Assembly: GCA_045604705.1 (NCBI GenBank) | Contig: JAZUOO010000021.1 | Location: 3,410 to 67,409 of the forward strand | Length of the DNA stretch: 64,000 nucleotides | Reading direction: 5' to 3' | From: Eubacteriales bacterium | GTDB lineage: Bacteria; Bacillota; Clostridia; Oscillospirales; CAG-382 | Shown here: positions 1 through 64,000 of the stretch, piece by piece | Layout of the letters: every line of letters begins with the position of its first letter | How positions within the stretch are numbered: the stretch's first letter is position 1 | Made by a program: the position numbers and the translations under genes | Notes under the pieces: generated by a model | Databases searched by the model: none | Told to the model about the DNA's origin: nothing | Seen by the model: only the letters and a program-made list of their open reading frames with translations

Positions 1-62
1 AGGTATATTTTTACAAAAAATCAATTATTAAGTTCTGGTGTCAAAGAGTTTACAAGCCCCAT

Positions 63-91
63 TTGACAAATACAAAAAGATATGTTATAAT
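63..91 (+). promoter_or_regulatory. Sigma-A type promoter for the DtxR-family gene
   Basis: TTGACA (63-68), 17-nt spacer, extended -10 TGtTATAAT (83-91). It lies inside the longer track ORF that starts at 38. Confidence 0.6.
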
Positions 92-124
92 ATACACAAC
101 AAACTACGGAAAGGCAGATACGCA

Positions 125-505
125 ATGATAATAAAGGAATCCGCCGAGAACTATCTCGAGGCAATACTTATGATAAACAACAAAAAAGGCTACGCCAGAA
201 GCATAGATATTGCGAATGAGCTTGGTTTTGCGAAGCCCAGCGTATCCGTTGCGATGAAGCATTTCCGTGAAGAGGGCTATATAGAAACGGATGCAGATGG
301 CAAGATAACCCTTACCGCAAAAGGTCTTGAAGTCGCGGAGCGTGTATATGAACGTCACAAGGTAATAGCCGACGCACTTATGGCACTTGGCGTTGACGAG
401 GAAACCGCCCTTGAGGACAGCTGTAAAATAGAGCATGACATAAGTCAGAAAAGCTTTGATAAGCTGAAGGAGTTTCTTGAGAGAGTAAGGGGAGAGAGGA
501 ATTAG
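125..505 (+). CDS. DtxR/MntR-family metal-dependent transcriptional repressor
   Basis: Winged-helix N-terminus (SAENYLEAILM..SIDIANELGFAKPSVSVAMKHFREEGYI) followed by a DtxR-type metal/dimerisation helix (ERHKVIADALMALGVDEETALEDSCKIEHDIS). The ATG at 125 is preferred because the consensus promoter at 63-91 lies inside the 38-start ORF. Confidence 0.85.
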   Translation: MIIKESAENYLEAILMINNKKGYARSIDIANELGFAKPSVSVAMKHFREEGYIETDADGKITLTAKGLEVAERVYERHKVIADALMALGVDEETALEDSCKIEHDISQKSFDKLKEFLERVRGERN

Positions 506-735
506 GGAACAGAAATCGGAGAATGGAAACTATGAACCGGGGAAGGATGATTTCCGTACAGTGTTTTTGTGAGATTTGATACCTTTGATAGCGGAAATCT
601 TCATTATTTAAAAAAGTGAGATACACAAAAAAACAAGCCTTGACGCAGAGTACTCAACTTTTCGTCAAGGCATTTTTATATTCAATTGAAGAAAATACAG
701 TTTTCAACCTTCTCTAAATCCTGAATCCTAACCCC

Positions 736-1944
736 TCATTCCAAATAAAACGTCGGTACTTCCATCGGGATTCCGCCGTTCTTTGCAGACTCTATTGCTA
801 CAAGTCCGGGAAGATTTACTTTTGCTGCAAATTTTTCATTGAGAATCGGCTTTTCACCTGTGTATGCGGCTTTGCAGAAATCGTCAATGAGAAGCTTGTG
901 GGTTGCCATGTGTCCGTTGGGAAGCTCGGCGTATTCCTTTGGAAGTCTTGCCATTTCCTTTTCCTGAATCTTTGCAACACAGTCCCACTGCCATTCGCCG
1001 TTGGCTACCTGCTCCTTGAAATCGGCTTTTCCGTAGTTCTCTATCATACCGGAGGTGTTGACATAGTCGCTGACATCGGTAAGGTGTACTCTTTCCTTTT
1101 CGTCTTTGCCAGTTGTAAAATCCTTTTCTACAAGGATGTGCTGTGCGTTACTGAATTCATAGCCGCCTTTTGTGCCGTAAAGGGCAGATATGTATGAGCT
1201 GGGCTTGCACCAGCCGAAGCTTCTTGCCTCGGTAACTCTTGCGCATCCGCCGTTTGCAAGCTCCATAAGTATGAACTGATCTATAAACTCATTGTCCCAC
1301 TCATTGTTACCCTTACCGAATGCCGTATCTTGCTTGTCTGCCTTTGTTCCGTAACAGGAAACCTTTACCGCATAGGAGTCAACGGCTGAAAGTATCATTC
1401 CCGTGGAATGTGTCGGATAGAGCAGTGGTGGCATACCTCTTTCCGCATGACGCTTGCCGTAGCTTATTGCATCAATGTGGTGATAGTATTGGGATGCTCC
1501 GTATTTGAATTCGCCGAATTTTCCATCCTTGTATGCTTCGCGGCAGTACATTGCACAAGGGTAGTAATAACAGGTTTCTCCGAGCATATAAATCTTACCC
1601 GTTTCCTTGACAAGCTCGCAAATCTTTCGGCATTCATCGACAGTTGAAGCCATGGGGACGGCGGAGTAAACATTCTTGCCTGCTCTGAGTGCTTTTTCGA
1701 CTATCTCTCCGTGAAGATGTCTTTGGGTGAAATTTGCAACGCAATTTATGCTCTTGTCGGAGAGTACCTGTTCGTATGTGTCGATTATTTCAACACCGAA
1801 CCTCTCGGAGTACTCCTTTGCACGCTCGGGGATAATATCGCATACATATACCTTTTCCGTGTTAGGGTGTGCCTTAAAAAGAGGTACGAAAAACTGTGCG
1901 AAAGCTCCGCAACCTACAATTGCAATGGTTAATTTCTCAGTCAT
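736..1944 (-). CDS. Gfo/Idh/MocA-family NAD(P)-dependent oxidoreductase
   Basis: Rossmann N-terminus LTIAIVGCGAFAQFFVPLF. It is a paralogue of the 3264-4535 product. Start moved to MTEKL (ATG at 1944), which has AAAGGAA upstream. Confidence 0.85.
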   Translation of the reverse strand: MTEKLTIAIVGCGAFAQFFVPLFKAHPNTEKVYVCDIIPERAKEYSERFGVEIIDTYEQVLSDKSINCVANFTQRHLHGEIVEKALRAGKNVYSAVPMASTVDECRKICELVKETGKIYMLGETCYYYPCAMYCREAYKDGKFGEFKYGASQYYHHIDAISYGKRHAERGMPPLLYPTHSTGMILSAVDSYAVKVSCYGTKADKQDTAFGKGNNEWDNEFIDQFILMELANGGCARVTEARSFGWCKPSSYISALYGTKGGYEFSNAQHILVEKDFTTGKDEKERVHLTDVSDYVNTSGMIENYGKADFKEQVANGEWQWDCVAKIQEKEMARLPKEYAELPNGHMATHKLLIDDFCKAAYTGEKPILNEKFAAKVNLPGLVAIESAKNGGIPMEVPTFYLE

Positions 1945-2187
1945 AATAAAATTCCTTTCGGGAGATACATAATAAGAAACGGGAAAACTTAAAACCGAAA
2001 ATGAGCGTTTCCCGTAATCACCATCATTATACTTCTGTATCACACTGTCTGTAAATGTCATTTTTCAACACTGAATTGTCTTTTTTAGACTTTGTTTGTA
2101 AAAGAATCTTGATTTTACGGGGGAAGTACTTTACAAAATTGTTTTTTTGTGATATGCTGTCCTCGTAAGAATTTCCGAAATCGGGTG

Positions 2188-3051
2188 ATGACAATGGAAC
2201 TTGAAAATGCAAAGCTTTTTGTTCGCCAGGCTGTGCGGGGAGTTTTTGGTGGGAATAAACCTATGGACATCCGTTATACCCTGCGCACTCTTGATTCAAG
2301 ATTATTTTATATAATCTCCGGAAAAGGCGAGGTAACCATAGAGGGTACCGTCTACAGCCTGTCACCGGGAAGTGTCGTTCTTTTTAAAGCAGGCACTCCC
2401 TATATGTGGAACGTCACGGAAATGCAATTTTATATAGTAAATTTTGATTATTCCGACAAATTCTCGCACGAAGCAGGCGCGTTCCATCCCATCCACGCCG
2501 AAAACTTCAATGAGTCCGAATGCTTTGACTGCGGGGAGATAACGGACGAGACCAGGCTCAATTCGCCGACAGTCCTTCGTACAACTTCAAATCTTGAACC
2601 CTTATTCAAAATGATTGCGGCGGAACACGGAGTTGGCGGAAAATACTCCCGTGAGCTTATCTCAAACGCCGCGAAAACACTAATATATGCAATTCTTCGC
2701 TATGAAAGCGAGGGACATACAACCTCCATCGAAAAGAGTGCTCCACTTGTGCGTGACATAATCAGCTTTATCGGTGAGAACATGGATGCGGATATATCTA
2801 ACAGCACTATTGCAGAAAAATTTCATTTCAATGCATCATATATAAATCGTGTGTTTAAAAAGCATACGGGCACTACTCTCCATGAATATATTATCGGAGT
2901 ACGGATAGACGCCGCTGCGGAAAAACTCAGATCCGAAAGCACATCCGTGTCTGAAATTGCAAAGCTGACAGGATTTTCTGGAGCTGTCCACTTTACCAAG
3001 GCATTCAAAAAACGAATGGGTATAAGTCCTACCGAATACAGGAATATGTGA
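2188..3051 (+). CDS. AraC-family transcriptional regulator (cupin sensor plus HTH)
   Basis: N-terminal cupin-like block (LFYIISGKGEVTIEGTVYSLSPGSVVLF). C-terminal AraC double HTH (SVSEIAKLTGFSGAVHFTKAFKKRMGISPTEYRN). Confidence 0.85.
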   Translation: MTMELENAKLFVRQAVRGVFGGNKPMDIRYTLRTLDSRLFYIISGKGEVTIEGTVYSLSPGSVVLFKAGTPYMWNVTEMQFYIVNFDYSDKFSHEAGAFHPIHAENFNESECFDCGEITDETRLNSPTVLRTTSNLEPLFKMIAAEHGVGGKYSRELISNAAKTLIYAILRYESEGHTTSIEKSAPLVRDIISFIGENMDADISNSTIAEKFHFNASYINRVFKKHTGTTLHEYIIGVRIDAAAEKLRSESTSVSEIAKLTGFSGAVHFTKAFKKRMGISPTEYRNM

Positions 3052-3263
3052 AAGTGCAAAAATGACAAGTGTATGTCACTAAAGGTCATTTACAAGTCAG
3101 GATGTCGGGTATATAATGAAACCGATGATAAATAAAAACGGAAACAAAGTCCGGAAAATAAATTTTTTGGCTATAGAAGTTTATGACTTTGATGTCGCAG
3201 ACATCAATCTTGCTTTGCAAGACCTCACAAGCTTCCGTAATCACGAAAGGAATGGTTATAATT

Positions 3264-4535
3264 ATGAAAACAAGACTTACAATAGCAATGATAGGCTGCG
3301 GAAGATTCGCAGATTTCTTTGTGCCGCTGTTTAAAGCACATCCCGAAGTGGAAAAAGTATACGTATGCGACATAAGAAGCGAAAGAGCACAAGCGTACAG
3401 CGAAAAGTTCAATGTGCCGATAATCGAGAGCTTTGAGGCAGCACTTGCAAGTACGCAGGTGAATGCAGTTGCAATCTTCACGGAAAGACAGAAGCACGGT
3501 CCCATGGTAATTGAAGCACTTAAGGCAGGTAAGCACGTCTACAGTGCAGTTCCTTGTTCTATTTCCGTTGACGAAATAAGAGAAATTGAAAGACTCGTGC
3601 GTGAAACAAGACTTACATATTCCATGGGCGAAACAGGTTATTACAGAGCTGCAACCCTATTCTGTCGTGAAAAGTTTAAAAAAGGTGAGTTCGGACAGTT
3701 TGTTTATGCCGAAGCTCAGTATAACCACGATATAAGAAACATGGAGGAAAGCTTCAAGAGCAGCGGCGGTGACAGATGGAAAGAATACGCCGGTATCCCG
3801 CCTATGTATTATCCCACACATTCAACGTCAATGATTCTTAGCTCCATGCCCGGAGTATATGCCACAAGCGTAAGAGCTCTCGGTTATGTAAGCACCGAAA
3901 GAACAGACATCTACGGTACACAGGGACAGAATCTTTACAACAATCCTTTCGGTAATACGGCGATGCTTCTGACACTTTCAAACGGCGGTATCGCAAGAGT
4001 TTCCGAAAACAGAAATGTAGGCTGGAAAGCCCCCGAAACATACATTTCACAGTTCTACGGCACAGACGGAGGTTACGAATTCTCCGTTGCAAAGCACTAT
4101 TTTGCCCATTGGGACAAAGACCGTCCCGGCAAAGTGAAAATGAGTGACGTAACGGAAGGCTTGACACCTCCCGCAGTCAACGAGCTTGTCAACACAGATT
4201 TCTCAAGAGCTATTCAGGAAATTGCCGACGGTGCAGGCTTCTTTGATTTCTCGCCCATACAGGATGGAAAGAGGCTTCCCGAATCCTTCAGAGGTCTTCA
4301 CAACGGTCACAACGGCACACATCATTACATAATAGATGACTTCTGCAAGGCGGCAGCAACCGGTAAACTCTCGCCCACAAACATCTGGGAAGTGGCAAGA
4401 TATAATATCCCCGGTCTTATCGCACATCAATCCGCACTTGAAGCGGGAGCCGTTATGACTGTGCCGGATCTCGGCGAGAAGCCCGCCGATTGGGATGTTG
4501 TAGATCCTTATGATTTTGAGTATAATCAGAAATAA
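3264..4535 (+). CDS. Gfo/Idh/MocA-family oxidoreductase (second paralogue)
   Basis: LTIAMIGCGRFADFFVPLFKAHPEVEKVYVCD Rossmann motif. Collinear similarity to the 736-1944 product. Start taken as MKTRL at 3264. Confidence 0.85.
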   Translation: MKTRLTIAMIGCGRFADFFVPLFKAHPEVEKVYVCDIRSERAQAYSEKFNVPIIESFEAALASTQVNAVAIFTERQKHGPMVIEALKAGKHVYSAVPCSISVDEIREIERLVRETRLTYSMGETGYYRAATLFCREKFKKGEFGQFVYAEAQYNHDIRNMEESFKSSGGDRWKEYAGIPPMYYPTHSTSMILSSMPGVYATSVRALGYVSTERTDIYGTQGQNLYNNPFGNTAMLLTLSNGGIARVSENRNVGWKAPETYISQFYGTDGGYEFSVAKHYFAHWDKDRPGKVKMSDVTEGLTPPAVNELVNTDFSRAIQEIADGAGFFDFSPIQDGKRLPESFRGLHNGHNGTHHYIIDDFCKAAATGKLSPTNIWEVARYNIPGLIAHQSALEAGAVMTVPDLGEKPADWDVVDPYDFEYNQK

Positions 4536-4656
4536 TTTTTCTCATATTATTTTTACAAAACAATATGGAGATGTTATGACCACATCGGATCTCGGCGAGA
4601 AGCCCACCGATTGGGATGTTATTGATCCTTATGATTTTGAATATAATCAGAAATAA
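4446..4656. repeat. Direct duplication of the last ~90 bp of the oxidoreductase gene (copies 4446-4535 and 4567-4656, offset 121 bp)
   Basis: Hand alignment gives about 79/90 identical positions. Both copies end in ...GATCCTTATGATTTTGA(G/A)TATAATCAGAAATAA. Confidence 0.9.
4576..4656 (+). CDS. Possible 26-codon micro-ORF made from the duplicated gene tail (MTTSDLGEKPTDWDVIDPYDFEYNQK)
   Basis: ATG at 4576 is preceded by GGAG (4567-4570). The ORF ends just upstream of the terminator at 4667. Translation is unproven. Confidence 0.25.
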   Translation: MTTSDLGEKPTDWDVIDPYDFEYNQK

Positions 4657-4666
4657 GTAAAAAGAG

Positions 4667-4705
4667 TCACCTTGGAGCAAGATTCCAAGGTGATTTTTGT
4701 TTTTG
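4667..4705 (+). terminator. Rho-independent terminator
   Basis: Perfect 10-bp stem TCACCTTGGA / TCCAAGGTGA with a 7-nt loop, followed by TTTTTGTTTTT. Confidence 0.75.
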
Positions 4706-4894
4706 GTGTGGTGGTTGTAGGTGTTTGTTAATGGTATTGGTTTACATCCTCGGAGGTTTTGTATAAGTGCAAGCATTATTCTTTCGGCACGGAGTGCGGG
4801 GTAGTGACACCCTGAATATCTAATTCCAAATTTGCAGGTACACAATAAATTTTTAATTATGAATTCTAATTTCCTTTAACTGTACACCGCTAAG

Positions 4895-5476
4895 TTATCC
4901 GTCTTTTAGCTCCTTAATGGTGTGGATCTTTTTATTGTCATCCTCGATATATTTGATAATGTCATCGAGATTTTCCGTTATCCTGTAAAGCTCAAGACAA
5001 TTTTCTTTGATAAAATTTTTCCCAATGACCTGCTTCATAACCTCATGTAAACTGTCATAATAATTCATAATATTATAGACCGCAATAGGCTTGTTATGCC
5101 GACAAAGCTGTTTGAGTGTCAATATTTCAAAGAATTCCTCATAAGTTCCTATGCCGCCGGGAACGACTATGAATGCATCCGCATTATCCTCCATTATCTG
5201 TTTCCTTTGACGCATGGTTTCCGGCATTATAAGCTCGTTACAGAAATCGCATATTTCCTCAACGGTTTCTTCTTTGAAAAATTGGGGGATGACTCCGAAG
5301 ATATATCCGTTGCCGCGTCTGAAACCTCGTGCCGCCGCCCCCATAAGTCCGTTACCGCCGCCGCCGAACACAAGGGAATGACCTCTCTTGGCAAGTATTT
5401 CTCCCATGTCCTCGACTATTCTCATATATTCCTTGTCAATTGTCGGAGAAGCTGCTCCGTATACGCATATTCTCAT
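4895..5476 (-). CDS. LOG-family protein (TIGR00730-type nucleotide phosphoribohydrolase)
   Basis: GGGGNGLMG and PGGIGTYEE motifs, which are diagnostic of the LOG/lysine-decarboxylase-like family. Confidence 0.85.
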   Translation of the reverse strand: MRICVYGAASPTIDKEYMRIVEDMGEILAKRGHSLVFGGGGNGLMGAAARGFRRGNGYIFGVIPQFFKEETVEEICDFCNELIMPETMRQRKQIMEDNADAFIVVPGGIGTYEEFFEILTLKQLCRHNKPIAVYNIMNYYDSLHEVMKQVIGKNFIKENCLELYRITENLDDIIKYIEDDNKKIHTIKELKDG

Positions 5477-5677
5477 GATTTTACTCCTTTAATAAGCACT
5501 TTGTTTAATGTTATTATACATGAAAATTTTCCTGTTGTAAAGAGGGACTTTTAAATAAATGTCCGTTTTTCGAGAGAATTACCGGATATTACGTAAAATT
5601 CTTATGTGTGTCTAAATGACTTTTTAATAAAAAAATTCAAATTTATGTGTTTCTATATTTTTGATTGCATATAACGG

Positions 5678-5706
5678 TTGCATTTTGTGTAAAAGTATGA
5701 TATAAT
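5678..5706 (+). promoter_or_regulatory. Candidate promoter for the SPFH operon
   Basis: TTGCAT, 17-nt spacer, TATAAT, about 120 nt upstream of the ATG at 5825. Confidence 0.45.
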
Positions 5707-5824
5707 GATTCTGTAAAAAATAAATCTGTACCTTTTGTACAATGTATCGACAAAATATACTCAAAATAGCGAAAACGGCATAACTCAAATATAAAGCCGT
5801 CACAACGGCAGAACGGAGACTACT

Positions 5825-7207
5825 ATGGGACTTATTAAAGCAGGCCTCGGCGCACTCGGCGGTGCACTTGCAGATCAGTGGAAGGAGTTTTTCTACTGTG
5901 ACTCACTTGAAAATGATGTACTTATGGTAAAGGGACAAAAGCAAATAAGCGGACGTTCCTCAAATACAAAAGGAAACGATAATATTATCTCGAACGGATC
6001 GGGAATTGCTGTAGCCGATGGTCAGGCAATGATGATAGTAGATCAGGGCAAGGTAGTGGAGTTCTGTGCAGAGCCCGGTGAATTTACATATGACTCTTCA
6101 ACTGAACCGAGCATCTTTGCGGGAAGCCTGGGTAAAAGTATCCTTGATACTTTCAAGACCATAGGTAAACGCTTTACATACGGTGGAGATACCGGTAAGG
6201 ATCAGAGAATTTACTACTTTAACACAAAGGAGATTATGGGTAACCGTTACGGTACCGCAACACCCATTCCTTTCAGAGTTGTGGTAAACGAACAGCTCGG
6301 CTTCAAGCTTTCCGTGGATATAAGATGCAACGGTGAATATACATATAAAATGGTAAATCCCATGCTGTTTTATACAAGCATTGCGGGAAATGTTTCTGAT
6401 GAATACAGGAAGGAAAATCTTGAGGACATTCTAAGAAGCGAGCTCTTATCCGCACTTCAGCCGGCACTTGCAAAGGTAGCAGCGCAGAAGATTGAATACT
6501 TTGAGCTTCCCGCACACACAACCGAGATAAGAAACGCTCTTTGCGAGGTTCTTCGCCCGGACTGGACTGAAACAAGAGGTATTGAAATTGTAAAACTCAC
6601 AATTAATTCTCTCTCTATTCCCGATGATCAGAGAAAGAAGATTACAGAATGGGAAGAAACCGCAATGACCACAAATCCCAATGTCGCAGGTGCAAGACTT
6701 GTAGGTGGACAGACCGATGCAATGAGAACCGCGGCAGCTAACGAAGCAGGTGCAATGACAGGCTTTATGGGGATGGGAATGGCAATGAATACTGGTGGTG
6801 CAAACGCACAGCAGTTCTATGCAATGGGGCAGCAGCAAGCACAGGCAGCACACGATTCCGACAGTTGGAAATGCTCATGCGGAGCTGTGGCAAAAGGAAA
6901 ATTCTGCTCGTCCTGCGGTGCAAAAAGACCTGAGCCTGCAGTTGACGGTTGGAAATGTTCCTGTGGCACAACGGTAACAGGAAAATTCTGTCCCGAATGC
7001 GGAGCGAAGAAGCCTGAGGATGGCTGGAAATGCTCATGCGGTGCGGTGAATAAAGGCAAATTCTGTTCCGAGTGCGGTGAAAAGAAGCCTGCAGGTGCTC
7101 CGTTATACCGCTGTGATAAATGCGGCTGGAAACCGGATGATCCGAAGAATCCTCCGAAATTCTGCCCCGAATGCGGAGACATATTTGACGAAAATGACGC
7201 AGATTAA
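5825..7207 (+). CDS. SPFH/band-7-like protein (YdjI-like) with four C-terminal zinc ribbons
   Basis: The N-terminus MGLIKAGLGALGGALADQWKEFF is typical of YdjI-like SPFH proteins. The C-terminus has repeated WKCSCG..GKFC.ECG.KKP units. Confidence 0.8.
   Translation: MGLIKAGLGALGGALADQWKEFFYCDSLENDVLMVKGQKQISGRSSNTKGNDNIISNGSGIAVADGQAMMIVDQGKVVEFCAEPGEFTYDSSTEPSIFAGSLGKSILDTFKTIGKRFTYGGDTGKDQRIYYFNTKEIMGNRYGTATPIPFRVVVNEQLGFKLSVDIRCNGEYTYKMVNPMLFYTSIAGNVSDEYRKENLEDILRSELLSALQPALAKVAAQKIEYFELPAHTTEIRNALCEVLRPDWTETRGIEIVKLTINSLSIPDDQRKKITEWEETAMTTNPNVAGARLVGGQTDAMRTAAANEAGAMTGFMGMGMAMNTGGANAQQFYAMGQQQAQAAHDSDSWKCSCGAVAKGKFCSSCGAKRPEPAVDGWKCSCGTTVTGKFCPECGAKKPEDGWKCSCGAVNKGKFCSECGEKKPAGAPLYRCDKCGWKPDDPKNPPKFCPECGDIFDENDAD
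6866..7185 (+). repeat. In-frame tandem zinc-ribbon coding repeats (3 near-identical units plus 1 divergent)
   Basis: WKCSCGAVAKGKFCSSCGAKRP / WKCSCGTTVTGKFCPECGAKKP / WKCSCGAVNKGKFCSECGEKKP / RCDKCG..FCPECG. Confidence 0.85.
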
Positions 7208-7336
7208 TACTACGAAAAATTAAACCTTCAAGGAATGTGCGGGCAGCCGACGAAAAACGGTTGTCCGTATTATATAACCGATTATCCGCAAAAAGGCAAA
7301 TGCCACTAGTTGCGGATAACGAAAGGAGGAACGATT

Positions 7337-8422
7337 TTGGCAGTTCTTCAAGAGTATAAATGTCCGTGCTGTGACGGTGCAATAGCCTTTGACAGCGAAT
7401 CGCAGAAAATGAAATGCCCGTACTGCGGAACCGAATTCGACGTTGAGACCATCAAAGACTATGACAGAAACCTTGGCGAGGACGGCGAGGACGACATATA
7501 TTGGGAAAAATCCGATGCTCCCGAATGGCAGACAGGAGAGCAGGAGGGACTGAAGGTCTATCAGTGTAAGTCCTGCGGAGGTGAAATTATCACGGATGAA
7601 ACTACCGCGGCAACCGAATGCCCGTACTGCGCAAATCCCGTTGTAATGATGGGACAGCTTTCGGGGAACCTCAAACCCGACTATGTTATTCCCTTTAAGC
7701 TTAATAAAGAGGAAGCAAAAGCGGCATTGCAAAGGTACTATAAAGGGAAAACTCTTTTGCCAAAGGTTTTTAAGGCTCAGAACAAGATAGAGGAAATAAA
7801 AGGAGTCTACGTCCCGTTCTGGCTCTTTGATGCGGATGCAGATGCTCACATAAGATATAAAGGTACAAAGGTTCGTTCCTGGAGCGATTCCAATTATTAT
7901 TACACGGAAACAAGATTTTACTCGGTAATACGCAGCGGTAATATAGGTTTTCGCCGTATTCCCGTTGACGGCTCGGAAAAGATGCAGGACGATCTTATGG
8001 AATCAATTGAGCCGTACGACTTTTCGGAAGCCGTGGATTTTCAGACTGCGTATCTTGCGGGTTACTTTGCCGATAAATACGATATTGACTCGGAGGCAAG
8101 TATTGAAAGAGCCAACATAAGAATAAAAAACAGCACAGCCGATGCTTTCAGAAGTACGGTTATTGGGTATACAACAGTTACACCTGAGGCTACAAGCATA
8201 AACATAAAGTCGGGAAAGACCTCATATGCACTTCTCCCGGTGTGGATTCTCAACACGGAATGGAACGGTGAAAAGTACAGATTTGCAATAAACGGTCAGA
8301 CGGGTAAGATAGCAGGCAATCTCCCCATGGACAAGGGGGCATTCGCAAGGTGGTTTCTCGGTATTATGGGCGGAGTTGCCGCGGCGGTTTTAGGACTTAT
8401 GTGGCTGTTTTGGATGCTTTAA
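7337..8422 (+). CDS. Zinc-ribbon membrane-anchored protein (YdjG-like)
   Basis: Three CxxC..CxxC pairs (CPCCDG..CPYCG, CKSCGG..CPYC) and a C-terminal TM helix (FLGIMGGVAAAVLGLMWLFWML). TTG start at 7337 lies 7 nt after AGGAGG. Confidence 0.7.
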   Translation: MAVLQEYKCPCCDGAIAFDSESQKMKCPYCGTEFDVETIKDYDRNLGEDGEDDIYWEKSDAPEWQTGEQEGLKVYQCKSCGGEIITDETTAATECPYCANPVVMMGQLSGNLKPDYVIPFKLNKEEAKAALQRYYKGKTLLPKVFKAQNKIEEIKGVYVPFWLFDADADAHIRYKGTKVRSWSDSNYYYTETRFYSVIRSGNIGFRRIPVDGSEKMQDDLMESIEPYDFSEAVDFQTAYLAGYFADKYDIDSEASIERANIRIKNSTADAFRSTVIGYTTVTPEATSINIKSGKTSYALLPVWILNTEWNGEKYRFAINGQTGKIAGNLPMDKGAFARWFLGIMGGVAAAVLGLMWLFWML

Positions 8423-8434
8423 GGAGGTAGGGCT

Positions 8435-9241
8435 ATGAAAAAGAAATTACTTTCCGTAAGCTTTGCTCTTCTTTTTGCAGTTTTCTGTATTGCAGGCGTA
8501 CTGGCAAAATCCTCTCTTCTGGTTGATGACGCAGAGCTTTTGTCGGAGGACGAATACAGCTATATTCTTGAGCTTCTCGAATCCGCAGGCAGCTCACAGG
8601 ATGCCTCCTTTGTGATAATCACCACCTATTTAACGGGTGGTGAAACCATACGGGAATATGCCGATGACACCATGGATTACGGTGGGTATGAATATGACTG
8701 TATATTACTGCTTGTTGATATGGAGCGTATGGAATATTACATCTCGACAGGCGGGAAATACAATAATGATTATGTGAATATTGAAGTTCTTGATGATATG
8801 GAAAATGATATAATCCCTCATTTGCAAAACAGAGATTTTTTCAGTGCCTTTCAGGATTTTGCAAACCATTGTATGACTGTTGATCTTGATGGTGCAGATA
8901 ATTACAACGGCTATTACAATTACAATGACTATGACAACGACTATGACCGTGAGCCTTTCGGATGGTTTCCGGCAATACTTACTTCGCTCGCTGTCGGAGC
9001 ACTTGCGGCATTCATAACTACATCGGTAATGCGGGGACAGCTTAAAAATGTCAAGGCTGAAACAAGAGCCGCAAATTACGTTGTAAGCGGAAGCATGAAT
9101 GTTACGGAATCCCGTGATTTGTTCCTGTATCACCACATTTCAAGACGTCCGAAGCCTAAAAGCAACAGCGGTTCGGGCGGTTCGTCTCACAGGTCGTCTT
9201 CGGGTAGAAGTCACGGCGGCAGAGGCGGAAGCTTCAGATGA
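8435..9241 (+). CDS. TPM-domain protein (YdjH-like), secreted or membrane-anchored
   Basis: Signal peptide, a TPM-like block (LLVDDAELLSEDEYSYILELLE..FVIITT), a TM helix and a Gly/Ser/Arg-rich tail (GSGGSSHRSSSGRSHGGRGGSF). Confidence 0.7.
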   Translation: MKKKLLSVSFALLFAVFCIAGVLAKSSLLVDDAELLSEDEYSYILELLESAGSSQDASFVIITTYLTGGETIREYADDTMDYGGYEYDCILLLVDMERMEYYISTGGKYNNDYVNIEVLDDMENDIIPHLQNRDFFSAFQDFANHCMTVDLDGADNYNGYYNYNDYDNDYDREPFGWFPAILTSLAVGALAAFITTSVMRGQLKNVKAETRAANYVVSGSMNVTESRDLFLYHHISRRPKPKSNSGSGGSSHRSSSGRSHGGRGGSFR

Positions 9242-9673
9242 ACACAAAACATACAATAGAAAAGCAAACGGCGGTGTAACAGGATACACCGTCGTGTCTT
9301 TTGATATATACATAATGTTTTTGTATTAATAAGCCGTATTCCTCAATAAGAGTACGAAGCTGACTCTCTAAAAATTCACAGTTAACGGGACTTGTAAAGT
9401 CGAGGATAGCCGAGAAGCCGTTCCACCATTACTGAATTGCAGGTCTGCCTGCCTCGTTCACTGTAACTTCAAGCTCTGTTTCAATAATGATTTTGCATTT
9501 CTGATTGTTACGTCAAAAGTATCCTCGCCTCGGATATATCAGCACTTATTGGAAAGATGTATCGGCATTCTAAGTGTTGTGCAGTCGCTGTGCCGCAATT
9601 CCTTTTCAAGTATTTTAAATCTGTATGTTATTTTCATTGCTTTCATTGTGTCGGATTTTTTGAATTTTTGCTT

Positions 9674-9699
9674 AAAAAATGGCTGCCATAAGACAGCCA
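9674..9699 (-). terminator. Rho-independent terminator downstream of the transglutaminase-like gene
   Basis: Minus strand: TGGCTG / CAGCCA stem, 8-nt loop, then TTTTTT. Confidence 0.5.
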
Positions 9700-9784
9700 A
9701 ATTACAATTTAATCAGGATAATTATTTATCAGAGTATCTCCGATTTGTATGCGAAGTCGGGACAATTGCATCAGCTTTGACACA

Positions 9785-11695
9785 TCATGCAGCTTCCGCT
9801 TCGCTGTCGCTTTTTTCTTCCCTGAGAATTTTGAATATTTCGTTTATGTCGTGAAGTGAGAGTCTTCCGTCGTTGTCAATATCGTTTTCGGATTTCACTG
9901 CTTCAATATCTTCGCCGAGATCCTCCTTGACGGTTTCTTTAAACTCATTCGAGCTTGCACCACCAATGAATTTGAGTATGTCCACAAGATACTTGTGAAC
10001 TTTTTCACCGTCATCCTTGCTGTAGGAATCGGTTACAGTGCTCTGATACATAGCACATTCTTCGCATACCGTTTCCTTTTTTCCCTTTGTGGCAAATGTA
10101 GGCTTGCGAAGAATATTCTCTTTTATTTTTCCTTTGTTTTTTTCTTCACTATGAATGTCATCAAAGTCAACACGAACGTCGATGTCTCTTTCAACACCAC
10201 TCTCGCCCGGGTCACTTGCGATGAAGTAGTCAATTTCAATACGGTATCTATCCTTGCCTTCTCCGTACCAGCCGCTGTTGTTATTGCTGTCGGGAGTGTC
10301 AATGTGAGTATAGAACGGCTCATGCTCCCAGAATTTTCCGTCAAGGCTTGTTCCGAAACGATAGATATATCCGTCTTTATCTCCGAAGTGGGAATCCTCT
10401 TTCGCAATTTTTTTAATCAGGGTATTATGAGCACCGTTGGGAAATACATAACGCACCTCTGTAGGAGTGTTGTAAATAAGAACTCCGTCTATAAGTGAAA
10501 GACCTGAGAAATTTCCCGGATAGAAGCTAGTTGTTCCCGGAACATACCAAAGATCGTTGAATGTGACAACATTTCTTTCCAAGCTATCCTTTTTTGAACG
10601 GGCAACAATGGCGGAGGTATGGACGCTTTGATTGTAAGCGGTATAGTAATAATTCTCATTGTCAAAAACAATAGGTGCGCTACCAGCAAAAACGAATCCG
10701 TCATCATTTTCTTCAGCCATGTGTCCCCAGAAAGCATCAGCATAGGATTCTTCGCAAACTATTCCGTCTTCGTTGGAAAAAGCATAGTGGAACAGGGGGG
10801 CTCCGCCGTTGCCGTAACCGTAAATATCGGCACTTGCAAAGTCTTCGTCGCCCACGAGAAAATAATCATGGCTTACATGTCCGGGTGTGTTTGGAGTCGG
10901 GTCATCCCACGTTGCATCCACGTGATACCACTCACCGTCAATTTTTACTGTGTTCCACACATGATTCATTTGTTCGCTTGAAGAATACTTTGATTCAACG
11001 CCGCAAAGACCGAGAACATATTTGTAGAGCTTTGAATATGATTCACAAACACCCTTACCCTCTTTCATAAAGCGATAAGCATCATGAATTATAAGGGAAG
11101 TGTCGTATTCATAATTAATAACGATATAATCATGCAGAAGAATAGCCTTTTCAAGAGCGGAATCTGCATTTTCATTTACATATTCGGCGATTTCACCGGT
11201 AAGCTTTTTGAAATCTTTCTTTGCAACATCTATTTCCGGTTTAGACATGGTATAATCCGGATATAACTCAGATATGTAATATGTTCCGTTTTGGGGCAGT
11301 ACGTATCCGCATCCGTAACCGTTTGTTATATAGAACAGTTCGGGATGCTGATCAACAAAACCTCTGAAAATATCGGCAAACTGCGACGTATAAGCAAATT
11401 CGTCGTTTTCGTCGTAATTGCTTTCGTCAATTGTGAAACAAAAATCATCCTCATCAAAGTGGATAACAGTATCTGCATTTTCAAGTCCTTCAAGAAGCTT
11501 CGTGTAACCCTCTTCATAATTATTATCAGACATCAGTGAAGCGGAATCATGAATAATAGCTTCGTGATAAAAAGACCCGATGGGTTGGACAACAGATTCT
11601 CCGACGAGTATTTCACTTCCGTCTGCCTCTGCGGCAAACACCGTTCCTGTTAACATCAGTGCCGATAATGCGGCAGCTAAAAAATATTTTTTCAT
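9785..11695 (-). CDS. Secreted transglutaminase-like cysteine protease-fold protein with a dockerin/EF-hand-like C-terminal motif
   Basis: Signal peptide MKKYFLAAALSALMLTGTVFA. Transglutaminase core Cys/His/Asp context (GKGVCESYS..NHVWN..YHVDATWDD). C-terminal DIDNDGRLSLHDINEIF. Start moved to the second Met. Confidence 0.75.
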   Translation of the reverse strand: MKKYFLAAALSALMLTGTVFAAEADGSEILVGESVVQPIGSFYHEAIIHDSASLMSDNNYEEGYTKLLEGLENADTVIHFDEDDFCFTIDESNYDENDEFAYTSQFADIFRGFVDQHPELFYITNGYGCGYVLPQNGTYYISELYPDYTMSKPEIDVAKKDFKKLTGEIAEYVNENADSALEKAILLHDYIVINYEYDTSLIIHDAYRFMKEGKGVCESYSKLYKYVLGLCGVESKYSSSEQMNHVWNTVKIDGEWYHVDATWDDPTPNTPGHVSHDYFLVGDEDFASADIYGYGNGGAPLFHYAFSNEDGIVCEESYADAFWGHMAEENDDGFVFAGSAPIVFDNENYYYTAYNQSVHTSAIVARSKKDSLERNVVTFNDLWYVPGTTSFYPGNFSGLSLIDGVLIYNTPTEVRYVFPNGAHNTLIKKIAKEDSHFGDKDGYIYRFGTSLDGKFWEHEPFYTHIDTPDSNNNSGWYGEGKDRYRIEIDYFIASDPGESGVERDIDVRVDFDDIHSEEKNKGKIKENILRKPTFATKGKKETVCEECAMYQSTVTDSYSKDDGEKVHKYLVDILKFIGGASSNEFKETVKEDLGEDIEAVKSENDIDNDGRLSLHDINEIFKILREEKSDSEAEAA

Positions 11696-11848
11696 GCAAA
11701 TTATTCCTTTCGCGGATACCAAAATATCCATCAGTATACACTATACATTTTATACCACCACTGATCGAATGTCAACCTTTTTAAGGAAAATTTAATGATT
11801 AAACCAATAAGTATTATCTTTCTGTTAACTTTAGAAACTTTTTTCGGA

Positions 11849-13066
11849 TCAATACTCTCTCTGACAGTCTACCTTGAACACTCTGTAATCCGGAATATTG
11901 TCACACTTGGTAAATACTTCTCTGAACGCCTGCAGGTGTCCAAAGCCGTAGCCGTAGTTGGGGAACAAGAAGTGACCCTCCGACCACTCATTCCAGTTGT
12001 CAAGCACAAAATGTTTTCTTCCGATGCTGTCCTTTGGAAGTGTGTCAATAAGCTCCTTTGCTCCAACAAGCAGACGCTTCCATTGCTCAGGTGTCAGCTC
12101 CCACTCCCATATGCCCTTTACCGGGTCAAGACCGAATATCTTGTGCCAGGGGCCTCTTGACCACATTACGCTTGCTGTGTACATAAAGAATTCAGGATAT
12201 TTTTCTATTCTGTTCTTTATGCATTCAAGCTGATAATCTACGATAATATCTCCGGGAATCTTGAGCGTTTTTAGATAGTCCTCCTGCTGCTGTTTTGACA
12301 GTAAATCCTTGTTGTAGTGCCAGCAGTACTGATGAGCGAAGTCATATCCTTTAGAAATCATATTCTCGGTATAAGAAAATTCTTCGGTACCGTGCTCTGC
12401 CTGATAGGAAATGTTGCTCTTGTTCCAGCCGTTATCCATACAGCCTATCATTATGCCGGGGAAGCCGTACTTCTTTATTTCCTCGTGCATAACGGACAAG
12501 GCTTCTTTCGTCTTTTCGTGTCCTCCGAGAGCTTTTTCGAGATTATCTTGCGAATAAATATAAAGCACGGGCTTGCCGTCTATCTTTTGATATGTGGGGA
12601 GCTTGAAATAATTCTCAACCCAGAAAGGCATGAGATTGTCCGTGATGTCCGCAATATCTGTGGCAGCACCCCATTTTTCGTCACATTCCCACATGATTGC
12701 AAAGTCCATATAATCTCTGTAGCGGCAGTTGAAATATGCCTCGTGGATTGCGTGATTAAATCTGAGGTTTTTCACGGTGACGGGTTTTCCGCGATTGTCG
12801 CTGTAACGGTACCAGCAGTGAATAAAACAGTTGATACCGTGCTCAACAGCCCACTTTATTTGCCAGTCCATGACAACAGGGTCTGATTCATCGTAATAAC
12901 CTATAATCGGTGTTCTTTCGGGGAACGTTCTTAAATCCTCAAAGCCGTTGTGGATGTCTGCGGCTCCCTTTTTCCAGCCCGGATAATAGTGGCAGGCGAC
13001 ATAATAATCACTTTTTACGGGTTTGGGTACGGGAACATAACTTTCAATTCTGTTCATCTTTTGCAC
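11849..13066 (-). CDS. GH99-like / WbsX-like glycoside-hydrolase-fold protein (assignment tentative)
   Basis: Pattern HYYPGW..PER.P.IGYYDESDP.V.DWQIKWAVEHGINCFIHCWY resembles the WbsX/GH99-like family, recalled from memory. No signal peptide. Confidence 0.55.
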   Translation of the reverse strand: MQKMNRIESYVPVPKPVKSDYYVACHYYPGWKKGAADIHNGFEDLRTFPERTPIIGYYDESDPVVMDWQIKWAVEHGINCFIHCWYRYSDNRGKPVTVKNLRFNHAIHEAYFNCRYRDYMDFAIMWECDEKWGAATDIADITDNLMPFWVENYFKLPTYQKIDGKPVLYIYSQDNLEKALGGHEKTKEALSVMHEEIKKYGFPGIMIGCMDNGWNKSNISYQAEHGTEEFSYTENMISKGYDFAHQYCWHYNKDLLSKQQQEDYLKTLKIPGDIIVDYQLECIKNRIEKYPEFFMYTASVMWSRGPWHKIFGLDPVKGIWEWELTPEQWKRLLVGAKELIDTLPKDSIGRKHFVLDNWNEWSEGHFLFPNYGYGFGHLQAFREVFTKCDNIPDYRVFKVDCQREY

Positions 13067-13280
13067 TCCTTTATATATAATTATTAATATTTCCGCAAGG
13101 AAACACCATAGCGAGCAGACATAAGTTCCATTCAGTGATTGTCGCTGCTCACATTTTTCCTTTTAGAAAAAAAGTATTGCATTTTTGTAACATCTGTATT
13201 ATAATTGTAAAAAAGAGCAAAAAGGTATAAAAAAAGCTACAGATTTTATAAAATCAGCTACAGATGAAAGGTGATTTGTA

Positions 13281-14087
13281 TTGGAACAAGTGAATATTGA
13301 CAGACTCACAGGATTTTACTACCACAAATTCAACGAAGGCTACACTTTTGAAGGTCACACCCACTCCGCATGGGAGATAAACATAATAACAGCCGGCAAA
13401 ATGAGCGTAACCTACGGCGACAGTGTAATGACCCTCTCAGAGGGCGACTTTTTCGTTGGTGAACCATGGGGCTTTCACTGTAACCGTGCCATTGGTAAGG
13501 ACGCTGAAATGGCGGTGATTCATTTTGAAAACACAGACGCCTCTACGGGGAACCGGAACGGCTATTCGGTAAGGACGCTTACGCAGGACGAATTCTCCAT
13601 AGCCCGTCTTATGCTTGCAGAGCTTTTGCGCCGAAGATATGATGACGGAGCACTGGGTGAGGACACCCGCGAGGAATACACCAACGCCCGTAAGCTGTGC
13701 GAGGTTCTCGTATCAAGAGTTATGGGAGCGAGCAAGATAGAACTTGAAAACAGTTCTCCGAAGGTCATTCTGTACAGAGCAGCCGTAGAATACATGGAAA
13801 AAAACATCGGTGAAAAGCTGTCCATTGAGAAAATATCGAAGCATCTCCACATATCCCCCGCATTTCTGAAAAGTATCTTTCTTGAATTTACCGGCGGTGG
13901 GGTAATAAGCTACTTTACGCAAATGAAAATCCGCCTTGCAAAAAAAATGCTTGAACGCGGCAAAAGCATCTCTATAGTCAGCGATACTCTGGGCTTTTCA
14001 TCCCAATGCTATTTCTCATCTGTTTTCGGCAAAATTGTGGGCGACACTCCTAAAAATTATCAAAAATGTCATTCCTCAAAGGAATAA
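13281..14087 (+). CDS. AraC-family transcriptional regulator
   Basis: Cupin-like N-terminus (HTHSAWEINIITAGKMSV) and a C-terminal AraC HTH (SIVSDTLGFSSQCYFSSVFGKIVGDTPKNY). TTG start as given in the ORF track. Confidence 0.8.
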   Translation: MEQVNIDRLTGFYYHKFNEGYTFEGHTHSAWEINIITAGKMSVTYGDSVMTLSEGDFFVGEPWGFHCNRAIGKDAEMAVIHFENTDASTGNRNGYSVRTLTQDEFSIARLMLAELLRRRYDDGALGEDTREEYTNARKLCEVLVSRVMGASKIELENSSPKVILYRAAVEYMEKNIGEKLSIEKISKHLHISPAFLKSIFLEFTGGGVISYFTQMKIRLAKKMLERGKSISIVSDTLGFSSQCYFSSVFGKIVGDTPKNYQKCHSSKE

Positions 14088-14103
14088 TTATGCAATATTG
14101 CTA

Positions 14104-14132
14104 TTGATAAAATCATATATTTGGAGTATAAT
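14104..14132 (+). promoter_or_regulatory. Candidate murD promoter
   Basis: TTGATA, 17-nt spacer, TATAAT. Confidence 0.4.
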
Positions 14133-14230
14133 AAATATTTAGGTATAATGGTATAAATGTTAAAGAATAACTGAAAACAAAACTGTAATTACTTCTTTAT
14201 TTCATTGAAAGGTGAAAGGTAGCTTACTTT

Positions 14231-15694
14231 ATGAACGGTTATATCAACGAAAAGGCAATAATATATAAGGAGTTCCTGCAAGGCAAAAAAGCCACGGTGA
14301 TCGGTGCGGGCATAAGTAACATTCCCCTTATAGGATTTCTTCTTGACAACGGCTGCAAGGTAAATGTAAGGGATAAAAAGGAGAGGGAGGCTCTTTCCGA
14401 GACACTGGATATTGCTTCGCTTGAAAGCCGCGGTGTCACCTTTGGACTCGGCGAGGGGTATCTGCGTAACATGGACGCAGACATCATATACAAGACCCCC
14501 GGCGTAAGATACGACAACGTGGAAATAATCGAAGCCTATGACAGCGGTTCATACATCACAAGTGAAATGGAAGCATTTATATCCATCTGTCCCGCAAAGA
14601 TAATTGCCATAACAGGAAGCAACGGAAAGACCACAACAAGTACGCTGTGCGCAAAGCTCCTTGAAGCCTCGGGACACAGAGTATTCCTCGGCGGCAACAT
14701 CGGCAAACCGCTTTTGGCCCGGATTGATGAAATAACTCCGGATGATTTTGTTGTCCTTGAGCTCTCCAGCTTCCAGCTCCATACCATCAATAAGTTTGAA
14801 AATCCGGGGCTTCCCTTTGCGTTTATCAATTTCCCTGAATCTGCAATCATTACAAATATAAGTCCGAATCATCTTGACTGGCATATCTCCATGGAAGAGT
14901 ACGCCGAATCCAAAAGAGCAATTTTTGACTTTATGAAAAATGAAGGACGACTTGTCACCAATGCCGACTGTGCCATATCTTCGGGCTTCGCAAGGGACAC
15001 TTTGGACAGAGACATAGAGATTGTGTTGTTTTCAAAATCCGCTTCCGAAAAGGCTGGCATATTCTGCCGTGACGGTGAGATAATAAGAAAGATGGGCGGT
15101 AAAGAAGTAAAGCTTCTTGATGCCAATGAAATAATCATCCCGGGACTTCACAATGTGGAAAACTACATGGCGGCATATGCGGCAACAGAGCCTTATCTTA
15201 CCGAGGATGCTCTTTATAAAGTTGCAACCACTTTTACGGGTGTCAGCTACAGACTTGAGCTTTGCCGCGAAAAGGATGGCGTAAAATTCTACGACAGCTC
15301 CATAGATTCCTCACCCTCAAGAACTGAAGCCGCGCTTTCCGCATTTCCCGAGTCAATGAACAAAAAAATAAACATAATCCTCGGAGGCTATGATAAAAAG
15401 ATTCCCTTTGATACATCTTTCGGACAGGCGATAATAAAGAAAGTGAAACGTGCTTTTCTCTGCGGCGACACGGCAAAGAAGATACAGGAGGCCATTCTCA
15501 AGACTCCCGGCTTTAACGAAGATACAACAGAGCTTGTCATGTGCGATTCCTTTGATGAAGCGGTACAGGGTGCCTGCAGGGCTTCCGAAAGCGGCGAATG
15601 CGTACTTTTATCACCTGCTTGCGCTTCCTTTGATGCCTTTAAGAACTTTGAGGAGCGTGGTAAGAGGTTTAAGGAGATTGTGAACAATGTATAA
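14231..15694 (+). CDS. murD: UDP-N-acetylmuramoyl-L-alanine--D-glutamate ligase
   Basis: N-terminal Rossmann VIGAGISNIPL. Mur ligase P-loop ITGSNGKTTTS. C-terminal LLSPACASFDAFKNFEERGKRF. Confidence 0.9.
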   Translation: MNGYINEKAIIYKEFLQGKKATVIGAGISNIPLIGFLLDNGCKVNVRDKKEREALSETLDIASLESRGVTFGLGEGYLRNMDADIIYKTPGVRYDNVEIIEAYDSGSYITSEMEAFISICPAKIIAITGSNGKTTTSTLCAKLLEASGHRVFLGGNIGKPLLARIDEITPDDFVVLELSSFQLHTINKFENPGLPFAFINFPESAIITNISPNHLDWHISMEEYAESKRAIFDFMKNEGRLVTNADCAISSGFARDTLDRDIEIVLFSKSASEKAGIFCRDGEIIRKMGGKEVKLLDANEIIIPGLHNVENYMAAYAATEPYLTEDALYKVATTFTGVSYRLELCREKDGVKFYDSSIDSSPSRTEAALSAFPESMNKKINIILGGYDKKIPFDTSFGQAIIKKVKRAFLCGDTAKKIQEAILKTPGFNEDTTELVMCDSFDEAVQGACRASESGECVLLSPACASFDAFKNFEERGKRFKEIVNNV

Positions 15695-15829
15695 TGCAAA
15701 ATTCATGGATGTGGGAAGAATCCGAAGGATTCTTCTAAGACCGCTTGCGGTCTTTTTAATGCATAATTGAAGGTTCGCAATTTTCGTTTTGTTTGAATTG
15801 TAACTTATAAAAAACCTTGGAGCAGAATA

Positions 15830-16933
15830 ATGAAAACCGATATACTTGGAATTTTTGAAAAGCTTAAAAATATAATGACCGTCTCCGGCTACGAAACTTT
15901 GAATGCGGAAGCTGTAAGAGAAGTTGCACTTGAATGTACGGATTCCTTTTTTCAAAGCTCAGAAATAACAAAAAGCGGTAGTGTTATACTCTATCATAAA
16001 TCAAAAAAAGAAAAGGCAAGAACGCTGCTTCTTGATGCCCATATTGATACAATAGGTCTTACTGTAGCGGAAATTTGCGGTGAGGGCTTTATAAGATGTG
16101 CGCCTGTGGGAGGCATTGACAGAAGAATCCTCACAACAGCCCAGGTGGAAATTTTCGGCAAAGAAACAATAAGAGGACTTTTCGCCAGTGTTCCTCCGCA
16201 TCTTACAAACAAAAACGGTGAGAATACACTTCCGGATTTTGCGGATATGCTTGTTGATACGGGAAAGACGGACGAGGAGCTTCGCAACATAATATCCGTC
16301 GGTGATCCCGCTGTGTTTGTCGGTGAAACAAGAAAACTTCTCGGTGACAGGGTTGTATCGGCACATCTTGACGATAAGATATGCTGTGCGGCGATTCTTG
16401 CGGCGTGTGAAAGAGCGAAAAATCGAGATATTGACTGCAATGTTACGGTGCTTCTGTCCTCAGGTGAGGAAACAAGAGGCGGCGGTGCAAGAACGGCTTC
16501 CTTTATAACGGAGGCTGACGGAGCTGTATCCCTTGACGTAAATTTCGCCAAAGAAAAGGGTGTTCCCGACTACCAATGCTCAAAGCTCGGTGACGGTGCA
16601 ATGATTTCACGAAGTGCCGTAACGGACAGAAGAATGACGGATATTGTGGAAAAATGTGCGAAAAATGCCGGAATAAAGCACAAGATAATCGCAGAAGTTG
16701 ACGGTACGGGCACAAACGCAGATACAATTGAGGTTGCAAACAGAGGTACACCCTGTGCGGTGCTCTCGGTACCGATAAAATATATGCACACACCGGGAGA
16801 GGTTTTCTCGGTATTTGATGCGGAATGTGTTTCGGATATACTTCTTGAGGTTATGAAAAATTTCGATACAATATCAAGAGAAAAGGGTACGCTTCTCGGA
16901 GTAAGGGTGCTGAAAGGGGAAAATGAAATATGA
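15830..16933 (+). CDS. M42-family metallo-aminopeptidase (paralogue 1)
   Basis: LLLDAHIDTIGL, HLDDKICCAAIL and SSGEETRGGGA motifs of the M42/FrvX family. Confidence 0.85.
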   Translation: MKTDILGIFEKLKNIMTVSGYETLNAEAVREVALECTDSFFQSSEITKSGSVILYHKSKKEKARTLLLDAHIDTIGLTVAEICGEGFIRCAPVGGIDRRILTTAQVEIFGKETIRGLFASVPPHLTNKNGENTLPDFADMLVDTGKTDEELRNIISVGDPAVFVGETRKLLGDRVVSAHLDDKICCAAILAACERAKNRDIDCNVTVLLSSGEETRGGGARTASFITEADGAVSLDVNFAKEKGVPDYQCSKLGDGAMISRSAVTDRRMTDIVEKCAKNAGIKHKIIAEVDGTGTNADTIEVANRGTPCAVLSVPIKYMHTPGEVFSVFDAECVSDILLEVMKNFDTISREKGTLLGVRVLKGENEI

Positions 16934-17952
16934 CAGAGCTTCTTATGGCACTTTGTTCCTCCGACGGTGTTTCGGGAAATGAGCAAGGGCTTCTTGACAG
17001 TATTGCACATATGCTTCTTCCCTTTTCGGATAAGCTGTATTTTGACAGAAGCGGTAATCTTGTATGCTTCAAAAAGGGAAAGCAAGTGCCGAAAAAGAGG
17101 GTAGTCTTTGCCGCCCACGCAGACGAGGTGGGACTTGCAATAAAGCATATTGAGGACGACGGTACGCTATTGTTTACGGATATAGGTATTCTTGCATCCT
17201 CACTTCCCGCAAGGAGAGTACTGGTCGGCGAAGACAAATTGCCCGGTGTTATCGGAACAAAGCCCATACATCTTCTTCCGAAATCCGAACGTGAAAAGCA
17301 GATAAGCTATGATGAACTCTATATTGATATAGGTGCAGACTCAAAAGAACAGGCACAGCAGTATGTAAAGGTCGGCGACTACGTTTCTTTTGACAGCGAA
17401 TGTGTTATGCTCTCGGACAAGCTTCTTAAAGCAAAAGCCATAGATGACAGGGCAGGGTGTGCGGTGCTGATAAGTCTTATAAAGTCAGAGCTTGAATACG
17501 ACACATACTTTGTTTTTACAAGACGTGAAGAGCTTGGGACTCTCGGTGCAATATCTGCGGCGAACAGCCTACAGCCGGATATATGTGTTGTTTGCGAAGC
17601 CACAACTGCATCCGATATATTTGGCACACCCGATATGAAAAAAGTTGTAAAACTCGGCGGTGGTGTGGCACTCCCTTTTATGGATGGCGGTACGCTCTAT
17701 ACGAAACGACTCCTGAATATCGCAACCACACTTGCCGATGAAAAGGGGATAAAATGGCAGACCAAAACAATGGTAGCCGGCGGTACGGATGCAAGGAGCT
17801 TCCAGCGTGAGGGACACGGCTGTGAGGTTCTTGGTGTTGCATTGCCCACAAGATACATCCACAGCTCTGCGGGGGTATGTAATCTTGATGATTTCAAGGC
17901 TCAGCTTGACATTTGCCGCGAACTTTCAAAAGTGCTCGGAGGAATTGAATGA
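16930..17952 (+). CDS. M42-family metallo-aminopeptidase (paralogue 2)
   Basis: VVFAAHADEVGL, AIDDRAGCAVL and FTRREELGTLGA motifs. ATGA overlap with the upstream gene. Confidence 0.85.
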   Translation: MTELLMALCSSDGVSGNEQGLLDSIAHMLLPFSDKLYFDRSGNLVCFKKGKQVPKKRVVFAAHADEVGLAIKHIEDDGTLLFTDIGILASSLPARRVLVGEDKLPGVIGTKPIHLLPKSEREKQISYDELYIDIGADSKEQAQQYVKVGDYVSFDSECVMLSDKLLKAKAIDDRAGCAVLISLIKSELEYDTYFVFTRREELGTLGAISAANSLQPDICVVCEATTASDIFGTPDMKKVVKLGGGVALPFMDGGTLYTKRLLNIATTLADEKGIKWQTKTMVAGGTDARSFQREGHGCEVLGVALPTRYIHSSAGVCNLDDFKAQLDICRELSKVLGGIE

Positions 17953-18944
17953 TGATTGAAGTATTGAAAAAACTAAGTGAAATTCCCACAGCCCCCGGAA
18001 TGGAAAAAGGAATACTCGCCCACATACAGGAAAACTATGCAAAAGACTCGGAATATTTCTTTGACGGCATGGGAAATCTGACAATATCGAAAAAGTGCGG
18101 TAAGGAAAATGCAAAAAAAATAATGCTGTGTGCCAAAGCCGATACCGACGGATTTATTGTGAATTACATTGAAGAAAACGGATACCTCAGAGTTACAAAG
18201 CTTGGCTTACCGGCTATGGTTTCATGTGCGTTCACACAGCTTATTTCGGATAAAGGTATCTGCGGCTTTATTGTTCCCGAAAAGGGTGCAGAGGTCAAAG
18301 AAGCGGATACGTCAAAGCTGTATGTTGACATCGGAGCAAAATCGAGGCAGGAAGCTGAAAAGCTTGTGAAGCTTGGCGATATATTTGCAAGAATTCCGAC
18401 ACTTACAGAACTTTGCGGCACAAGAATCGGCGGAAGCTGTGCGGCATCAAGAGCTCCCATGGCGATTTTGCTTGACATTCTTGCAAATGAAAGCTTTGAT
18501 AATATTGACCTTCACTTCTGCTTTAATGTACAAGAGTCCCTTGCACACAGAGGCTCTAAAACCGCAGCATTTGATATATCTCCCGACCTCTGTATTTACA
18601 TTGACACTTGTGAGAGCTTTGATACAATCGGAGCGAACAAAAGGGGAGAAGCGATTCTCGGCGACGGTGCGGTAATATTTGCAAAGGCAAGTGACTTTTG
18701 TGCAAATCCTGCTTTGCGTGAAAAAGCGGAGAATGCGGCGAAAGCTGCTAATATCACATACAAAACCTGTGTTTATCCCGAAAAAACAACCGGTGCGGCA
18801 CTCATTGCAGCTTGCGGCAAGGGTGTGCCGTGTATAGCTCTTGCAATTCCTGCAAGAAATATCGGAAGCGGTGCGGAAATATTTGATACCAATGATGCGG
18901 AAAACGTAAAGCAGCTTATCCTTGAAGCAATAAAGACTTTTTGA
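17949..18944 (+). CDS. M42-family peptidase-like protein (paralogue 3, divergent)
   Basis: Collinear with the two upstream M42 genes (IMLCAKADTDGF..). Some metal-ligand positions look altered. ATGA overlap. Confidence 0.75.
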   Translation: MMIEVLKKLSEIPTAPGMEKGILAHIQENYAKDSEYFFDGMGNLTISKKCGKENAKKIMLCAKADTDGFIVNYIEENGYLRVTKLGLPAMVSCAFTQLISDKGICGFIVPEKGAEVKEADTSKLYVDIGAKSRQEAEKLVKLGDIFARIPTLTELCGTRIGGSCAASRAPMAILLDILANESFDNIDLHFCFNVQESLAHRGSKTAAFDISPDLCIYIDTCESFDTIGANKRGEAILGDGAVIFAKASDFCANPALREKAENAAKAANITYKTCVYPEKTTGAALIAACGKGVPCIALAIPARNIGSGAEIFDTNDAENVKQLILEAIKTF

Positions 18945-19001
18945 GTAAAAGCCTGAAAAAATGGTTTGCAGTCAGATAATCAGAAAGGAATAGTTATAAA
19001 A

Positions 19002-20255
19002 ATGGAAATTTTGGAACTTATAGAGAAAAGTGAAAAAGAACTCAAGGAAAGCGGTACCTTTGAAAAGCTCGAAGCTGTTGCCTTCAAGAATCAGATAAAG
19101 GTAATGGACGCTTTCAGAAAGTACAAGGTGTCGGAAGCCCACTTCGCAGGTACAACGGGCTACGGCTACGACGATATGGGCAGAGATACCCTTGACAAGG
19201 TGTATGCCGATGTGTTTGAGTGTGAAGCGGCATTTGTACGTCACAATATTATCTCGGGCACACACTGTCTGACAATAGGACTTTTTGGACTTCTTCGTCC
19301 CGGTGATACACTTCTTTCGGCTACGGGCAAGCCCTATGATACGCTTGAAGAGGTAATTGGTATCAGAGGTGAAAAGGGCAATGGTTCTCTTGCGGATTTT
19401 GGTGTAAAATACGATGAAATAGACTACAACGGTGATGATATTGACCTTGATGCTCTTGGAAAGAAACTGCGTTCAGATGACAGTATAAAGGTTGTATTCA
19501 TTCAGCGTTCAAAGGGATATTCCGTAAGAAAAACTCTATCTTCAGAGGAAATAGGCAAGGCGGCACAGCTTGTACACTCGATAAAGCCTGATGTATTTGT
19601 GGCTGTGGATAACTGCTACGGTGAATTCTGCGATGAGCACGAGCCCACATTCTGGGGTGTTGACATTTGCATGGGTTCTCTTATAAAGAATCCGGGCGGC
19701 GGAATGGCGGACTGCGGAGGTTATATTGCAGGAACGGCAAGAGCTGTTGAGCTTTGTTCCTACAGACTCACCTCTCCCGGTGTAGGGCTTGAAGCGGGAG
19801 CAAGTCTTTACGGCAACACAAGAAATATGTTCAAGGGTATTTTCTATGCACCACACACGGTATGCGAGGCACTTAAAACTGCTGCACTGTGTGCAAAAGT
19901 CTTTGAAAATCTCGGATTTACTGTTTATCCTGCCCCGGAAGCTGAAAGACATTGCCTTATCCAGACAGTGAGCCTTGAAACAAGAGAAAAACTCCTCGCA
20001 TTCTGTAAAGGTATCCAAAGCGGTGCTCCGGTAGACTCCCACGTTACTCCCGAACCATGGGATATGCCCGGTTATGCAGTTCCGGTAATCATGGCGGCAG
20101 GAGCATTTGTCGGCGGAGCCTCCATTGAACTTTCTGCGGATGCTCCATGTGTTTCTCCATACACCGTCTATATGCAGGGAGGTCTTACATATCAGAGTGG
20201 AAAATTGGGTGTTCTTTATGCGGCGCTCGAAGTAGAGAATGCAATTAAAAATTAA
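19002..20255 (+). CDS. YnbB-like PLP-dependent enzyme (methionine gamma-lyase-family fold, aluminium-resistance type)
   Basis: N-terminal KVSEAHFAGTTGYGYDDMGRDTLDKVYADVF and the PLP-lysine context FIQRSKGYS. Confidence 0.8.
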   Translation: MEILELIEKSEKELKESGTFEKLEAVAFKNQIKVMDAFRKYKVSEAHFAGTTGYGYDDMGRDTLDKVYADVFECEAAFVRHNIISGTHCLTIGLFGLLRPGDTLLSATGKPYDTLEEVIGIRGEKGNGSLADFGVKYDEIDYNGDDIDLDALGKKLRSDDSIKVVFIQRSKGYSVRKTLSSEEIGKAAQLVHSIKPDVFVAVDNCYGEFCDEHEPTFWGVDICMGSLIKNPGGGMADCGGYIAGTARAVELCSYRLTSPGVGLEAGASLYGNTRNMFKGIFYAPHTVCEALKTAALCAKVFENLGFTVYPAPEAERHCLIQTVSLETREKLLAFCKGIQSGAPVDSHVTPEPWDMPGYAVPVIMAAGAFVGGASIELSADAPCVSPYTVYMQGGLTYQSGKLGVLYAALEVENAIKN

Positions 20256-20389
20256 AAACATACAATTGAGGATACAGGTCATAGGAATCAGTGAACAGGG
20301 AACGAATAATTCGCTTTTAAATTTACAGTCAATTCAAAAGAAAACTAAGTTTTCTATATTACCTAAACTCTAAAAGCAAGGAGATCAAT

Positions 20390-20676
20390 ATGTGGGAAAA
20401 CAAACCGTGTCTTGCAGTACATTATGACAGTCCCGATGTATGTGAGCAGATAAGCTGTTTCGTGAAGTCGGCTTTGATTGTTTCTTGTCGGTTACGATGA
20501 TAAGCTCGTGCAGAACCGTGGAATCGCGGGAAATGCGGAATGTACTGTCAGTCATTTCATATAGTGGAAGTGGATTTTTCGACGTATAAGGGACAGACCG
20601 TTACTCTCACCTGCCTTGCATTCGATTCCGAACAGAAGCCGTGCGCAAGCAGAAGTATAAAAGTTAAGATTGAATG
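20390..20676 (+). pseudogene. Decayed gene fragments (frameshifted short ORFs)
   Basis: AAGGAG-ATG at about 20390 opens only a 36-codon ORF. Another frame reads a protein-like tail VEVDFSTYKGQTVTLTCLAFDSEQKPCASRSIKVKIE. No ORF of 60 aa or more lies between 20283 and 21080. Confidence 0.3.
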
Positions 20677-21036
20677 AGTATAAAGCGGATAATTATAATA
20701 TGGTAAGCCTGTATTAGCTTAAAGTACGCATGGGATGCATACCGCCTCCCGGTCACTGTGGATGTGTAGCTCTGCGGTGACTTTTTCCTTTATCCTTGAT
20801 GCTTTGATTGAAAATGTACAGTCTCGCGATATTTACATACGTGAGCTTATGACAAAGCTATAGGCTACGAGTTTTAAGCAAACGTGTTTTTTCAGATCCT
20901 CCATGGGTTTTTTCAAAATTCAGCTTGTGTCTGTATTGCCGAACGTCAGTAAGAAGTCCCTCGATTCCCACTTTCAAAAGCTTTAGACAGCCAAATACCA
21001 TGTGGCAACTTTCCAAGAATTGTTACAAAATCAAGC

Positions 21037-21065
21037 TTGAAAATTCGTAAAATGTGTTATATAAT
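21037..21065 (+). promoter_or_regulatory. Candidate greA promoter
   Basis: TTGAAA (21037-21042), 17-nt spacer, TATAAT (21060-21065). Confidence 0.55.
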
Positions 21066-21107
21066 GTAAATTGATTTATTATGTTTAATTACAGGAGGAA
21101 TTTCCTT

Positions 21108-21581
21108 ATGCAGAAGAAACAGGTATATGTATCCGCAGAGGGTCTTAAGAAATTACAGGAAAGACTCGAATATTTAAAAACTACAGGTCGTAAAGAAGCT
21201 GCAGAAGAAATCAAAAAAGCAAGAGCCTTCGGCGACCTTTCGGAAAACAGTGAATACGACGAAGCGAAAAATCATCAGGGCCTTCTCGAAAAGGAAATTG
21301 CAGAGCTTGAAGAACAGCTTTCCAACGCAGTTGTGATAGAAGAGACAGCCTCTACCGATACCGTAACAATAGGTTCAAAGGTTAAGGTATACGACTACGA
21401 ATTTGAAGAAGAGGTTGAATACAGCATCGTAGGTTCTACGGAATCCGATCCGCTTCAGTTCAAAATCTCCGATGAATCTCCCATAGGTAAGGCTCTTCTC
21501 GGAAAGAGAGTCGGCGACGAGTTCTTTGTTGAAACTCCCGGCGGAGATGTTAAGGTTAAGATTATAAATATTTCCAAATAA
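21108..21581 (+). CDS. greA: Transcription elongation factor GreA
   Basis: [13 protein letters not shown] coiled-coil motif plus the C-terminal globular domain. Start MQKKQ lies behind AGGAGG. Confidence 0.95.
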
Positions 21582-21603
21582 GTGGAAGAAAGTGCGGATT
21601 GAA

Positions 21604-21638
21604 ATGCGGAATGCATAATGCATAATGCGTAATGCATA
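21604..21638. repeat. Five tandem heptamers ATGC(A/G)(T/G)A
   Basis: ATGCGGA ATGCATA ATGCATA ATGCGTA ATGCATA, read directly, immediately after the greA stop. Confidence 0.85.
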
Positions 21639-21908
21639 ATCGAGGTTGGTTTCTTCGAAACCTTCATTAAAATTTAAAATAGTAAATACGCACATATAAT
21701 CCCTGCGATGCGACCGTGGGTTGGGAGCATTGCACGGAACCAAGTAACAAATTTGAAGTCCCAAAAAAGAGGCACAGCAATACCGTTACGCCTGTAGCTC
21801 CCAAAGCTACCCCCGGAGCCGGAGCGTAGCGAGGGCGGAGCATATTAAAGTTCTTTGCGGAGCTTTCTTTCAAGAAAGCGACATCCCCCGTAAGAAAGGA
21901 AAATTAAA

Positions 21909-23861
21909 ATGAGTGAACAGATAAACAACAATGCACCGGAAGAGAAGGTGCTGACGGAAAAGGAGCTCAGCCAGCAGATGCAGGTGCGCCGTGAGAAGCT
22001 TGCGGCACTTCAGGCGGCAGGCAATGACCCCTTTGAAATAGTAAAGTATCCTCAGGATACACATACGGATGAGATTATCAATAACTTTGATGAGATGGAA
22101 GGCAAGACTGTTTGTATTGCGGGTCGTCTTATGGCGAAGCGTGTTATGGGTAAGGCTTCCTTTATCAACGTGCAGGACAGAAACGGCAACATCCAGTGCT
22201 ACGTCTGCAGAGACGATCTTGGTGAAGAACCCTATGCAGGCTTTAAGAAGTTTGATATAGGTGACATCGTTGGCGTTAAGGGCGTAGTTTTCAGAACAAA
22301 AATGGGCGAAAAGTCCGTACATGCATCCGAGTGCGTGCTGCTTTCAAAGAGCCTTAGAGTTCTTCCCGAAAAGTACCACGGACTTAAGGATACGGAAATC
22401 AGATACAGACAGAGATATACAGACCTTATAGTAAACCCCGAGGTTAAGGACGTATTTGAAAAGCGCTCAAAGATAATCAAAGAGGTGAGAAACTTCCTTG
22501 ATACAAAGGGCTTTATGGAGGTTGAAACTCCCGTACTTCAGACAATTGCGGGCGGTGCATCTGCAAGACCTTTTATAACTCACCACAACGCTCTCGACAT
22601 TGATATGTACATGAGAATAGCTCTTGAGCTTCCTCTAAAGCGTCTTATCGTGGGCGGCTTTGAAAGAGTATACGAAATCTCCAGAGTGTTCAGAAACGAG
22701 GGTATTGATGTCCGTCACAACCCCGAATTTACTCTTATGGAGCTTTATCAGGCATATACGGACTACCACGGAATGATGGACATCACCGAAGAAATGTTCA
22801 GACACGTCTGCATGGCGGTAAACGGCACAACAACCATTACTTACGGCGGTCATGAGCTTGATCTGGGAAAGCCTTTTGCAAGAATCCCCATGGTTGAAGC
22901 TGTAAAGCAGTTCTCAGGCGTTGACTTTGATACTCTTAACACCCTTGAAGAAGTAAGAGCAGCTGCCGTGGAAAAGCACGTTGAATACGAGGAACACCAC
23001 CTTAAGGGCGACATTCTCAATTTGTTCTTCGACGAATTTGTTGAAAAGAACCTTATTCAGCCTACATTTATTATAGACTATCCCGTTGAGATTTCTCCCC
23101 TCACAAAGAGAAAGCCCGACAAGCCCGAATATACCGAGCGTTTCGAGCTGTTCATCGTGGGCAGAGAATACGGTAACGCATACTCCGAGCTTAACGACCC
23201 GATTGATCAAAGACAGAGATTTGAACGTCAGGCAGAGCTTCGTGCTGCAGGCGATGAGGAAGCAAACCTCATTGATGAAGACTTTATGTGCGCTCTGGAA
23301 TACGGTATGCCCCCCACAGGCGGTCTGGGCGTAGGTATCGACAGAATGGTAATGCTCATGACGGGAGCAGAGTCCATCAGAGACGTTATCCTTTTCCCCA
23401 CGATGAAGCCTATCGAAGACGGCAAGAACAACAGACGTGAAAAAAAGGTTGCAGAGGTTGAAATTGAAGCTGTAGAAGAAAAAATAGACTTTTCAAAGGT
23501 AGAAATAGAACCCCTATTTTCTGAATTTGTTGATTTCGAAACTTTCTCAAAGTCCGATTTCAGAGCAGTAAAGGTAAAGGAATGTGAAGCGGTTGAAAAG
23601 AGCAAGAAGCTGCTTAAGTTTACTCTTGATGATGGTACCGGTACAGACAGAATAATCCTTTCCGGTATTCGCGAATACTACGAGCCTGAACAGCTTGTGG
23701 GCAAGACGCTTGTCGCAATCACAAATCTTCCTCCCAGAGCAATGATGGGCATTGAGTCCAACGGTATGCTTCTTTCCGCTATCCACAACGAGGAGGGTGA
23801 GGAAAGACTCAATCTGCTTATGGTAAGCAATCGTATACCTGCAGGAGCGAAACTTTATTAA
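21909..23861 (+). CDS. lysS: Class II lysine--tRNA ligase with a C-terminal Trbp111/EMAP-type tRNA-binding domain
   Basis: Class II motifs (FRNEGID..HNPEFT; [13 protein letters not shown]). About 150 extra C-terminal residues match the tRNA_bind OB fold ([50 protein letters not shown]). Confidence 0.93.
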
Positions 23862-23933
23862 AATTAAGTATTTGTATTGATTTGTTTTTTGGGATATTTG
23901 CTTTATAATAGATAATAAGAGTTGTAATGAATT

Positions 23934-23966
23934 AAGACGTTTTCCGTATAAGGAAACGTCTTTTTT
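23934..23966 (+). terminator. Rho-independent terminator after lysS
   Basis: AAGACGTTTTCC / GGAAACGTCTT stem (one bulge) followed by TTTTTT. Confidence 0.75.
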
Positions 23967-24121
23967 GATATTATCAGTTTTTCGTTGTATTTCAGGAATT
24001 TGACATTTAGCTATTGACGGTTTTATTACGGTTGAGAAAACTATTATCAACCGTCGAATTTTAATGGGAATTGAAATTTAGACTGATTTTCTCTGTGATA
24101 GTATAAGTATAAGGTTTTATA

Positions 24122-24164
24122 AATACAGAAAGATACCACCTTGCCCGTGAGAGAGGTGGTATCT
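24122..24164 (-). terminator. Rho-independent terminator after the giant surface-protein gene
   Basis: 11-bp stem AGATACCACCT / AGGTGGTATCT. On the minus strand it is followed by a T-rich run. Confidence 0.6.
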
Positions 24165-24244
24165 TAAACATTTGCTGTTTACTTATCAGCTTTGTTGAAT
24201 CATTAGAATATCAAAGCTTTGTTTGTCCTGTGAAAATATACTGT

Positions 24245-27200
24245 TTACGGTTCGTACTTTGTCCAGTCGGTAACTTCGCTAAGATTAATCCACTTTTCGT
24301 AAATATTGTTCTTCATTTCGAATTCATGGCTGTTTGTTGCTTCCTGAACAGCGATATAATACCATGCTGACTCATCACTGTTATCGGACCATTTTATCAT
24401 ATCATCATGTAAATCATCGATAGTTTCAGGAACACGGTTGAGTACTCTGTTAATCATAGTCATTGCTTCTGCACGGGTAATGAACTGGTCAGGTCTGAAG
24501 GTTTTGTCTTCATAACCTCTTATCCAACCATGTGCCGCCGCTTCATGAATTTCAGCTTCAGCCCAGTGACCTTCAACATCTGTAAAGTTGTCAACAACTT
24601 CAAATTCCGAATCGTCAAATCTTGCACAGAATGAAGCAAACTCAGCACGGGTGATATATTCATTCGGCATAAATTCGGTTTCGGTTCTGCCGAAAACTAT
24701 TCCCATCTTTGTAAGTGTGGAAACCGAAGTTCTGTACCATGCGTCCTCTTCAATGTCATCGTATGGATTTTCGCTTGCAAGATTTTCATTACGAACATCT
24801 TCCTTGAGAAGTCTGAACAGGATTGCTGTCACCTCTGCACGTGTAATATGCTCAAGCGGTCTTACCGTGTCATCGGGATAGCCTATTATGTACGCAAAGT
24901 GATGCTCGCCGTCAAGTGCATCCGGAGTATCGTGACCGCTACCTGCACCGCCATTGTCCTCAACCCATGCTGCGTAAACGGTAATGTTTTTGTTCATTTT
25001 TACTTCGTCTACATCTTCGGTAAGTGATTCATCAAGATGCCAACCATCAAACACATAACCATCTTTTACGGGAACCTTTGTAAGCTTAACGGTCGTACCT
25101 GAGGTATACGCTTCCATAGCTATTTTATTTCCGCCGTTTGTTTCGTAGGTGAGAGTGTATCTTGTGGTAATACCACCGCCACCGCCGCCACCGTTTCGTG
25201 TCCACTGTGCAACGAAGTTGATATTTCTGTCAACCGTTACGGTATCGTCGGGATTAAATGTATTTTCGCCCTCTTTCCAGCCATTAAAGGTATAGCCGCT
25301 GCGTGTGGGTTTTGCCTTTACTGTAATTTCGGCACCTGCGGGAACTGTAATTGTGCTGTAATCCACACCCTCGGCACCCGTACCGCCGTTAAGGTCATAG
25401 CTTACCGCATACTGTGCAATAAATCTTCCCAGGAATGAAACATCGTGGTTGGGCATTGTAAACTTGTTGTTTACAACATTCGCTGTACGTGTGTACCAGC
25501 CATCAAAGAAGTATCCTTCAAGCTCAAGCTTTTCTTTAACTTCAATATTCTCTGTGCCGTAGCGTACATTTTCTATGGTCAATTCGGACAAATCAGGAGC
25601 ATTTTCAGGCTGTTCGCCGTAGTATATGTACTCTACATTGTATACGTTTCTGTCGTAATAAATATTAAGAACAAGGTTTCCTTCTTCAGTGTCAGGGTCA
25701 ACAGTAACGTGTCCGTAGCTGTTGCTTTCCTGGCTGTTAACGTGGAAGCCCGTATACGGAACAGTTTCCGCTTCAACGTGCTGTCCTACAAGTGCTTCCT
25801 TTGTGTATGAAGAGTCAGAGTCAAGTGTGTAATCATTCTCATCAAAGGCATCTCCTGCATCTACGTTCTGCAACCAGTAGTTAACTGTGTAGTCCACAAG
25901 ATTGGAACTAAATTTACCCTTTAATACAACATCTTTGTCCGGCATTGTAAATTCGCCGTCAACAATCTCTGCATCAGAGGTGTTCCAGCCGTCAAAGGTA
26001 TAACCGGGAACAGAAGGAGCATCGGCTACAGTAACTTCCTTGCCGTAATGAACGTTATTTTCCTGCTCGGGAAGCTGCTCGTCTGCACCTGCGGGAGTAG
26101 TTCCTTCATATTCGTATGTTATCTTGTGGGGATTTCTGTCATAGAAAAATTCGATAACCAGTGAGCCGTCAGGAAGAATTTCTTCCGTCTTCGAGCTAAC
26201 AACAACTTCACCTACGGTAGTAACGTTTTTGAAGCCGGGAATGGTAAGTGCGTATACCGTAATGTCCTCGTCTGTTGTACCTGTACGCTTTGCCTCGCTG
26301 TAAATCTCATATCCGTTGAGATCTTTCTTTTGCGTCATATGGCGGATTATATAAGGTGTATTTGTTTTCGCATCAAATGTTCCTCTAAGGCGTACATTGT
26401 GCATCGGCATAGTAAACTCATTGCCTACTATTGTTACGACATCCTCATCGCTTTCCTGAGCAACAGAAGTCCAGCCTACAAACACATAGCCTTCGGGAGC
26501 ATCAAGTACGTCAAGAAGCTCTACTTTTTCCCCGTGACGGTATGGTGACTCGGCATCTTGAGGTGCAGTAACACCATCGGGAACAAAACCGTCTACAAAA
26601 TATGTTACATTGTACTCGGTTCTCTTGTAGTAAAGTTTAAGCACCAACAAATTATTTACATCAACAATACCTTCTTCGGGATTTGCGTAATCAAATGTGT
26701 ATCCCGGGAAGTTTCTCTTAGCTGCCGTAATTTTTTCGCCGGTTATACCTGTGTGGTAATTTATATTCTCAGTGCTGTCTGGATATGTGCCGTCAGCATT
26801 CTGGAGATAATGATGAACCTCATACTTTGTGTCGCTTCTCGGATTGAAGTTGCCTTCAAACACAACATCGTGTGCAGGCATTTCAAAGGTTCCGCTTGAG
26901 GGAATTCCGCTTGTTTGCGGATACCAGCCGTCAAAGGAATATCCATCAAGCTCCGGTTTTTCCGCAACATCAATATCCTCTGTGCCGTAACGTACATTTT
27001 CCCTGGTCAATTGGGACAAATCAGGAGCATTTTCAGGCTGTTCTGCCGGTTCATATCTGTATATTACTTTGTATTCTTTTCTCTTATAGAAGAATCTAAG
27101 CTCTGTTTTACCGTTTTCATTGATTTCTGATGTTGCTGAGTATTTTTCGTGACCCGTATCAAGCTCAAAACCGACAATTTCCTTGATAGGCTCTGCAATT

Positions 27201-30200
27201 GCGTTGTCTCCGGCAGTTCCTGTGTGATTGAATGTATAGTCAGGAGCATCGGATTCAGGATCTTCGGAATAAGAATAAGTGCCGTCGAGCTTCTGGAAAT
27301 AGTGTTTTTCTACCCATGCAACACCTTCAATACGTTCAAAGTTGCCGTAAAGTGTAACATCTCTTGCGGGCATGGTAAAGCTTTCCGTATCGTTGCCAAC
27401 GGTATATCCGGTTGAATGCCATCCGGCAAAATTGAAATGATCAAGTGTAAGATCGTCTTTAACCTCAACCTCTTCACCGAATTTATAGGTTTCAGGTTCC
27501 CAATTGGATATATCAGGAGCACCCCCAGGCTGAGTGGGATTTTCATAAGCATAGGTTAATTTATATGAATTTCTTTTGTAGTAACGCTTAAGAACGAGAG
27601 AACCGTTACCTGCGATTTTGCCGCTTAATACGTTATATTCGTTGCTTTCGTCAAAGTAGAAGCCTTCAAATTCCTTTTCGTTGGCGTATACGGTTGTACC
27701 CGTTGTACCTGTATTAGAATAGTTTACAGTATTATCGGCAAGAACAAACTCGTTATCTGTTAAGGTTTCAAGATAATACTCAACAGAGTACGAGGTATCG
27801 ACATTTGCTGTAAATTCACCGATAAACGCAACGTCGTTGTCCGGCATACTGAAGGTTTCGAGTGCTGTAGCATCTGTACTTAACGATTCCCATCCAAGGA
27901 ATTTATAACCTTCTTCATCAGCATTTTCTGCAACGGTTACAACTTCTTCAAACTTATGTTTTTTGGTTGCGGGAGGATCAATCTCTTCGGAGTAATCCGG
28001 CTTTGTGGGAACATCGCCCGTAAAGTCGTATGTTACTTCATACTCGTTGCGGTCATAATAAAGTATGAGTTCGAGATCATTTTCTGTAGTTACGGTTCCT
28101 TCCGTAACGTTAGCTGCTGTTTCATCGTAAGTAAAGCCGTGATAATACTTAGGAAGTGCTACTGCTTTACTGCCGGCAAATGCGGTTTTGTCATCAGTTT
28201 CTCTTGTCTCATATACTCCGTCTTCCATTGTTTCCGTTTTATGGATAACTTTATAGGAGCTGGTAATGGGAGTAAATGAACCTATTAATCTTACAGGACT
28301 ATCGGGCATCTTGAATTCGCCGTTTGTAACAACAACCGACTGATTATCCGGCTTCCATCCGCTGAAGGTATAGTTTTCTGCAGTTGCATCGGGAGCGATA
28401 GTTACAGTTGAACCGTAAGGTACTTCAGCATTTGCAGGATTTCCGTTGTATTCTGTGCCTGAAAGATCTGTTGCATCAGCGGGTGTTGTACCGCTGTATA
28501 CATATTCAACCGGATATTTGTTGACGGTAAATACCCCTATAATTTCAACATCTTCGTTGGGCATTTCAAATTCATCGCCGGGTTTAACATCTTCGCCGTC
28601 AATTGTCCAGCCACTGAATTCGTAGCCTTCCTTTGTGGGCTCTGCGTCAATTGTGAAATCCGAACCTGTGAAACGCTTGTATGTTTTGTACTCATTTTCG
28701 TCAACTATGTAGGTAATCTGACGAGTTTCAAGCTCAGGAGTGGTTACCTCAGCTGCAGGAATTTCCTCGCTGTTTACAAGAGATGCAAAACCGCTATTGG
28801 TGGGAAGAATACCGTCGCCCAGTGTTACGGATGCTGCATCAATAACATCGTAATCGGGAATTACTTTAAAGGAAACCACAAGCTGTTTGCCGTAGAAGTC
28901 ATTATTTTCACCTCTGCCGGTTTCGGATATAAAGTTTTCATCAAAATTAAAGCCGTTAACGGTAAGTCTGTCGCCCGATTCGGAAATCTCATAGTCAAGG
29001 TTTTCGTCTTCTTCAAGCTCCTCCGACCAGCCGTTTTGGGTTTTCGCTCTCGTACGGAGTGTAATCTCGGTAGCATTGCCGTTTTCAAAATCAAAATAGG
29101 GCGAAATGGTATCAACCATTGTAGCCTCTTCACCCATGGTAATGGTCGGGTGGTCAATCTCCTGGATAATGGATTCAAAAATCATCAAAAGTGATGTTGT
29201 GCTGTCAGGAGTCAGATAATAACCGTTGTTGATGCTACCGTTTTCGCCGGGGGTAGTCATATTTTTAGCATTCGGGTAGTTTGATGACACATAATGCATA
29301 AACTTGTTGATATTTTCATCTATATCGGTTGCATCGGCATTAGTATCTATACAAACGCTGTAAATGGTAACATCTGCGGCACTCTTCATATTACCGGCAA
29401 CGGTAATTGCGTTGTTTGCGACAGAATCCTGGAAACCGTTGTTGTATGTCGGCGAACCGTCTGAAAATACAATAACAACCTCTTTGCGGTCAACCGCACC
29501 CTCATCGTTTACTGCACTGCGGTTCATAAGAACTGCCTGTGCAAGATTCAAACCGTAGTCAACCGCTGTAGCACCATTAGGACTGATTGCATCTACAGCC
29601 GCTTTAAGCTCGGCAGTACCATCCGAATCAACGGGGGTAAGATTTTTTACAACCTGTGAATATCCACGGTTGTTGCCCTCGGTAACCGTGGGCACTGTGC
29701 TGTTATAATAGTTTTCATTGGCAAACTTAACGATAGAAATGGTGTGCATCTGGTCCACTTCAAGACCCTGGTTCATCTGTGCGGTAGCGTCAATAAAGGT
29801 TTTAACCGCATCCTGAAGTGATTTCATTTTCTTGATAGTCTGACTGTCGACAGTTGCCGAATAGAACTGTACAACACTGTAAGAAGAATACTGGCGGTCA
29901 GTCGAAATATCACCGGATAATACGGGGTATATAATTACTTCTGAATTACCCACCGAATATTCGTACATCTCAAAACCGTTTGTATCACGACCTGTGTATG
30001 AAACACGGGTATATACAGGCTCTTGTTCGGTACCTGTGTTTATGTAGTATGTGGAGGAGGTGTTTTCCAAGCCATAAGCTGTGTGTTCTTCTTCCCAGAA
30101 CCACCAACCGGTAGTATATGTATACTCAGAGCCTGTTGCTTCATTGTATCCGGTTATTCTGGTTGTTGTGTAATTATCGTCCATAGAACCGGAAGCATCA

Positions 30201-30478
30201 AGCACAAGCACAATATCGGTAGGTTCTACAGAGCTCATCTGTCTTACCACACCTGTTGTATGTGCCGTAAGTGTAATGTCAATTGTTCCGTCGGAATTTG
30301 CTGTGGAGGTCTTGGTATAGATTATACCGCCCGCCTGATTTGTGTTTTCCTTTGTATCACTCTGCACAACCGTTGTTTCTTCCTGTGCCGTAGCAGAGAA
30401 AGTGATACCAGGAACAAGTGTCACTAACATAGAAAACGTTAATGTGCAGGCTAATAATTTCTTTACTCTTTTTTCCAT
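24245..30478 (-). CDS. Giant S-layer-anchored surface adhesin (VWA head, Flg_new/MucBP-like repeat stalk, 3 SLH domains)
   Basis: Signal peptide. VWA MIDAS motif DIVLVLDASGSMDD. About ten Listeria-Bacteroides-type repeats (Y.F.GW....F.MP..DV...G.F) alternating with Y.V.Y-type beta modules. A Gly7 linker. Three C-terminal SLH repeats (ITRAEVTAILFRLL; ITRAEFASFCARF; ITRAEAMTMINRVL). Confidence 0.85.
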   Translation of the reverse strand: MEKRVKKLLACTLTFSMLVTLVPGITFSATAQEETTVVQSDTKENTNQAGGIIYTKTSTANSDGTIDITLTAHTTGVVRQMSSVEPTDIVLVLDASGSMDDNYTTTRITGYNEATGSEYTYTTGWWFWEEEHTAYGLENTSSTYYINTGTEQEPVYTRVSYTGRDTNGFEMYEYSVGNSEVIIYPVLSGDISTDRQYSSYSVVQFYSATVDSQTIKKMKSLQDAVKTFIDATAQMNQGLEVDQMHTISIVKFANENYYNSTVPTVTEGNNRGYSQVVKNLTPVDSDGTAELKAAVDAISPNGATAVDYGLNLAQAVLMNRSAVNDEGAVDRKEVVIVFSDGSPTYNNGFQDSVANNAITVAGNMKSAADVTIYSVCIDTNADATDIDENINKFMHYVSSNYPNAKNMTTPGENGSINNGYYLTPDSTTSLLMIFESIIQEIDHPTITMGEEATMVDTISPYFDFENGNATEITLRTRAKTQNGWSEELEEDENLDYEISESGDRLTVNGFNFDENFISETGRGENNDFYGKQLVVSFKVIPDYDVIDAASVTLGDGILPTNSGFASLVNSEEIPAAEVTTPELETRQITYIVDENEYKTYKRFTGSDFTIDAEPTKEGYEFSGWTIDGEDVKPGDEFEMPNEDVEIIGVFTVNKYPVEYVYSGTTPADATDLSGTEYNGNPANAEVPYGSTVTIAPDATAENYTFSGWKPDNQSVVVTNGEFKMPDSPVRLIGSFTPITSSYKVIHKTETMEDGVYETRETDDKTAFAGSKAVALPKYYHGFTYDETAANVTEGTVTTENDLELILYYDRNEYEVTYDFTGDVPTKPDYSEEIDPPATKKHKFEEVVTVAENADEEGYKFLGWESLSTDATALETFSMPDNDVAFIGEFTANVDTSYSVEYYLETLTDNEFVLADNTVNYSNTGTTGTTVYANEKEFEGFYFDESNEYNVLSGKIAGNGSLVLKRYYKRNSYKLTYAYENPTQPGGAPDISNWEPETYKFGEEVEVKDDLTLDHFNFAGWHSTGYTVGNDTESFTMPARDVTLYGNFERIEGVAWVEKHYFQKLDGTYSYSEDPESDAPDYTFNHTGTAGDNAIAEPIKEIVGFELDTGHEKYSATSEINENGKTELRFFYKRKEYKVIYRYEPAEQPENAPDLSQLTRENVRYGTEDIDVAEKPELDGYSFDGWYPQTSGIPSSGTFEMPAHDVVFEGNFNPRSDTKYEVHHYLQNADGTYPDSTENINYHTGITGEKITAAKRNFPGYTFDYANPEEGIVDVNNLLVLKLYYKRTEYNVTYFVDGFVPDGVTAPQDAESPYRHGEKVELLDVLDAPEGYVFVGWTSVAQESDEDVVTIVGNEFTMPMHNVRLRGTFDAKTNTPYIIRHMTQKKDLNGYEIYSEAKRTGTTDEDITVYALTIPGFKNVTTVGEVVVSSKTEEILPDGSLVIEFFYDRNPHKITYEYEGTTPAGADEQLPEQENNVHYGKEVTVADAPSVPGYTFDGWNTSDAEIVDGEFTMPDKDVVLKGKFSSNLVDYTVNYWLQNVDAGDAFDENDYTLDSDSSYTKEALVGQHVEAETVPYTGFHVNSQESNSYGHVTVDPDTEEGNLVLNIYYDRNVYNVEYIYYGEQPENAPDLSELTIENVRYGTENIEVKEKLELEGYFFDGWYTRTANVVNNKFTMPNHDVSFLGRFIAQYAVSYDLNGGTGAEGVDYSTITVPAGAEITVKAKPTRSGYTFNGWKEGENTFNPDDTVTVDRNINFVAQWTRNGGGGGGGITTRYTLTYETNGGNKIAMEAYTSGTTVKLTKVPVKDGYVFDGWHLDESLTEDVDEVKMNKNITVYAAWVEDNGGAGSGHDTPDALDGEHHFAYIIGYPDDTVRPLEHITRAEVTAILFRLLKEDVRNENLASENPYDDIEEDAWYRTSVSTLTKMGIVFGRTETEFMPNEYITRAEFASFCARFDDSEFEVVDNFTDVEGHWAEAEIHEAAAHGWIRGYEDKTFRPDQFITRAEAMTMINRVLNRVPETIDDLHDDMIKWSDNSDESAWYYIAVQEATNSHEFEMKNNIYEKWINLSEVTDWTKYEP

Positions 30479-30559
30479 AAACTCAATCCTTTCTTGAAAT
30501 AATTTATGTGGTGAATAACGGCAATATGCTATACCATCACTTTCTAAATTGTTTAGTAT

Positions 30560-30588
30560 ATTTTATCATAATTACATCTATTTGTCAA
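30560..30588 (-). promoter_or_regulatory. Candidate promoter of the adhesin gene
   Basis: Minus strand: TTGACA, 17-nt spacer, TAAAAT, about 80 nt upstream of the ATG at 30478. Confidence 0.45.
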
Positions 30589-38851: not shown

Positions 38852-39385
38852 TCAATTAATTTGTTCACTTTTTATCTTTTTCCAATTTGCTATCATTGTT
38901 TTTCTACAATCAACATAATTAATAGTATTTAACTTCATAATAACAATCACGACTATAGTAAATATAAATACAAATGCGCTAAAAAGCAATTTTATACATA
39001 TGTTGTAATCTAACAGAAAGATTTTTGTAATAGACATTGTCGAACATAATATTGATAAAAAGTAATATAAAGAAATTGATCTCCAGTTTCTTTTCACGCT
39101 AAATAACTCATCATATTTTTGATGTCTACGTTCCCAATTATACTCATCTCCTTCCCGAAACACATACAAATAAGATGCAATTTTACAAATGTTTCTATTC
39201 TTACCTTCACAGGCAAAATATAACGGAATAATAGCGATATATGGAATCAAGCAATATAAAAAGTTTTGTTTATCCAACGCAAATGTCAATACTGAGATAA
39301 CAGCGACATATAAAGCCAAATTGTATTGTTTTATTGTATCGTAATTCTCTAAAATCTCGTTTCTAAGTAATTCATATTCTGACAT
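38852..39385 (-). CDS. Hypothetical multi-pass (about 4 TM) membrane protein
   Basis: Hydrophobic helices (LALYVAVISVLTFAL; CLIPYIAIIPLYFA; ISLYYFLSILCSTMSI; LLFSAFVFIFTIVVIVIM). AT-rich. ATG at 39385 lies behind GGGAGGTG. Confidence 0.6.
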   Translation of the reverse strand: MSEYELLRNEILENYDTIKQYNLALYVAVISVLTFALDKQNFLYCLIPYIAIIPLYFACEGKNRNICKIASYLYVFREGDEYNWERRHQKYDELFSVKRNWRSISLYYFLSILCSTMSITKIFLLDYNICIKLLFSAFVFIFTIVVIVIMKLNTINYVDCRKTMIANWKKIKSEQIN

Positions 39386-39495
39386 TTTCACACCTCCCAA
39401 ATTTTAAAAAGTATTTAGTAAAAGCGGCGACCGAAGTCATAGCTTAAAACAAGTATAAATGTAATATTTTTTAATGGTATTAATATGCGGGTATA

Positions 39496-39536
39496 TCAAC
39501 AGACGGATAACCCGTCAGTTTCTTTTCTGTTTACAT
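39496..39536 (-). pseudogene. 5' stub of a fourth ANL gene (ATG TAA ..EKKLTGYPSVD)
   Basis: It copies the stop/GGAGAAAACTGCA/ATG junction seen at 41277-41293, but codon 2 is TAA and homology ends after about 13 codons. Confidence 0.7.
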
Positions 39537-39549
39537 TGCAGTTTTCTCC

Positions 39550-41277
39550 TTATAGACTCTCTGCTTCTTTTTCTAGTGCTCTAAAATCAACTTTTCCAAC
39601 GGGCGTATGCGGCAATTCATCAACGAAGCAATATTCTGCAGGAATCATATATGTAGGCATGTTTTCGGCACATTGTTTAGAAAGGTCTTCAAGAATTACA
39701 TTAGTATCAGTTGTATCACCGTTCTTGACAATAAAAGCGACTGCTTCATAATAATCACTATTTTTCCGCTTTCTTCCAACAACACTACACTCGCTAACAT
39801 ATTGAGATTTTTTGAGAGCTCCCTCTACTAACATCGGGAAAATTTTTGCGGGTTGTCCTTCATGTGCTGTCATATAGATTCTGCGGATTCGACCTTCATG
39901 GAACAACAAGCCGTCCTCGGTAATATGACCTAAATCGCCTGTCCGAACCCAACGAACGCCTTTTTCATCAGTAATAATAATTTCGGAAGTCTCTTGGGGT
40001 TTATTATAATATCCCAACATTATAGACGGACTGCTAATCCATATTTCTCCTGTTTCATTATATCCTAATTCTTGTGAGGTTTCCGTATCTACGATTTTTA
40101 TAGTATTTGAAATCAACGGAATTCCCACGCTACCAATTGAATTTGCTCCCTTGAATGTAATAACAGCGGTTGCACTGAGTTCTGTCATTCCGTAACCTTT
40201 ACATACTTCATACTGACAGTTGTGTTCTGCGAGGAACTTATTGACATCCTGTTCTAAATTACATTCAACTGCATCACCACCAACACCAGGAGAGATGAGA
40301 AAGCTCATATCGATTTTTTTAGTCTTTTTATCAATTGTTAAATATTTCAAGTGGTCAACCAGAGCAGAGAAATGATGTGGTTTGTATTTAACAAATTGCT
40401 TTGGGAATCCTTTTGAATCAAATATTGGATAAAGTATTACTTCCAATCCATAAGAAAGTGTTGTGTGAGTTGCTAAACAAAGTCCGTACATAATGAACGG
40501 CGGCAAATCATTAAAATAGCGATGCTTTCTTTCAAAGGGAATACCTAAATATTGATATCCAAAAGCAACAGCATTGATGTTATCGTTTGATAACATAACA
40601 CCTTTCGGAGAACCCGTCGTACCACCCGTATGAGCCATTACACAACAGGCATTTTTTTCATAAGCCACACATTCGGGGTTTGCATCTTTGCCAATTGAAA
40701 TAAACTTCTTCCAATTAAGCACTTCATCGCCAAATTGTGGCGATTTGTTTTTTATTTTGTATATTGCCTTTACTAAAGACGGAAGAGAATCGGAAGGCGA
40801 AACAACAATTACATTTTTAACAGAGGTTCCTTGAACTGCCTTTTTGATAGCAGGATATGCAAGGTCAATAGTCAAAACGAATTGTGCATGTGATTCCACT
40901 ATATATTCATGTATTCCATCAATATTGGTTCGCGGGTCAACCATATTTGCGATTGCTCCCAAACGATTTAATGCATACAGTGTATATACCATTTCGGGCG
41001 TATTAACTGTACATACTATTACAATATCGCCTTTCTTTACTCCTAATGCAGAAAAGGATTTTGTCGCCTTATCAATACCTTCAAAAACTTGTTTGTATGT
41101 GAATTTGCGACCATAGTAATTAATGGCGGTATCATTAAGATGATCCTTATTGTTTTTCCACAGTAATTCATACATTGTACATTCCGGCAGTTTGGCACTA
41201 ATTGCTTCGTCGCTATAATATTTCAACCACGGCTTGTCGATGGACGGATAACCCGTCACTTTCTTTTCTGTTTGCAT
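39550..41277 (-). CDS. ANL-superfamily adenylate-forming enzyme (acyl/aryl-CoA synthetase-like), copy 3
   Basis: AHTGGTTGSPKGVMLS (A3), GYGMTE (A5), TGDLGHITEDG (A7), PHTPVGKVD (A10 Lys). N-terminus MQTEKKVTGYPSIDKPWLKYY is shared with copy 2. Confidence 0.85.
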   Translation of the reverse strand: MQTEKKVTGYPSIDKPWLKYYSDEAISAKLPECTMYELLWKNNKDHLNDTAINYYGRKFTYKQVFEGIDKATKSFSALGVKKGDIVIVCTVNTPEMVYTLYALNRLGAIANMVDPRTNIDGIHEYIVESHAQFVLTIDLAYPAIKKAVQGTSVKNVIVVSPSDSLPSLVKAIYKIKNKSPQFGDEVLNWKKFISIGKDANPECVAYEKNACCVMAHTGGTTGSPKGVMLSNDNINAVAFGYQYLGIPFERKHRYFNDLPPFIMYGLCLATHTTLSYGLEVILYPIFDSKGFPKQFVKYKPHHFSALVDHLKYLTIDKKTKKIDMSFLISPGVGGDAVECNLEQDVNKFLAEHNCQYEVCKGYGMTELSATAVITFKGANSIGSVGIPLISNTIKIVDTETSQELGYNETGEIWISSPSIMLGYYNKPQETSEIIITDEKGVRWVRTGDLGHITEDGLLFHEGRIRRIYMTAHEGQPAKIFPMLVEGALKKSQYVSECSVVGRKRKNSDYYEAVAFIVKNGDTTDTNVILEDLSKQCAENMPTYMIPAEYCFVDELPHTPVGKVDFRALEKEAESL

Positions 41278-41290
41278 TGCAGTTTTCTCC

Positions 41291-43021
41291 TTATAATTTT
41301 TCTGCTTCTTTCTCAAGTGCTCGGTAATCTACTTTACCGATCGGGGTTAATGGCATTTTTTCAATAAAGATAAAATCTACCGGTTGAACATACTCAGGCA
41401 GCTCATTTTTACACAGTTCAAATAATTCGTTTTTTGCTACATCAGCATTACTTCCATCTTTCAGAACGGCAAAAACTATTGGCAGGTGTCCTTGCACGTG
41501 ATCTTTATCAACCGTACCCACTGCACAACAAGTTTCTATTGCTTTGTGCATTGAAACAACATCCTCGATAAACGGGGGAAAGACCTTAAATCCGTCGTAT
41601 CGGATAATCATTCTTTTAAAACGACCGTTGATGTAGATACAGCCATCTTCATCAACATAACCTAAGTCGCCCGAATGAATCCACATTTTGCCATCTGAGT
41701 GCTTTTTGATTACTTTATCAGTTTCTTCTTGCTTTCCATAATATCCCGTCATCATAGTGGGTGTGCAAATACACATCTCACCGGATTCTCCAAACGGCAG
41801 TTCTTTACCACTTTCGGTATCAAAAGCTGCAACGATGGTTTGTGCGAAAGGAATACCCGCACTACCGGGTTTGTTGATTTCCTCAAAAGCAAAAGTAGCC
41901 GTTGCGCTTGCTTCTGTCATACTATAGCCTTTGCTGAGGTGAATGTTGGCATTGTGTTCTGCAAAAAAGGAATTGACTTTCTTTTCAAATTCAACTAGCG
42001 CCTTATCGCCGCCAACGAGTACAACCTTGATGCAAGAAAGATCTTTGCCTTTGATCTTAGGCTCATCCATCAGTCCTTCAAAATATGTAGGCACACCCAT
42101 TATGCCTGCAGGTTGATACTTGAGAATCAAATCTGCAAAATCTTTTGGATCGAACTTAGGAATAATGATAGACTCCCAACCGTGTGTCAAAGCGATATGA
42201 ATACCCAAAACCATACCGTATGCAATAAACGGCGGCATAATATTTAAGAAGCGATCTTGACGTTCTAATCGCAAAGGAGAATTTTTAATTTGCTCTGCTG
42301 AAGAATTAAAATTATCGTTGGTTAGCATAACGCCTTTAGGCAGACCTGTTGTTCCACCGGTATGTTCAATTACGCAGCACTTATTAGGCTGATATTCGGC
42401 AACTGCATAGGTCAAATCTTGCCCATTGGCAATCATATCCGTCCAAAGAATACAATTGCTTCCGAACTTAGGTACATTACCTTTTAATTTGTTTACAACG
42501 TTAAAAATGAACTTTTTAGGCTGCGGTAAGGAGTCTGCGGGAGATGTAATGATAATCTTTTTGACAGCAGTTCCGTTAATAGCTTTTTCGATTTTAGGGT
42601 ATGCAATGTCAATACACAAAACATAGTTTGCATCAACTTCCACAATGTACTCTTTGATACCTTCTGTGCTTGTTCTCGGATCTACCATATTAGCAACAGC
42701 ACCTATATGGTTCAAGGCATAAACCGCATAGATTGTTTCAGGAGTTGTAACTGTTGCCATAACAACAATATCATCTTTCTTTATGCCAATAGATGTAAAC
42801 GCTTTTGCCGCTTTCTCTATATTCTCAAATATTTCCTGAAACGAGATTTTACGGTCAAAATATCGAAGTGCAATATCGTTGAGATGCTCTTTATTGCTAT
42901 CTTGAAGATACTCGAATATCGTACACTCAGGCATCGTAGCATTTATGGCTTCATCTGAGTAATATTTCAACCAAGGTTTATCAATAGACGGATAACCCGT
43001 CAGTTTCTTTTCTGTTGGCAT
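41291..43021 (-). CDS. ANL-superfamily adenylate-forming enzyme, copy 2
   Basis: EHTGGTTGLPKGVMLT, GYSMTE, SGDLGYVDEDG, PLTPIGKVD. Confidence 0.85.
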   Translation of the reverse strand: MPTEKKLTGYPSIDKPWLKYYSDEAINATMPECTIFEYLQDSNKEHLNDIALRYFDRKISFQEIFENIEKAAKAFTSIGIKKDDIVVMATVTTPETIYAVYALNHIGAVANMVDPRTSTEGIKEYIVEVDANYVLCIDIAYPKIEKAINGTAVKKIIITSPADSLPQPKKFIFNVVNKLKGNVPKFGSNCILWTDMIANGQDLTYAVAEYQPNKCCVIEHTGGTTGLPKGVMLTNDNFNSSAEQIKNSPLRLERQDRFLNIMPPFIAYGMVLGIHIALTHGWESIIIPKFDPKDFADLILKYQPAGIMGVPTYFEGLMDEPKIKGKDLSCIKVVLVGGDKALVEFEKKVNSFFAEHNANIHLSKGYSMTEASATATFAFEEINKPGSAGIPFAQTIVAAFDTESGKELPFGESGEMCICTPTMMTGYYGKQEETDKVIKKHSDGKMWIHSGDLGYVDEDGCIYINGRFKRMIIRYDGFKVFPPFIEDVVSMHKAIETCCAVGTVDKDHVQGHLPIVFAVLKDGSNADVAKNELFELCKNELPEYVQPVDFIFIEKMPLTPIGKVDYRALEKEAEKL

Positions 43022-43033
43022 AATTTTGCTCCT

Positions 43034-44779
43034 TTATAATTCAATCAAATCGTCGATATCGCCTTTAATGAACTTAATATCTCTTTTGCCGGAGTGCGCA
43101 CTTGGAAAACCATCCCACACGCAGAAACTATGCGGTACAGCTTCAGGCTGCTTCATAACTTTCTCAACAACCTTTTGAATTTCGGCAAAATACTCCATCT
43201 GTTTTTCAGGGGTTTGCTTTAAGACAACATTAGTTTCATTTTCCCAAACAATGTGAGCAACCAATTTGTCTTGATATTCCGGATGTGTTTGAATCTCACA
43301 CAGTTTTACTTTTTCAAAGGTCAAAATTGCTCTCTCAATATCAAAATTATAAATCTGTTTGCCTTCAATTACGGAATAATCAGATTTTCTTCCTAATACA
43401 ACAAGGCTACCGTCCTTATTCATATAGCCAATGTCACCTGTTTTGCTCCACCGTTCACCATTTTCGTCAACATAGAAAAACTCATTAGTGGCATCAGGAT
43501 TATTGAAATACTCAATCATACCAATTTCGGTTTTAACCAAAATGTTACCACGCTCACCGTATTTCAACTCTTTAAAGTTATCGTCAAAAATAGCAACAGT
43601 AGTAATATCGGGAAGAGGAATGCCCGATGCGGTGTTTGAAAATTTATGTGATGTTATATCCGTTGTTACGGTTGCACCGCACTCACATTCACCGTAACCA
43701 TTGAGCAATCTAGCATTTGAACCATGAGTTTTGAACACGCTCTCAATGTTTGCTATATCCTTTTCTGTCAGCGGTTCTCCACCTTCAACAGGGTATTTCA
43801 AGAAAGCCAATGACTTGCCTTTAAGCAATTTTAAACTCTTCTCAAAAGTAAAACCTTGATACATCGAGGTATTGGTTAATATGTATTCGGGTTTGAACTT
43901 TAAAACATTTTTCACGAATATGGTGTGGTCAAACCTTGGGTCAATACAAACCCTAACACCAAACGAAAGAGGAAAGTTAATACCTAAGCTAAGTCCTGTA
44001 GAGTGCCAAGGCGGGATGTTTTGATAAACCTTTTGTTTCCTTGAAGTGTCAAAGCCTGAATTGCCATAAGCATTGATTAATTTTTGGAAACTATCAACTG
44101 ACAACACGATTCCCTTGGATGCACCTGTTGTACCGCTTGAATAAACCATTGCCTGTGCTTTTTGAGGCTCGTAAGAATCAGCAGTTACATCGTTTTGGCA
44201 AGCTCCATTCTTGATAAAGGTTTTCCATGCAACTTCGTTGGTGCTATTGTTGATTTTGTACTTTGGTGTTACAAATCGCAAAACCGAAGAGTTCATCATT
44301 GGCAAAACAATAACTTTTTTGTCGCTGTCTTTATTAAGAGATTCCTTGAACTTTGGCAAGAACTTATCCACTATAATGATAAGTTTGCTTTTGCATTCAT
44401 CAATACGAGCCATAAGTTCTTCGGGAGTGTAGAAAGGCGAAATCACGTTGGCAACCGCACCGATTTTGCTGATAGCATAGAAAGCATAAATTACTTCAGG
44501 TGTGGTAGTTGAGCAAATAGTTACATAATCGCCCTTCTTTACACCATATGCTACCATTGACTTGGCAACAATATCGGTATTCTTTATTAGTTCGCCAAAA
44601 CTGATCTTTGCCCCGAAATATTCAAGGGCGATTTCGCTCGGATAATTAGCATTGTTTTTTATTAGCCCTTGATACGGGGTCGTGTTTAAGAAAATACTAC
44701 GCTTTTCTACACCCTCATAAAAGCGTTCCCAAGGTTTGTCTATTGAAGGATAACCCGTCAAATTCTTTTCTTTAGGCAT
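43034..44779 (-). CDS. ANL-superfamily adenylate-forming enzyme, copy 1 (most divergent)
   Basis: VYSSGTTGASKGIVLS, NGYGECE, TGDIGYMNKDG, PSAHSGKRD. Confidence 0.85.
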   Translation of the reverse strand: MPKEKNLTGYPSIDKPWERFYEGVEKRSIFLNTTPYQGLIKNNANYPSEIALEYFGAKISFGELIKNTDIVAKSMVAYGVKKGDYVTICSTTTPEVIYAFYAISKIGAVANVISPFYTPEELMARIDECKSKLIIIVDKFLPKFKESLNKDSDKKVIVLPMMNSSVLRFVTPKYKINNSTNEVAWKTFIKNGACQNDVTADSYEPQKAQAMVYSSGTTGASKGIVLSVDSFQKLINAYGNSGFDTSRKQKVYQNIPPWHSTGLSLGINFPLSFGVRVCIDPRFDHTIFVKNVLKFKPEYILTNTSMYQGFTFEKSLKLLKGKSLAFLKYPVEGGEPLTEKDIANIESVFKTHGSNARLLNGYGECECGATVTTDITSHKFSNTASGIPLPDITTVAIFDDNFKELKYGERGNILVKTEIGMIEYFNNPDATNEFFYVDENGERWSKTGDIGYMNKDGSLVVLGRKSDYSVIEGKQIYNFDIERAILTFEKVKLCEIQTHPEYQDKLVAHIVWENETNVVLKQTPEKQMEYFAEIQKVVEKVMKQPEAVPHSFCVWDGFPSAHSGKRDIKFIKGDIDDLIEL

Positions 44780-44790
44780 AATTTTGCTCC

Positions 44791-45318
44791 TTATATCTTA
44801 TAATCTTTGTTTGCTAAAAAGTAGCGCGGATATACAAGCGTCTTACTAACGGTATGTTTTTTCTTAGAATGACCATTGTGATAAATAACGGTGATTTCAA
44901 CATTGTATAAAGCTGTCAAAACTTTGTCACGATTTCTTTGGCACTTGGGGTATATAGCGCAAAGCACAACTTCATCCGATGGCATGAGGTCTCGTCCTGC
45001 AATTTCTAAGGAATATCCTTTCCAGTATTGATTAAGTTTGGGCATAAATGTGATTAGGTTGTTTCGCATTTCCCCATTCTTTTTGACCTGTATGGAATCA
45101 ATAATCAAAATTCCCGAACCGCGATTTGCAATAACGACAGCAAGGTTGTCATTGTGGTATCGTTCAATTATTTTGCATTGAGGTATAGCATCCTTGCGTC
45201 TATGGTGTTCTTCAAACAAAAAGTAGCCCATCGCAGAACAAAATGTTGCGCATGCTACGATTAGAGTAAGTAAGTCAATAAGTACGGATGTTTCCATATT
45301 TACCTCCATAAAATTCAT
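44791..45318 (-). CDS. Hypothetical N-terminally membrane-anchored protein
   Basis: One TM helix (VLIDLLTLIVACATFCSAMGYFLF) followed by a soluble domain of about 130 aa. ATGA overlap with the acyltransferase gene indicates translational coupling. Confidence 0.6.
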   Translation of the reverse strand: MNFMEVNMETSVLIDLLTLIVACATFCSAMGYFLFEEHHRRKDAIPQCKIIERYHNDNLAVVIANRGSGILIIDSIQVKKNGEMRNNLITFMPKLNQYWKGYSLEIAGRDLMPSDEVVLCAIYPKCQRNRDKVLTALYNVEITVIYHNGHSKKKHTVSKTLVYPRYFLANKDYKI

Positions 45319-46148
45319 TTCAATCTCTTATTAAACAAAAATGCATTTTGCGTTGTAGGGTGGATAGCGCTTAAATGAGCAAAAGCATCATTATAATTTA
45401 CCAACTTCGGAAGGCGATAAATGCAAGATTCTTCGTAATTCCAATCAAGTGGTGGGTAATCACGAACAACTTGGAACATCAAATTTCGCTCTTTTTCTAA
45501 GTCCCAAAAAGCACGATTTACTTGATTGCGGGAAATGAAATCCCACCGCAAGGTTGACATTGCATCGCGTAGAGCGACGATACCTTGTTGCTTGCTTATG
45601 AAGGTTTCTGCGTTCAGGGGTTCCCCGAAACGAACTTTGCAGATCTTTCGCTCTCTATCATAATCAAGTACCATAGGAATAATCTGTACTTTTGTCCGTT
45701 GTGCGACTTCTATAATGCCCCACCGCATAGGGAGCATTAACAAATTATCCGTCAAATTCCAAGTGGCTTCAGGAAACCACAGAATTGGGATACCTTTCTT
45801 TAAGTACGCAACAATACGTTCCTTTGAAAGAGCAGAGCTTTCCTTGCTTTTTCTATCTACCCATATTGCACCGGTAAGAAAGAAAAAGATCTTATCCACA
45901 AAAGCAAGATTTTGCTTTCCAATTAATGTGTAACAATGCTGCTTTACTGCTCTGAGTGCAAGCGGGGTATCCGAGAAAGCTGAGTGATTGCAGGCAAAAA
46001 TAATTGGATTGTCCGAATTTGCGATATAATCATTTTCGATTATAATTTTGTATTTAACTTTAGTTTTGCTTAGCAACATAGTTACAGGATAAAACATAGC
46101 TCGTAACCATATTGCAAAAACAGAATCTGTGAGTCTCTTATTTTTCAT
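45315..46148 (-). CDS. PlsC/LPLAT-family acyltransferase
   Basis: HX4D motif (NHSAFSD) and FPEATW (the FPEGT-type block), as in 1-acyl-sn-glycerol-3-phosphate acyltransferases. Confidence 0.8.
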   Translation of the reverse strand: MKNKRLTDSVFAIWLRAMFYPVTMLLSKTKVKYKIIIENDYIANSDNPIIFACNHSAFSDTPLALRAVKQHCYTLIGKQNLAFVDKIFFFLTGAIWVDRKSKESSALSKERIVAYLKKGIPILWFPEATWNLTDNLLMLPMRWGIIEVAQRTKVQIIPMVLDYDRERKICKVRFGEPLNAETFISKQQGIVALRDAMSTLRWDFISRNQVNRAFWDLEKERNLMFQVVRDYPPLDWNYEESCIYRLPKLVNYNDAFAHLSAIHPTTQNAFLFNKRLK

Positions 46149-46161
46149 AGAGTTTTCCTCG

Positions 46162-46203
46162 TTTCAATCTCTTATTAAATAAAAATGCATTTTGCATTGT
46201 GGA
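46162..46203 (-). pseudogene. 3' stub of a second acyltransferase copy
   Basis: About 38/42 nt identical (hand count) to the last 14 codons of the 45315-46148 gene (..QNAFLFNKRLK). It lies directly upstream of that gene's start. Confidence 0.6.
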
Positions 46204-46233
46204 GCTGATGGTATTCATATTTCAGACTCCAAG

Positions 46234-46259
46234 TACCACATAATATCGATTATGTGGTA
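46234..46259. promoter_or_regulatory. Candidate tyrosine-recombinase site 1: TACCACATAAT-ATCG-ATTATGTGGTA
   Basis: Perfect 11-bp inverted arms around a non-palindromic centre. Confidence 0.6.
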
Positions 46260-46301
46260 TATGTATAAAATTACCATTTTAACATACATATACTATTATA
46301 T

Positions 46302-46330
46302 ATAGTATCATAAATGGTGTTTTTTGTCAA
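46302..46330 (-). promoter_or_regulatory. Near-consensus promoter inside the putative invertible segment, facing the acyltransferase/ANL operon
   Basis: Minus strand: TTGACA (46330-46325), 17-nt spacer, TGaTACTAT (46310-46302). Confidence 0.5.
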
Positions 46331-46472
46331 TGATTTGACCAAATTATAAACGTTTCGACTATGTAGATTTACAGCCAAGACATACTTCTAAAAGACCAAC
46401 AACAAATCTAAATGTTTTTGGTCTTCTTTGCATGCAAATATTATAAGTAAAATTCAGCAGAATTACGGCATA

Positions 46473-46498
46473 TACCACATAATCGATATTATGTAATG
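46473..46498. promoter_or_regulatory. Candidate recombinase site 2: TACCACATAAT-CGAT-ATTATGTAATG (centre inverted relative to site 1)
   Basis: Same left arm as site 1. The centre CGAT is the reverse complement of ATCG. The right arm has 2 mismatches and overlaps the recombinase stop codon. Confidence 0.6.
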
Positions 46499-47334
46499 TA
46501 CTTAATTAGCCCTAATTGCTCTACTTGCCTCTTATGCACTTCACCAGTTTCCATCGTATAAATCCTCGTTGTATTCACACTTGAATGTCCGAGGATATCG
46601 GCAAGTCTTACAATGTCTTTCTGGAGCGAATAATAAGTGCGAGCGAAAAGATGGCGAAGGTTGTGTGGGAACACTTTATCCTTTGAAACCCCAGCGGATT
46701 CGCAAAGCTTTTTCATATCAGACCATATATTGCTTCTGTCAAGCGGTTTGCCTGTTCGGGATACGAACACGGAGCCGCTTGATATTTTTTGCTCTCGAAT
46801 ATATCTTGTGAGAACTTTGCACAGTGCTTTGGGTAAGAACACCTGACGCAGTTTGCCTTTGCAGTTGATACTTGCAATGCCTGTGTTCACAGCGGCAACA
46901 GTTATGAAACGAAGCTCGGACACACGAATACCTGTTGAGCATATAGTCTGCATCAGTAGGTAAAGCCGTTCATTCTTTTTTGACTTCGCCGCATCGAGAA
47001 GTCTTTCGTATTCCGCTTTTGTAAGCTCCTTTTCTTTTGAAGCAAATATTTGTTTCTGTATTTTCAAAGATTTAACCTTACAGTCGTACCATTCATTGTA
47101 GGTAAAAAAGCTGTTGAGGGATGAAAGGACTGAATTAACACTAGCGGGCTTGTAGTTTTCTACAAGGTATGCCTTATATTCGAGAACTGTCTGTTTATTC
47201 ACCTCTCTGCCGCAGAGCCAAGCGAGAAAAGCACATATATCACGGATATACTTTTCAAGCGTAGCATCGCTCTTTTCTTCGTTTATCAGATAATTTTTAA
47301 AGTTTTTAATAAGTTTTTCAGTGATTTTTTTCAT
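46489..47334 (-). CDS. Tyrosine recombinase (XerC/D-like small integrase or invertase)
   Basis: Catalytic signature TGIRVSEL (R), HNLRHLFA (H-x-x-R), LGHSSVNTTRIY (H..Y). N-terminal SAM-like core-binding domain. Confidence 0.85.
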   Translation of the reverse strand: MKKITEKLIKNFKNYLINEEKSDATLEKYIRDICAFLAWLCGREVNKQTVLEYKAYLVENYKPASVNSVLSSLNSFFTYNEWYDCKVKSLKIQKQIFASKEKELTKAEYERLLDAAKSKKNERLYLLMQTICSTGIRVSELRFITVAAVNTGIASINCKGKLRQVFLPKALCKVLTRYIREQKISSGSVFVSRTGKPLDRSNIWSDMKKLCESAGVSKDKVFPHNLRHLFARTYYSLQKDIVRLADILGHSSVNTTRIYTMETGEVHKRQVEQLGLIKYIT

Positions 47335-47450
47335 TATTTGACAACTCCTTTGTTTTGGTTTACTGTATATATTTTACCATATCACAAAGCTCTCATTCTA
47401 AACTGTGGTCATGAGTTGTCAATGATTTACATTATTATGTTGATTTCGTA

Positions 47451-48266
47451 TTAAAAATTCAAGTCATGCCTAACCTCTGCCTCATAGTAGTTATCAATAG
47501 TTGACGGAGCGTTAAAAAGGCTTGCAAGGAGATACTGTCTTATGTTTCGTATTTTGGTAGAGTTCTTTTTTAGACAGTCGAGGACATACTCGATATGCTC
47601 TGAGCGAAGTTTTAGAAGTTTATCCTTTACAAACTTTCTTGCATATTCATTGCCCGATATACGAACAGTTTCGGTTGTGCCGGAGACTGTTTCAGCGAGG
47701 ATATCCACAATTTCGTCAAGCTGTTCTTTGCGGTGATTTTTACAAAGGTAATTGTACTCTATATTTTCCTTTATCGCTTCACGGTTATGCTCGACATCAT
47801 TTACGGCAGGGATAGGATATGATTCGATACTTGATACATCAGTAATTGATGAATCAGTATTTGATATATTAGTATTTAATTGCGTTGGATTTTCCAACAT
47901 AGGCTTTTCCAATGTAGGTTTGTCCAGCATTGGATTTTCCAACGTAGGTTTTTCCAATGTAGGCTGGGTAGTCTGCGGACACTCGTAAATAACATATTCA
48001 TTTCCCGAAAGCTGTCCCTTTGAGTTTCTCGCTCGACCTCTTACTATGTAGCCTTCTCGCTCAAGCTCTCTAACAGCCTCTCTGATGGCGTCAATTCCTT
48101 CTTTGTTGATGTAGGCAAGTCCTTTTAATGAGAAGTCCCAATCGTCGTTTAAGGACAGCATTTGCGACAACAATCCCTTTGCTTTAAGCGACAGATTTTT
48201 ATTCCTCAAATGGTGGTTTGACATTACCGTATAATCTTTTGTTTTTTCTATCCTGAATACAGACAA
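47451..48266 (-). CDS. Rep-like winged-HTH protein (replication-initiator-type) with a pentapeptide-repeat linker
   Basis: The N-terminus YTVMSNHHLRNKNLSLKAKGLLSQMLSLNDDWDFSLKGLA..AIREAVRELEREGYI is typical of mobile-element initiator-like HTH proteins. The linker reads PTLEKPTLENPMLDKPTLEKPMLENP. Confidence 0.6.
   Translation of the reverse strand: MSVFRIEKTKDYTVMSNHHLRNKNLSLKAKGLLSQMLSLNDDWDFSLKGLAYINKEGIDAIREAVRELEREGYIVRGRARNSKGQLSGNEYVIYECPQTTQPTLEKPTLENPMLDKPTLEKPMLENPTQLNTNISNTDSSITDVSSIESYPIPAVNDVEHNREAIKENIEYNYLCKNHRKEQLDEIVDILAETVSGTTETVRISGNEYARKFVKDKLLKLRSEHIEYVLDCLKKNSTKIRNIRQYLLASLFNAPSTIDNYYEAEVRHDLNF
47889..47963. repeat. Five tandem 15-bp coding repeats (PTLEK/PMLEN units)
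   Basis: GATTTTCCAACATAG / GCTTTTCCAATGTAG / GTTTGTCCAGCATTG / GATTTTCCAACGTAG / GTTTTTCCAATGTAG. Confidence 0.8.
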
Positions 48267-48373
48267 ATAATTATCGCCTCCTTACTAACTCCAATGCTTT
48301 GTATGTTTAACTGTAACACCTCGAAACCTCAAATTGCACAAGCACAACTTCGCTCTCTTTTTTCTCCAAGGCA

Positions 48374-48481
48374 TCACCGATACTTGTTCTCATGTGGAGC
48401 TTTTTCGTACTGTTTTACCTCTGCGTAGGTGCAACCACAATTCTTGCAAGGGGATATGCCCCGAACCTCAAAATCGCACAT
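48374..48481 (-). CDS. Possible 35-aa Cys-rich small protein (MCDFEVRGISPCKNCGCTYAEVKQYEKAPHENKYR)
   Basis: Not in the ORF track because it is too short. The ATG is preceded by GGGAGGAG with spacing of about 9 nt. Four Cys residues, including CxxCxC. Confidence 0.35.
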   Translation of the reverse strand: MCDFEVRGISPCKNCGCTYAEVKQYEKAPHENKYR

Positions 48482-48589
48482 ATTTTGAGCCGATTTCTCC
48501 TCCCTCCGCAGTACCCTCCGACCAACTTGATTTTTTGAAAAATTCTAAGGTCTAAAACCCCTGATATACAAGGCTTTTCGGGGTGTCAG

Positions 48590-48658
48590 GACCAGGAGAA
48601 ATTGACTTTTTTATATAGCTTCAAAAACACATTTCAAAAAAGTACTTTTCTCCTGGTC
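48590..48658. repeat. Perfect 12-bp inverted repeat GACCAGGAGAAA / TTTCTCCTGGTC separated by 45 nt
   Basis: Read directly. It begins 14 nt beyond the toxin stop codon. Confidence 0.85.
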
Positions 48659-48671
48659 TTTTGCTTAAATT

Positions 48672-49025
48672 TCAAGAACAAATATGTATATCTATCACGG
48701 CTTTGCAATCACAATTTAAGTACTTACGTGCCTTCTCAAATGCTCGTAAATTATCCTTTTTATCGTGCTTGTAAAAACCATAGAGAAGTACAATATCTTT
48801 ATCCGAAAGTGTAAACAAAATCCTTGCCATATTGCCTGATGCCTTTGCTCGGAGCTCATACAGATCGTTGTATTTGCCGATTGAAACGTGTTTTACATAG
48901 GGTTCTGTCAGCGGATTTTTGTCGTCAGCAAGATACATAAGCACAAAGCCGATTTTCTTTCTTGTCTTATCGTCGGCTTCTTTCAAAAACTCCTTGACTG
49001 CATTACTCGCAAATATCTTTCTCAT
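48672..49025 (-). CDS. gp49/HigB-like (RelE/ParE superfamily) toxin, with no visible cognate antitoxin
   Basis: The pattern ..LYELRAKASGNMARILFTLSDKDIVLLYGFYKHDKK..FEKARKYL matches the phage gp49-like toxin family. ATG at 49025 lies behind GAGGAGG and overlaps the integrase 3' end. Confidence 0.65.
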   Translation of the reverse strand: MRKIFASNAVKEFLKEADDKTRKKIGFVLMYLADDKNPLTEPYVKHVSIGKYNDLYELRAKASGNMARILFTLSDKDIVLLYGFYKHDKKDNLRAFEKARKYLNCDCKAVIDIHICS

Positions 49026-50217
49026 TGTTTTCCTCCTCATTGTTAAACGCCGCAAAGCTTACAGCACTCTCCAAAGCCTGCCTTGCCATACCGCCCATTT
49101 TCTCTGTAATATGTGTGTAATAGCGGAGCGTAAATTCAAGTTTTGAATGTCCTAAAGTTTCCTGCACATATCTCGGGCTTATTCCGCTTTCTGCAAGAAC
49201 TGTTGCGTAGGTGTGCCGCAAATTGTGGAATTTGAACGGTATATCAAGGTCGGCTTTAAGTGTTCGTGACATAAACTTGACACTATTTGTGGTAAGCATT
49301 TCGCCGTTGACCTTGACATTTACAAAGTCTGTAATTTCCATCAGTTTTTCCTTGTTTCGCACAAGTCGTTCCGTCACAAAATTTCTCTTGTATCCGTCAC
49401 CGTAAAATGCCTTGCTTTCCTCTTGTTTAGATTTAAGGTTCTTAAGATAAGTACAGAAGCTGTCGGTGATGTTTACACTTCTGTATGCGTTGGTTGTTTT
49501 AAGAGGGCAGAAGCACCACTTTTTGTCCTGAAACAATAACTGCTTATGCACCTTGATTTTGCGGTTTTCAAAGTCAATATCGCTCCACTGAAGTCCGAAG
49601 ACCTCACTTTCACGAAGACCCGTGTTAAGTGCGATATAAAACGGCACGATAACATTAGTCCCCTGCAAACGTTGTTCCATTGCACGAAGCTCATCGGGCG
49701 TGTACGCTCTTATCTCGCCTTTGTGTCTTGGATCGGGCGGAGGTGTTATCTCGCAGAAAATGTCCTTTTTGAGATACTGCCGTTTGTGTGCGTAACCGAA
49801 AAGCACTTTCAAAAACTTATACAGACCCTTGACAAATTCATCGCTGAGATAAGTACGCTTTTCGTTGAGAAAGTCGTTTATCATATTTGCGTTAATCTGG
49901 TACATATAAAAGCTGCCGAACCGTTCTGCATAATGATTCTTGTAAAGCGACTTATAACGCACAATGGTTGCATAGGCTCTTGTTGCCGGGGCTTCGTTTT
50001 CGATAAATTCCGTGTAGACCTCGGTAAAGGTGATTTTCTTGTTCTCCACATAATCGCCCGTGTTGTTGTAGAGGTAGAGAACATCATTGAGAGCTTTTGC
50101 GGCTTCCTTTTTGGTTTTGTAACCGCTTCGCTCAATCTGATTTCTTTTGCCGCCTGCCGCACCGAACTCAACTCTGTACGACCAGGTAGCTCCCTTTTTT
50201 CTGATACTTCCTTGCAT
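49003..50217 (-). CDS. int: Tyrosine integrase (phage-integrase family)
   Basis: N-terminal arm-binding-type MQGSIRKKGATWSYRVEF. Catalytic TGLRESEV, HNLRHTYAT, LGHSKLEFTLRYYTH. Start at 50217 lies behind AGGAGG. Confidence 0.9.
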   Translation of the reverse strand: MQGSIRKKGATWSYRVEFGAAGGKRNQIERSGYKTKKEAAKALNDVLYLYNNTGDYVENKKITFTEVYTEFIENEAPATRAYATIVRYKSLYKNHYAERFGSFYMYQINANMINDFLNEKRTYLSDEFVKGLYKFLKVLFGYAHKRQYLKKDIFCEITPPPDPRHKGEIRAYTPDELRAMEQRLQGTNVIVPFYIALNTGLRESEVFGLQWSDIDFENRKIKVHKQLLFQDKKWCFCPLKTTNAYRSVNITDSFCTYLKNLKSKQEESKAFYGDGYKRNFVTERLVRNKEKLMEITDFVNVKVNGEMLTTNSVKFMSRTLKADLDIPFKFHNLRHTYATVLAESGISPRYVQETLGHSKLEFTLRYYTHITEKMGGMARQALESAVSFAAFNNEEENNEKDICE

Positions 50218-50437
50218 AAAAATATCCTCCTGAATTAAAAAATTAAATTGTGTGTTTTTAAGGGCAAAAATACCCCACAATTTTCACACCGATTTTATCA
50301 AATTAAAAACCCAAATCTTAATTTTTTGGCAAAAAATTTTCCCACGAAACGATTTTTTTACACCCCGAAAACCCTTATAGCAAGGGCGTTTCGAGAGATT
50401 CCGTGGGAAATTATTTTTTCGGGCGATTTTTCTCTCA

Positions 50438-50457
50438 TTTCCCACGGATTTCCCACG
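50438..50457 (+). repeat. TTTCCCACGGATTTCCCACG, candidate arm-type sites (integrase-proximal arm)
   Basis: Identical to 31111-31130. Further copies: TTCCCACG at 50339-50346 and an inverted CCGTGGGAAA at 50401-50410. Confidence 0.8.
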
Positions 50458-50475
50458 GGACAAAAAAATACATAT

Positions 50476-50521
50476 AAATAAAAAAGAAACACGACTATCT
50501 AAAATCAGATAATCGTGTTTC
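50476..50521 (-). terminator. Rho-independent terminator after rubrerythrin
   Basis: 14-bp stem GAAACACGA(C/T)TATC. The minus strand is followed by CTTTTTTATTT. Confidence 0.7.
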
Positions 50522-50615
50522 GTGATTATGAAATAAAGCTACGCTTTATTTATTAAAAAGCCTTATTTTAAGCCATTCTCAGAGGATATTTAACTTTATT
50601 TTTTCGTATCTAAAA

Positions 50616-51203
50616 TTAGTTAAAATATCTCTTTAGGAGACCCTCGAAGCCTTTTCCATGCCGAGCCTCGTCCCTCGCCATCTCATGCACAGTATCGTGA
50701 ATAGCATCAAGACCGTTTTTCTTAGCGCAAGCAGCAAGGTCAAACTTACCCTTTGTTGCACCGTACTCACAGTCAACTCTCCACTTAAGGTTGTCCTTTG
50801 TGGTAGCCTTCATGTTGGGCTCGAGATCCTCGCCGAGAAGCTCTGCAAACTTTGCTGCGTGCTCTGCTTCCTCGTATGCTGCCTTTTCCCAATAGAGACC
50901 TACTTCCGGATAACCCTCTCTGTGTGCGATTCTTGCCATGCAAAGGTACATACCTACCTCAGCGCACTCGCCGTTGAAGTTAGCCATAAGCTGTTCGAAT
51001 ATGTACTTCTTGTCTTCCTCGGAAATATCGGGATTGTTCTTTACTGTTTTTGCATATACGCCGTATTCGTGCTCAGCCGCAAGAGCTGCTCCCTCTTCCA
51101 TAATGTTAAACTTTTCAGCAGGAACCTTACATACGGGACACTTTTCGGGAGCTGCATCGCCCTCGTGAACATAACCGCAAACTGAACATACAAACTTTTT
51201 CAT
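50616..51203 (-). CDS. rbr: Reverse rubrerythrin (N-terminal rubredoxin-like domain plus diiron four-helix bundle)
   Basis: [17 protein letters not shown] at the N-terminus, then ExxH diiron motifs (EEAEHAAKF; RDEARHGKG). Confidence 0.9.
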
Positions 51204-51261
51204 GATAACTTTCCTCCAAAATTCAATATAATTTTTTATATATTTTAGGTTTTTCCTTTAC

Positions 51262-51678
51262 CTACAGATTTTTACCCTCAAAGGTAACATTGGAAAGTTC
51301 TGCGACCAGCTTCTCGTTGATGTCCCGGTAAAGCCGGTGGAATCTGCATCCCTTGTGCTCTTTCCCTGTTCTTGAACAGTCGTATGTATCGGAAAGACAC
51401 CTTGAGATTTCAACCTTGCCCTCTATAGCCTCAATAACACGTGCAAGCGTTATCTCGCCCGGTCTCATAGCAAGTCTGTAACCGCCGTTGACGCCGATGG
51501 TGGAATGTATTATTCCCTTGTCCTTCAGAAGTCTTAGAACCTTCAATGTTGTGGGCTTCGGAACACAGGCAGCTTCGCCAATCGCCGAAGCTCCCATACT
51601 TGCAGTTCCACTCTGGGTACTGTCCGCAAGAACGGCTATCATTCTCACGGCATAATCGGTTTCAAGTGCAAAATGCAT
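51262..51678 (-). CDS. Rrf2-family transcriptional regulator (three-Cys, probably Fe-S sensing)
   Basis: The N-terminal wHTH ALETDYAVRMIAVLA is typical of Rrf2. Cys cluster C..C.......C (SRCLSDTYDCSRTGKEHKGC). Confidence 0.85.
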   Translation of the reverse strand: MHFALETDYAVRMIAVLADSTQSGTASMGASAIGEAACVPKPTTLKVLRLLKDKGIIHSTIGVNGGYRLAMRPGEITLARVIEAIEGKVEISRCLSDTYDCSRTGKEHKGCRFHRLYRDINEKLVAELSNVTFEGKNL

Positions 51679-51891
51679 ATCCGTTCCTCACTTTTGTTTC
51701 AATGTCTACCTTTTTGGTACACGTTTATTATATCACTTCTTTTTCAATTTGTCAAGGGGTTTCGCAAAATTTTTTTAACTTTTTTCAAAAAAGCGATGGA
51801 GCGAAAAATACCGCACATTATATGAAAAAATTACAATAAATCACCAAAAGCCATTAAAGCAACTTAATTGCAGAATTGAGAAATATGTTGC

Positions 51892-51925
51892 ATAAAAAAG
51901 GATGCACCGTCTTTGGTACATCCTT
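51892..51925 (-). terminator. Terminator after the PepSY gene
   Basis: AAGGATG / CATCCTT stem. The minus strand is followed by TTTTTTATG. Confidence 0.55.
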
Positions 51926-51954
51926 GAGGCTCAACAATTTGAAAAGCGTCCGTA

Positions 51955-52401
51955 TCAGTCAAAAATATCCCTTTCAAAGGAAAGAATTCTGCCGTCATCG
52001 GCTTTTATTTCCACGTCATATTCGGTAGAGTCTTTACTGAATTCAAGTTCATATTTCAATATGCCATCATCCCTGTCAAGCTCAACCCTGTCAAAGATAA
52101 CCTGGTTTGCCGTAAGTCCTGCTCTTTCAAGTGCAATTTCCTTAGCCTTATCCTCACCGATAAGCGGGACCTCGGGAGTATTTTGTACGGGCTTGAGTGT
52201 GTTATCGGTGTTTGTGGATGCGGAAGCGCCCTTGCCGACATCAAAACCGGCACCCGAAACCGCAGAGCCGTTATCCGTAAGACCGGTTTTTCCGTTATGA
52301 GTGCGGTTTCTGTTATCGTTTACAAAGGTTGCGGCGGCAATGCCTGCTCCCAGTCCCAATACAAGAATAGTGCTTGCAATAATGATTATAGTTTTTTTCA
52401 T
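51955..52401 (-). CDS. PepSY-domain protein, membrane-anchored or secreted
   Basis: N-terminal TM/signal helix. C-terminal IGEDKAKEIALERAGL..ELDRDDGILKYELEF..YDVEIKADDGRIL matches the PepSY fold pattern. Confidence 0.75.
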   Translation of the reverse strand: MKKTIIIIASTILVLGLGAGIAAATFVNDNRNRTHNGKTGLTDNGSAVSGAGFDVGKGASASTNTDNTLKPVQNTPEVPLIGEDKAKEIALERAGLTANQVIFDRVELDRDDGILKYELEFSKDSTEYDVEIKADDGRILSFERDIFD

Positions 52402-52546
52402 ATAATGTCATCTCCTTTTTATTTGAATTGTGTTTAAAGAATTATACTGTTTCCCGTGATATGGTTATATTACGAGTATATTCTTGACAGAAAGAAGCGG
52501 GATATGCTATAATGGGCAGAGAAATAAAACGAAAGGAATCCTGGAA

Positions 52547-53224
52547 ATGGAAAAAAAACAATTATCAGAGCTGTTTGCACAAGTATTTCCTTTTTGGAAC
52601 AATCTTTCGGAAAATGACAGAGGAACACTGCTGCGGAGCTCCCAAAAAATACACTTCGGAAAAGGAACTACCATACATGACGGCAGCGAATGTACCGGCG
52701 TAATTCTCATAAAAAACGGAAGCCTGCGGGCTTACATACTCTCGGAGGACGGCAAGGAAGTTACACTGTACCGCCTTTTTGCAGGTGATATGTGTATGCT
52801 TTCAGCCTCCTGTGTCCTTGAATCATTAACCTTTGACGTCTTTATAGATGCAGAGGAGGAAAGCGACTGCGTTGTGGTGGGCGGCTGTGCCTATGCGGAT
52901 ATGTCGGAAAGAATTCCCGAAGTGAAAATATTTGCCCTTGAAAGTGCGGTTTCGAGATTTTCCGATGTCATGTGGGTAATGCAGCAGATACTTTTCATGA
53001 GCTTTGACAAGCGTCTTGCAATATTTCTTCTTGACGAAAGCTCCAAAAACGGCAGTGATACAATAAAATTAACTCACGAGCAGATCGCAAAATACATAGG
53101 AACTGCCCGTGAGGTGGTAACAAGAATGCTTAAATATTTCGTATCCGAGGGATTTGTTACATCCTCAAGAAGTGAGGGAATAAAGCTCACGGATAAAGCG
53201 GGACTTCGCAAATTGGCACTTTAG
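52547..53224 (+). CDS. Crp/Fnr-family transcriptional regulator
   Basis: cNMP-binding-like beta roll (GVILIKNGSLRAYILSEDGKEVTLYRL) and a C-terminal HTH (THEQIAKYIGTAREVVTRMLKYF). Start taken as MEKKQ. Confidence 0.85.
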   Translation: MEKKQLSELFAQVFPFWNNLSENDRGTLLRSSQKIHFGKGTTIHDGSECTGVILIKNGSLRAYILSEDGKEVTLYRLFAGDMCMLSASCVLESLTFDVFIDAEEESDCVVVGGCAYADMSERIPEVKIFALESAVSRFSDVMWVMQQILFMSFDKRLAIFLLDESSKNGSDTIKLTHEQIAKYIGTAREVVTRMLKYFVSEGFVTSSRSEGIKLTDKAGLRKLAL

Positions 53225-53226
53225 TA

Positions 53227-53535
53227 TCAGCCGTCGATAAGTTCAAGTATTGCAGCCTTGGGTCTTGCGCCTGCGGATTTGTTGACAACCTCGCCGTTTT
53301 TAAGGATCACCAGCGTTGGAATGCTGAACACTCCGAAAAGACTTGCCAGCTCAGGCTCAGTGTCTACATTGATTTTGCCTACAGCGATGTCATTTCTCTC
53401 TTGGGCAATCTCATCAATGATAGGGGAAACCATACGACAAGGACCGCACCAGTCTGCGTAAAAGTCGAGAAGTACAGGCTTATTTCCGTTTTTTAAATCC
53501 TCAAAATTGTTTTTGTTAACATTGATAACTGACAT
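53227..53535 (-). CDS. trxA: Thioredoxin
   Basis: WCGPC active site, 102 aa. Confidence 0.95.
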   Translation of the reverse strand: MSVINVNKNNFEDLKNGNKPVLLDFYADWCGPCRMVSPIIDEIAQERNDIAVGKINVDTEPELASLFGVFSIPTLVILKNGEVVNKSAGARPKAAILELIDG

Positions 53536-53772
53536 AATTTCTACCTCCGTGAAAATGTAATTTCGTTAAATTAAATCCTTATGCAAAAGTGAATGCGACC
53601 GTATGAATTATTCTTTTGCCTTTTGTTTGCTTTGTGATTACATTATACCCGCGAAGACAAAATAAATCCGTGACTTTGTCACAAAAATAAAACTCCCTTA
53701 CTGCAAGGTTTTTCCGAGCCTTTTGCAAAAGGGAGTTCTTTTATTCTCGGCATCAATAATGGTGCTGCTTCT

Positions 53773-54669
53773 TCAGAATTTTTCCGTGCCGTCCTCACCG
53801 TTGCGATACTTTACCGGCGAAACTCCCGTCATCTTCTTAAAAGTCTTTCCGAAATGGGGAATATCGGTAAATCCCGTGGAAAAAGCTATCTCGCGTACGG
53901 ATATATTGCTTGAGCGCAACAGCTCCATTGCCATATTTATCCTGTAATTGACGATAAAGGCATGAATGGAGGTTCCCGAGTTTTTTTTGAATATCCTGTT
54001 CATATAGACCGGGTTCATATAAAAGGTCTGAGCAAGGCTCTCGTAGGAAATATCCTTGTCGTAATTGCTCTGGATATATTGAATAATGCTTCTTGTAAGT
54101 ACAAGTTCGCGATTGCTCTCATCGTCTCGTGTAATGTTTTTTTCGCGAATGATACTTATGATTACCGATTTGAGAATACTTGACAAAAGCTCATCGAGAC
54201 AATAATCGTTTACGACGTTGAATTCTGTGGTCATAAGCCGAAGTCTTGACTCCACCGAAACAAGATTTTCAATAACAATGGGGCTGCCCAGAATATCGCT
54301 GTCGGTAAAATAATGCTTTTCAAGAATATCATTCTCGGTGAACTTGTCCGAATGCATCGGATGAAAGGGCTTTACTATATGCTTGAAGTTGTGAGTGCAG
54401 TCAAAATTAAGAGCAATAAAATCTATCGCCACATCGCCCATGGGCTGCCATACATATTTTGTGCCTGCGCGGAACATCAGTGTACATCCGGGAGAAAGAC
54501 GGTATGTTACACCCTCGATGGTCATACTGCCTTTGCCGGAGATAATATAAAACAACCTGCAGTCCGAGCTCTGAAGCTCAAAAAACACATCTTCTTTTGT
54601 ATTGCAGCTGATATTTGTGACTATCGCCTGGCGAACAAAGGGACACAATTCCTCAAGCGTCATGTCCAT
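53773..54669 (-). CDS. AraC-family regulator, divergent from the GRE cluster
   Basis: Cupin-like N-terminus (RLFYIISGKGSMTIEGVTYRLSPG) and AraC HTH (SVREIAFSTGFTDIPHFGKTFKKMTGVSPVKYRN). Confidence 0.8.
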   Translation of the reverse strand: MDMTLEELCPFVRQAIVTNISCNTKEDVFFELQSSDCRLFYIISGKGSMTIEGVTYRLSPGCTLMFRAGTKYVWQPMGDVAIDFIALNFDCTHNFKHIVKPFHPMHSDKFTENDILEKHYFTDSDILGSPIVIENLVSVESRLRLMTTEFNVVNDYCLDELLSSILKSVIISIIREKNITRDDESNRELVLTRSIIQYIQSNYDKDISYESLAQTFYMNPVYMNRIFKKNSGTSIHAFIVNYRINMAMELLRSSNISVREIAFSTGFTDIPHFGKTFKKMTGVSPVKYRNGEDGTEKF

Positions 54670-54900
54670 ACTCCTTTCAATATCAATTTTACACATAGCT
54701 ATATAATTTTATGGTAACACATAAAAAAAGAATTGTCAATGGAATTTCGGGGATTTTTTTGTGTTTTCAAAAGAAGTTTTATGCATCTTAAAGTATGAAA
54801 AACACAATTCCAAGTTTCGATTCTACATTTACATAAACACTGCATGAATATATAATGAAAGTGTAAAGTAAGAATCATATTCCCCGAAAGGAGTCTGCAA

Positions 54901-55800
54901 ATGAAAACATACATTACGGATATTCAGCGTTTTTCTCTGCGTGACGGTGACGGAATAAGAACCTCCGTATTTTTTAAAGGCTGCAATATGAGCTGTCCCT
55001 GGTGTCACAATCCCGAAACATTAAAATCAGAGCCCGAGCTTATTTTCTATGCGACCAAATGTATAGGCTGCGGAAAATGCTTTGAGGTATGCCCGAATAA
55101 TGCCCATAAAATTGTCGGCGATAACCACATTGTAGACAAAACCCTTTGCACAAGCTGCGGTAAGTGTGTGGATGTCTGCTATGCGGGTGCTCTGAAAATG
55201 TGCGGCAAGGAAATGACCGTTGAAGAAATAATGAAAGAAGTCCGTCAGGACATTCCCTACTACAAGAACAGCGGCGGCGGTGTAACTCTTACCGGCGGTG
55301 AAGTTTTGTGCAACAAAGATTTTGCGATAGCTCTTGCCAAGGAGTGCCGCAAGGAAAATATAAGCGTTGCAATAGAATCCAACATAAGCTTTCCGTGGGA
55401 TTATTCAAAGGAACTGTTTGAACTCTGTGACCTTATTATGTGCGATATAAAAATATTTGACGATGCAAAGCACAAGGAAATGACGGGAATCTCAAATAAG
55501 AATGTCCTTGAAAACATAAAAATGCTTGATACCCTGGGCAAACCCGTAATCGTAAGAACTCCTCTTATTCCGGGAGCTACCGACGGCATGGAGAATCTTA
55601 TTGCAATTGCTTGTTACATAAAAGATTTAAAGAACCTTGTAAGATACGAAATACTTAACTTTAATCCGTTGGGTGAGGGTAAATACAAAGGACTTGACAA
55701 GGAAAACAAATACATTGATGCACGTCCGGAGAAGAACGATAAGCTCGAAGCAATACTTGCACAGCTTTCAAAAACAGGCGTTACCGTCAAAATAATATAA
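54901..55800 (+). CDS. Glycyl-radical-enzyme activating enzyme (radical SAM with two auxiliary ferredoxin-like clusters)
   Basis: CNMSCPWCHNPE (CX3CX2C), plus CIGCGKCFEVCP and CTSCGKCVDVC. Confidence 0.9.
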   Translation: MKTYITDIQRFSLRDGDGIRTSVFFKGCNMSCPWCHNPETLKSEPELIFYATKCIGCGKCFEVCPNNAHKIVGDNHIVDKTLCTSCGKCVDVCYAGALKMCGKEMTVEEIMKEVRQDIPYYKNSGGGVTLTGGEVLCNKDFAIALAKECRKENISVAIESNISFPWDYSKELFELCDLIMCDIKIFDDAKHKEMTGISNKNVLENIKMLDTLGKPVIVRTPLIPGATDGMENLIAIACYIKDLKNLVRYEILNFNPLGEGKYKGLDKENKYIDARPEKNDKLEAILAQLSKTGVTVKII

Positions 55801-55816
55801 GAGAGGAGAGACTGCA

Positions 55817-58024
55817 ATGAGCGAAATAAAATATATAGGCTGTTTCCCGACGGAAGAAAAATTCGACTATGATAAACGCATAGAGCTTTTACGCAAGCGT
55901 AAGGTACAGCAAACCGAAGAAAAAGCAAGAAACGGCGGTGCAAACGAGGACGATTACGGACTTATTGTCCAGAACGAATTCTCATACAAATTAAAGCCCA
56001 ACCATGAAAACGGTTCAATCTACGGCTACAAGGCGTGGACGGAAAACTACTGTGCCATTCTTGACAGTCATCCACTCTATTGTGATGCACTTGACGCATT
56101 TGTTGGTAAAGGCTTCCTGTTTCTTGAAAGACTAAGACCCGTTACCTGCAAATGGAATCCGGCATATCCCTTTGATGATTTGAAAGTGCTTTTTGATAAG
56201 TATAATATAATTTCAGGCATAGATAACTGCCATCATTTTACACCGGATTTGCAGATAGGCTTAGACCTGGGCTGGGGCGGTATTCTTAAAAAGCTTCTTG
56301 AATACAGAGAAAAGCACGATGAAACGCACCATGAATTCTATGACAGCGAGATTGCGGTTGTTGAAGCGATAATAAGATTCCTTAAAAGGTGTTCTGCGGA
56401 AATATACGAGCTTGCGGAAAAGGAAAACAATCCTTATCTTAAAGAGAATCTTCTGCAAATGGCAAAGGTGAACGAAAACACCGCGGAAAATCCACCGAAA
56501 ACATTCCGTGAAGCGGTACAATGGATGTGCTGGTTCAGTATGCTCTCCCGTACCTATAACAGAGGAAGTGCAGGCGGTCAGCTTGACGAGATGCTTCGTC
56601 CCTACTACGAGAGGGACATAGAAAAAGGTATACTTACCGATGATGAAGCGGTATTCTACCTTGCTTGCCTGTTCCTACAGGATTCAAGATATTTCCAGCT
56701 TGCAGGCCCTGATGAGAACGGTAAGGACATGACATCGAAAATATCCTATCTCTGTCTTGAAGCGGCAGATAAGATAAACATTGCCTGCAACCTCACAATA
56801 AGAGTTCATGACGGAATTGATAAGGAATTCTTCAGAAAATCTGTTGAATACCTCTTTAAAAATAAGCAGGGTTGGCCGAGATATTCCTCCGATAGTGCCC
56901 TTGCACAAGGCTTTATGAAGTGCGGGTATCCCCTTGAGCTTGCAAGAAAAAGAGTTGCGGCAGGTTGTCATTGGATGTGCATTCCCGGTATGGAGTATAC
57001 CATGAACGATACCGTAAAGATAAATCTTGCAAAGGTATTTGAGGTTGCCTACTATGAAATGATGGAAAAGGACAGCGAACCGAGTGCACAGAAGCTCTTT
57101 GAAAGATATAAAGTACATCTCAAAGCCGCAGTTGATGCTACCGGTAACGGTATAATGCACCACCTGAAATATCAGACAAAATCGCAACCGGAGCTTATAC
57201 TCAATCTTTTCCAGCACGGACTTATCGAAAAAGGCGTAAATATCACAGACGGCGGCGCAAACTACTACAATATGTGCGTTGACGGCAGCGGTATCGCAGT
57301 TGTGGCAGACAGCTTTGCGGCACTTCAGCAGCGAATAGATACCGAAAAGAAGCTGACATACAGAGAGCTCACTGACCATATGCAAAGTAACTACGAGGAT
57401 AAGGATGGCGAATACATAAGACTTCTTATGCAAAACAGTGAGCGTTATTGTGGCGGAGACACCATCGGAGACAAATGGGCAAAGAAAATAAGTGATCTTT
57501 ACACATCACTTGTCCGTGATCTAAATAATCAGCACCCCGGTATAAACTTCATCCCCGGCTTCTTCTCCTGGTCAAACACAATAGGACTCGGTCAGACAGT
57601 TTCCGCAACACCCAACGGCAGAAAGAACTATGAAGCCATAAACCATGGTGCAAATCCAAACGGTGGCTTCCGACATGACGGTGCGGTATCCGCAATGTGT
57701 AACTCCATCGGAGCAATTCAACCCGGTTACGGCAACTGTGCACCTGTACAGCTTGAATTCGACCCCGGAATAGTAAACGATGCCGAGGGTATAGACAAAA
57801 TGGCGGCGATGATAAAGACCATTATGGACACGGGAAATACACTTCTCAATATCAACATAATTGATGCAAAGAAAATCATCGAAGCCCACAAAGATCCTTT
57901 CAAGTACCCCGATCTCGTTGTAAGAGTAACAGGTTTTACGGCATTTTTCGCAATGCTCTCACCGGAGTTCAGACAGCTTGTTGTTGACAGGGTAACGTCG
58001 GTAAACCCGGAACTGAGTAAATAA
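55817..58024 (+). CDS. Glycyl radical enzyme (PFL2/dehydratase-like clade) with an atypical thiyl loop
   Basis: C-terminal glycyl motif VVRVTG706FTAFF. The Cys loop AAGC384HW lies 322 residues upstream, where characterised dehydratases/lyases of this clade carry G-C-x-E. 735 aa. Confidence 0.88.
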   Translation: MSEIKYIGCFPTEEKFDYDKRIELLRKRKVQQTEEKARNGGANEDDYGLIVQNEFSYKLKPNHENGSIYGYKAWTENYCAILDSHPLYCDALDAFVGKGFLFLERLRPVTCKWNPAYPFDDLKVLFDKYNIISGIDNCHHFTPDLQIGLDLGWGGILKKLLEYREKHDETHHEFYDSEIAVVEAIIRFLKRCSAEIYELAEKENNPYLKENLLQMAKVNENTAENPPKTFREAVQWMCWFSMLSRTYNRGSAGGQLDEMLRPYYERDIEKGILTDDEAVFYLACLFLQDSRYFQLAGPDENGKDMTSKISYLCLEAADKINIACNLTIRVHDGIDKEFFRKSVEYLFKNKQGWPRYSSDSALAQGFMKCGYPLELARKRVAAGCHWMCIPGMEYTMNDTVKINLAKVFEVAYYEMMEKDSEPSAQKLFERYKVHLKAAVDATGNGIMHHLKYQTKSQPELILNLFQHGLIEKGVNITDGGANYYNMCVDGSGIAVVADSFAALQQRIDTEKKLTYRELTDHMQSNYEDKDGEYIRLLMQNSERYCGGDTIGDKWAKKISDLYTSLVRDLNNQHPGINFIPGFFSWSNTIGLGQTVSATPNGRKNYEAINHGANPNGGFRHDGAVSAMCNSIGAIQPGYGNCAPVQLEFDPGIVNDAEGIDKMAAMIKTIMDTGNTLLNINIIDAKKIIEAHKDPFKYPDLVVRVTGFTAFFAMLSPEFRQLVVDRVTSVNPELSK

Positions 58025-58146
58025 ATTGAGGATATTCTTGCGAAAGCCCATCACCGGATGCCGTAAGAAAAAAGAAATCATTATCATTAACAACACAAAA
58101 CTTCAAACCAAATGAAAGAATAAAATTCAAACAAAGGAGACCACCC

Positions 58147-58923
58147 ATGAACGTAGTAATGGAAAAAGTAGACACATCCGTAAAAGGAAACCGTTCTGTA
58201 GAGCTTTGTAAGGGCGAGATTCCCGGTGCACATCCCGTACATCACACAATAGAAACGGGAAGTACCCTTACCTTTGAAGCAAACTGCGGATATTATCACA
58301 TCATAATCCTCATTGAGGGCAGTGCAAAATTTGAAACCGACGGTAAAGAATACAACTTCGACGGCAGAACAACCTTTGTACCTGCCCCCGATAAAGAGCT
58401 TTCGGTTTTCGCAAAAACAGGTGTACAGATTCTTGAAATTCAGTGGGACGAAGCTCCCGGTGATGAAGAAGACCTCAAGGAATACAAAACGGAATTTCCC
58501 GTGGTTGTTCCTTATCAGGAGTCTATTCAGTACATCGACCCCAATAAGAGCGAAAAGACTATCAGCCGCATGATGATCCCTCACGAAGTTCTTCCCAGAT
58601 TTACAATCGGCTCTGTTGAATCCTACGGCTACGACCTGGTTCGTCCGCATGCACATCCCATGCTTGACCAGTTCTTCTTCAGCTTCCCGGAAAATGATAT
58701 GGAAGTAATTATTGACGATGAAAAGATTAACATGAAAGGAAACATCATAATGCATATTCCGCTTGGCTCCAACCACGGTGTTGAAGTAACAGGCGACAGA
58801 CATATGCACTATATGTGGATAGACTTCATGCCGGACAAGGAAGCGGGACTCAAACGCCTCAACTTCAGCCACAGACCTACGGGAACAGTCCGTGACTTTG
58901 CCAATGAAGACAAAACAAGATGA
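58147..58923 (+). CDS. Bicupin/cupin-domain protein
   Basis: RPHAHPMLDQFFF..IIMHIPLGSNHGVEV has a cupin metal-site pattern. There is an N-terminal second beta-barrel-like half. Confidence 0.6.
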   Translation: MNVVMEKVDTSVKGNRSVELCKGEIPGAHPVHHTIETGSTLTFEANCGYYHIIILIEGSAKFETDGKEYNFDGRTTFVPAPDKELSVFAKTGVQILEIQWDEAPGDEEDLKEYKTEFPVVVPYQESIQYIDPNKSEKTISRMMIPHEVLPRFTIGSVESYGYDLVRPHAHPMLDQFFFSFPENDMEVIIDDEKINMKGNIIMHIPLGSNHGVEVTGDRHMHYMWIDFMPDKEAGLKRLNFSHRPTGTVRDFANEDKTR

Positions 58924-59969
58924 ATATAAACCTTAAAAAACCTATAAAACTTCAAAGAGCAGGAGCATGGAGAACATATCTCGGCGGAAAGCTGATAGAA
59001 GAGCTTCACGGAAATGGTAATGCCTGTGACACCAACTTCCCCGAGGAGTGGATAATGTCAACCGTTACTGCCCGAAACAGCGGCAGAGAACACATAGTCG
59101 AGGGACTATCTATGATAGAGGGTACGGATATTTCCCTGAAACAGTTGATAGATGAGAATCCCGAACAATGCCTTGGAAAAGCCCATTTTGAAAAATACGG
59201 AGCGACTCCCGGTGTGCTCGTAAAGCTGCTTGATTCCGCTGAAAGACTTACAATTCAGGTACATCCTACCCGTGAAAATGCCAAGCTGCTATTCAACTCC
59301 GATTTTGGCAAAACCGAATGCTGGCACATTGTTGCGGGACGCGAAATAAACGGTGAAAAGCCCTGCATTTACTTCGGTTTTAAAGAGGGTATAACCCGCA
59401 AGAGGTGGAAAGAAATATTTGACACGCAGAATATCCCTGAAATGCTTGATTGTCTGCACAAATTTGAAGTAAATCCCGGTGATACATTTCTTATTGAGGG
59501 CGGTATTCCGCATGCAATAGGCTCCGGATGTTTTCTCGTTGAGATACAAGAGCCTACCGATTACACAATAAGAACGGAAAAGACTACGCCATCGGGAAGA
59601 GAAGTTTCCGACTTCATGTGTCATCAGGGGCTTGGTTTTGAGAAAATGTTAGACTGCTTTGACTACACGGGCTATTCCAAGGAAGAAACTGCGAAAAGAT
59701 GGCGTATAAAGCCAAAGGGTGAAGCGCTGATAGACTACGAAAATACAAAAATGTTCCGTCTTTTTGAGCTTAACATAAACGGCACAAAGACTATATCCTC
59801 AAAGGGTACTTTCAGTGGACTATATGTGCTTGACGGTGAAGGAGAGATAGACGGAACAAAAGTCAAAAAAGGCGCCCAATATTTTATCACGTCAGTGTGT
59901 GAACCATTTAATATAAACGGTAATATGCGAATTATCAGATACTTTGGGCCACAAGTCTTACCTAAGTAG
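58920..59969 (+). CDS. Type I phosphomannose-isomerase-like protein
   Basis: LTIQVHP, KTECWHIV and GIPHAIGSGCFLVEIQEPTD match class I PMI zinc-site blocks. Confidence 0.7.
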   Translation: MNINLKKPIKLQRAGAWRTYLGGKLIEELHGNGNACDTNFPEEWIMSTVTARNSGREHIVEGLSMIEGTDISLKQLIDENPEQCLGKAHFEKYGATPGVLVKLLDSAERLTIQVHPTRENAKLLFNSDFGKTECWHIVAGREINGEKPCIYFGFKEGITRKRWKEIFDTQNIPEMLDCLHKFEVNPGDTFLIEGGIPHAIGSGCFLVEIQEPTDYTIRTEKTTPSGREVSDFMCHQGLGFEKMLDCFDYTGYSKEETAKRWRIKPKGEALIDYENTKMFRLFELNINGTKTISSKGTFSGLYVLDGEGEIDGTKVKKGAQYFITSVCEPFNINGNMRIIRYFGPQVLPK

Positions 59970-59992
59970 AACTTATTTAAAAGGAGAAACCA

Positions 59993-60790
59993 ATGAAGTA
60001 CGGATTTTGCAAAGAATTTTCCACCCCACTAAAAACCGAGGTGGACTATGACCTTATAAAAATGATAAAAGACGCAGGCTTTGACTACGTTGAAATGCGT
60101 GCAATGCTTGTATCATCCCTTTCCGATGAGGAATTCGACAAGCTCTGCAAAACACTTTGTGACCTTGATCTTGCCTGCGACTGCTGCTGTGCACTCTTCC
60201 CGAAAACAATAAGAGTCACCGGCAAGGACAGAAACCTCGACGAAATAAAGGCATATCTTGAAAAAACATTCCAAAGATGCACAAAGCTCGGAGCAAAAAA
60301 GGTAGTATTCGGAAGTGCACCCGCAAGAGCTTTGGACGAAAGCACATCAATTGAAGAGGGCTATTCCCATATCGACGAGGTAATAAAGGAAGCAATTATT
60401 CCCATGTGCGAAAAATACGACATCACTGTAGTAATGGAGCCTCTGCGTGCGGATGCCTGCAACTTCATCAATACCCTTTCCGACGGTTACAGAGTTGTAA
60501 AGGAAGCAAATCATCCCCAAATTGCACTTCTTGCGGATACAATCCACATGATGTCAAACAACGACAATGCCGATGACATCATAAAATACAAAGACGCCCT
60601 CCGTCACATCCACATAGCCGAGCTTCAAAGAGTAATGCCGGAGGATAATTACAGCGACTACATAAACACCGTTATGGACAATCTTCGTGCAATAAAATAT
60701 GATGGTACAATATCCTTTGAATCCAAAAACGGTAACGGCCTTGAGAGCATGAAAAAGGCCCTTGCACTATTAAAAAAACAATTTATATAA
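59993..60790 (+). CDS. Sugar-phosphate isomerase/epimerase (xylose-isomerase-like TIM barrel)
   Basis: The size, the ..VVFGSAP.. and ..VVMEPL.. strands, and DTIHM..HIHIAE metal-ligand-type motifs are typical of the AP_endonuc_2 family. Confidence 0.7.
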   Translation: MKYGFCKEFSTPLKTEVDYDLIKMIKDAGFDYVEMRAMLVSSLSDEEFDKLCKTLCDLDLACDCCCALFPKTIRVTGKDRNLDEIKAYLEKTFQRCTKLGAKKVVFGSAPARALDESTSIEEGYSHIDEVIKEAIIPMCEKYDITVVMEPLRADACNFINTLSDGYRVVKEANHPQIALLADTIHMMSNNDNADDIIKYKDALRHIHIAELQRVMPEDNYSDYINTVMDNLRAIKYDGTISFESKNGNGLESMKKALALLKKQFI

Positions 60791-60808
60791 TACAAGGAGA
60801 ACAGAAAA

Positions 60809-61819
60809 ATGGCAATAAAAACAGCAGTAATCGGCTGCGGCAGAACAGCCAACGATCTTCACGCACCCGTACTTGAAAAGCACCCCGAATTTGAAGTAAC
60901 AGCAATATGCGACGTAAACACGGAAGCTCTCGATAAGTTCTCTCAGAGATTCCCGAACGCAAAGAAGTACACCGACTACCACACAATGCTGAACAGTCCC
61001 GATTTCGACTTTGCAATAATTCTTACTTTCAGCTATACACATACGGCAATTGCACTTGACTTTATAAGAGCCGGCAAAAATGTTCTTATCACAAAGCCCT
61101 GGGCAATCACAACAGATGAGGCTGATTCCATAATAAGCGAAGCGACAAAGAATAATGTTATCGTCATGCCCTTTATCCCCTGCCACGACGGTGCAGACGT
61201 TGTAAAGCTCAAGGAAGTAATCGCAAGCGGTGCTATCGGCAAGGTGTTCAGAGTATACAGAGCACAGATGACCTTCGGCAAAAGAAGCGACTGGCAGACA
61301 CTCAAGGCTTATGCGGGTGGTTATCTTAACAACTGGGGACCTCATATCGTTGAACAGGCAATGTGTCTTGTAGGCGAAAAGTTCAAGACCGTTTACGCTC
61401 ATAAGAGACAGATAATCAACCCCGGAGATGCAGACGATATGTTCTGCTCGATGATGACGAGCGAAAGCGGAGTTATAGTTCAGGTAGACCACAACATCAT
61501 CTCCGATTATCTCCCCAATTGGGTGGTACAGGGCGATAAGGGTACAATTTACGTCAAGGGCAATCAAATGGAAATTCACGAAATTTCCTATCCCCAAGCC
61601 GATGATCCTACAGTATACAGAAGCACAACCGAAACAAAAAAGACCAACATCACTCTCGAGGGTAAAATTTTCGGTGACCACTATTCCATCTACACGATGA
61701 TAGCTGAAACTCTCAAAGGTAAGCCCTATATTGTAACACTCGACTATGCACGACATCTGACAGAGATTATGCAGGCAATTCACACCTCTGCAGATGAGGG
61801 TAGACTTGTAGAACTTTAA
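60809..61819 (+). CDS. Gfo/Idh/MocA-family oxidoreductase
   Basis: MAIKTAVIGCGRTANDLHAPVL Rossmann N-terminus. C-terminal alpha/beta dimerisation domain. Confidence 0.85.
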   Translation: MAIKTAVIGCGRTANDLHAPVLEKHPEFEVTAICDVNTEALDKFSQRFPNAKKYTDYHTMLNSPDFDFAIILTFSYTHTAIALDFIRAGKNVLITKPWAITTDEADSIISEATKNNVIVMPFIPCHDGADVVKLKEVIASGAIGKVFRVYRAQMTFGKRSDWQTLKAYAGGYLNNWGPHIVEQAMCLVGEKFKTVYAHKRQIINPGDADDMFCSMMTSESGVIVQVDHNIISDYLPNWVVQGDKGTIYVKGNQMEIHEISYPQADDPTVYRSTTETKKTNITLEGKIFGDHYSIYTMIAETLKGKPYIVTLDYARHLTEIMQAIHTSADEGRLVEL

Positions 61820-62025
61820 TAAGAATACATAAACACATAACCGGTATCAAAAGATAAAACGTAAGCATATAAGTTCAATTCAACCTTCTCACTTACCGTA
61901 GAGATTATGTTTGTATATCCTCCACAGTAAAAACAAATAATAAAACAAAAGGCAGGTCTCTGAACAAAGACTTGCCTTAAAATTTTATCTGTATAACTTT
62001 TGATATAAAATTCTCACATCAAAGC

Positions 62026-62712
62026 TTATTCATCTGTACCCGCGCCGTCAAATCCGTCGCTTTCACCGTTTTCGCTCTTTGAGAACCAGAATGAGTAAAT
62101 CCTGCCTTTGCCGACATAAAATTCAAGCTTGATAACCTTACCCTCAAGAGAAGCCAAGTCGAAGTCACCGAAATCAAGCTCGGCCTTTGTGCTGTCACCG
62201 CACCAGGGCTTGCTCTTGCAAAGCACCTTTCCGTTCTCATTCTTGATTTCAACGGTGATACAGCCGTTATTTTCGGTTTGTGCATTAATAAAGAAATAAG
62301 ATCTCTTGCCCTTGAATGTGAGTTTTCTTGTCCTTATAAATCCGTCATTTTCAACTCCCAATGAAGCAAAACCGTCACGGCTTGTGGCATAAGCCATCTT
62401 GTGAAGCCAGCCCGCTTCATACCACATCTTATATATTTTTTCGTCTCTGTCAAACCACATGCCGCCGTCCTTGGGGACCGCACACGGAAGTTTTTCGTAT
62501 TTTTCCATCGGAGTTTCCGGGAACATTACGGGATTTCCTTCATATTTTTTAGGCTGATGGAAGACCTTGTAAAGATTATGAGACTCAACAAGAAAATCAT
62601 CCACAAAAAGCTGTCTGCCTACGGAAATATCAATAACCTTTGGGGGATTTTTAAGATAAGGAACAGGCATTCCCTGCTTAAGATCATCCATCGTATATTT
62701 GGGATGCCACAC
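62026..62712 (-). CDS. Hypothetical glycoside-hydrolase-like protein, possibly internally deleted
   Basis: The N-terminus GRQLFVDDFLVE..YEGNPV..YKMWYEAG..MAYATSRDG looks like the first blade of a beta-propeller GH. It then runs straight into a beta-sandwich-like tail (GCITVEIKNENGK..KLEFYVGKGRIYSFWF). Confidence 0.45.
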   Translation of the reverse strand: MWHPKYTMDDLKQGMPVPYLKNPPKVIDISVGRQLFVDDFLVESHNLYKVFHQPKKYEGNPVMFPETPMEKYEKLPCAVPKDGGMWFDRDEKIYKMWYEAGWLHKMAYATSRDGFASLGVENDGFIRTRKLTFKGKRSYFFINAQTENNGCITVEIKNENGKVLCKSKPWCGDSTKAELDFGDFDLASLEGKVIKLEFYVGKGRIYSFWFSKSENGESDGFDGAGTDE

Positions 62713-62877
62713 CTCGGTAAGCTCTATATTGTGTAAAGAATTTCGGACATAACAAATACCCCTTTTCGCATATTAATATTGTAAAGCAAATTACCTTTTG
62801 TTAAGTTGCTTTGTGTGTTTTTGGTACAAAAAAACTCCACGGAACTTCAGTCCGCGGAGTAAGTGATTATGTAAACA

Positions 62878-63765
62878 TTACTGGTTATTCTGGTTGCTCT
62901 GGTTGTTTACGGGGGTGGGATTGTAGTTCTGCTGAGGAGCACCGTAACCCTGCTGAGGCTGACCGTTGAAACCGTTAAAAACGTTGTTATAAGGATTGTA
63001 CCTGGGAGTCTTGGGAACGGGCTTGAGTCTGTAGAATTCAGCTGCATAAAGCCCCTTGAAGAGAGAACCGAAGAATACAAGCACAAGAATCCATGCAAAG
63101 AGAACTATTCCGAAAATAAAACCGATAAAGGGAATAGCACTCAAAAGTCCGAGAATAAGTGAAACAAAGAAAACGATTACACCATAAAGGAAATCAGCAA
63201 GCCACATCTGGAGCTTTTTGCCGTGAGTCATTTCCATGGAAAGTCTGAGTGCCTGTGTAGCTGTTACATCGGGCTTTGTAGCAAGGATGTAGGGCACAAA
63301 AGCGTAGGAATATTTCTTGGAAACAAAATAAATACTTACAGGGATTACAGCTATGAAGCCCAAAACAAATCCTATAATAGTGAAAATAAATCCTATGAAG
63401 GGGAAGGATGCACCGATAATAGAGAAAAGAAGAATAATTGCCAAAGGAATACATACTGTAGTAATAGCCCAGATGATAGTCCAAAGCTGTCTCCATGCCA
63501 TACCACCGGCAACTCTGAACACTCTCTTTGTGAAGCCGGAGAATAACTGATCCGAATTAACCTCCTTGCCTTCAAGTCCATCCAAATAAACCTTTGCCAT
63601 GCCAACGGTAATTACGTATCCGAAAGCGGTTCCGATAAATCCGAGCATGCCGACCGTTACTGTTGCAATGATGCAGATGATACCGGAGAGGAGAGAAAGT
63701 CCCCAAAGCATGAACGGTTTTCTTAAAATTGTGTTAATCGCTGCTTTGTAAGCCTGACTAAACAT
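62878..63765 (-). CDS. Multi-pass membrane protein with a Q/N/P-rich C-terminal tail (function unknown)
   Basis: At least 5 hydrophobic helices. Tail: PRYNPYNNVFNGFNGQPQQGYGAPQQNYNPTPVNNQSNQNNQ. Confidence 0.6.
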   Translation of the reverse strand: MFSQAYKAAINTILRKPFMLWGLSLLSGIICIIATVTVGMLGFIGTAFGYVITVGMAKVYLDGLEGKEVNSDQLFSGFTKRVFRVAGGMAWRQLWTIIWAITTVCIPLAIILLFSIIGASFPFIGFIFTIIGFVLGFIAVIPVSIYFVSKKYSYAFVPYILATKPDVTATQALRLSMEMTHGKKLQMWLADFLYGVIVFFVSLILGLLSAIPFIGFIFGIVLFAWILVLVFFGSLFKGLYAAEFYRLKPVPKTPRYNPYNNVFNGFNGQPQQGYGAPQQNYNPTPVNNQSNQNNQ

Positions 63766-64000
63766 GAAAGATACCTCTTTTCATAAAATTTCAGTGTGTA
63801 CACTGTTACTATATTATACACCAGTTACCGTAAAATGTCAATAGAATTTTTAAAAAACTGACAAAATTTTAAGATAACGTGTCGAAAAAAGCAAAAAAAC
63901 CGTAAGTCCAAAAAACATTTGACAAAACGAACAAGATGTGATATAATTATAATAGTATATTGTGCCCGAAGAACAATATATGACAAATTGTATATATAAC

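Follow-up and report, generated by a model that had tools for sequence, protein, structure and literature searches.

Introduction

In E. coli, the fimS element is a short promoter segment lying between inverted repeats which is flipped by a cis-encoded tyrosine recombinase (FimB/FimE), and its orientation also affects the recombinase transcript. In C. difficile, the RecV switches (cwpV, flgB, cmrRST and pdcB) are short regulatory segments that are turned ON or OFF through inversion by a tyrosine recombinase (PMC5903667). Another set of such elements was catalogued as inverton group 139 in the PhaseFinderDC survey of the hCom2 gut community (Microbiome 2025, PMC11892184; bioRxiv 10.1101/2024.06.01.596983). 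As the survey describes it, the group comprises 33 invertons from 17 strains, 32 of them in Clostridia, with an inverted repeat (IR) motif that was new to print at the survey's date, and it showed the strongest link to a nearby recombinase group, the tyrosine 'invertase group 35', the recombinase lying within 5 kb in an orientation in which the switch cannot drive it (PMC11892184). The group 139 IRs given in the preprint supplement include ACATAATGATGATTATGTGGTAA, ACATAATGTTAATTATGTTGTA and ACAACATAATATTAGTTATGTTGTA, the last of which comes from Clostridium sp. D5, where the IR is 26 nt long and the interior 205 nt, and the reads counted in one sample were 102 forward and 254 reverse (bioRxiv 10.1101/2024.06.01.596983).

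Here we describe a locus of this kind in a 64-kb stretch of DNA, referred to as the window. Its IR, ACATAATATCGATTATGTGGTATATG, matches the group 139 motif as given in the supplement, and its recombinase gene, which has its end within the proximal repeat, reads toward the switch, the orientation described for that group. On the IRs that the supplement gives, the match makes the window switch a further member of a family proven by reads to invert in cultured strains; the link comes from these IRs, Clostridium sp. D5 and Intestinimonas not being among the genomes retrieved by the scan that gave set 2 of our related loci. A search of literature text for the IR motif in this context found none. 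We read the locus, with a probability of roughly 0.85, as a phase-variation switch (inverton), that is, a working ON/OFF promoter switch which at present stands ON.

Architecture of the probable switch

The elements of the switch are as follows (coordinates are those of the window).

46238..46263, unstranded: distal (cargo-side) repeat arm as returned by the repeat finder, ACATAATATCGATTATGTGGTATATG
46469..46494, unstranded: proximal (recombinase-side) repeat arm, its last 6 nt taken up by the terminal Thr codon and the stop of the recombinase gene
46235..46258, unstranded: distal core site, ACCACATAA-TATCGA-TTATGTGGT, two 9-bp arms around an asymmetric 6-bp spacer (46244-46249)
46474..46497, unstranded: proximal core site, ACCACATAA-TCGATA-TTATGTAAT, spacer at 46483-46488
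46264..46468, unstranded: interior of the putative invertible segment, 205 bp, non-coding, longest ORF 39 aa
46302..46330, minus strand: predicted invertible promoter, -35 TTGACA (46330-46325), 17-nt spacer and extended -10 TGaTACTAT (-10 at 46307-46302)
46392..46425, minus strand: hairpin AAGACCAAAAACA-N8-TGTTGTTGGTCTT followed by TTTTAG, between the promoter and the recombinase gene

The two repeat arms form a perfect 26-nt inverted repeat with 205 nt between them, and the whole putatively flippable unit measures about 240 bp, or 257 bp counting both repeats. In the 64-kb window there is no other perfectly complementary inverted repeat of at least 20 nt with arms up to 3 kb apart, and the pattern ACCACATAATN4ATTATGTGGT (up to 3 mismatches) has 2 matches there against 0.00 expected by chance (100 shuffles). 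The core-site centres lie 239 bp apart in opposite orientation, and by their letters the sites, of the form ACCACATAA-N6-TTATGTGGT, are dif-like. The outer arm of the proximal site, which sits in the end of the recombinase ORF, is partly degenerate (TTATGTAAT in place of TTATGTGGT), being off the consensus at 2 of 9 positions. No Rfam families were found within 45800-47600, and a search of viral contigs gave no match to the core site.

An earlier note on this DNA, made from the letters alone, had placed two 26-bp sites at 46234-46259 (TACCACATAAT-ATCG-ATTATGTGGTA) and 46473-46498 (TACCACATAAT-CGAT-ATTATGTAATG), and direct reading confirmed both position and letters. The inverted orientation that it assigned to them agrees with the spacers TATCGA and TCGATA, which are reverse complements of each other, and the overlap of the second site with the end of the recombinase gene was borne out by the stop codon at 46489-46491. 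Both sites are present as it had described, but their division into 11-4-11 gives way to 9-bp arms with a 6-bp spacer, which fit better when 70 loci are compared. The full extent of the perfect 26-nt inverted repeat had been missed.

The absence of an ORF from the DNA between the sites, also claimed earlier, held in that only ORFs of up to 39 aa occur there. The promoter scan recovered the minus-strand promoter that had been proposed to run from 46330 to 46302 toward the acyltransferase start at 46148; this predicted promoter faces the cargo operon, which is the ON state in the window. The scan also gave a weaker plus-strand promoter-like match (TTAACA-16-TATAGT, 46279-46306), which could allow some expression when the segment is flipped. 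The hairpin has a folding energy (dG) of -19.8 kcal/mol and a z of -4.95 on the minus strand, and is likely to act as terminator of the recombinase transcript and as insulator of the switch. This terminator-like hairpin, which is conserved in the segment, was absent from the earlier note.

The adjacent recombinase

Two features upstream of the proximal repeat belong to the recombinase gene.

46489..47334, minus strand: Xer-like tyrosine recombinase, 281 aa, with a SAM-like N-domain and a Phage_integrase catalytic domain
47395..47422, minus strand: promoter-like site of the recombinase gene, TTGACA-16-TAGAAT, sharing AAATCATTGACAA with the predicted invertible promoter

The protein matches PF00589 with 1.2e-30, and its residues R135, K159, H222, R225, H248 and Y257, which make up the R, K, H-x-x-R, H and Y set, align with those of XerA and are invariant among the homologs. 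With this full catalytic residue set present, the recombinase is intact as judged from its sequence, and its gene carries a ribosome-binding site besides its own promoter-like site. Among solved structures, the closest to it are archaeal XerA and E. coli XerD. The bit scores lie below the cut-offs of all Xer models tried (XerA 147 against 220, XerC 117 against 335, XerD 135 against 330 and XerS 69 against 267) and below those of both Fim invertase models (NF007370, 35.1 against 221; NF007371, 25.1 against 222); the recombinase would resemble FimB/FimE in its way of working, yet is no member of that family. Databases hold more than 8000 homologs, nearly all unnamed, and the recombinases in plasmid and phage collections bear only generic 'tyrosine-type recombinase/integrase' labels. 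No biochemical work on this recombinase was found in the literature.

A family of related loci

We compared the locus with relatives collected in three ways. Set 1 consisted of 80 species-representative genomes with recombinase proteins 69-95% identical to that of the window, from uncultured Oscillospiraceae, Acutalibacteraceae, Ruminococcus and similar gut Clostridia; in 72 of the 80, a perfect inverted repeat of 17-28 nt begins 0-40 nt past the stop, mostly with a gap of 190-240 nt. Set 2, likewise protein-based, held 80 more distant loci (160 loci for both sets), of which 61 have an inverted repeat, 56 of these with the same core, while in 15 of the 19 repeat-less loci the contig ends there. 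The reciprocal search by DNA site alone gave at least 120 loci, and among the first 80 examined a recombinase homolog (42-77% identity) was present in 67, with the site within 400 nt of the recombinase 3' end in 65 of those 67. The isolates among the DNA-site matches listed included [Clostridium] symbiosum ATCC 14940, a Lacrimispora strain and Clostridium sp. MCC353.

The motif CATAA-N6-TTATG inside ACCACATAA-N6-TTATGTGGT was found in 70 of 70 loci, where the 6-bp spacer varies from locus to locus and the two partners are always exact reverse complements. A spacer that is variable yet partner-matched is the signature expected for the crossover region of a tyrosine recombinase. These sites might also be taken as operators of a repressor or as dif/cer-like dimer-resolution sites that undergo no inversion, a reading favoured by the palindromic form and dif-like 6-bp centre of each site and by the Xer-like character of the recombinase. 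Resolution, however, needs a single site per replicon, whereas in more than 130 loci the gene is found next to a pair of inverted sites, and a genome often has several of them; for an operator there is no need of a partner-matched spacer, the protein is far below all Xer cut-offs, and the segment occurs in both orientations. We consider this explanation very improbable, contradicted as it is by the orientation data, the paired inverted layout and the matched variable spacers.

Some observations on the spacers concern individual copies. In 12 of 14 assemblies the copies within one assembly mostly have different spacers, a result that chance predicts equally and in which MAGs can be mixed. When the window's own IR, ACATAATATCGATTATGTGGTA, was scanned in genome and metagenome collections, 13 loci were recovered with recombinases 65-70% identical at the DNA level, and these have the spacer in common merely by coincidence.

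The interior of the segment follows a common plan as well. One near-consensus promoter per segment was present in 73 of 73 loci (72 relatives and the window), its -10 ending about 25-40 nt from one repeat, and the family consensus is aAATcATTGACa-17-TGnTATAAT (71 loci). This promoter points toward the cargo (ON) in 19 loci, the window included, and toward the recombinase (OFF) in 54; the flipped arrangement foreseen for the window, with the promoter aimed antisense into the recombinase gene, is the same as the OFF state of these 54 of 73. A hairpin, AGACCAATG...CATTGGTCT, with a T-rich tail lies upstream of the promoter (dG < -10) in 63 of 72 loci compared with 6 of 72 shuffled controls. The first gene downstream runs in the same direction in most loci, with its start 0-130 nt beyond the distal repeat. 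Family-wide, cargo is diverse and often envelope-related, including SPFH/zinc-ribbon, ABC transporter, VWA, SLH, cohesin, LRR and collagen-like proteins.

At 257 bp with its repeats, and with terminal inverted repeats, the segment also has the look of a MITE that was inserted at this place by chance. Such an insertion does not account for the position of the segment, which throughout the family keeps a constant place at the recombinase stop codon; no target-site duplication is seen (the flanks are ACC and AAT), and the 64-kb window holds no further copies. The paired inverted layout, the matched variable spacers and the occurrence of two orientations contradict a MITE, to which we attach next to no probability.

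Between loci, homology mostly covers no more than the gene, the segment and about 70 nt upstream, with the repeats as its limit. With locus L004 the window shares only 47428..46238, and with locus L002 it shares 51227..46472, L002 having the same island and the same rubrerythrin gene adjacent with a different segment and cargo. Cargo was common to only 11 of 250 locus pairs whose recombinase genes are at least 85% identical. Both the breaks in homology at the repeats and the rarely shared cargo would suit sites whose main use is to capture or exchange cassettes or to move the 1.2-kb recombinase unit, in the manner of an integron or transposon, with inversion as a side reaction. On the other hand, no third recombination site was found when one was sought at the upstream boundary of the unit, the integron integrase model TIGR02249 gives the recombinase 56 bits against a cut-off of 265, and the two sites are always inverted, which argues for inversion and not excision. 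A switch would be expected to have a conserved promoter and terminator within the segment and to occur in both orientations in near-isogenic contigs, as is seen in this family, and we regard cassette movement as the main role of the sites as quite unlikely.

Orientation of the segment among relatives

Evidence that the family inverts comes from comparison of orientations. Homologous segments from different genomes align either directly or as reverse complements; the signed orientation graph of these homologies has 0 inconsistent edges, and both classes occur in 7 of its 11 clusters. Between loci L010 and L011, for instance, the recombinase flank is collinear (88%) and the repeat-bounded 269 nt are reversed (82%). 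The strongest case is the sister locus P0020, whose recombinase is 91% identical to that of the window. Contigs from several samples encode this protein without a single residue changed, and 7 contigs span its switch with 99.8-100% identity among them over 1 kb on either side. Its 225-nt segment is direct in 5 of these contigs and flipped in 2, and is 99.6% identical once flipped. The inversion of a promoter segment, as the earlier note had put it, is supported in this way by relatives in both orientations, and the structural predictions for an inverton all hold.

Contig ends point in the same direction. Across the 160 loci of sets 1 and 2, 27 contigs break off in the 400 nt downstream of the gene and 7 in the 400 nt upstream (p = 8e-4), an excess that is expected if mixed orientations break assemblies. 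One short contig of P0020 stops precisely with the final base of the proximal repeat, and in the scaffold of C. symbiosum ATCC 14940 a run of N follows immediately after the site.

Both orientations are seen in relatives, and the window copy probably continues to invert. The main rival holds that the window carries a locked or fossil switch, which inherited the architecture and no longer inverts, its operon being constitutively ON, whether through a silent or inactive recombinase or through a degenerate outer arm that blocks synapsis. The two off-consensus positions in the proximal outer arm would suit a block of this kind, although imperfect outer arms also occur in many active-looking relatives. 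Loss of function does happen in the family, where the decayed relatives L012 and L213-L216 retain a single site. A flipped copy of the window locus was not found in the genome and metagenome collections, which hold no near-identical contig; no other contigs with the exact window recombinase, acyltransferase or DUF6017 protein are on record, and the nearest related segment, that of L004 (78% identical), which is the only locus with a related segment, has the same orientation as the window. Against a locked state stand the catalytic residues, all intact, and a recombinase gene with its own promoter-like and ribosome-binding sites. Moreover, the 26-nt repeat has stayed perfect beside an interior only 78% identical to that of its nearest relative, and a perfect repeat with a diverged interior argues for continuing use. 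We therefore hold a locked switch to be improbable.

Cargo operon and its island

The genes downstream of the distal repeat lie on the minus strand.

46149..46237, minus strand: leader from the distal repeat to the first cargo gene, with the ribosome-binding site GAGGAAAA read directly
45315..46148, minus strand: cargo gene 1, PlsC/LPLAT-type acyltransferase (PF01553)
44791..45318, minus strand: cargo gene 2, 175-aa protein with an N-terminal hydrophobic segment and no family match
39550..44779, minus strand: cargo genes 3-5, three paralogous FadD-like AMP-binding (ANL) enzymes (43034-44779, 41291-43021 and 39550-41316)

These five genes are closely packed on one strand downstream of the switch. 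They had been described as a metabolic cargo operon; the acyltransferase/ANL operon is indeed located there, but the label 'metabolic' fits less well, as the predicted products look more like an apparatus for envelope or lipid acylation. The cargo genes had no match in PADLOC. Acyltransferases 78-81% identical to that of the window occur in operons with TIR-domain proteins and AMP-binding enzymes, where the slot of the 175-aa protein is held by the TIR-domain protein, to which it proved unrelated. One such operon stands behind a 279-aa recombinase of the same family with a perfect 23-nt repeat, and another behind a small serine recombinase.

Upstream of the recombinase gene are genes for a DUF6017/HTH protein, a Gp49/HigB-like protein and a 425-aa integrase, all inside a low-GC stretch of about 19.6 kb with a 22-nt direct repeat at its bounds. 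The location is a defence-gene-bearing integrative island of an uncultured Oscillospiraceae-like bacterium.

Proposed mechanism and significance

Site anatomy and what is known of the family point to the adjacent recombinase as the probable inverter of the segment. In the proposed mechanism the 281-aa recombinase would bind the 9-bp arms of both ACCACATAA-N6-TTATGTGGT core sites, and strand exchange within the identical 6-bp spacers (TATCGA/TCGATA) would invert the DNA between them, leaving the recombinase ORF unaltered because the repeat is perfect. The segment is predicted to carry one strong promoter of the sigma-70 type and, upstream of it, a hairpin terminator. In the ON state, the recombinase transcript would stop at the hairpin and the invertible promoter would drive the five genes for the PlsC-like acyltransferase, the small membrane protein and the three FadD-like acyl-activating enzymes. 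In the OFF state, the promoter would be aimed into the 3' end of the recombinase gene, giving rise to antisense RNA over that gene, and the hairpin would lie between the recombinase gene and the operon.

A wider reading is offered tentatively, at well under even odds. The unit of about 1.2 kb, made up of its own promoter, recombinase, two sites and terminator-promoter segment, may be a complete and portable phase-variation cassette that is spreading in gut Clostridia and their mobile elements, in which the hypervariable spacer would serve as an address that blocks cross-recombination between the copies of one genome and the sites as breakpoints for swapping of cargo; here it would have brought an operon for envelope or lipid acylation on an island under stochastic ON/OFF control. 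On this reading, related acyltransferase/TIR/ANL operons would have come independently to stand behind invertases of the tyrosine and serine types, which may point to a costly role in surface modification or against phages.

Reading of the raw sequence alone appears to have picked out a genuine phase-variation switch, and an unannotated 'integrase' family of more than 8000 homologs becomes tied to a specific DNA site and role in gut Clostridia, a group whose invertons have received far less study than those of Bacteroides. The five-gene acyltransferase/acyl-activating operon is probably expressed in only a part of the population, and if it is phase-variable, the presence of its genes in metagenomes does not equal function. 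If confirmed, the conserved 9-bp arms together with a free, partner-matched 6-bp spacer could supply orthogonal recombination sites for the genetics of anaerobes.

Comparison with known systems

Like fimS, the window switch consists of a repeat-flanked promoter segment beside a tyrosine recombinase gene, but it has one recombinase and not two, and 26-nt repeats with a dif-like core in place of 9 bp. With the RecV switches it shares its type, an ON/OFF regulatory inversion in Clostridia (PMC5903667), whereas RecV acts in trans on several scattered switches and the window family has an adjacent recombinase for each switch. The Xer/dif systems (XerC/D, archaeal XerA, XerH and XerS) are the closest relatives in sequence and structure and likewise have inverted arms around a 6-bp centre; they use one site at the replication terminus for dimer resolution, in contrast to the two inverted sites beside the gene that would serve inversion here. 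The Tsr-type invertible promoters of Bacteroides are also found in gut commensals with a local tyrosine recombinase and control surface or envelope genes, sometimes those of mobile elements, but they belong to another phylum and differ in IR motifs, promoter type and recombinase clade.

Inverton group 139, as presented in the survey and its supplement, has an IR of the ACATAAT-N4-ATTATGTGGTA type, a Clostridia host and the same geometry (26-nt IR and 205-nt interior in D5), and there too a tyrosine recombinase that the switch cannot drive adjoins it, flipping having been proven by reads in group 139 isolates. The window locus is outside that data set and differs in its island location and in the acyltransferase/ANL operon under its putative control; the 9-6-9 core, the partner-matched spacers and the terminator-promoter cassette are not dissected in the survey's treatment of the group. 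This class of switch is already catalogued as group 139 but mechanistically unstudied, and what is unusual here is the cargo, apparently for lipid or envelope acylation, and its location on an island.

Island carrying the switch and its surroundings

The low-GC integrative island extends over window positions 30868-50505, and its limits are marked by copies of the 22-nt direct repeat AAGAAACACGACTATCTAAAAT at 30868 and 50484. The same island was located beside the same rubrerythrin gene in two Oscillospiraceae-like MAGs (related loci L002 and L003) with an identity of 88-90%. Two candidate anti-phage genes were also seen inside the island (34564-38656), and the genes considered here are:

34564-37317, PDC-S06, candidate anti-phage gene, AAA_13 ATPase fused to an S24 peptidase
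37406-38656, PDC-S01, candidate anti-phage gene, AAA_14/DUF4143
47451-48266, DUF6017 gene
48672-49055, Gp49/HigB-like gene
49003-50280, integrase

The integrase region is bracketed by an imperfect inverted repeat (IR) of 20 nt with 90% complementarity (48567-48586 / 50360-50379), and a second imperfect IR of 37 nt with 76% complementarity lies elsewhere within the island (32659-32695 / 33041-33077). Immediately beyond the island, positions 24245-30478 encode a surface protein (2077 aa) that contains VWA, Listeria-Bacteroides repeat and SLH domains.

Conserved elements of the invertible segment

The sequence AAATCATTGACAA is common to the invertible promoter (46324-46336) and the recombinase gene's own promoter (47416-47428). 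Invertible promoters at 71 loci keep the element AAATCATTGAC, which is also conserved in several recombinase promoters; it could act like an UP element or serve as a site for a common regulator. In the hairpin stem AGACCAATG...CATTGGTCT (46392-46425 and the homologous positions of related loci L001-L079), the sequence itself is conserved beyond pairing, and a few compensatory changes were spotted by eye (L024, L033 and L067). This hairpin may be a protein-binding palindrome in addition to a terminator.

Variant switches, cargo and distribution among relatives

Decayed switches were observed at L012:6846 and in L213-L216 around 3346, where the remnants comprise only the proximal (recombinase-side) site and a truncated promoter facing the recombinase gene, directly followed by a dockerin-domain gene. 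At L132:6606-6981 (equivalent to L236), both flanks of the segment have a pair of core sites in tandem within a 65-nt IR, an arrangement that may permit nested or alternative inversions.

MAGs or genomes that carry the labels Gastranaerophilales, Hydrogenedentes, Bacteroidaceae and Holdemania (L159, L166, L022/L113, L263, L288 and L239) also contain the site or the recombinase, the cause being either horizontal transfer or errors in binning.

The sister locus found in both orientations (L217-L223; recombinase 91% identical) has two genes under the control of its switch, both downstream of it: one for an SPFH/Band-7 zinc-ribbon protein, the other for an FHA plus FtsK/SpoIIIE (EssC-like) ATPase of 1515 aa. 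This cargo is a hint that a secretion or envelope system may be phase-variable there.

Close homologs of the window acyltransferase were found in operons with AMP-binding enzymes and TIR-domain proteins (L306:761-7839 and L308:1629-8834). The L306 operon lies downstream of a recombinase of the window switch's tyrosine family, where a perfect IR of 23 nt encloses an interior of 246 nt. The L308 operon lies downstream of a small serine recombinase that is itself flanked by an imperfect 27-nt IR. Together, the two loci suggest that the same type of cargo is controlled by two unrelated types of invertase.

Follow-up and report, generated by a model that had tools for sequence, protein, structure and literature searches.

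What reaction is catalysed by a glycyl radical enzyme (GRE) that carries a tryptophan where all its studied relatives have their catalytic glutamate, and on which substrate does it act? The question is raised by positions 53773-61819 of the window (the whole 64,000-nucleotide stretch of DNA that was analysed), which hold the gene of a divergent AraC regulator and an operon of six genes encoding, in order, an activase, the GRE, a bicupin, a cupin resembling type I phosphomannose isomerase (PMI), a ketose-epimerase-like TIM barrel and a Gfo/Idh/MocA oxidoreductase. Every gene lies where the initial annotation had placed it, and the divergent regulator and the set of partners described there were confirmed by Pfam and NCBIfam. 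The features are as follows:

53773..54696 (-), AraC-family regulator (307 aa) whose N-terminal sensor domain is of the cupin type (Pfam HTH_18 1.6e-20, HTH_AraC, weak Cupin_2)
54739-54711, promoter-like site of the AraC gene (consensus scan)
54828..54856 (+), promoter-like site of the operon, TTTACA-17-TATAAT (11/12 matches in a consensus scan, a pattern match only)
54901..55800 (+), radical SAM enzyme of 299 aa that activates the GRE and has two auxiliary clusters of the ferredoxin type (TIGR02494, 335 bits vs a cut-off of 174)
55817..58024 (+), GRE of 735 aa, C-x-W clade (Pfam PFL-like 3.4e-97 and Gly_radical)
56963..56989 (+), Cys loop G383-C384-H-W386-M-C-I-P-G391, with putative thiyl Cys384 and with Trp386 at the catalytic Glu position
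57923..57937 (+), glycyl radical loop R703-V-T-G706-F in the Gly_radical domain
58147..58923 (+), bicupin of 258 aa, its C-terminal cupin bearing a metal-site signature (weak cupin matches only in Pfam/NCBIfam)
58920..59969 (+), type-I-PMI-like metal-dependent cupin isomerase of 349 aa (Pfam PMI_typeI_cat and MPI_cupin_dom)
59993..60790 (+), xylose-isomerase-like TIM barrel of 265 aa, ketose 3-epimerase / keto-sugar epimerase type (PF01261, 2.1e-28)
60809..61819 (+), Gfo/Idh/MocA NAD(P)-dependent sugar oxidoreductase of 336 aa (Pfam GFO_IDH_MocA N- and C-terminal domains)
61949..61978 (+), terminator-like hairpin of 11 pairs with a T-rich tail, 3' of the last gene (consensus scan, a pattern match only)

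The operon promoter-like site is situated 45 bp 5' of the activase start, and the cluster in 53773-61819 contains no transporter.

To our knowledge, all characterised GRE eliminases and isomerases use the catalytic Glu to take the proton from the substrate hydroxyl. The canonical RVTG706F and, 322 residues upstream, C384 are both at the positions first reported, and in HMMER alignments the query G-C384-H-W386 falls under the G-C-x-E of four solved GREs, namely PflD (8yjo), CutC (9f3w), HpsG (6lon) and glycerol dehydratase (GD; 1r8w), so that Cys384 aligns with their thiyl Cys and has no C-x-E context of its own. By this alignment, Cys384 is the predicted thiyl cysteine and Trp386 occupies the site of the catalytic Glu. 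Across 64 family members RVTGF, C384, W386 and M387 are invariant, and H385 and C388 vary (G-C-[H/S/N]-W-M-[C/S]); the Cys and Trp of the G-C-H-W loop originally described are thus borne out, the His is not, and the motif is refined to G-C-x-W-M. Since His385 is not conserved, it cannot be the replacement base. H140, R249, E393, Y394, N397, D398, F583, S584 and W585 are also invariant in the 64 members; H140, W386, E393, Y394 and D398 remain so in the clade at 37-54% identity, and position 393 is mostly E or Q in the wider C-x-W tier. His140 and Asp398 align to GD His164 and Asp447, His164 being the leaving-group acid in that enzyme. The AF2 model of the GRE (pLDDT 86.8) superposes along its whole chain on PflD, GD, CutC and propanediol dehydratase (TM ~0.8), and its sequence shares 18-22% identity with each of the solved GREs.

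A tree of 94 cluster representatives gathered all 25 C-x-W enzymes into one clade (support 99) that leaves out PflD and YbiW, and the GRE scored 186-229 bits against NCBIfam GRE equivalogs with cut-offs of 1000-1109, reaching none of them. On this placement the C-x-W GREs are a monophyletic, uncharacterised clade that falls in no characterised subfamily, in agreement with the earlier description of the enzyme as uncharacterised. The eliminases and isomerases listed in a 2026 review are all C-x-E, and our literature search found no published characterisation of the C-x-W clade.

The gene arrangement was found again in 88 distinct loci and is therefore not due to chance. Where the GRE is at least 58% identical, the bicupin gene is adjacent in 76 of 78 loci, the PMI-like gene follows no more than 3 kb from the GRE in 64 of 71, and the TIM barrel and Gfo genes are present in 44 of the 53 loci with enough flanking sequence; below 58% identity, the corresponding counts are 0/29, 0/26 and 0/20. 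In 20 loci the TIM and Gfo proteins are fused into one, and the pair therefore act together. The activase, which contains a CX3CX2C motif (C28/32/35) and two CX2CX2CX3C motifs (C54-64 and C83-93), adjoins the GRE in 76/80 loci and would install the radical on Gly706; in close loci an AraC homolog is divergent from it. The full module also occurs in a cultured host, Oligosphaera ethanolica DSM 24202. The association of the GRE with sugar-type partner enzymes, as proposed at the outset, is therefore real and conserved: this is an operon centred on an oxygen-sensitive radical enzyme that belongs to an unstudied GRE branch, and the operon is widely conserved in gut and rumen anaerobes.

The putative metal sites of both cupin proteins are intact. 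In the bicupin, alignment A1 contains H168-x-H170, D174/Q175, E182 and P-L-G-x-x-H210, together with an invariant linker (Q-Y-x-D-x-x-K-S-x-K-T-I-S-R), and an AF2 model (pLDDT 92.9) confirmed the fold, with Z ~20-22 to bicupins. The best fold matches, which are generic, include IolB-like (Z 20.2) and KduI (Z 17.1) structures; KduI is the sole named family among the atlas neighbours, and E. coli KduI shows no sequence relationship to the bicupin (hhalign probability <1%). Q113, H115, E133 and H198 of the PMI-like protein do not vary among 26 homologs and correspond by alignment to residues of 1qwr and 1zx5, and its score is below the TIGR00218 cut-off (93 bits vs 116). The TIM barrel matches IolO and psicose 3-epimerase weakly in NCBIfam, its closest solved structures being tagatose 3-epimerase, TM0416 and 3-keto-D-glucoside 4-epimerase; those of the Gfo/Idh/MocA protein are 3e18, 3i23 and DgpA2.

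Clues to the substrate came from 183 non-core neighbours at 30 loci, which included TRAP (four times), ABC and AEC transporters and extra oxidoreductases. CUT1-type ABC systems were as common as TRAP, which occurred in only about 4/30 loci, and transporters differed by locus. UxuA was recurrent, phospho-sugar enzymes appeared at a few loci (Glucosamine_iso at three, a class II aldolase at one), and neither a glycoside hydrolase nor a kinase was among the top 25 neighbour families of the 30 loci. The recurrence of TRAP/AEC/ABC transporters and UxuA, and not of kinases or glycosidases, indicates an imported sugar acid. The genome of the window itself encodes UxaC and a KDPG-type aldolase. At one locus (L042), the TRAP solute-binding protein (SBP) beside the module is closest to 4x8r and 4n8y, at ~100-140 bits, a similarity too low to fix the ligand; these two bind glucuronate and galacturonate (PMC11668362), and 4n15 and 4mhf are among the hexuronate binders (PMC7660916). 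The sugar-derived substrate suggested in the initial annotation is supported, but the transporters and neighbours speak more for a sugar acid than for the neutral hexose, polyol or anhydro-sugar then envisaged, and the GRE operon probably helps to degrade a sugar-like acid by a step not yet described.

The best explanation as a whole, to which we give an even chance, is a six-gene catabolic operon under AraC control in which the C-x-W GRE acts on a sugar-derived acid. The substrate would be a monomer that derives from a sugar, is imported and is not phosphorylated, most likely an acid of the hexuronate or aldonate type or its keto derivative. A ring or chain carbon would lose hydrogen to the thiyl radical, with Trp386 packing against the sugar, and the oxygen substituent on the adjacent carbon would then depart with acid help from His140 and Asp398. 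The Glu base may be dispensable because the radical carbon bears an ether or acetal oxygen; alternatively, the role of the base could fall to the carboxylate of the substrate or to a residue that has moved (Glu393, Arg249 region). Return of the hydrogen would render a deoxy-keto product, which both cupin isomerases, together with the oxidoreductase/epimerase pair, would subsequently convert to a standard intermediate, e.g. a 2-keto-3-deoxy acid.

A conventional GRE 1,2-eliminase (dehydratase) of a neutral sugar, polyol or cyclitol (e.g. inositol/inosose), with Gfo and TIM enzymes that form or use up the keto-cyclitol or keto-sugar, seems unlikely, although it is the likeliest of the alternatives. 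It retains His140 and Asp398, and its general base would be shifted from Cys+2 to another residue such as Glu393, given the conservation of that position in the clade and as E or Q beyond it; Gfo is weakly IolG-like and the TIM barrel weakly IolO-/IolI-like, many loci have several extra Gfo/Idh/MocA genes as in inositol clusters, and CUT1 ABC transporters are frequent. However, TRAP and AEC transporters and UxuA indicate anions, no IolD, IolE, IolC or IolJ-type genes recur at the 30 loci, and strand alternation predicts that Glu393 faces away from Asp398. Rather improbable is a ring-opening isomerase like PflD/YbiW acting on unphosphorylated 1,5-anhydroglucitol, 1,5-anhydromannitol or 1,5-anhydrofructose, in which Gfo would be the anhydrofructose reductase (or dehydrogenase) and manno and fructo configurations would be interconverted by the PMI-like cupin. 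1,5-Anhydrofructose reductase is itself a Gfo/Idh/MocA enzyme, the PMI-like partner is present, PflD is the best match in both sequence and fold, and the lack of a kinase or PTS among neighbours at the 30 loci is consistent with an unphosphorylated substrate. Ether cleavage is also a reaction that justifies radical chemistry (PMC13450708), but PflD and YbiW require the Cys+2 Glu for C2-OH deprotonation and the C-x-W GRE lacks it; the tree sets both enzymes far outside the clade, NF007437 gives 229 bits vs a cut-off of 1109, no aldolase for a 1-deoxy-ketose recurs, and the TRAP SBPs are similar to proteins that bind uronates and aldonates.

Radical decarboxylation of a sugar acid, e.g. of a hexuronate to a pentose-type product whose pentose and pentulose forms the cupins and epimerase would isomerise, is improbable. 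An anionic substrate suits the context, a hydroxyl-deprotonating Glu would be dispensable, the TIM barrel is similar to 3-epimerases of ribulose, psicose and tagatose, and GRE decarboxylases are a class known from review; those known are nevertheless ~870-900 aa long and distant (1e-22 to 1e-40), the leaving-group acid His140 is kept, and neither pentose kinase nor pentose-pathway genes recur at the 30 loci. We consider it most improbable that the enzyme is a PFL-type C-C lyase of keto acids or a relic without catalytic activity, even though homologs are named 'formate acetyltransferase' in databases: the GRE has no Cys-Cys pair, TIGR01255 gives 59 bits vs a cut-off of 994, no CoA-handling partner genes recur at the 30 loci, and the invariance of both radical loops with a dedicated activase adjacent is incompatible with a relic.

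Among known systems, PflD and YbiW, the 'anhydroglycolysis' GRE isomerases (1,5-anhydromannitol-6-P and 1,5-anhydroglucitol-6-P C-O lyases; 8yjo, 8id0, 8id7), are the closest to the GRE in sequence (1.4e-54) and fold (TM 0.81-0.82); their activase and that of the operon belong to one subfamily with two auxiliary clusters, their active-site His and Asp have equivalents in the GRE, and the GRE, too, likely acts on a carbohydrate-type substrate. The C-x-W GRE is, however, only ~20-22% identical and 30-75 residues shorter, has Trp for the Glu, and is encoded with two cupins, a TIM barrel and a Gfo oxidoreductase instead of PTS or aldolase partners. The B12-independent glycerol/1,2-propanediol dehydratases (1r8w, 5i2g, 9rco) likewise share the whole-chain fold, but GD Glu435 is replaced by Trp386 and GD Tyr640 by Phe, the segment around GD Tyr339 (GGYPMYQ) is deleted, and the operon has no microcompartment or aldehyde dehydrogenase context.

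As in YcjS/YcjR- and DgpA-type keto-sugar modules, a Gfo/Idh/MocA protein (there a 3-dehydrogenase) is paired with a xylose-isomerase-like TIM barrel, and solved relatives of the window proteins include 6wn6 (3-keto-D-glucoside 4-epimerase) and 9m37 and 7xr9 (DgpA). Similarity is low (E 1e-11 to 1e-19) and below equivalog thresholds, we know of no such module that includes a GRE, and the resemblance to C-glycoside and anhydro-sugar catabolic modules may best be read as an analogy. With type I phosphomannose isomerase (B. subtilis type, 1qwr; 1zx5), the PMI-like protein shares a catalytic domain, a cupin domain and a conserved Gln-His-Glu-His metal tetrad; as there is no kinase in the neighbourhood, its substrate need not be a sugar phosphate. 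The bicupin lacks the Pfam PF04962 match of KduI, and DR1152, YlbA and ureidoglycine aminohydrolase score at least as high against its fold as KduI/IolB do. It nonetheless has the same-size bicupin fold as the KduI/IolB keto-deoxy-uronate isomerases (9kcz, 2qjv; Z 17-20), and a role of this kind would suit a deoxy-keto sugar-acid product.

The 735-aa GRE of the window is a new variant inside the glycyl radical enzyme superfamily, and is very probably an active enzyme of an uncharacterised subfamily that acts on a carbohydrate-derived small molecule. ORF mapping and domain scans recovered all of the genes listed in the initial annotation at the coordinates that it gave, and the cluster is laid out as follows.

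Features of the GRE cluster in the window
53773-54696, minus strand: AraC regulator (ORF map and domain scans)
54828-54856, plus strand: promoter-like site, near consensus (pattern match only)
54901-55800, plus strand: GRE activase (TIGR02494, 335 bits against a cut-off of 174)
55817-58024, plus strand: 735-aa PFL-like/Gly_radical GRE (ORF map and domain scans)
58147-58923, plus strand: 258-aa protein with weak cupin matches only, the bicupin (domain scans)
58920-59969, plus strand: type-I-PMI-like protein (domain scans)
59993-60790, plus strand: xylose-isomerase-like TIM barrel (domain scans)
60809-61819, plus strand: Gfo/Idh/MocA oxidoreductase (domain scans)
61949-61978, plus strand: terminator-like hairpin (pattern match only)

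The promoter-like sites, which include a second, divergent one for the AraC regulator, and the terminator-like hairpin frame a putative six-gene operon, all of them being pattern matches only. The gap between the GRE and bicupin genes (58025-58146) spans 122 bp and holds no terminator-like site in a simple consensus scan; the remaining operon junctions are of 23 bp or less or overlap. Just 3' of the operon lies a 228-aa ORF (62026-62712, minus strand) that has no Pfam match. The activase carries a CX3CX2C motif (C28/32/35) and two CX2CX2CX3C motifs.

A hallmark of the GRE superfamily is a catalytic-Cys loop that faces a Gly loop inside a ten-stranded barrel. The Gly loop of the window GRE reads RVTG706F, of the R-V-x-G-[FYW] type (Pfam Gly_radical, 4.8e-14), with RVTGF invariant in 64 homologs, and in HMMER alignments G-C384-H-W386 sits under the G-C-x-E of PflD (8yjo), CutC (9f3w), HpsG (6lon) and glycerol dehydratase (GD; 1r8w). 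The earlier assignment of Cys384 as the thiyl residue and Gly706 as the glycyl residue is thus upheld, the catalytic cysteine being matched to that of four solved GREs. The AF2 model of the whole protein has a pLDDT of 86.8, and whole GRE chains superpose at a TM of ~0.8. The sequence establishes Gly706 as the site of radical storage, Cys384 as the thiyl residue and the presence of an activase dedicated to the GRE.

The Cys-x-Glu dyad is used by every characterised GRE eliminase and isomerase, being kept by all six C-O eliminases, CutC, the C-S lyases and three isomerases (PMC13450708, a 2026 review). In GD, the substrate hydroxyl gives up its proton to Glu435, and His164 donates one to the hydroxyl that leaves (PMC13450708). 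The window GRE lacks this Glu and has at Cys+2 a Trp386 that is invariant in its family and across a clade of 25 representatives. Alignment to GD equates His164 with His140 and Asp447 with Asp398, places a Phe at the Tyr640 position, locates Arg249 in the strand aligned to His281/Ser282, and reveals that the segment around Tyr339 is deleted, which explains part of the shorter length of the protein. Since Trp386 occupies the Glu435 position while the equivalent of the leaving-group acid His164 stays, and is invariant in the family, the enzyme has lost the base half of the dyad and still has the acid half; the alignments establish that there is no Glu base at Cys+2 and that the acid-side pair His140 and Asp398 is retained.

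Taken from genome contigs, 64 full-length members of the family share the Cys-loop pattern G-C-[H/S]-W-M-[C/S]-[I/M]-P-G, and Asn is also found at Cys+1 in further members. H140, Q235, R249, Y292, Q294, C384, W386, M387, E393, Y394, N397, D398, F583, S584 and W585 are invariant in all 64. His385 and Cys388 vary, so neither this His nor a second cysteine can be an essential replacement: a two-cysteine mechanism (Cys384 with Cys388) was rejected because Cys388 is Ser in some members, and His385 as a replacement base because relatives carry Ser or Asn. The Cys and Trp of the G-C-H-W loop that had been singled out from the sequence are therefore true family features, and the His is not.

More than 120 clusters share 76-92% identity with the window GRE; all are 730-744 aa long, and the sole name among them is 'formate acetyltransferase'. 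When 1.84 billion cluster representatives were scanned in full with HMMER, a score gap emerged: about twelve full-length clusters of the 50% level have 38-54% identity (510-870 bits), and all others ~30% or less. A motif scan of GTDB species genomes found 567 relatives. The 94 full-length representatives, taken with three E. coli anchors, comprise 25 C-x-W, 61 C-x-E and 12 other Cys-loop types. In a FastTree phylogeny of the nearest 150 representatives only (SH-like supports, no bootstraps, rooted on E. coli PflB, with the E. coli anchors added to an existing alignment), the 25 C-x-W sequences all fall into one clade (SH-like support 99), and E. coli PflD and YbiW are placed within the C-x-E part. 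Against all NCBIfam equivalogs the window GRE scores 186-229 bits, where the cut-offs are 1000-1109. With the Glu absent, every equivalog threshold failed and a tree position outside, the enzyme is assigned to no C-x-E group; its first description as an uncharacterised GRE agrees with its place outside both the equivalog thresholds and the PflD/YbiW part of the tree. We found no published C-x-W GRE, nor a GRE tied to cupins or sugar acids, in a literature coverage that was incomplete. A locus search with the protein P0145 gave one true relative (locus L072), the remainder being C-x-E or other non-C-x-W GREs, and a search with P0152, a member of a GC-F-W-Y subclade, found no locus.

Two scans of GTDB species genomes yielded 128 distinct full-length loci, in which the occurrence of the partner genes depends on GRE identity.

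Partner genes in GRE loci (loci at 58% GRE identity or above; loci below 58%)
Activase adjoining the GRE: 76/80; 32/35
Bicupin adjoining the GRE: 76/78; 0/29
PMI-like gene within 3 kb of the GRE: 64/71; 0/26
TIM barrel and Gfo oxidoreductase in the locus: 44/53; 0/20

This break in co-occurrence at 58% makes the window operon one member of a sharply bounded family, which is probably isofunctional. The bicupin gene lies upstream of the activase gene, not behind the GRE, in two loci (L116 and L134). The TIM barrel (N-terminal) and Gfo/Idh/MocA enzyme (C-terminal) are fused in 20 loci as proteins of ~630-645 aa encoded directly upstream of the activase (e.g., L039:7148-9085 and L138:5195-7087), which shows that the two work as a pair and are part of the module. 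Nearly all hosts are uncultured Clostridia, found in the guts of goat, sheep, yak, buffalo, deer and humans on fibre diets, joined by Spirochaetales, Lentisphaeria, Victivallales, Kiritimatiellae and Verrucomicrobia. The cultured Oligosphaera ethanolica DSM 24202 has the module in full (L138:5195-12914), preceded by a GntR regulator gene and followed by an esterase gene.

Several other genes recur beside the module. A PF12831 'FAD dependent oxidoreductase' of ~400 aa is found nearby in ~10 loci (L042:15755-16951, L037:17783-18997, L053:7992-9260, L023:1712-2917), and a PF00144 protein (beta-lactamase/family VIII esterase) of ~490 aa is encoded directly upstream of the activase in ~9. Esterase-type genes adjoin the module at L005:7590-9074, L002:4285-5754 and L138:12971-14836, and the 621-aa Oligosphaera hydrolase next to it weakly matches acetyl-xylan esterases and glucuronoyl esterases. 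An ester or lactone may be the form in which the substrate arrives.

A sister clade of the window-type GRE (50-56% identity, loop GCNWMS/A) occurs in Bacteroidota, Planctomycetota and some Firmicutes and lacks the cupins. In eight of its loci a conserved protein of ~140 aa is encoded directly 3' of the GRE (e.g., L157:10172-10600, L161:10140-10553, L164:10168-10593, L173:7581-8033); it has no Pfam match, and comparison with the bicupin revealed no relation, so that it was rejected as a relative. Neighbours of sister-clade GREs include GH47, GH92, GH115, GH43, SusC/D and RhaT-like genes, and the cultured carriers are Flammeovirga pacifica, Flammeovirga sp. SJP92, Labilibaculum filiforme, Neglectibacter timonensis and Hominenteromicrobium mulieris. 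The window's own genome (1.87 Mb, 96.5% complete) encodes five PFL-like GREs, the other four lying on contigs C3, C43, C39 and C44 of this genome, G000 (loci L180-L183; e.g., L180:4833-7007). They are a second atypical GRE of 724 aa near an AraC gene (loop N-G-C-N-Q, Gly loop RVGGY), an 836-aa GRE of the C-x-E eliminase type, a 743-aa protein that is likely a PFL, and a GRE of the C-W-E type truncated by a contig end.

The AF2 model of the bicupin (pLDDT 92.9) matches DR1152, YlbA, ureidoglycine aminohydrolase and the IolB-like 2qjv (Z 20.2) at Z 20-22, and KduI (9kcz) at Z 17.1. Its C-terminal barrel holds a classical metal site (H168-x-H170, D174/Q175, E182, H210), and its linker an invariant basic motif that includes K134, K137 and R141. 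A Pfam scan gave no PF04962 (KduI/IolB) match, hhalign no signal against E. coli KduI and a sequence search of the PDB no match; KduI is the sole named atlas neighbour, with a score of 0.90 that serves as a lead only. In the PMI-like protein the Gln-His-Glu-His metal tetrad (Q113, H115, E133, H198) aligns to the motifs of 1qwr and is invariant in 26 homologs, and the score against TIGR00218, the ManA equivalog, is 93 bits, under the cut-off of 116. The TIM barrel (PF01261, 2.1e-28) reaches no NCBIfam equivalog cut-off, its best solved relatives being tagatose 3-epimerase, TM0416 and 3-keto-glucoside 4-epimerase. The Gfo oxidoreductase (PF01408 1.2e-22, PF22725 3.1e-19, PF02894 3.1e-12) has both the N-terminal Rossmann and the C-terminal alpha/beta domain and is nearest to uncharacterised Gfo/Idh/MocA structures and DgpA.

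Outside the core module the neighbourhood is variable, with 283 clusters among 414 ORFs. The Pfam tally of 183 non-core neighbours from 30 dereplicated loci comprises ABC permeases (12), AraC regulators (11), PF12831 flavoproteins (5), extra TIM barrels (5), TRAP systems (4), extra Gfo enzymes (4), Glucosamine_iso (3), 2-hydroxyacid dehydrogenases (2), AEC, MFS, EamA and MatE carriers (2 each), and UxaC and UxuA (1 each, with UxuA in six loci of the wider set). Neither a glycoside hydrolase nor a kinase is among the top 25 neighbour families, which fits an imported, unphosphorylated monomer. TRAP systems directly adjoin the module in four loci (L042, L043, L054, L124). The L042 TRAP binding protein (L042:6411-7493) is nearest to 4x8r and 4n8y, the ligands of which are glucuronate and galacturonate (PMC11668362), and is near 4n15 and 4mhf, which are counted among hexuronate binders (PMC7660916); the L054 and L124 binders (the latter at L124:12316-13314) have 4p1e, 4n6k, 2hpg and 4o8m as nearest solved structures, 4p1e being the closest. 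The Oscillospiraceae locus L124 has UxuA and TRAP membrane genes (DctM/DctQ) upstream of the module (L124:2181-6111) and a complete TRAP system downstream (L124:12316-15249), and genes for UxaC and a KDPG-type aldolase are present in the genome from which the window comes. The neighbours and transporters lean towards a sugar acid as substrate, although CUT1 ABC systems, of which L066:3802-5181 encodes a binding protein, are as common as TRAP systems. The window's own cluster has no transporter gene.

We propose that a sugar acid or its keto derivative would lose a hydrogen from one of its carbons to the thiyl radical, upon which an oxygen substituent on the neighbouring carbon would depart with acid assistance, making hydroxyl deprotonation by a Glu dispensable. 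The radical carbon might carry an ether or acetal oxygen beside a carboxylate, needing no base, or the role of base might fall to the substrate carboxylate or to a relocated residue, for which the invariant Glu393 and Arg249 are candidates; Trp386 may stack against the sugar. Return of the hydrogen would give a deoxy-keto acid for isomerisation by the two metal cupins, with the oxidoreductase/epimerase pair tuning the redox state and configuration of the product. This entire chain, from hydrogen abstraction to conversion of the deoxy-keto acid, stands at about even chances. That the C-x-W clade forms a new mechanistic class of GRE, with base-independent radical C-O cleavage at an ether- or acetal-oxygen carbon beside a carboxylate, is a long shot. 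An example would be a methanol-lyase/dehydratase at C4/C5 of a hexuronate such as xylan-derived 4-O-methyl-glucuronate, which would yield 4-deoxy-5-keto-uronate for a KduI-like bicupin and the PMI-like cupin to isomerise towards 2-keto-3-deoxygluconate. The herbivore and fibre-diet gut sources, the uronate-type TRAP binders, the Oligosphaera esterase and the GH115 gene by a sister-clade GRE are hints only at such hexuronate C-O cleavage. If true, such cleavage would give a major sugar acid of plant fibre the anaerobic route in herbivore guts that has so far been missing.

Other chemistries can be set against the proposed sugar-acid chain. A dehydratase with a relocated base, acting on a neutral sugar or cyclitol, is rather unlikely, and a PflD-like ring opener of unphosphorylated anhydro-sugars is improbable, as the Cys+2 Glu is absent and PflD and YbiW fall outside the C-x-W clade. 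There is little chance that the enzyme is a sugar-acid decarboxylase. A PFL-like lyase or a dead enzyme is scarcely credible; a lyase of this kind would be at odds with the missing Cys-Cys pair and with a TIGR01255 score of 59 bits against 994.

The C-x-W clade is large, monophyletic and widespread: of the 94 nearest full-length representatives of 50%-identity clusters, 25 belong to it. With Trp in place of the Glu and the leaving-group acid kept, either the base must have moved or the radical mechanism must differ. Because the GRE belongs to a tightly conserved module found in Clostridia of the rumen and hindgut and in other anaerobes that live in fibre-fed hosts, the enzyme is probably the mark of a carbohydrate or sugar-acid fermentation route that has gone unrecognised, and the presence of the complete module in the cultured O. 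ethanolica makes the question directly testable.

The window GRE shares its radical machinery and fold with the C-x-E eliminases and isomerases but not their defining Glu. NF007437 gives it 229 bits against a cut-off of 1109 for the anhydro-hexitol-6-phosphate isomerases PflD and YbiW, and whereas the E. coli loci of these two carry a PTS and FsaA, the 183 neighbours from loci of the window type include neither a PTS nor a kinase nor an aldolase that recurs. The pyruvate and keto-acid formate-lyases have an adjacent Cys-Cys pair (C-C-V-S at the aligned Cys-loop position of E. coli PflB), in contrast to the G-C-H-W-M-C of the window enzyme.
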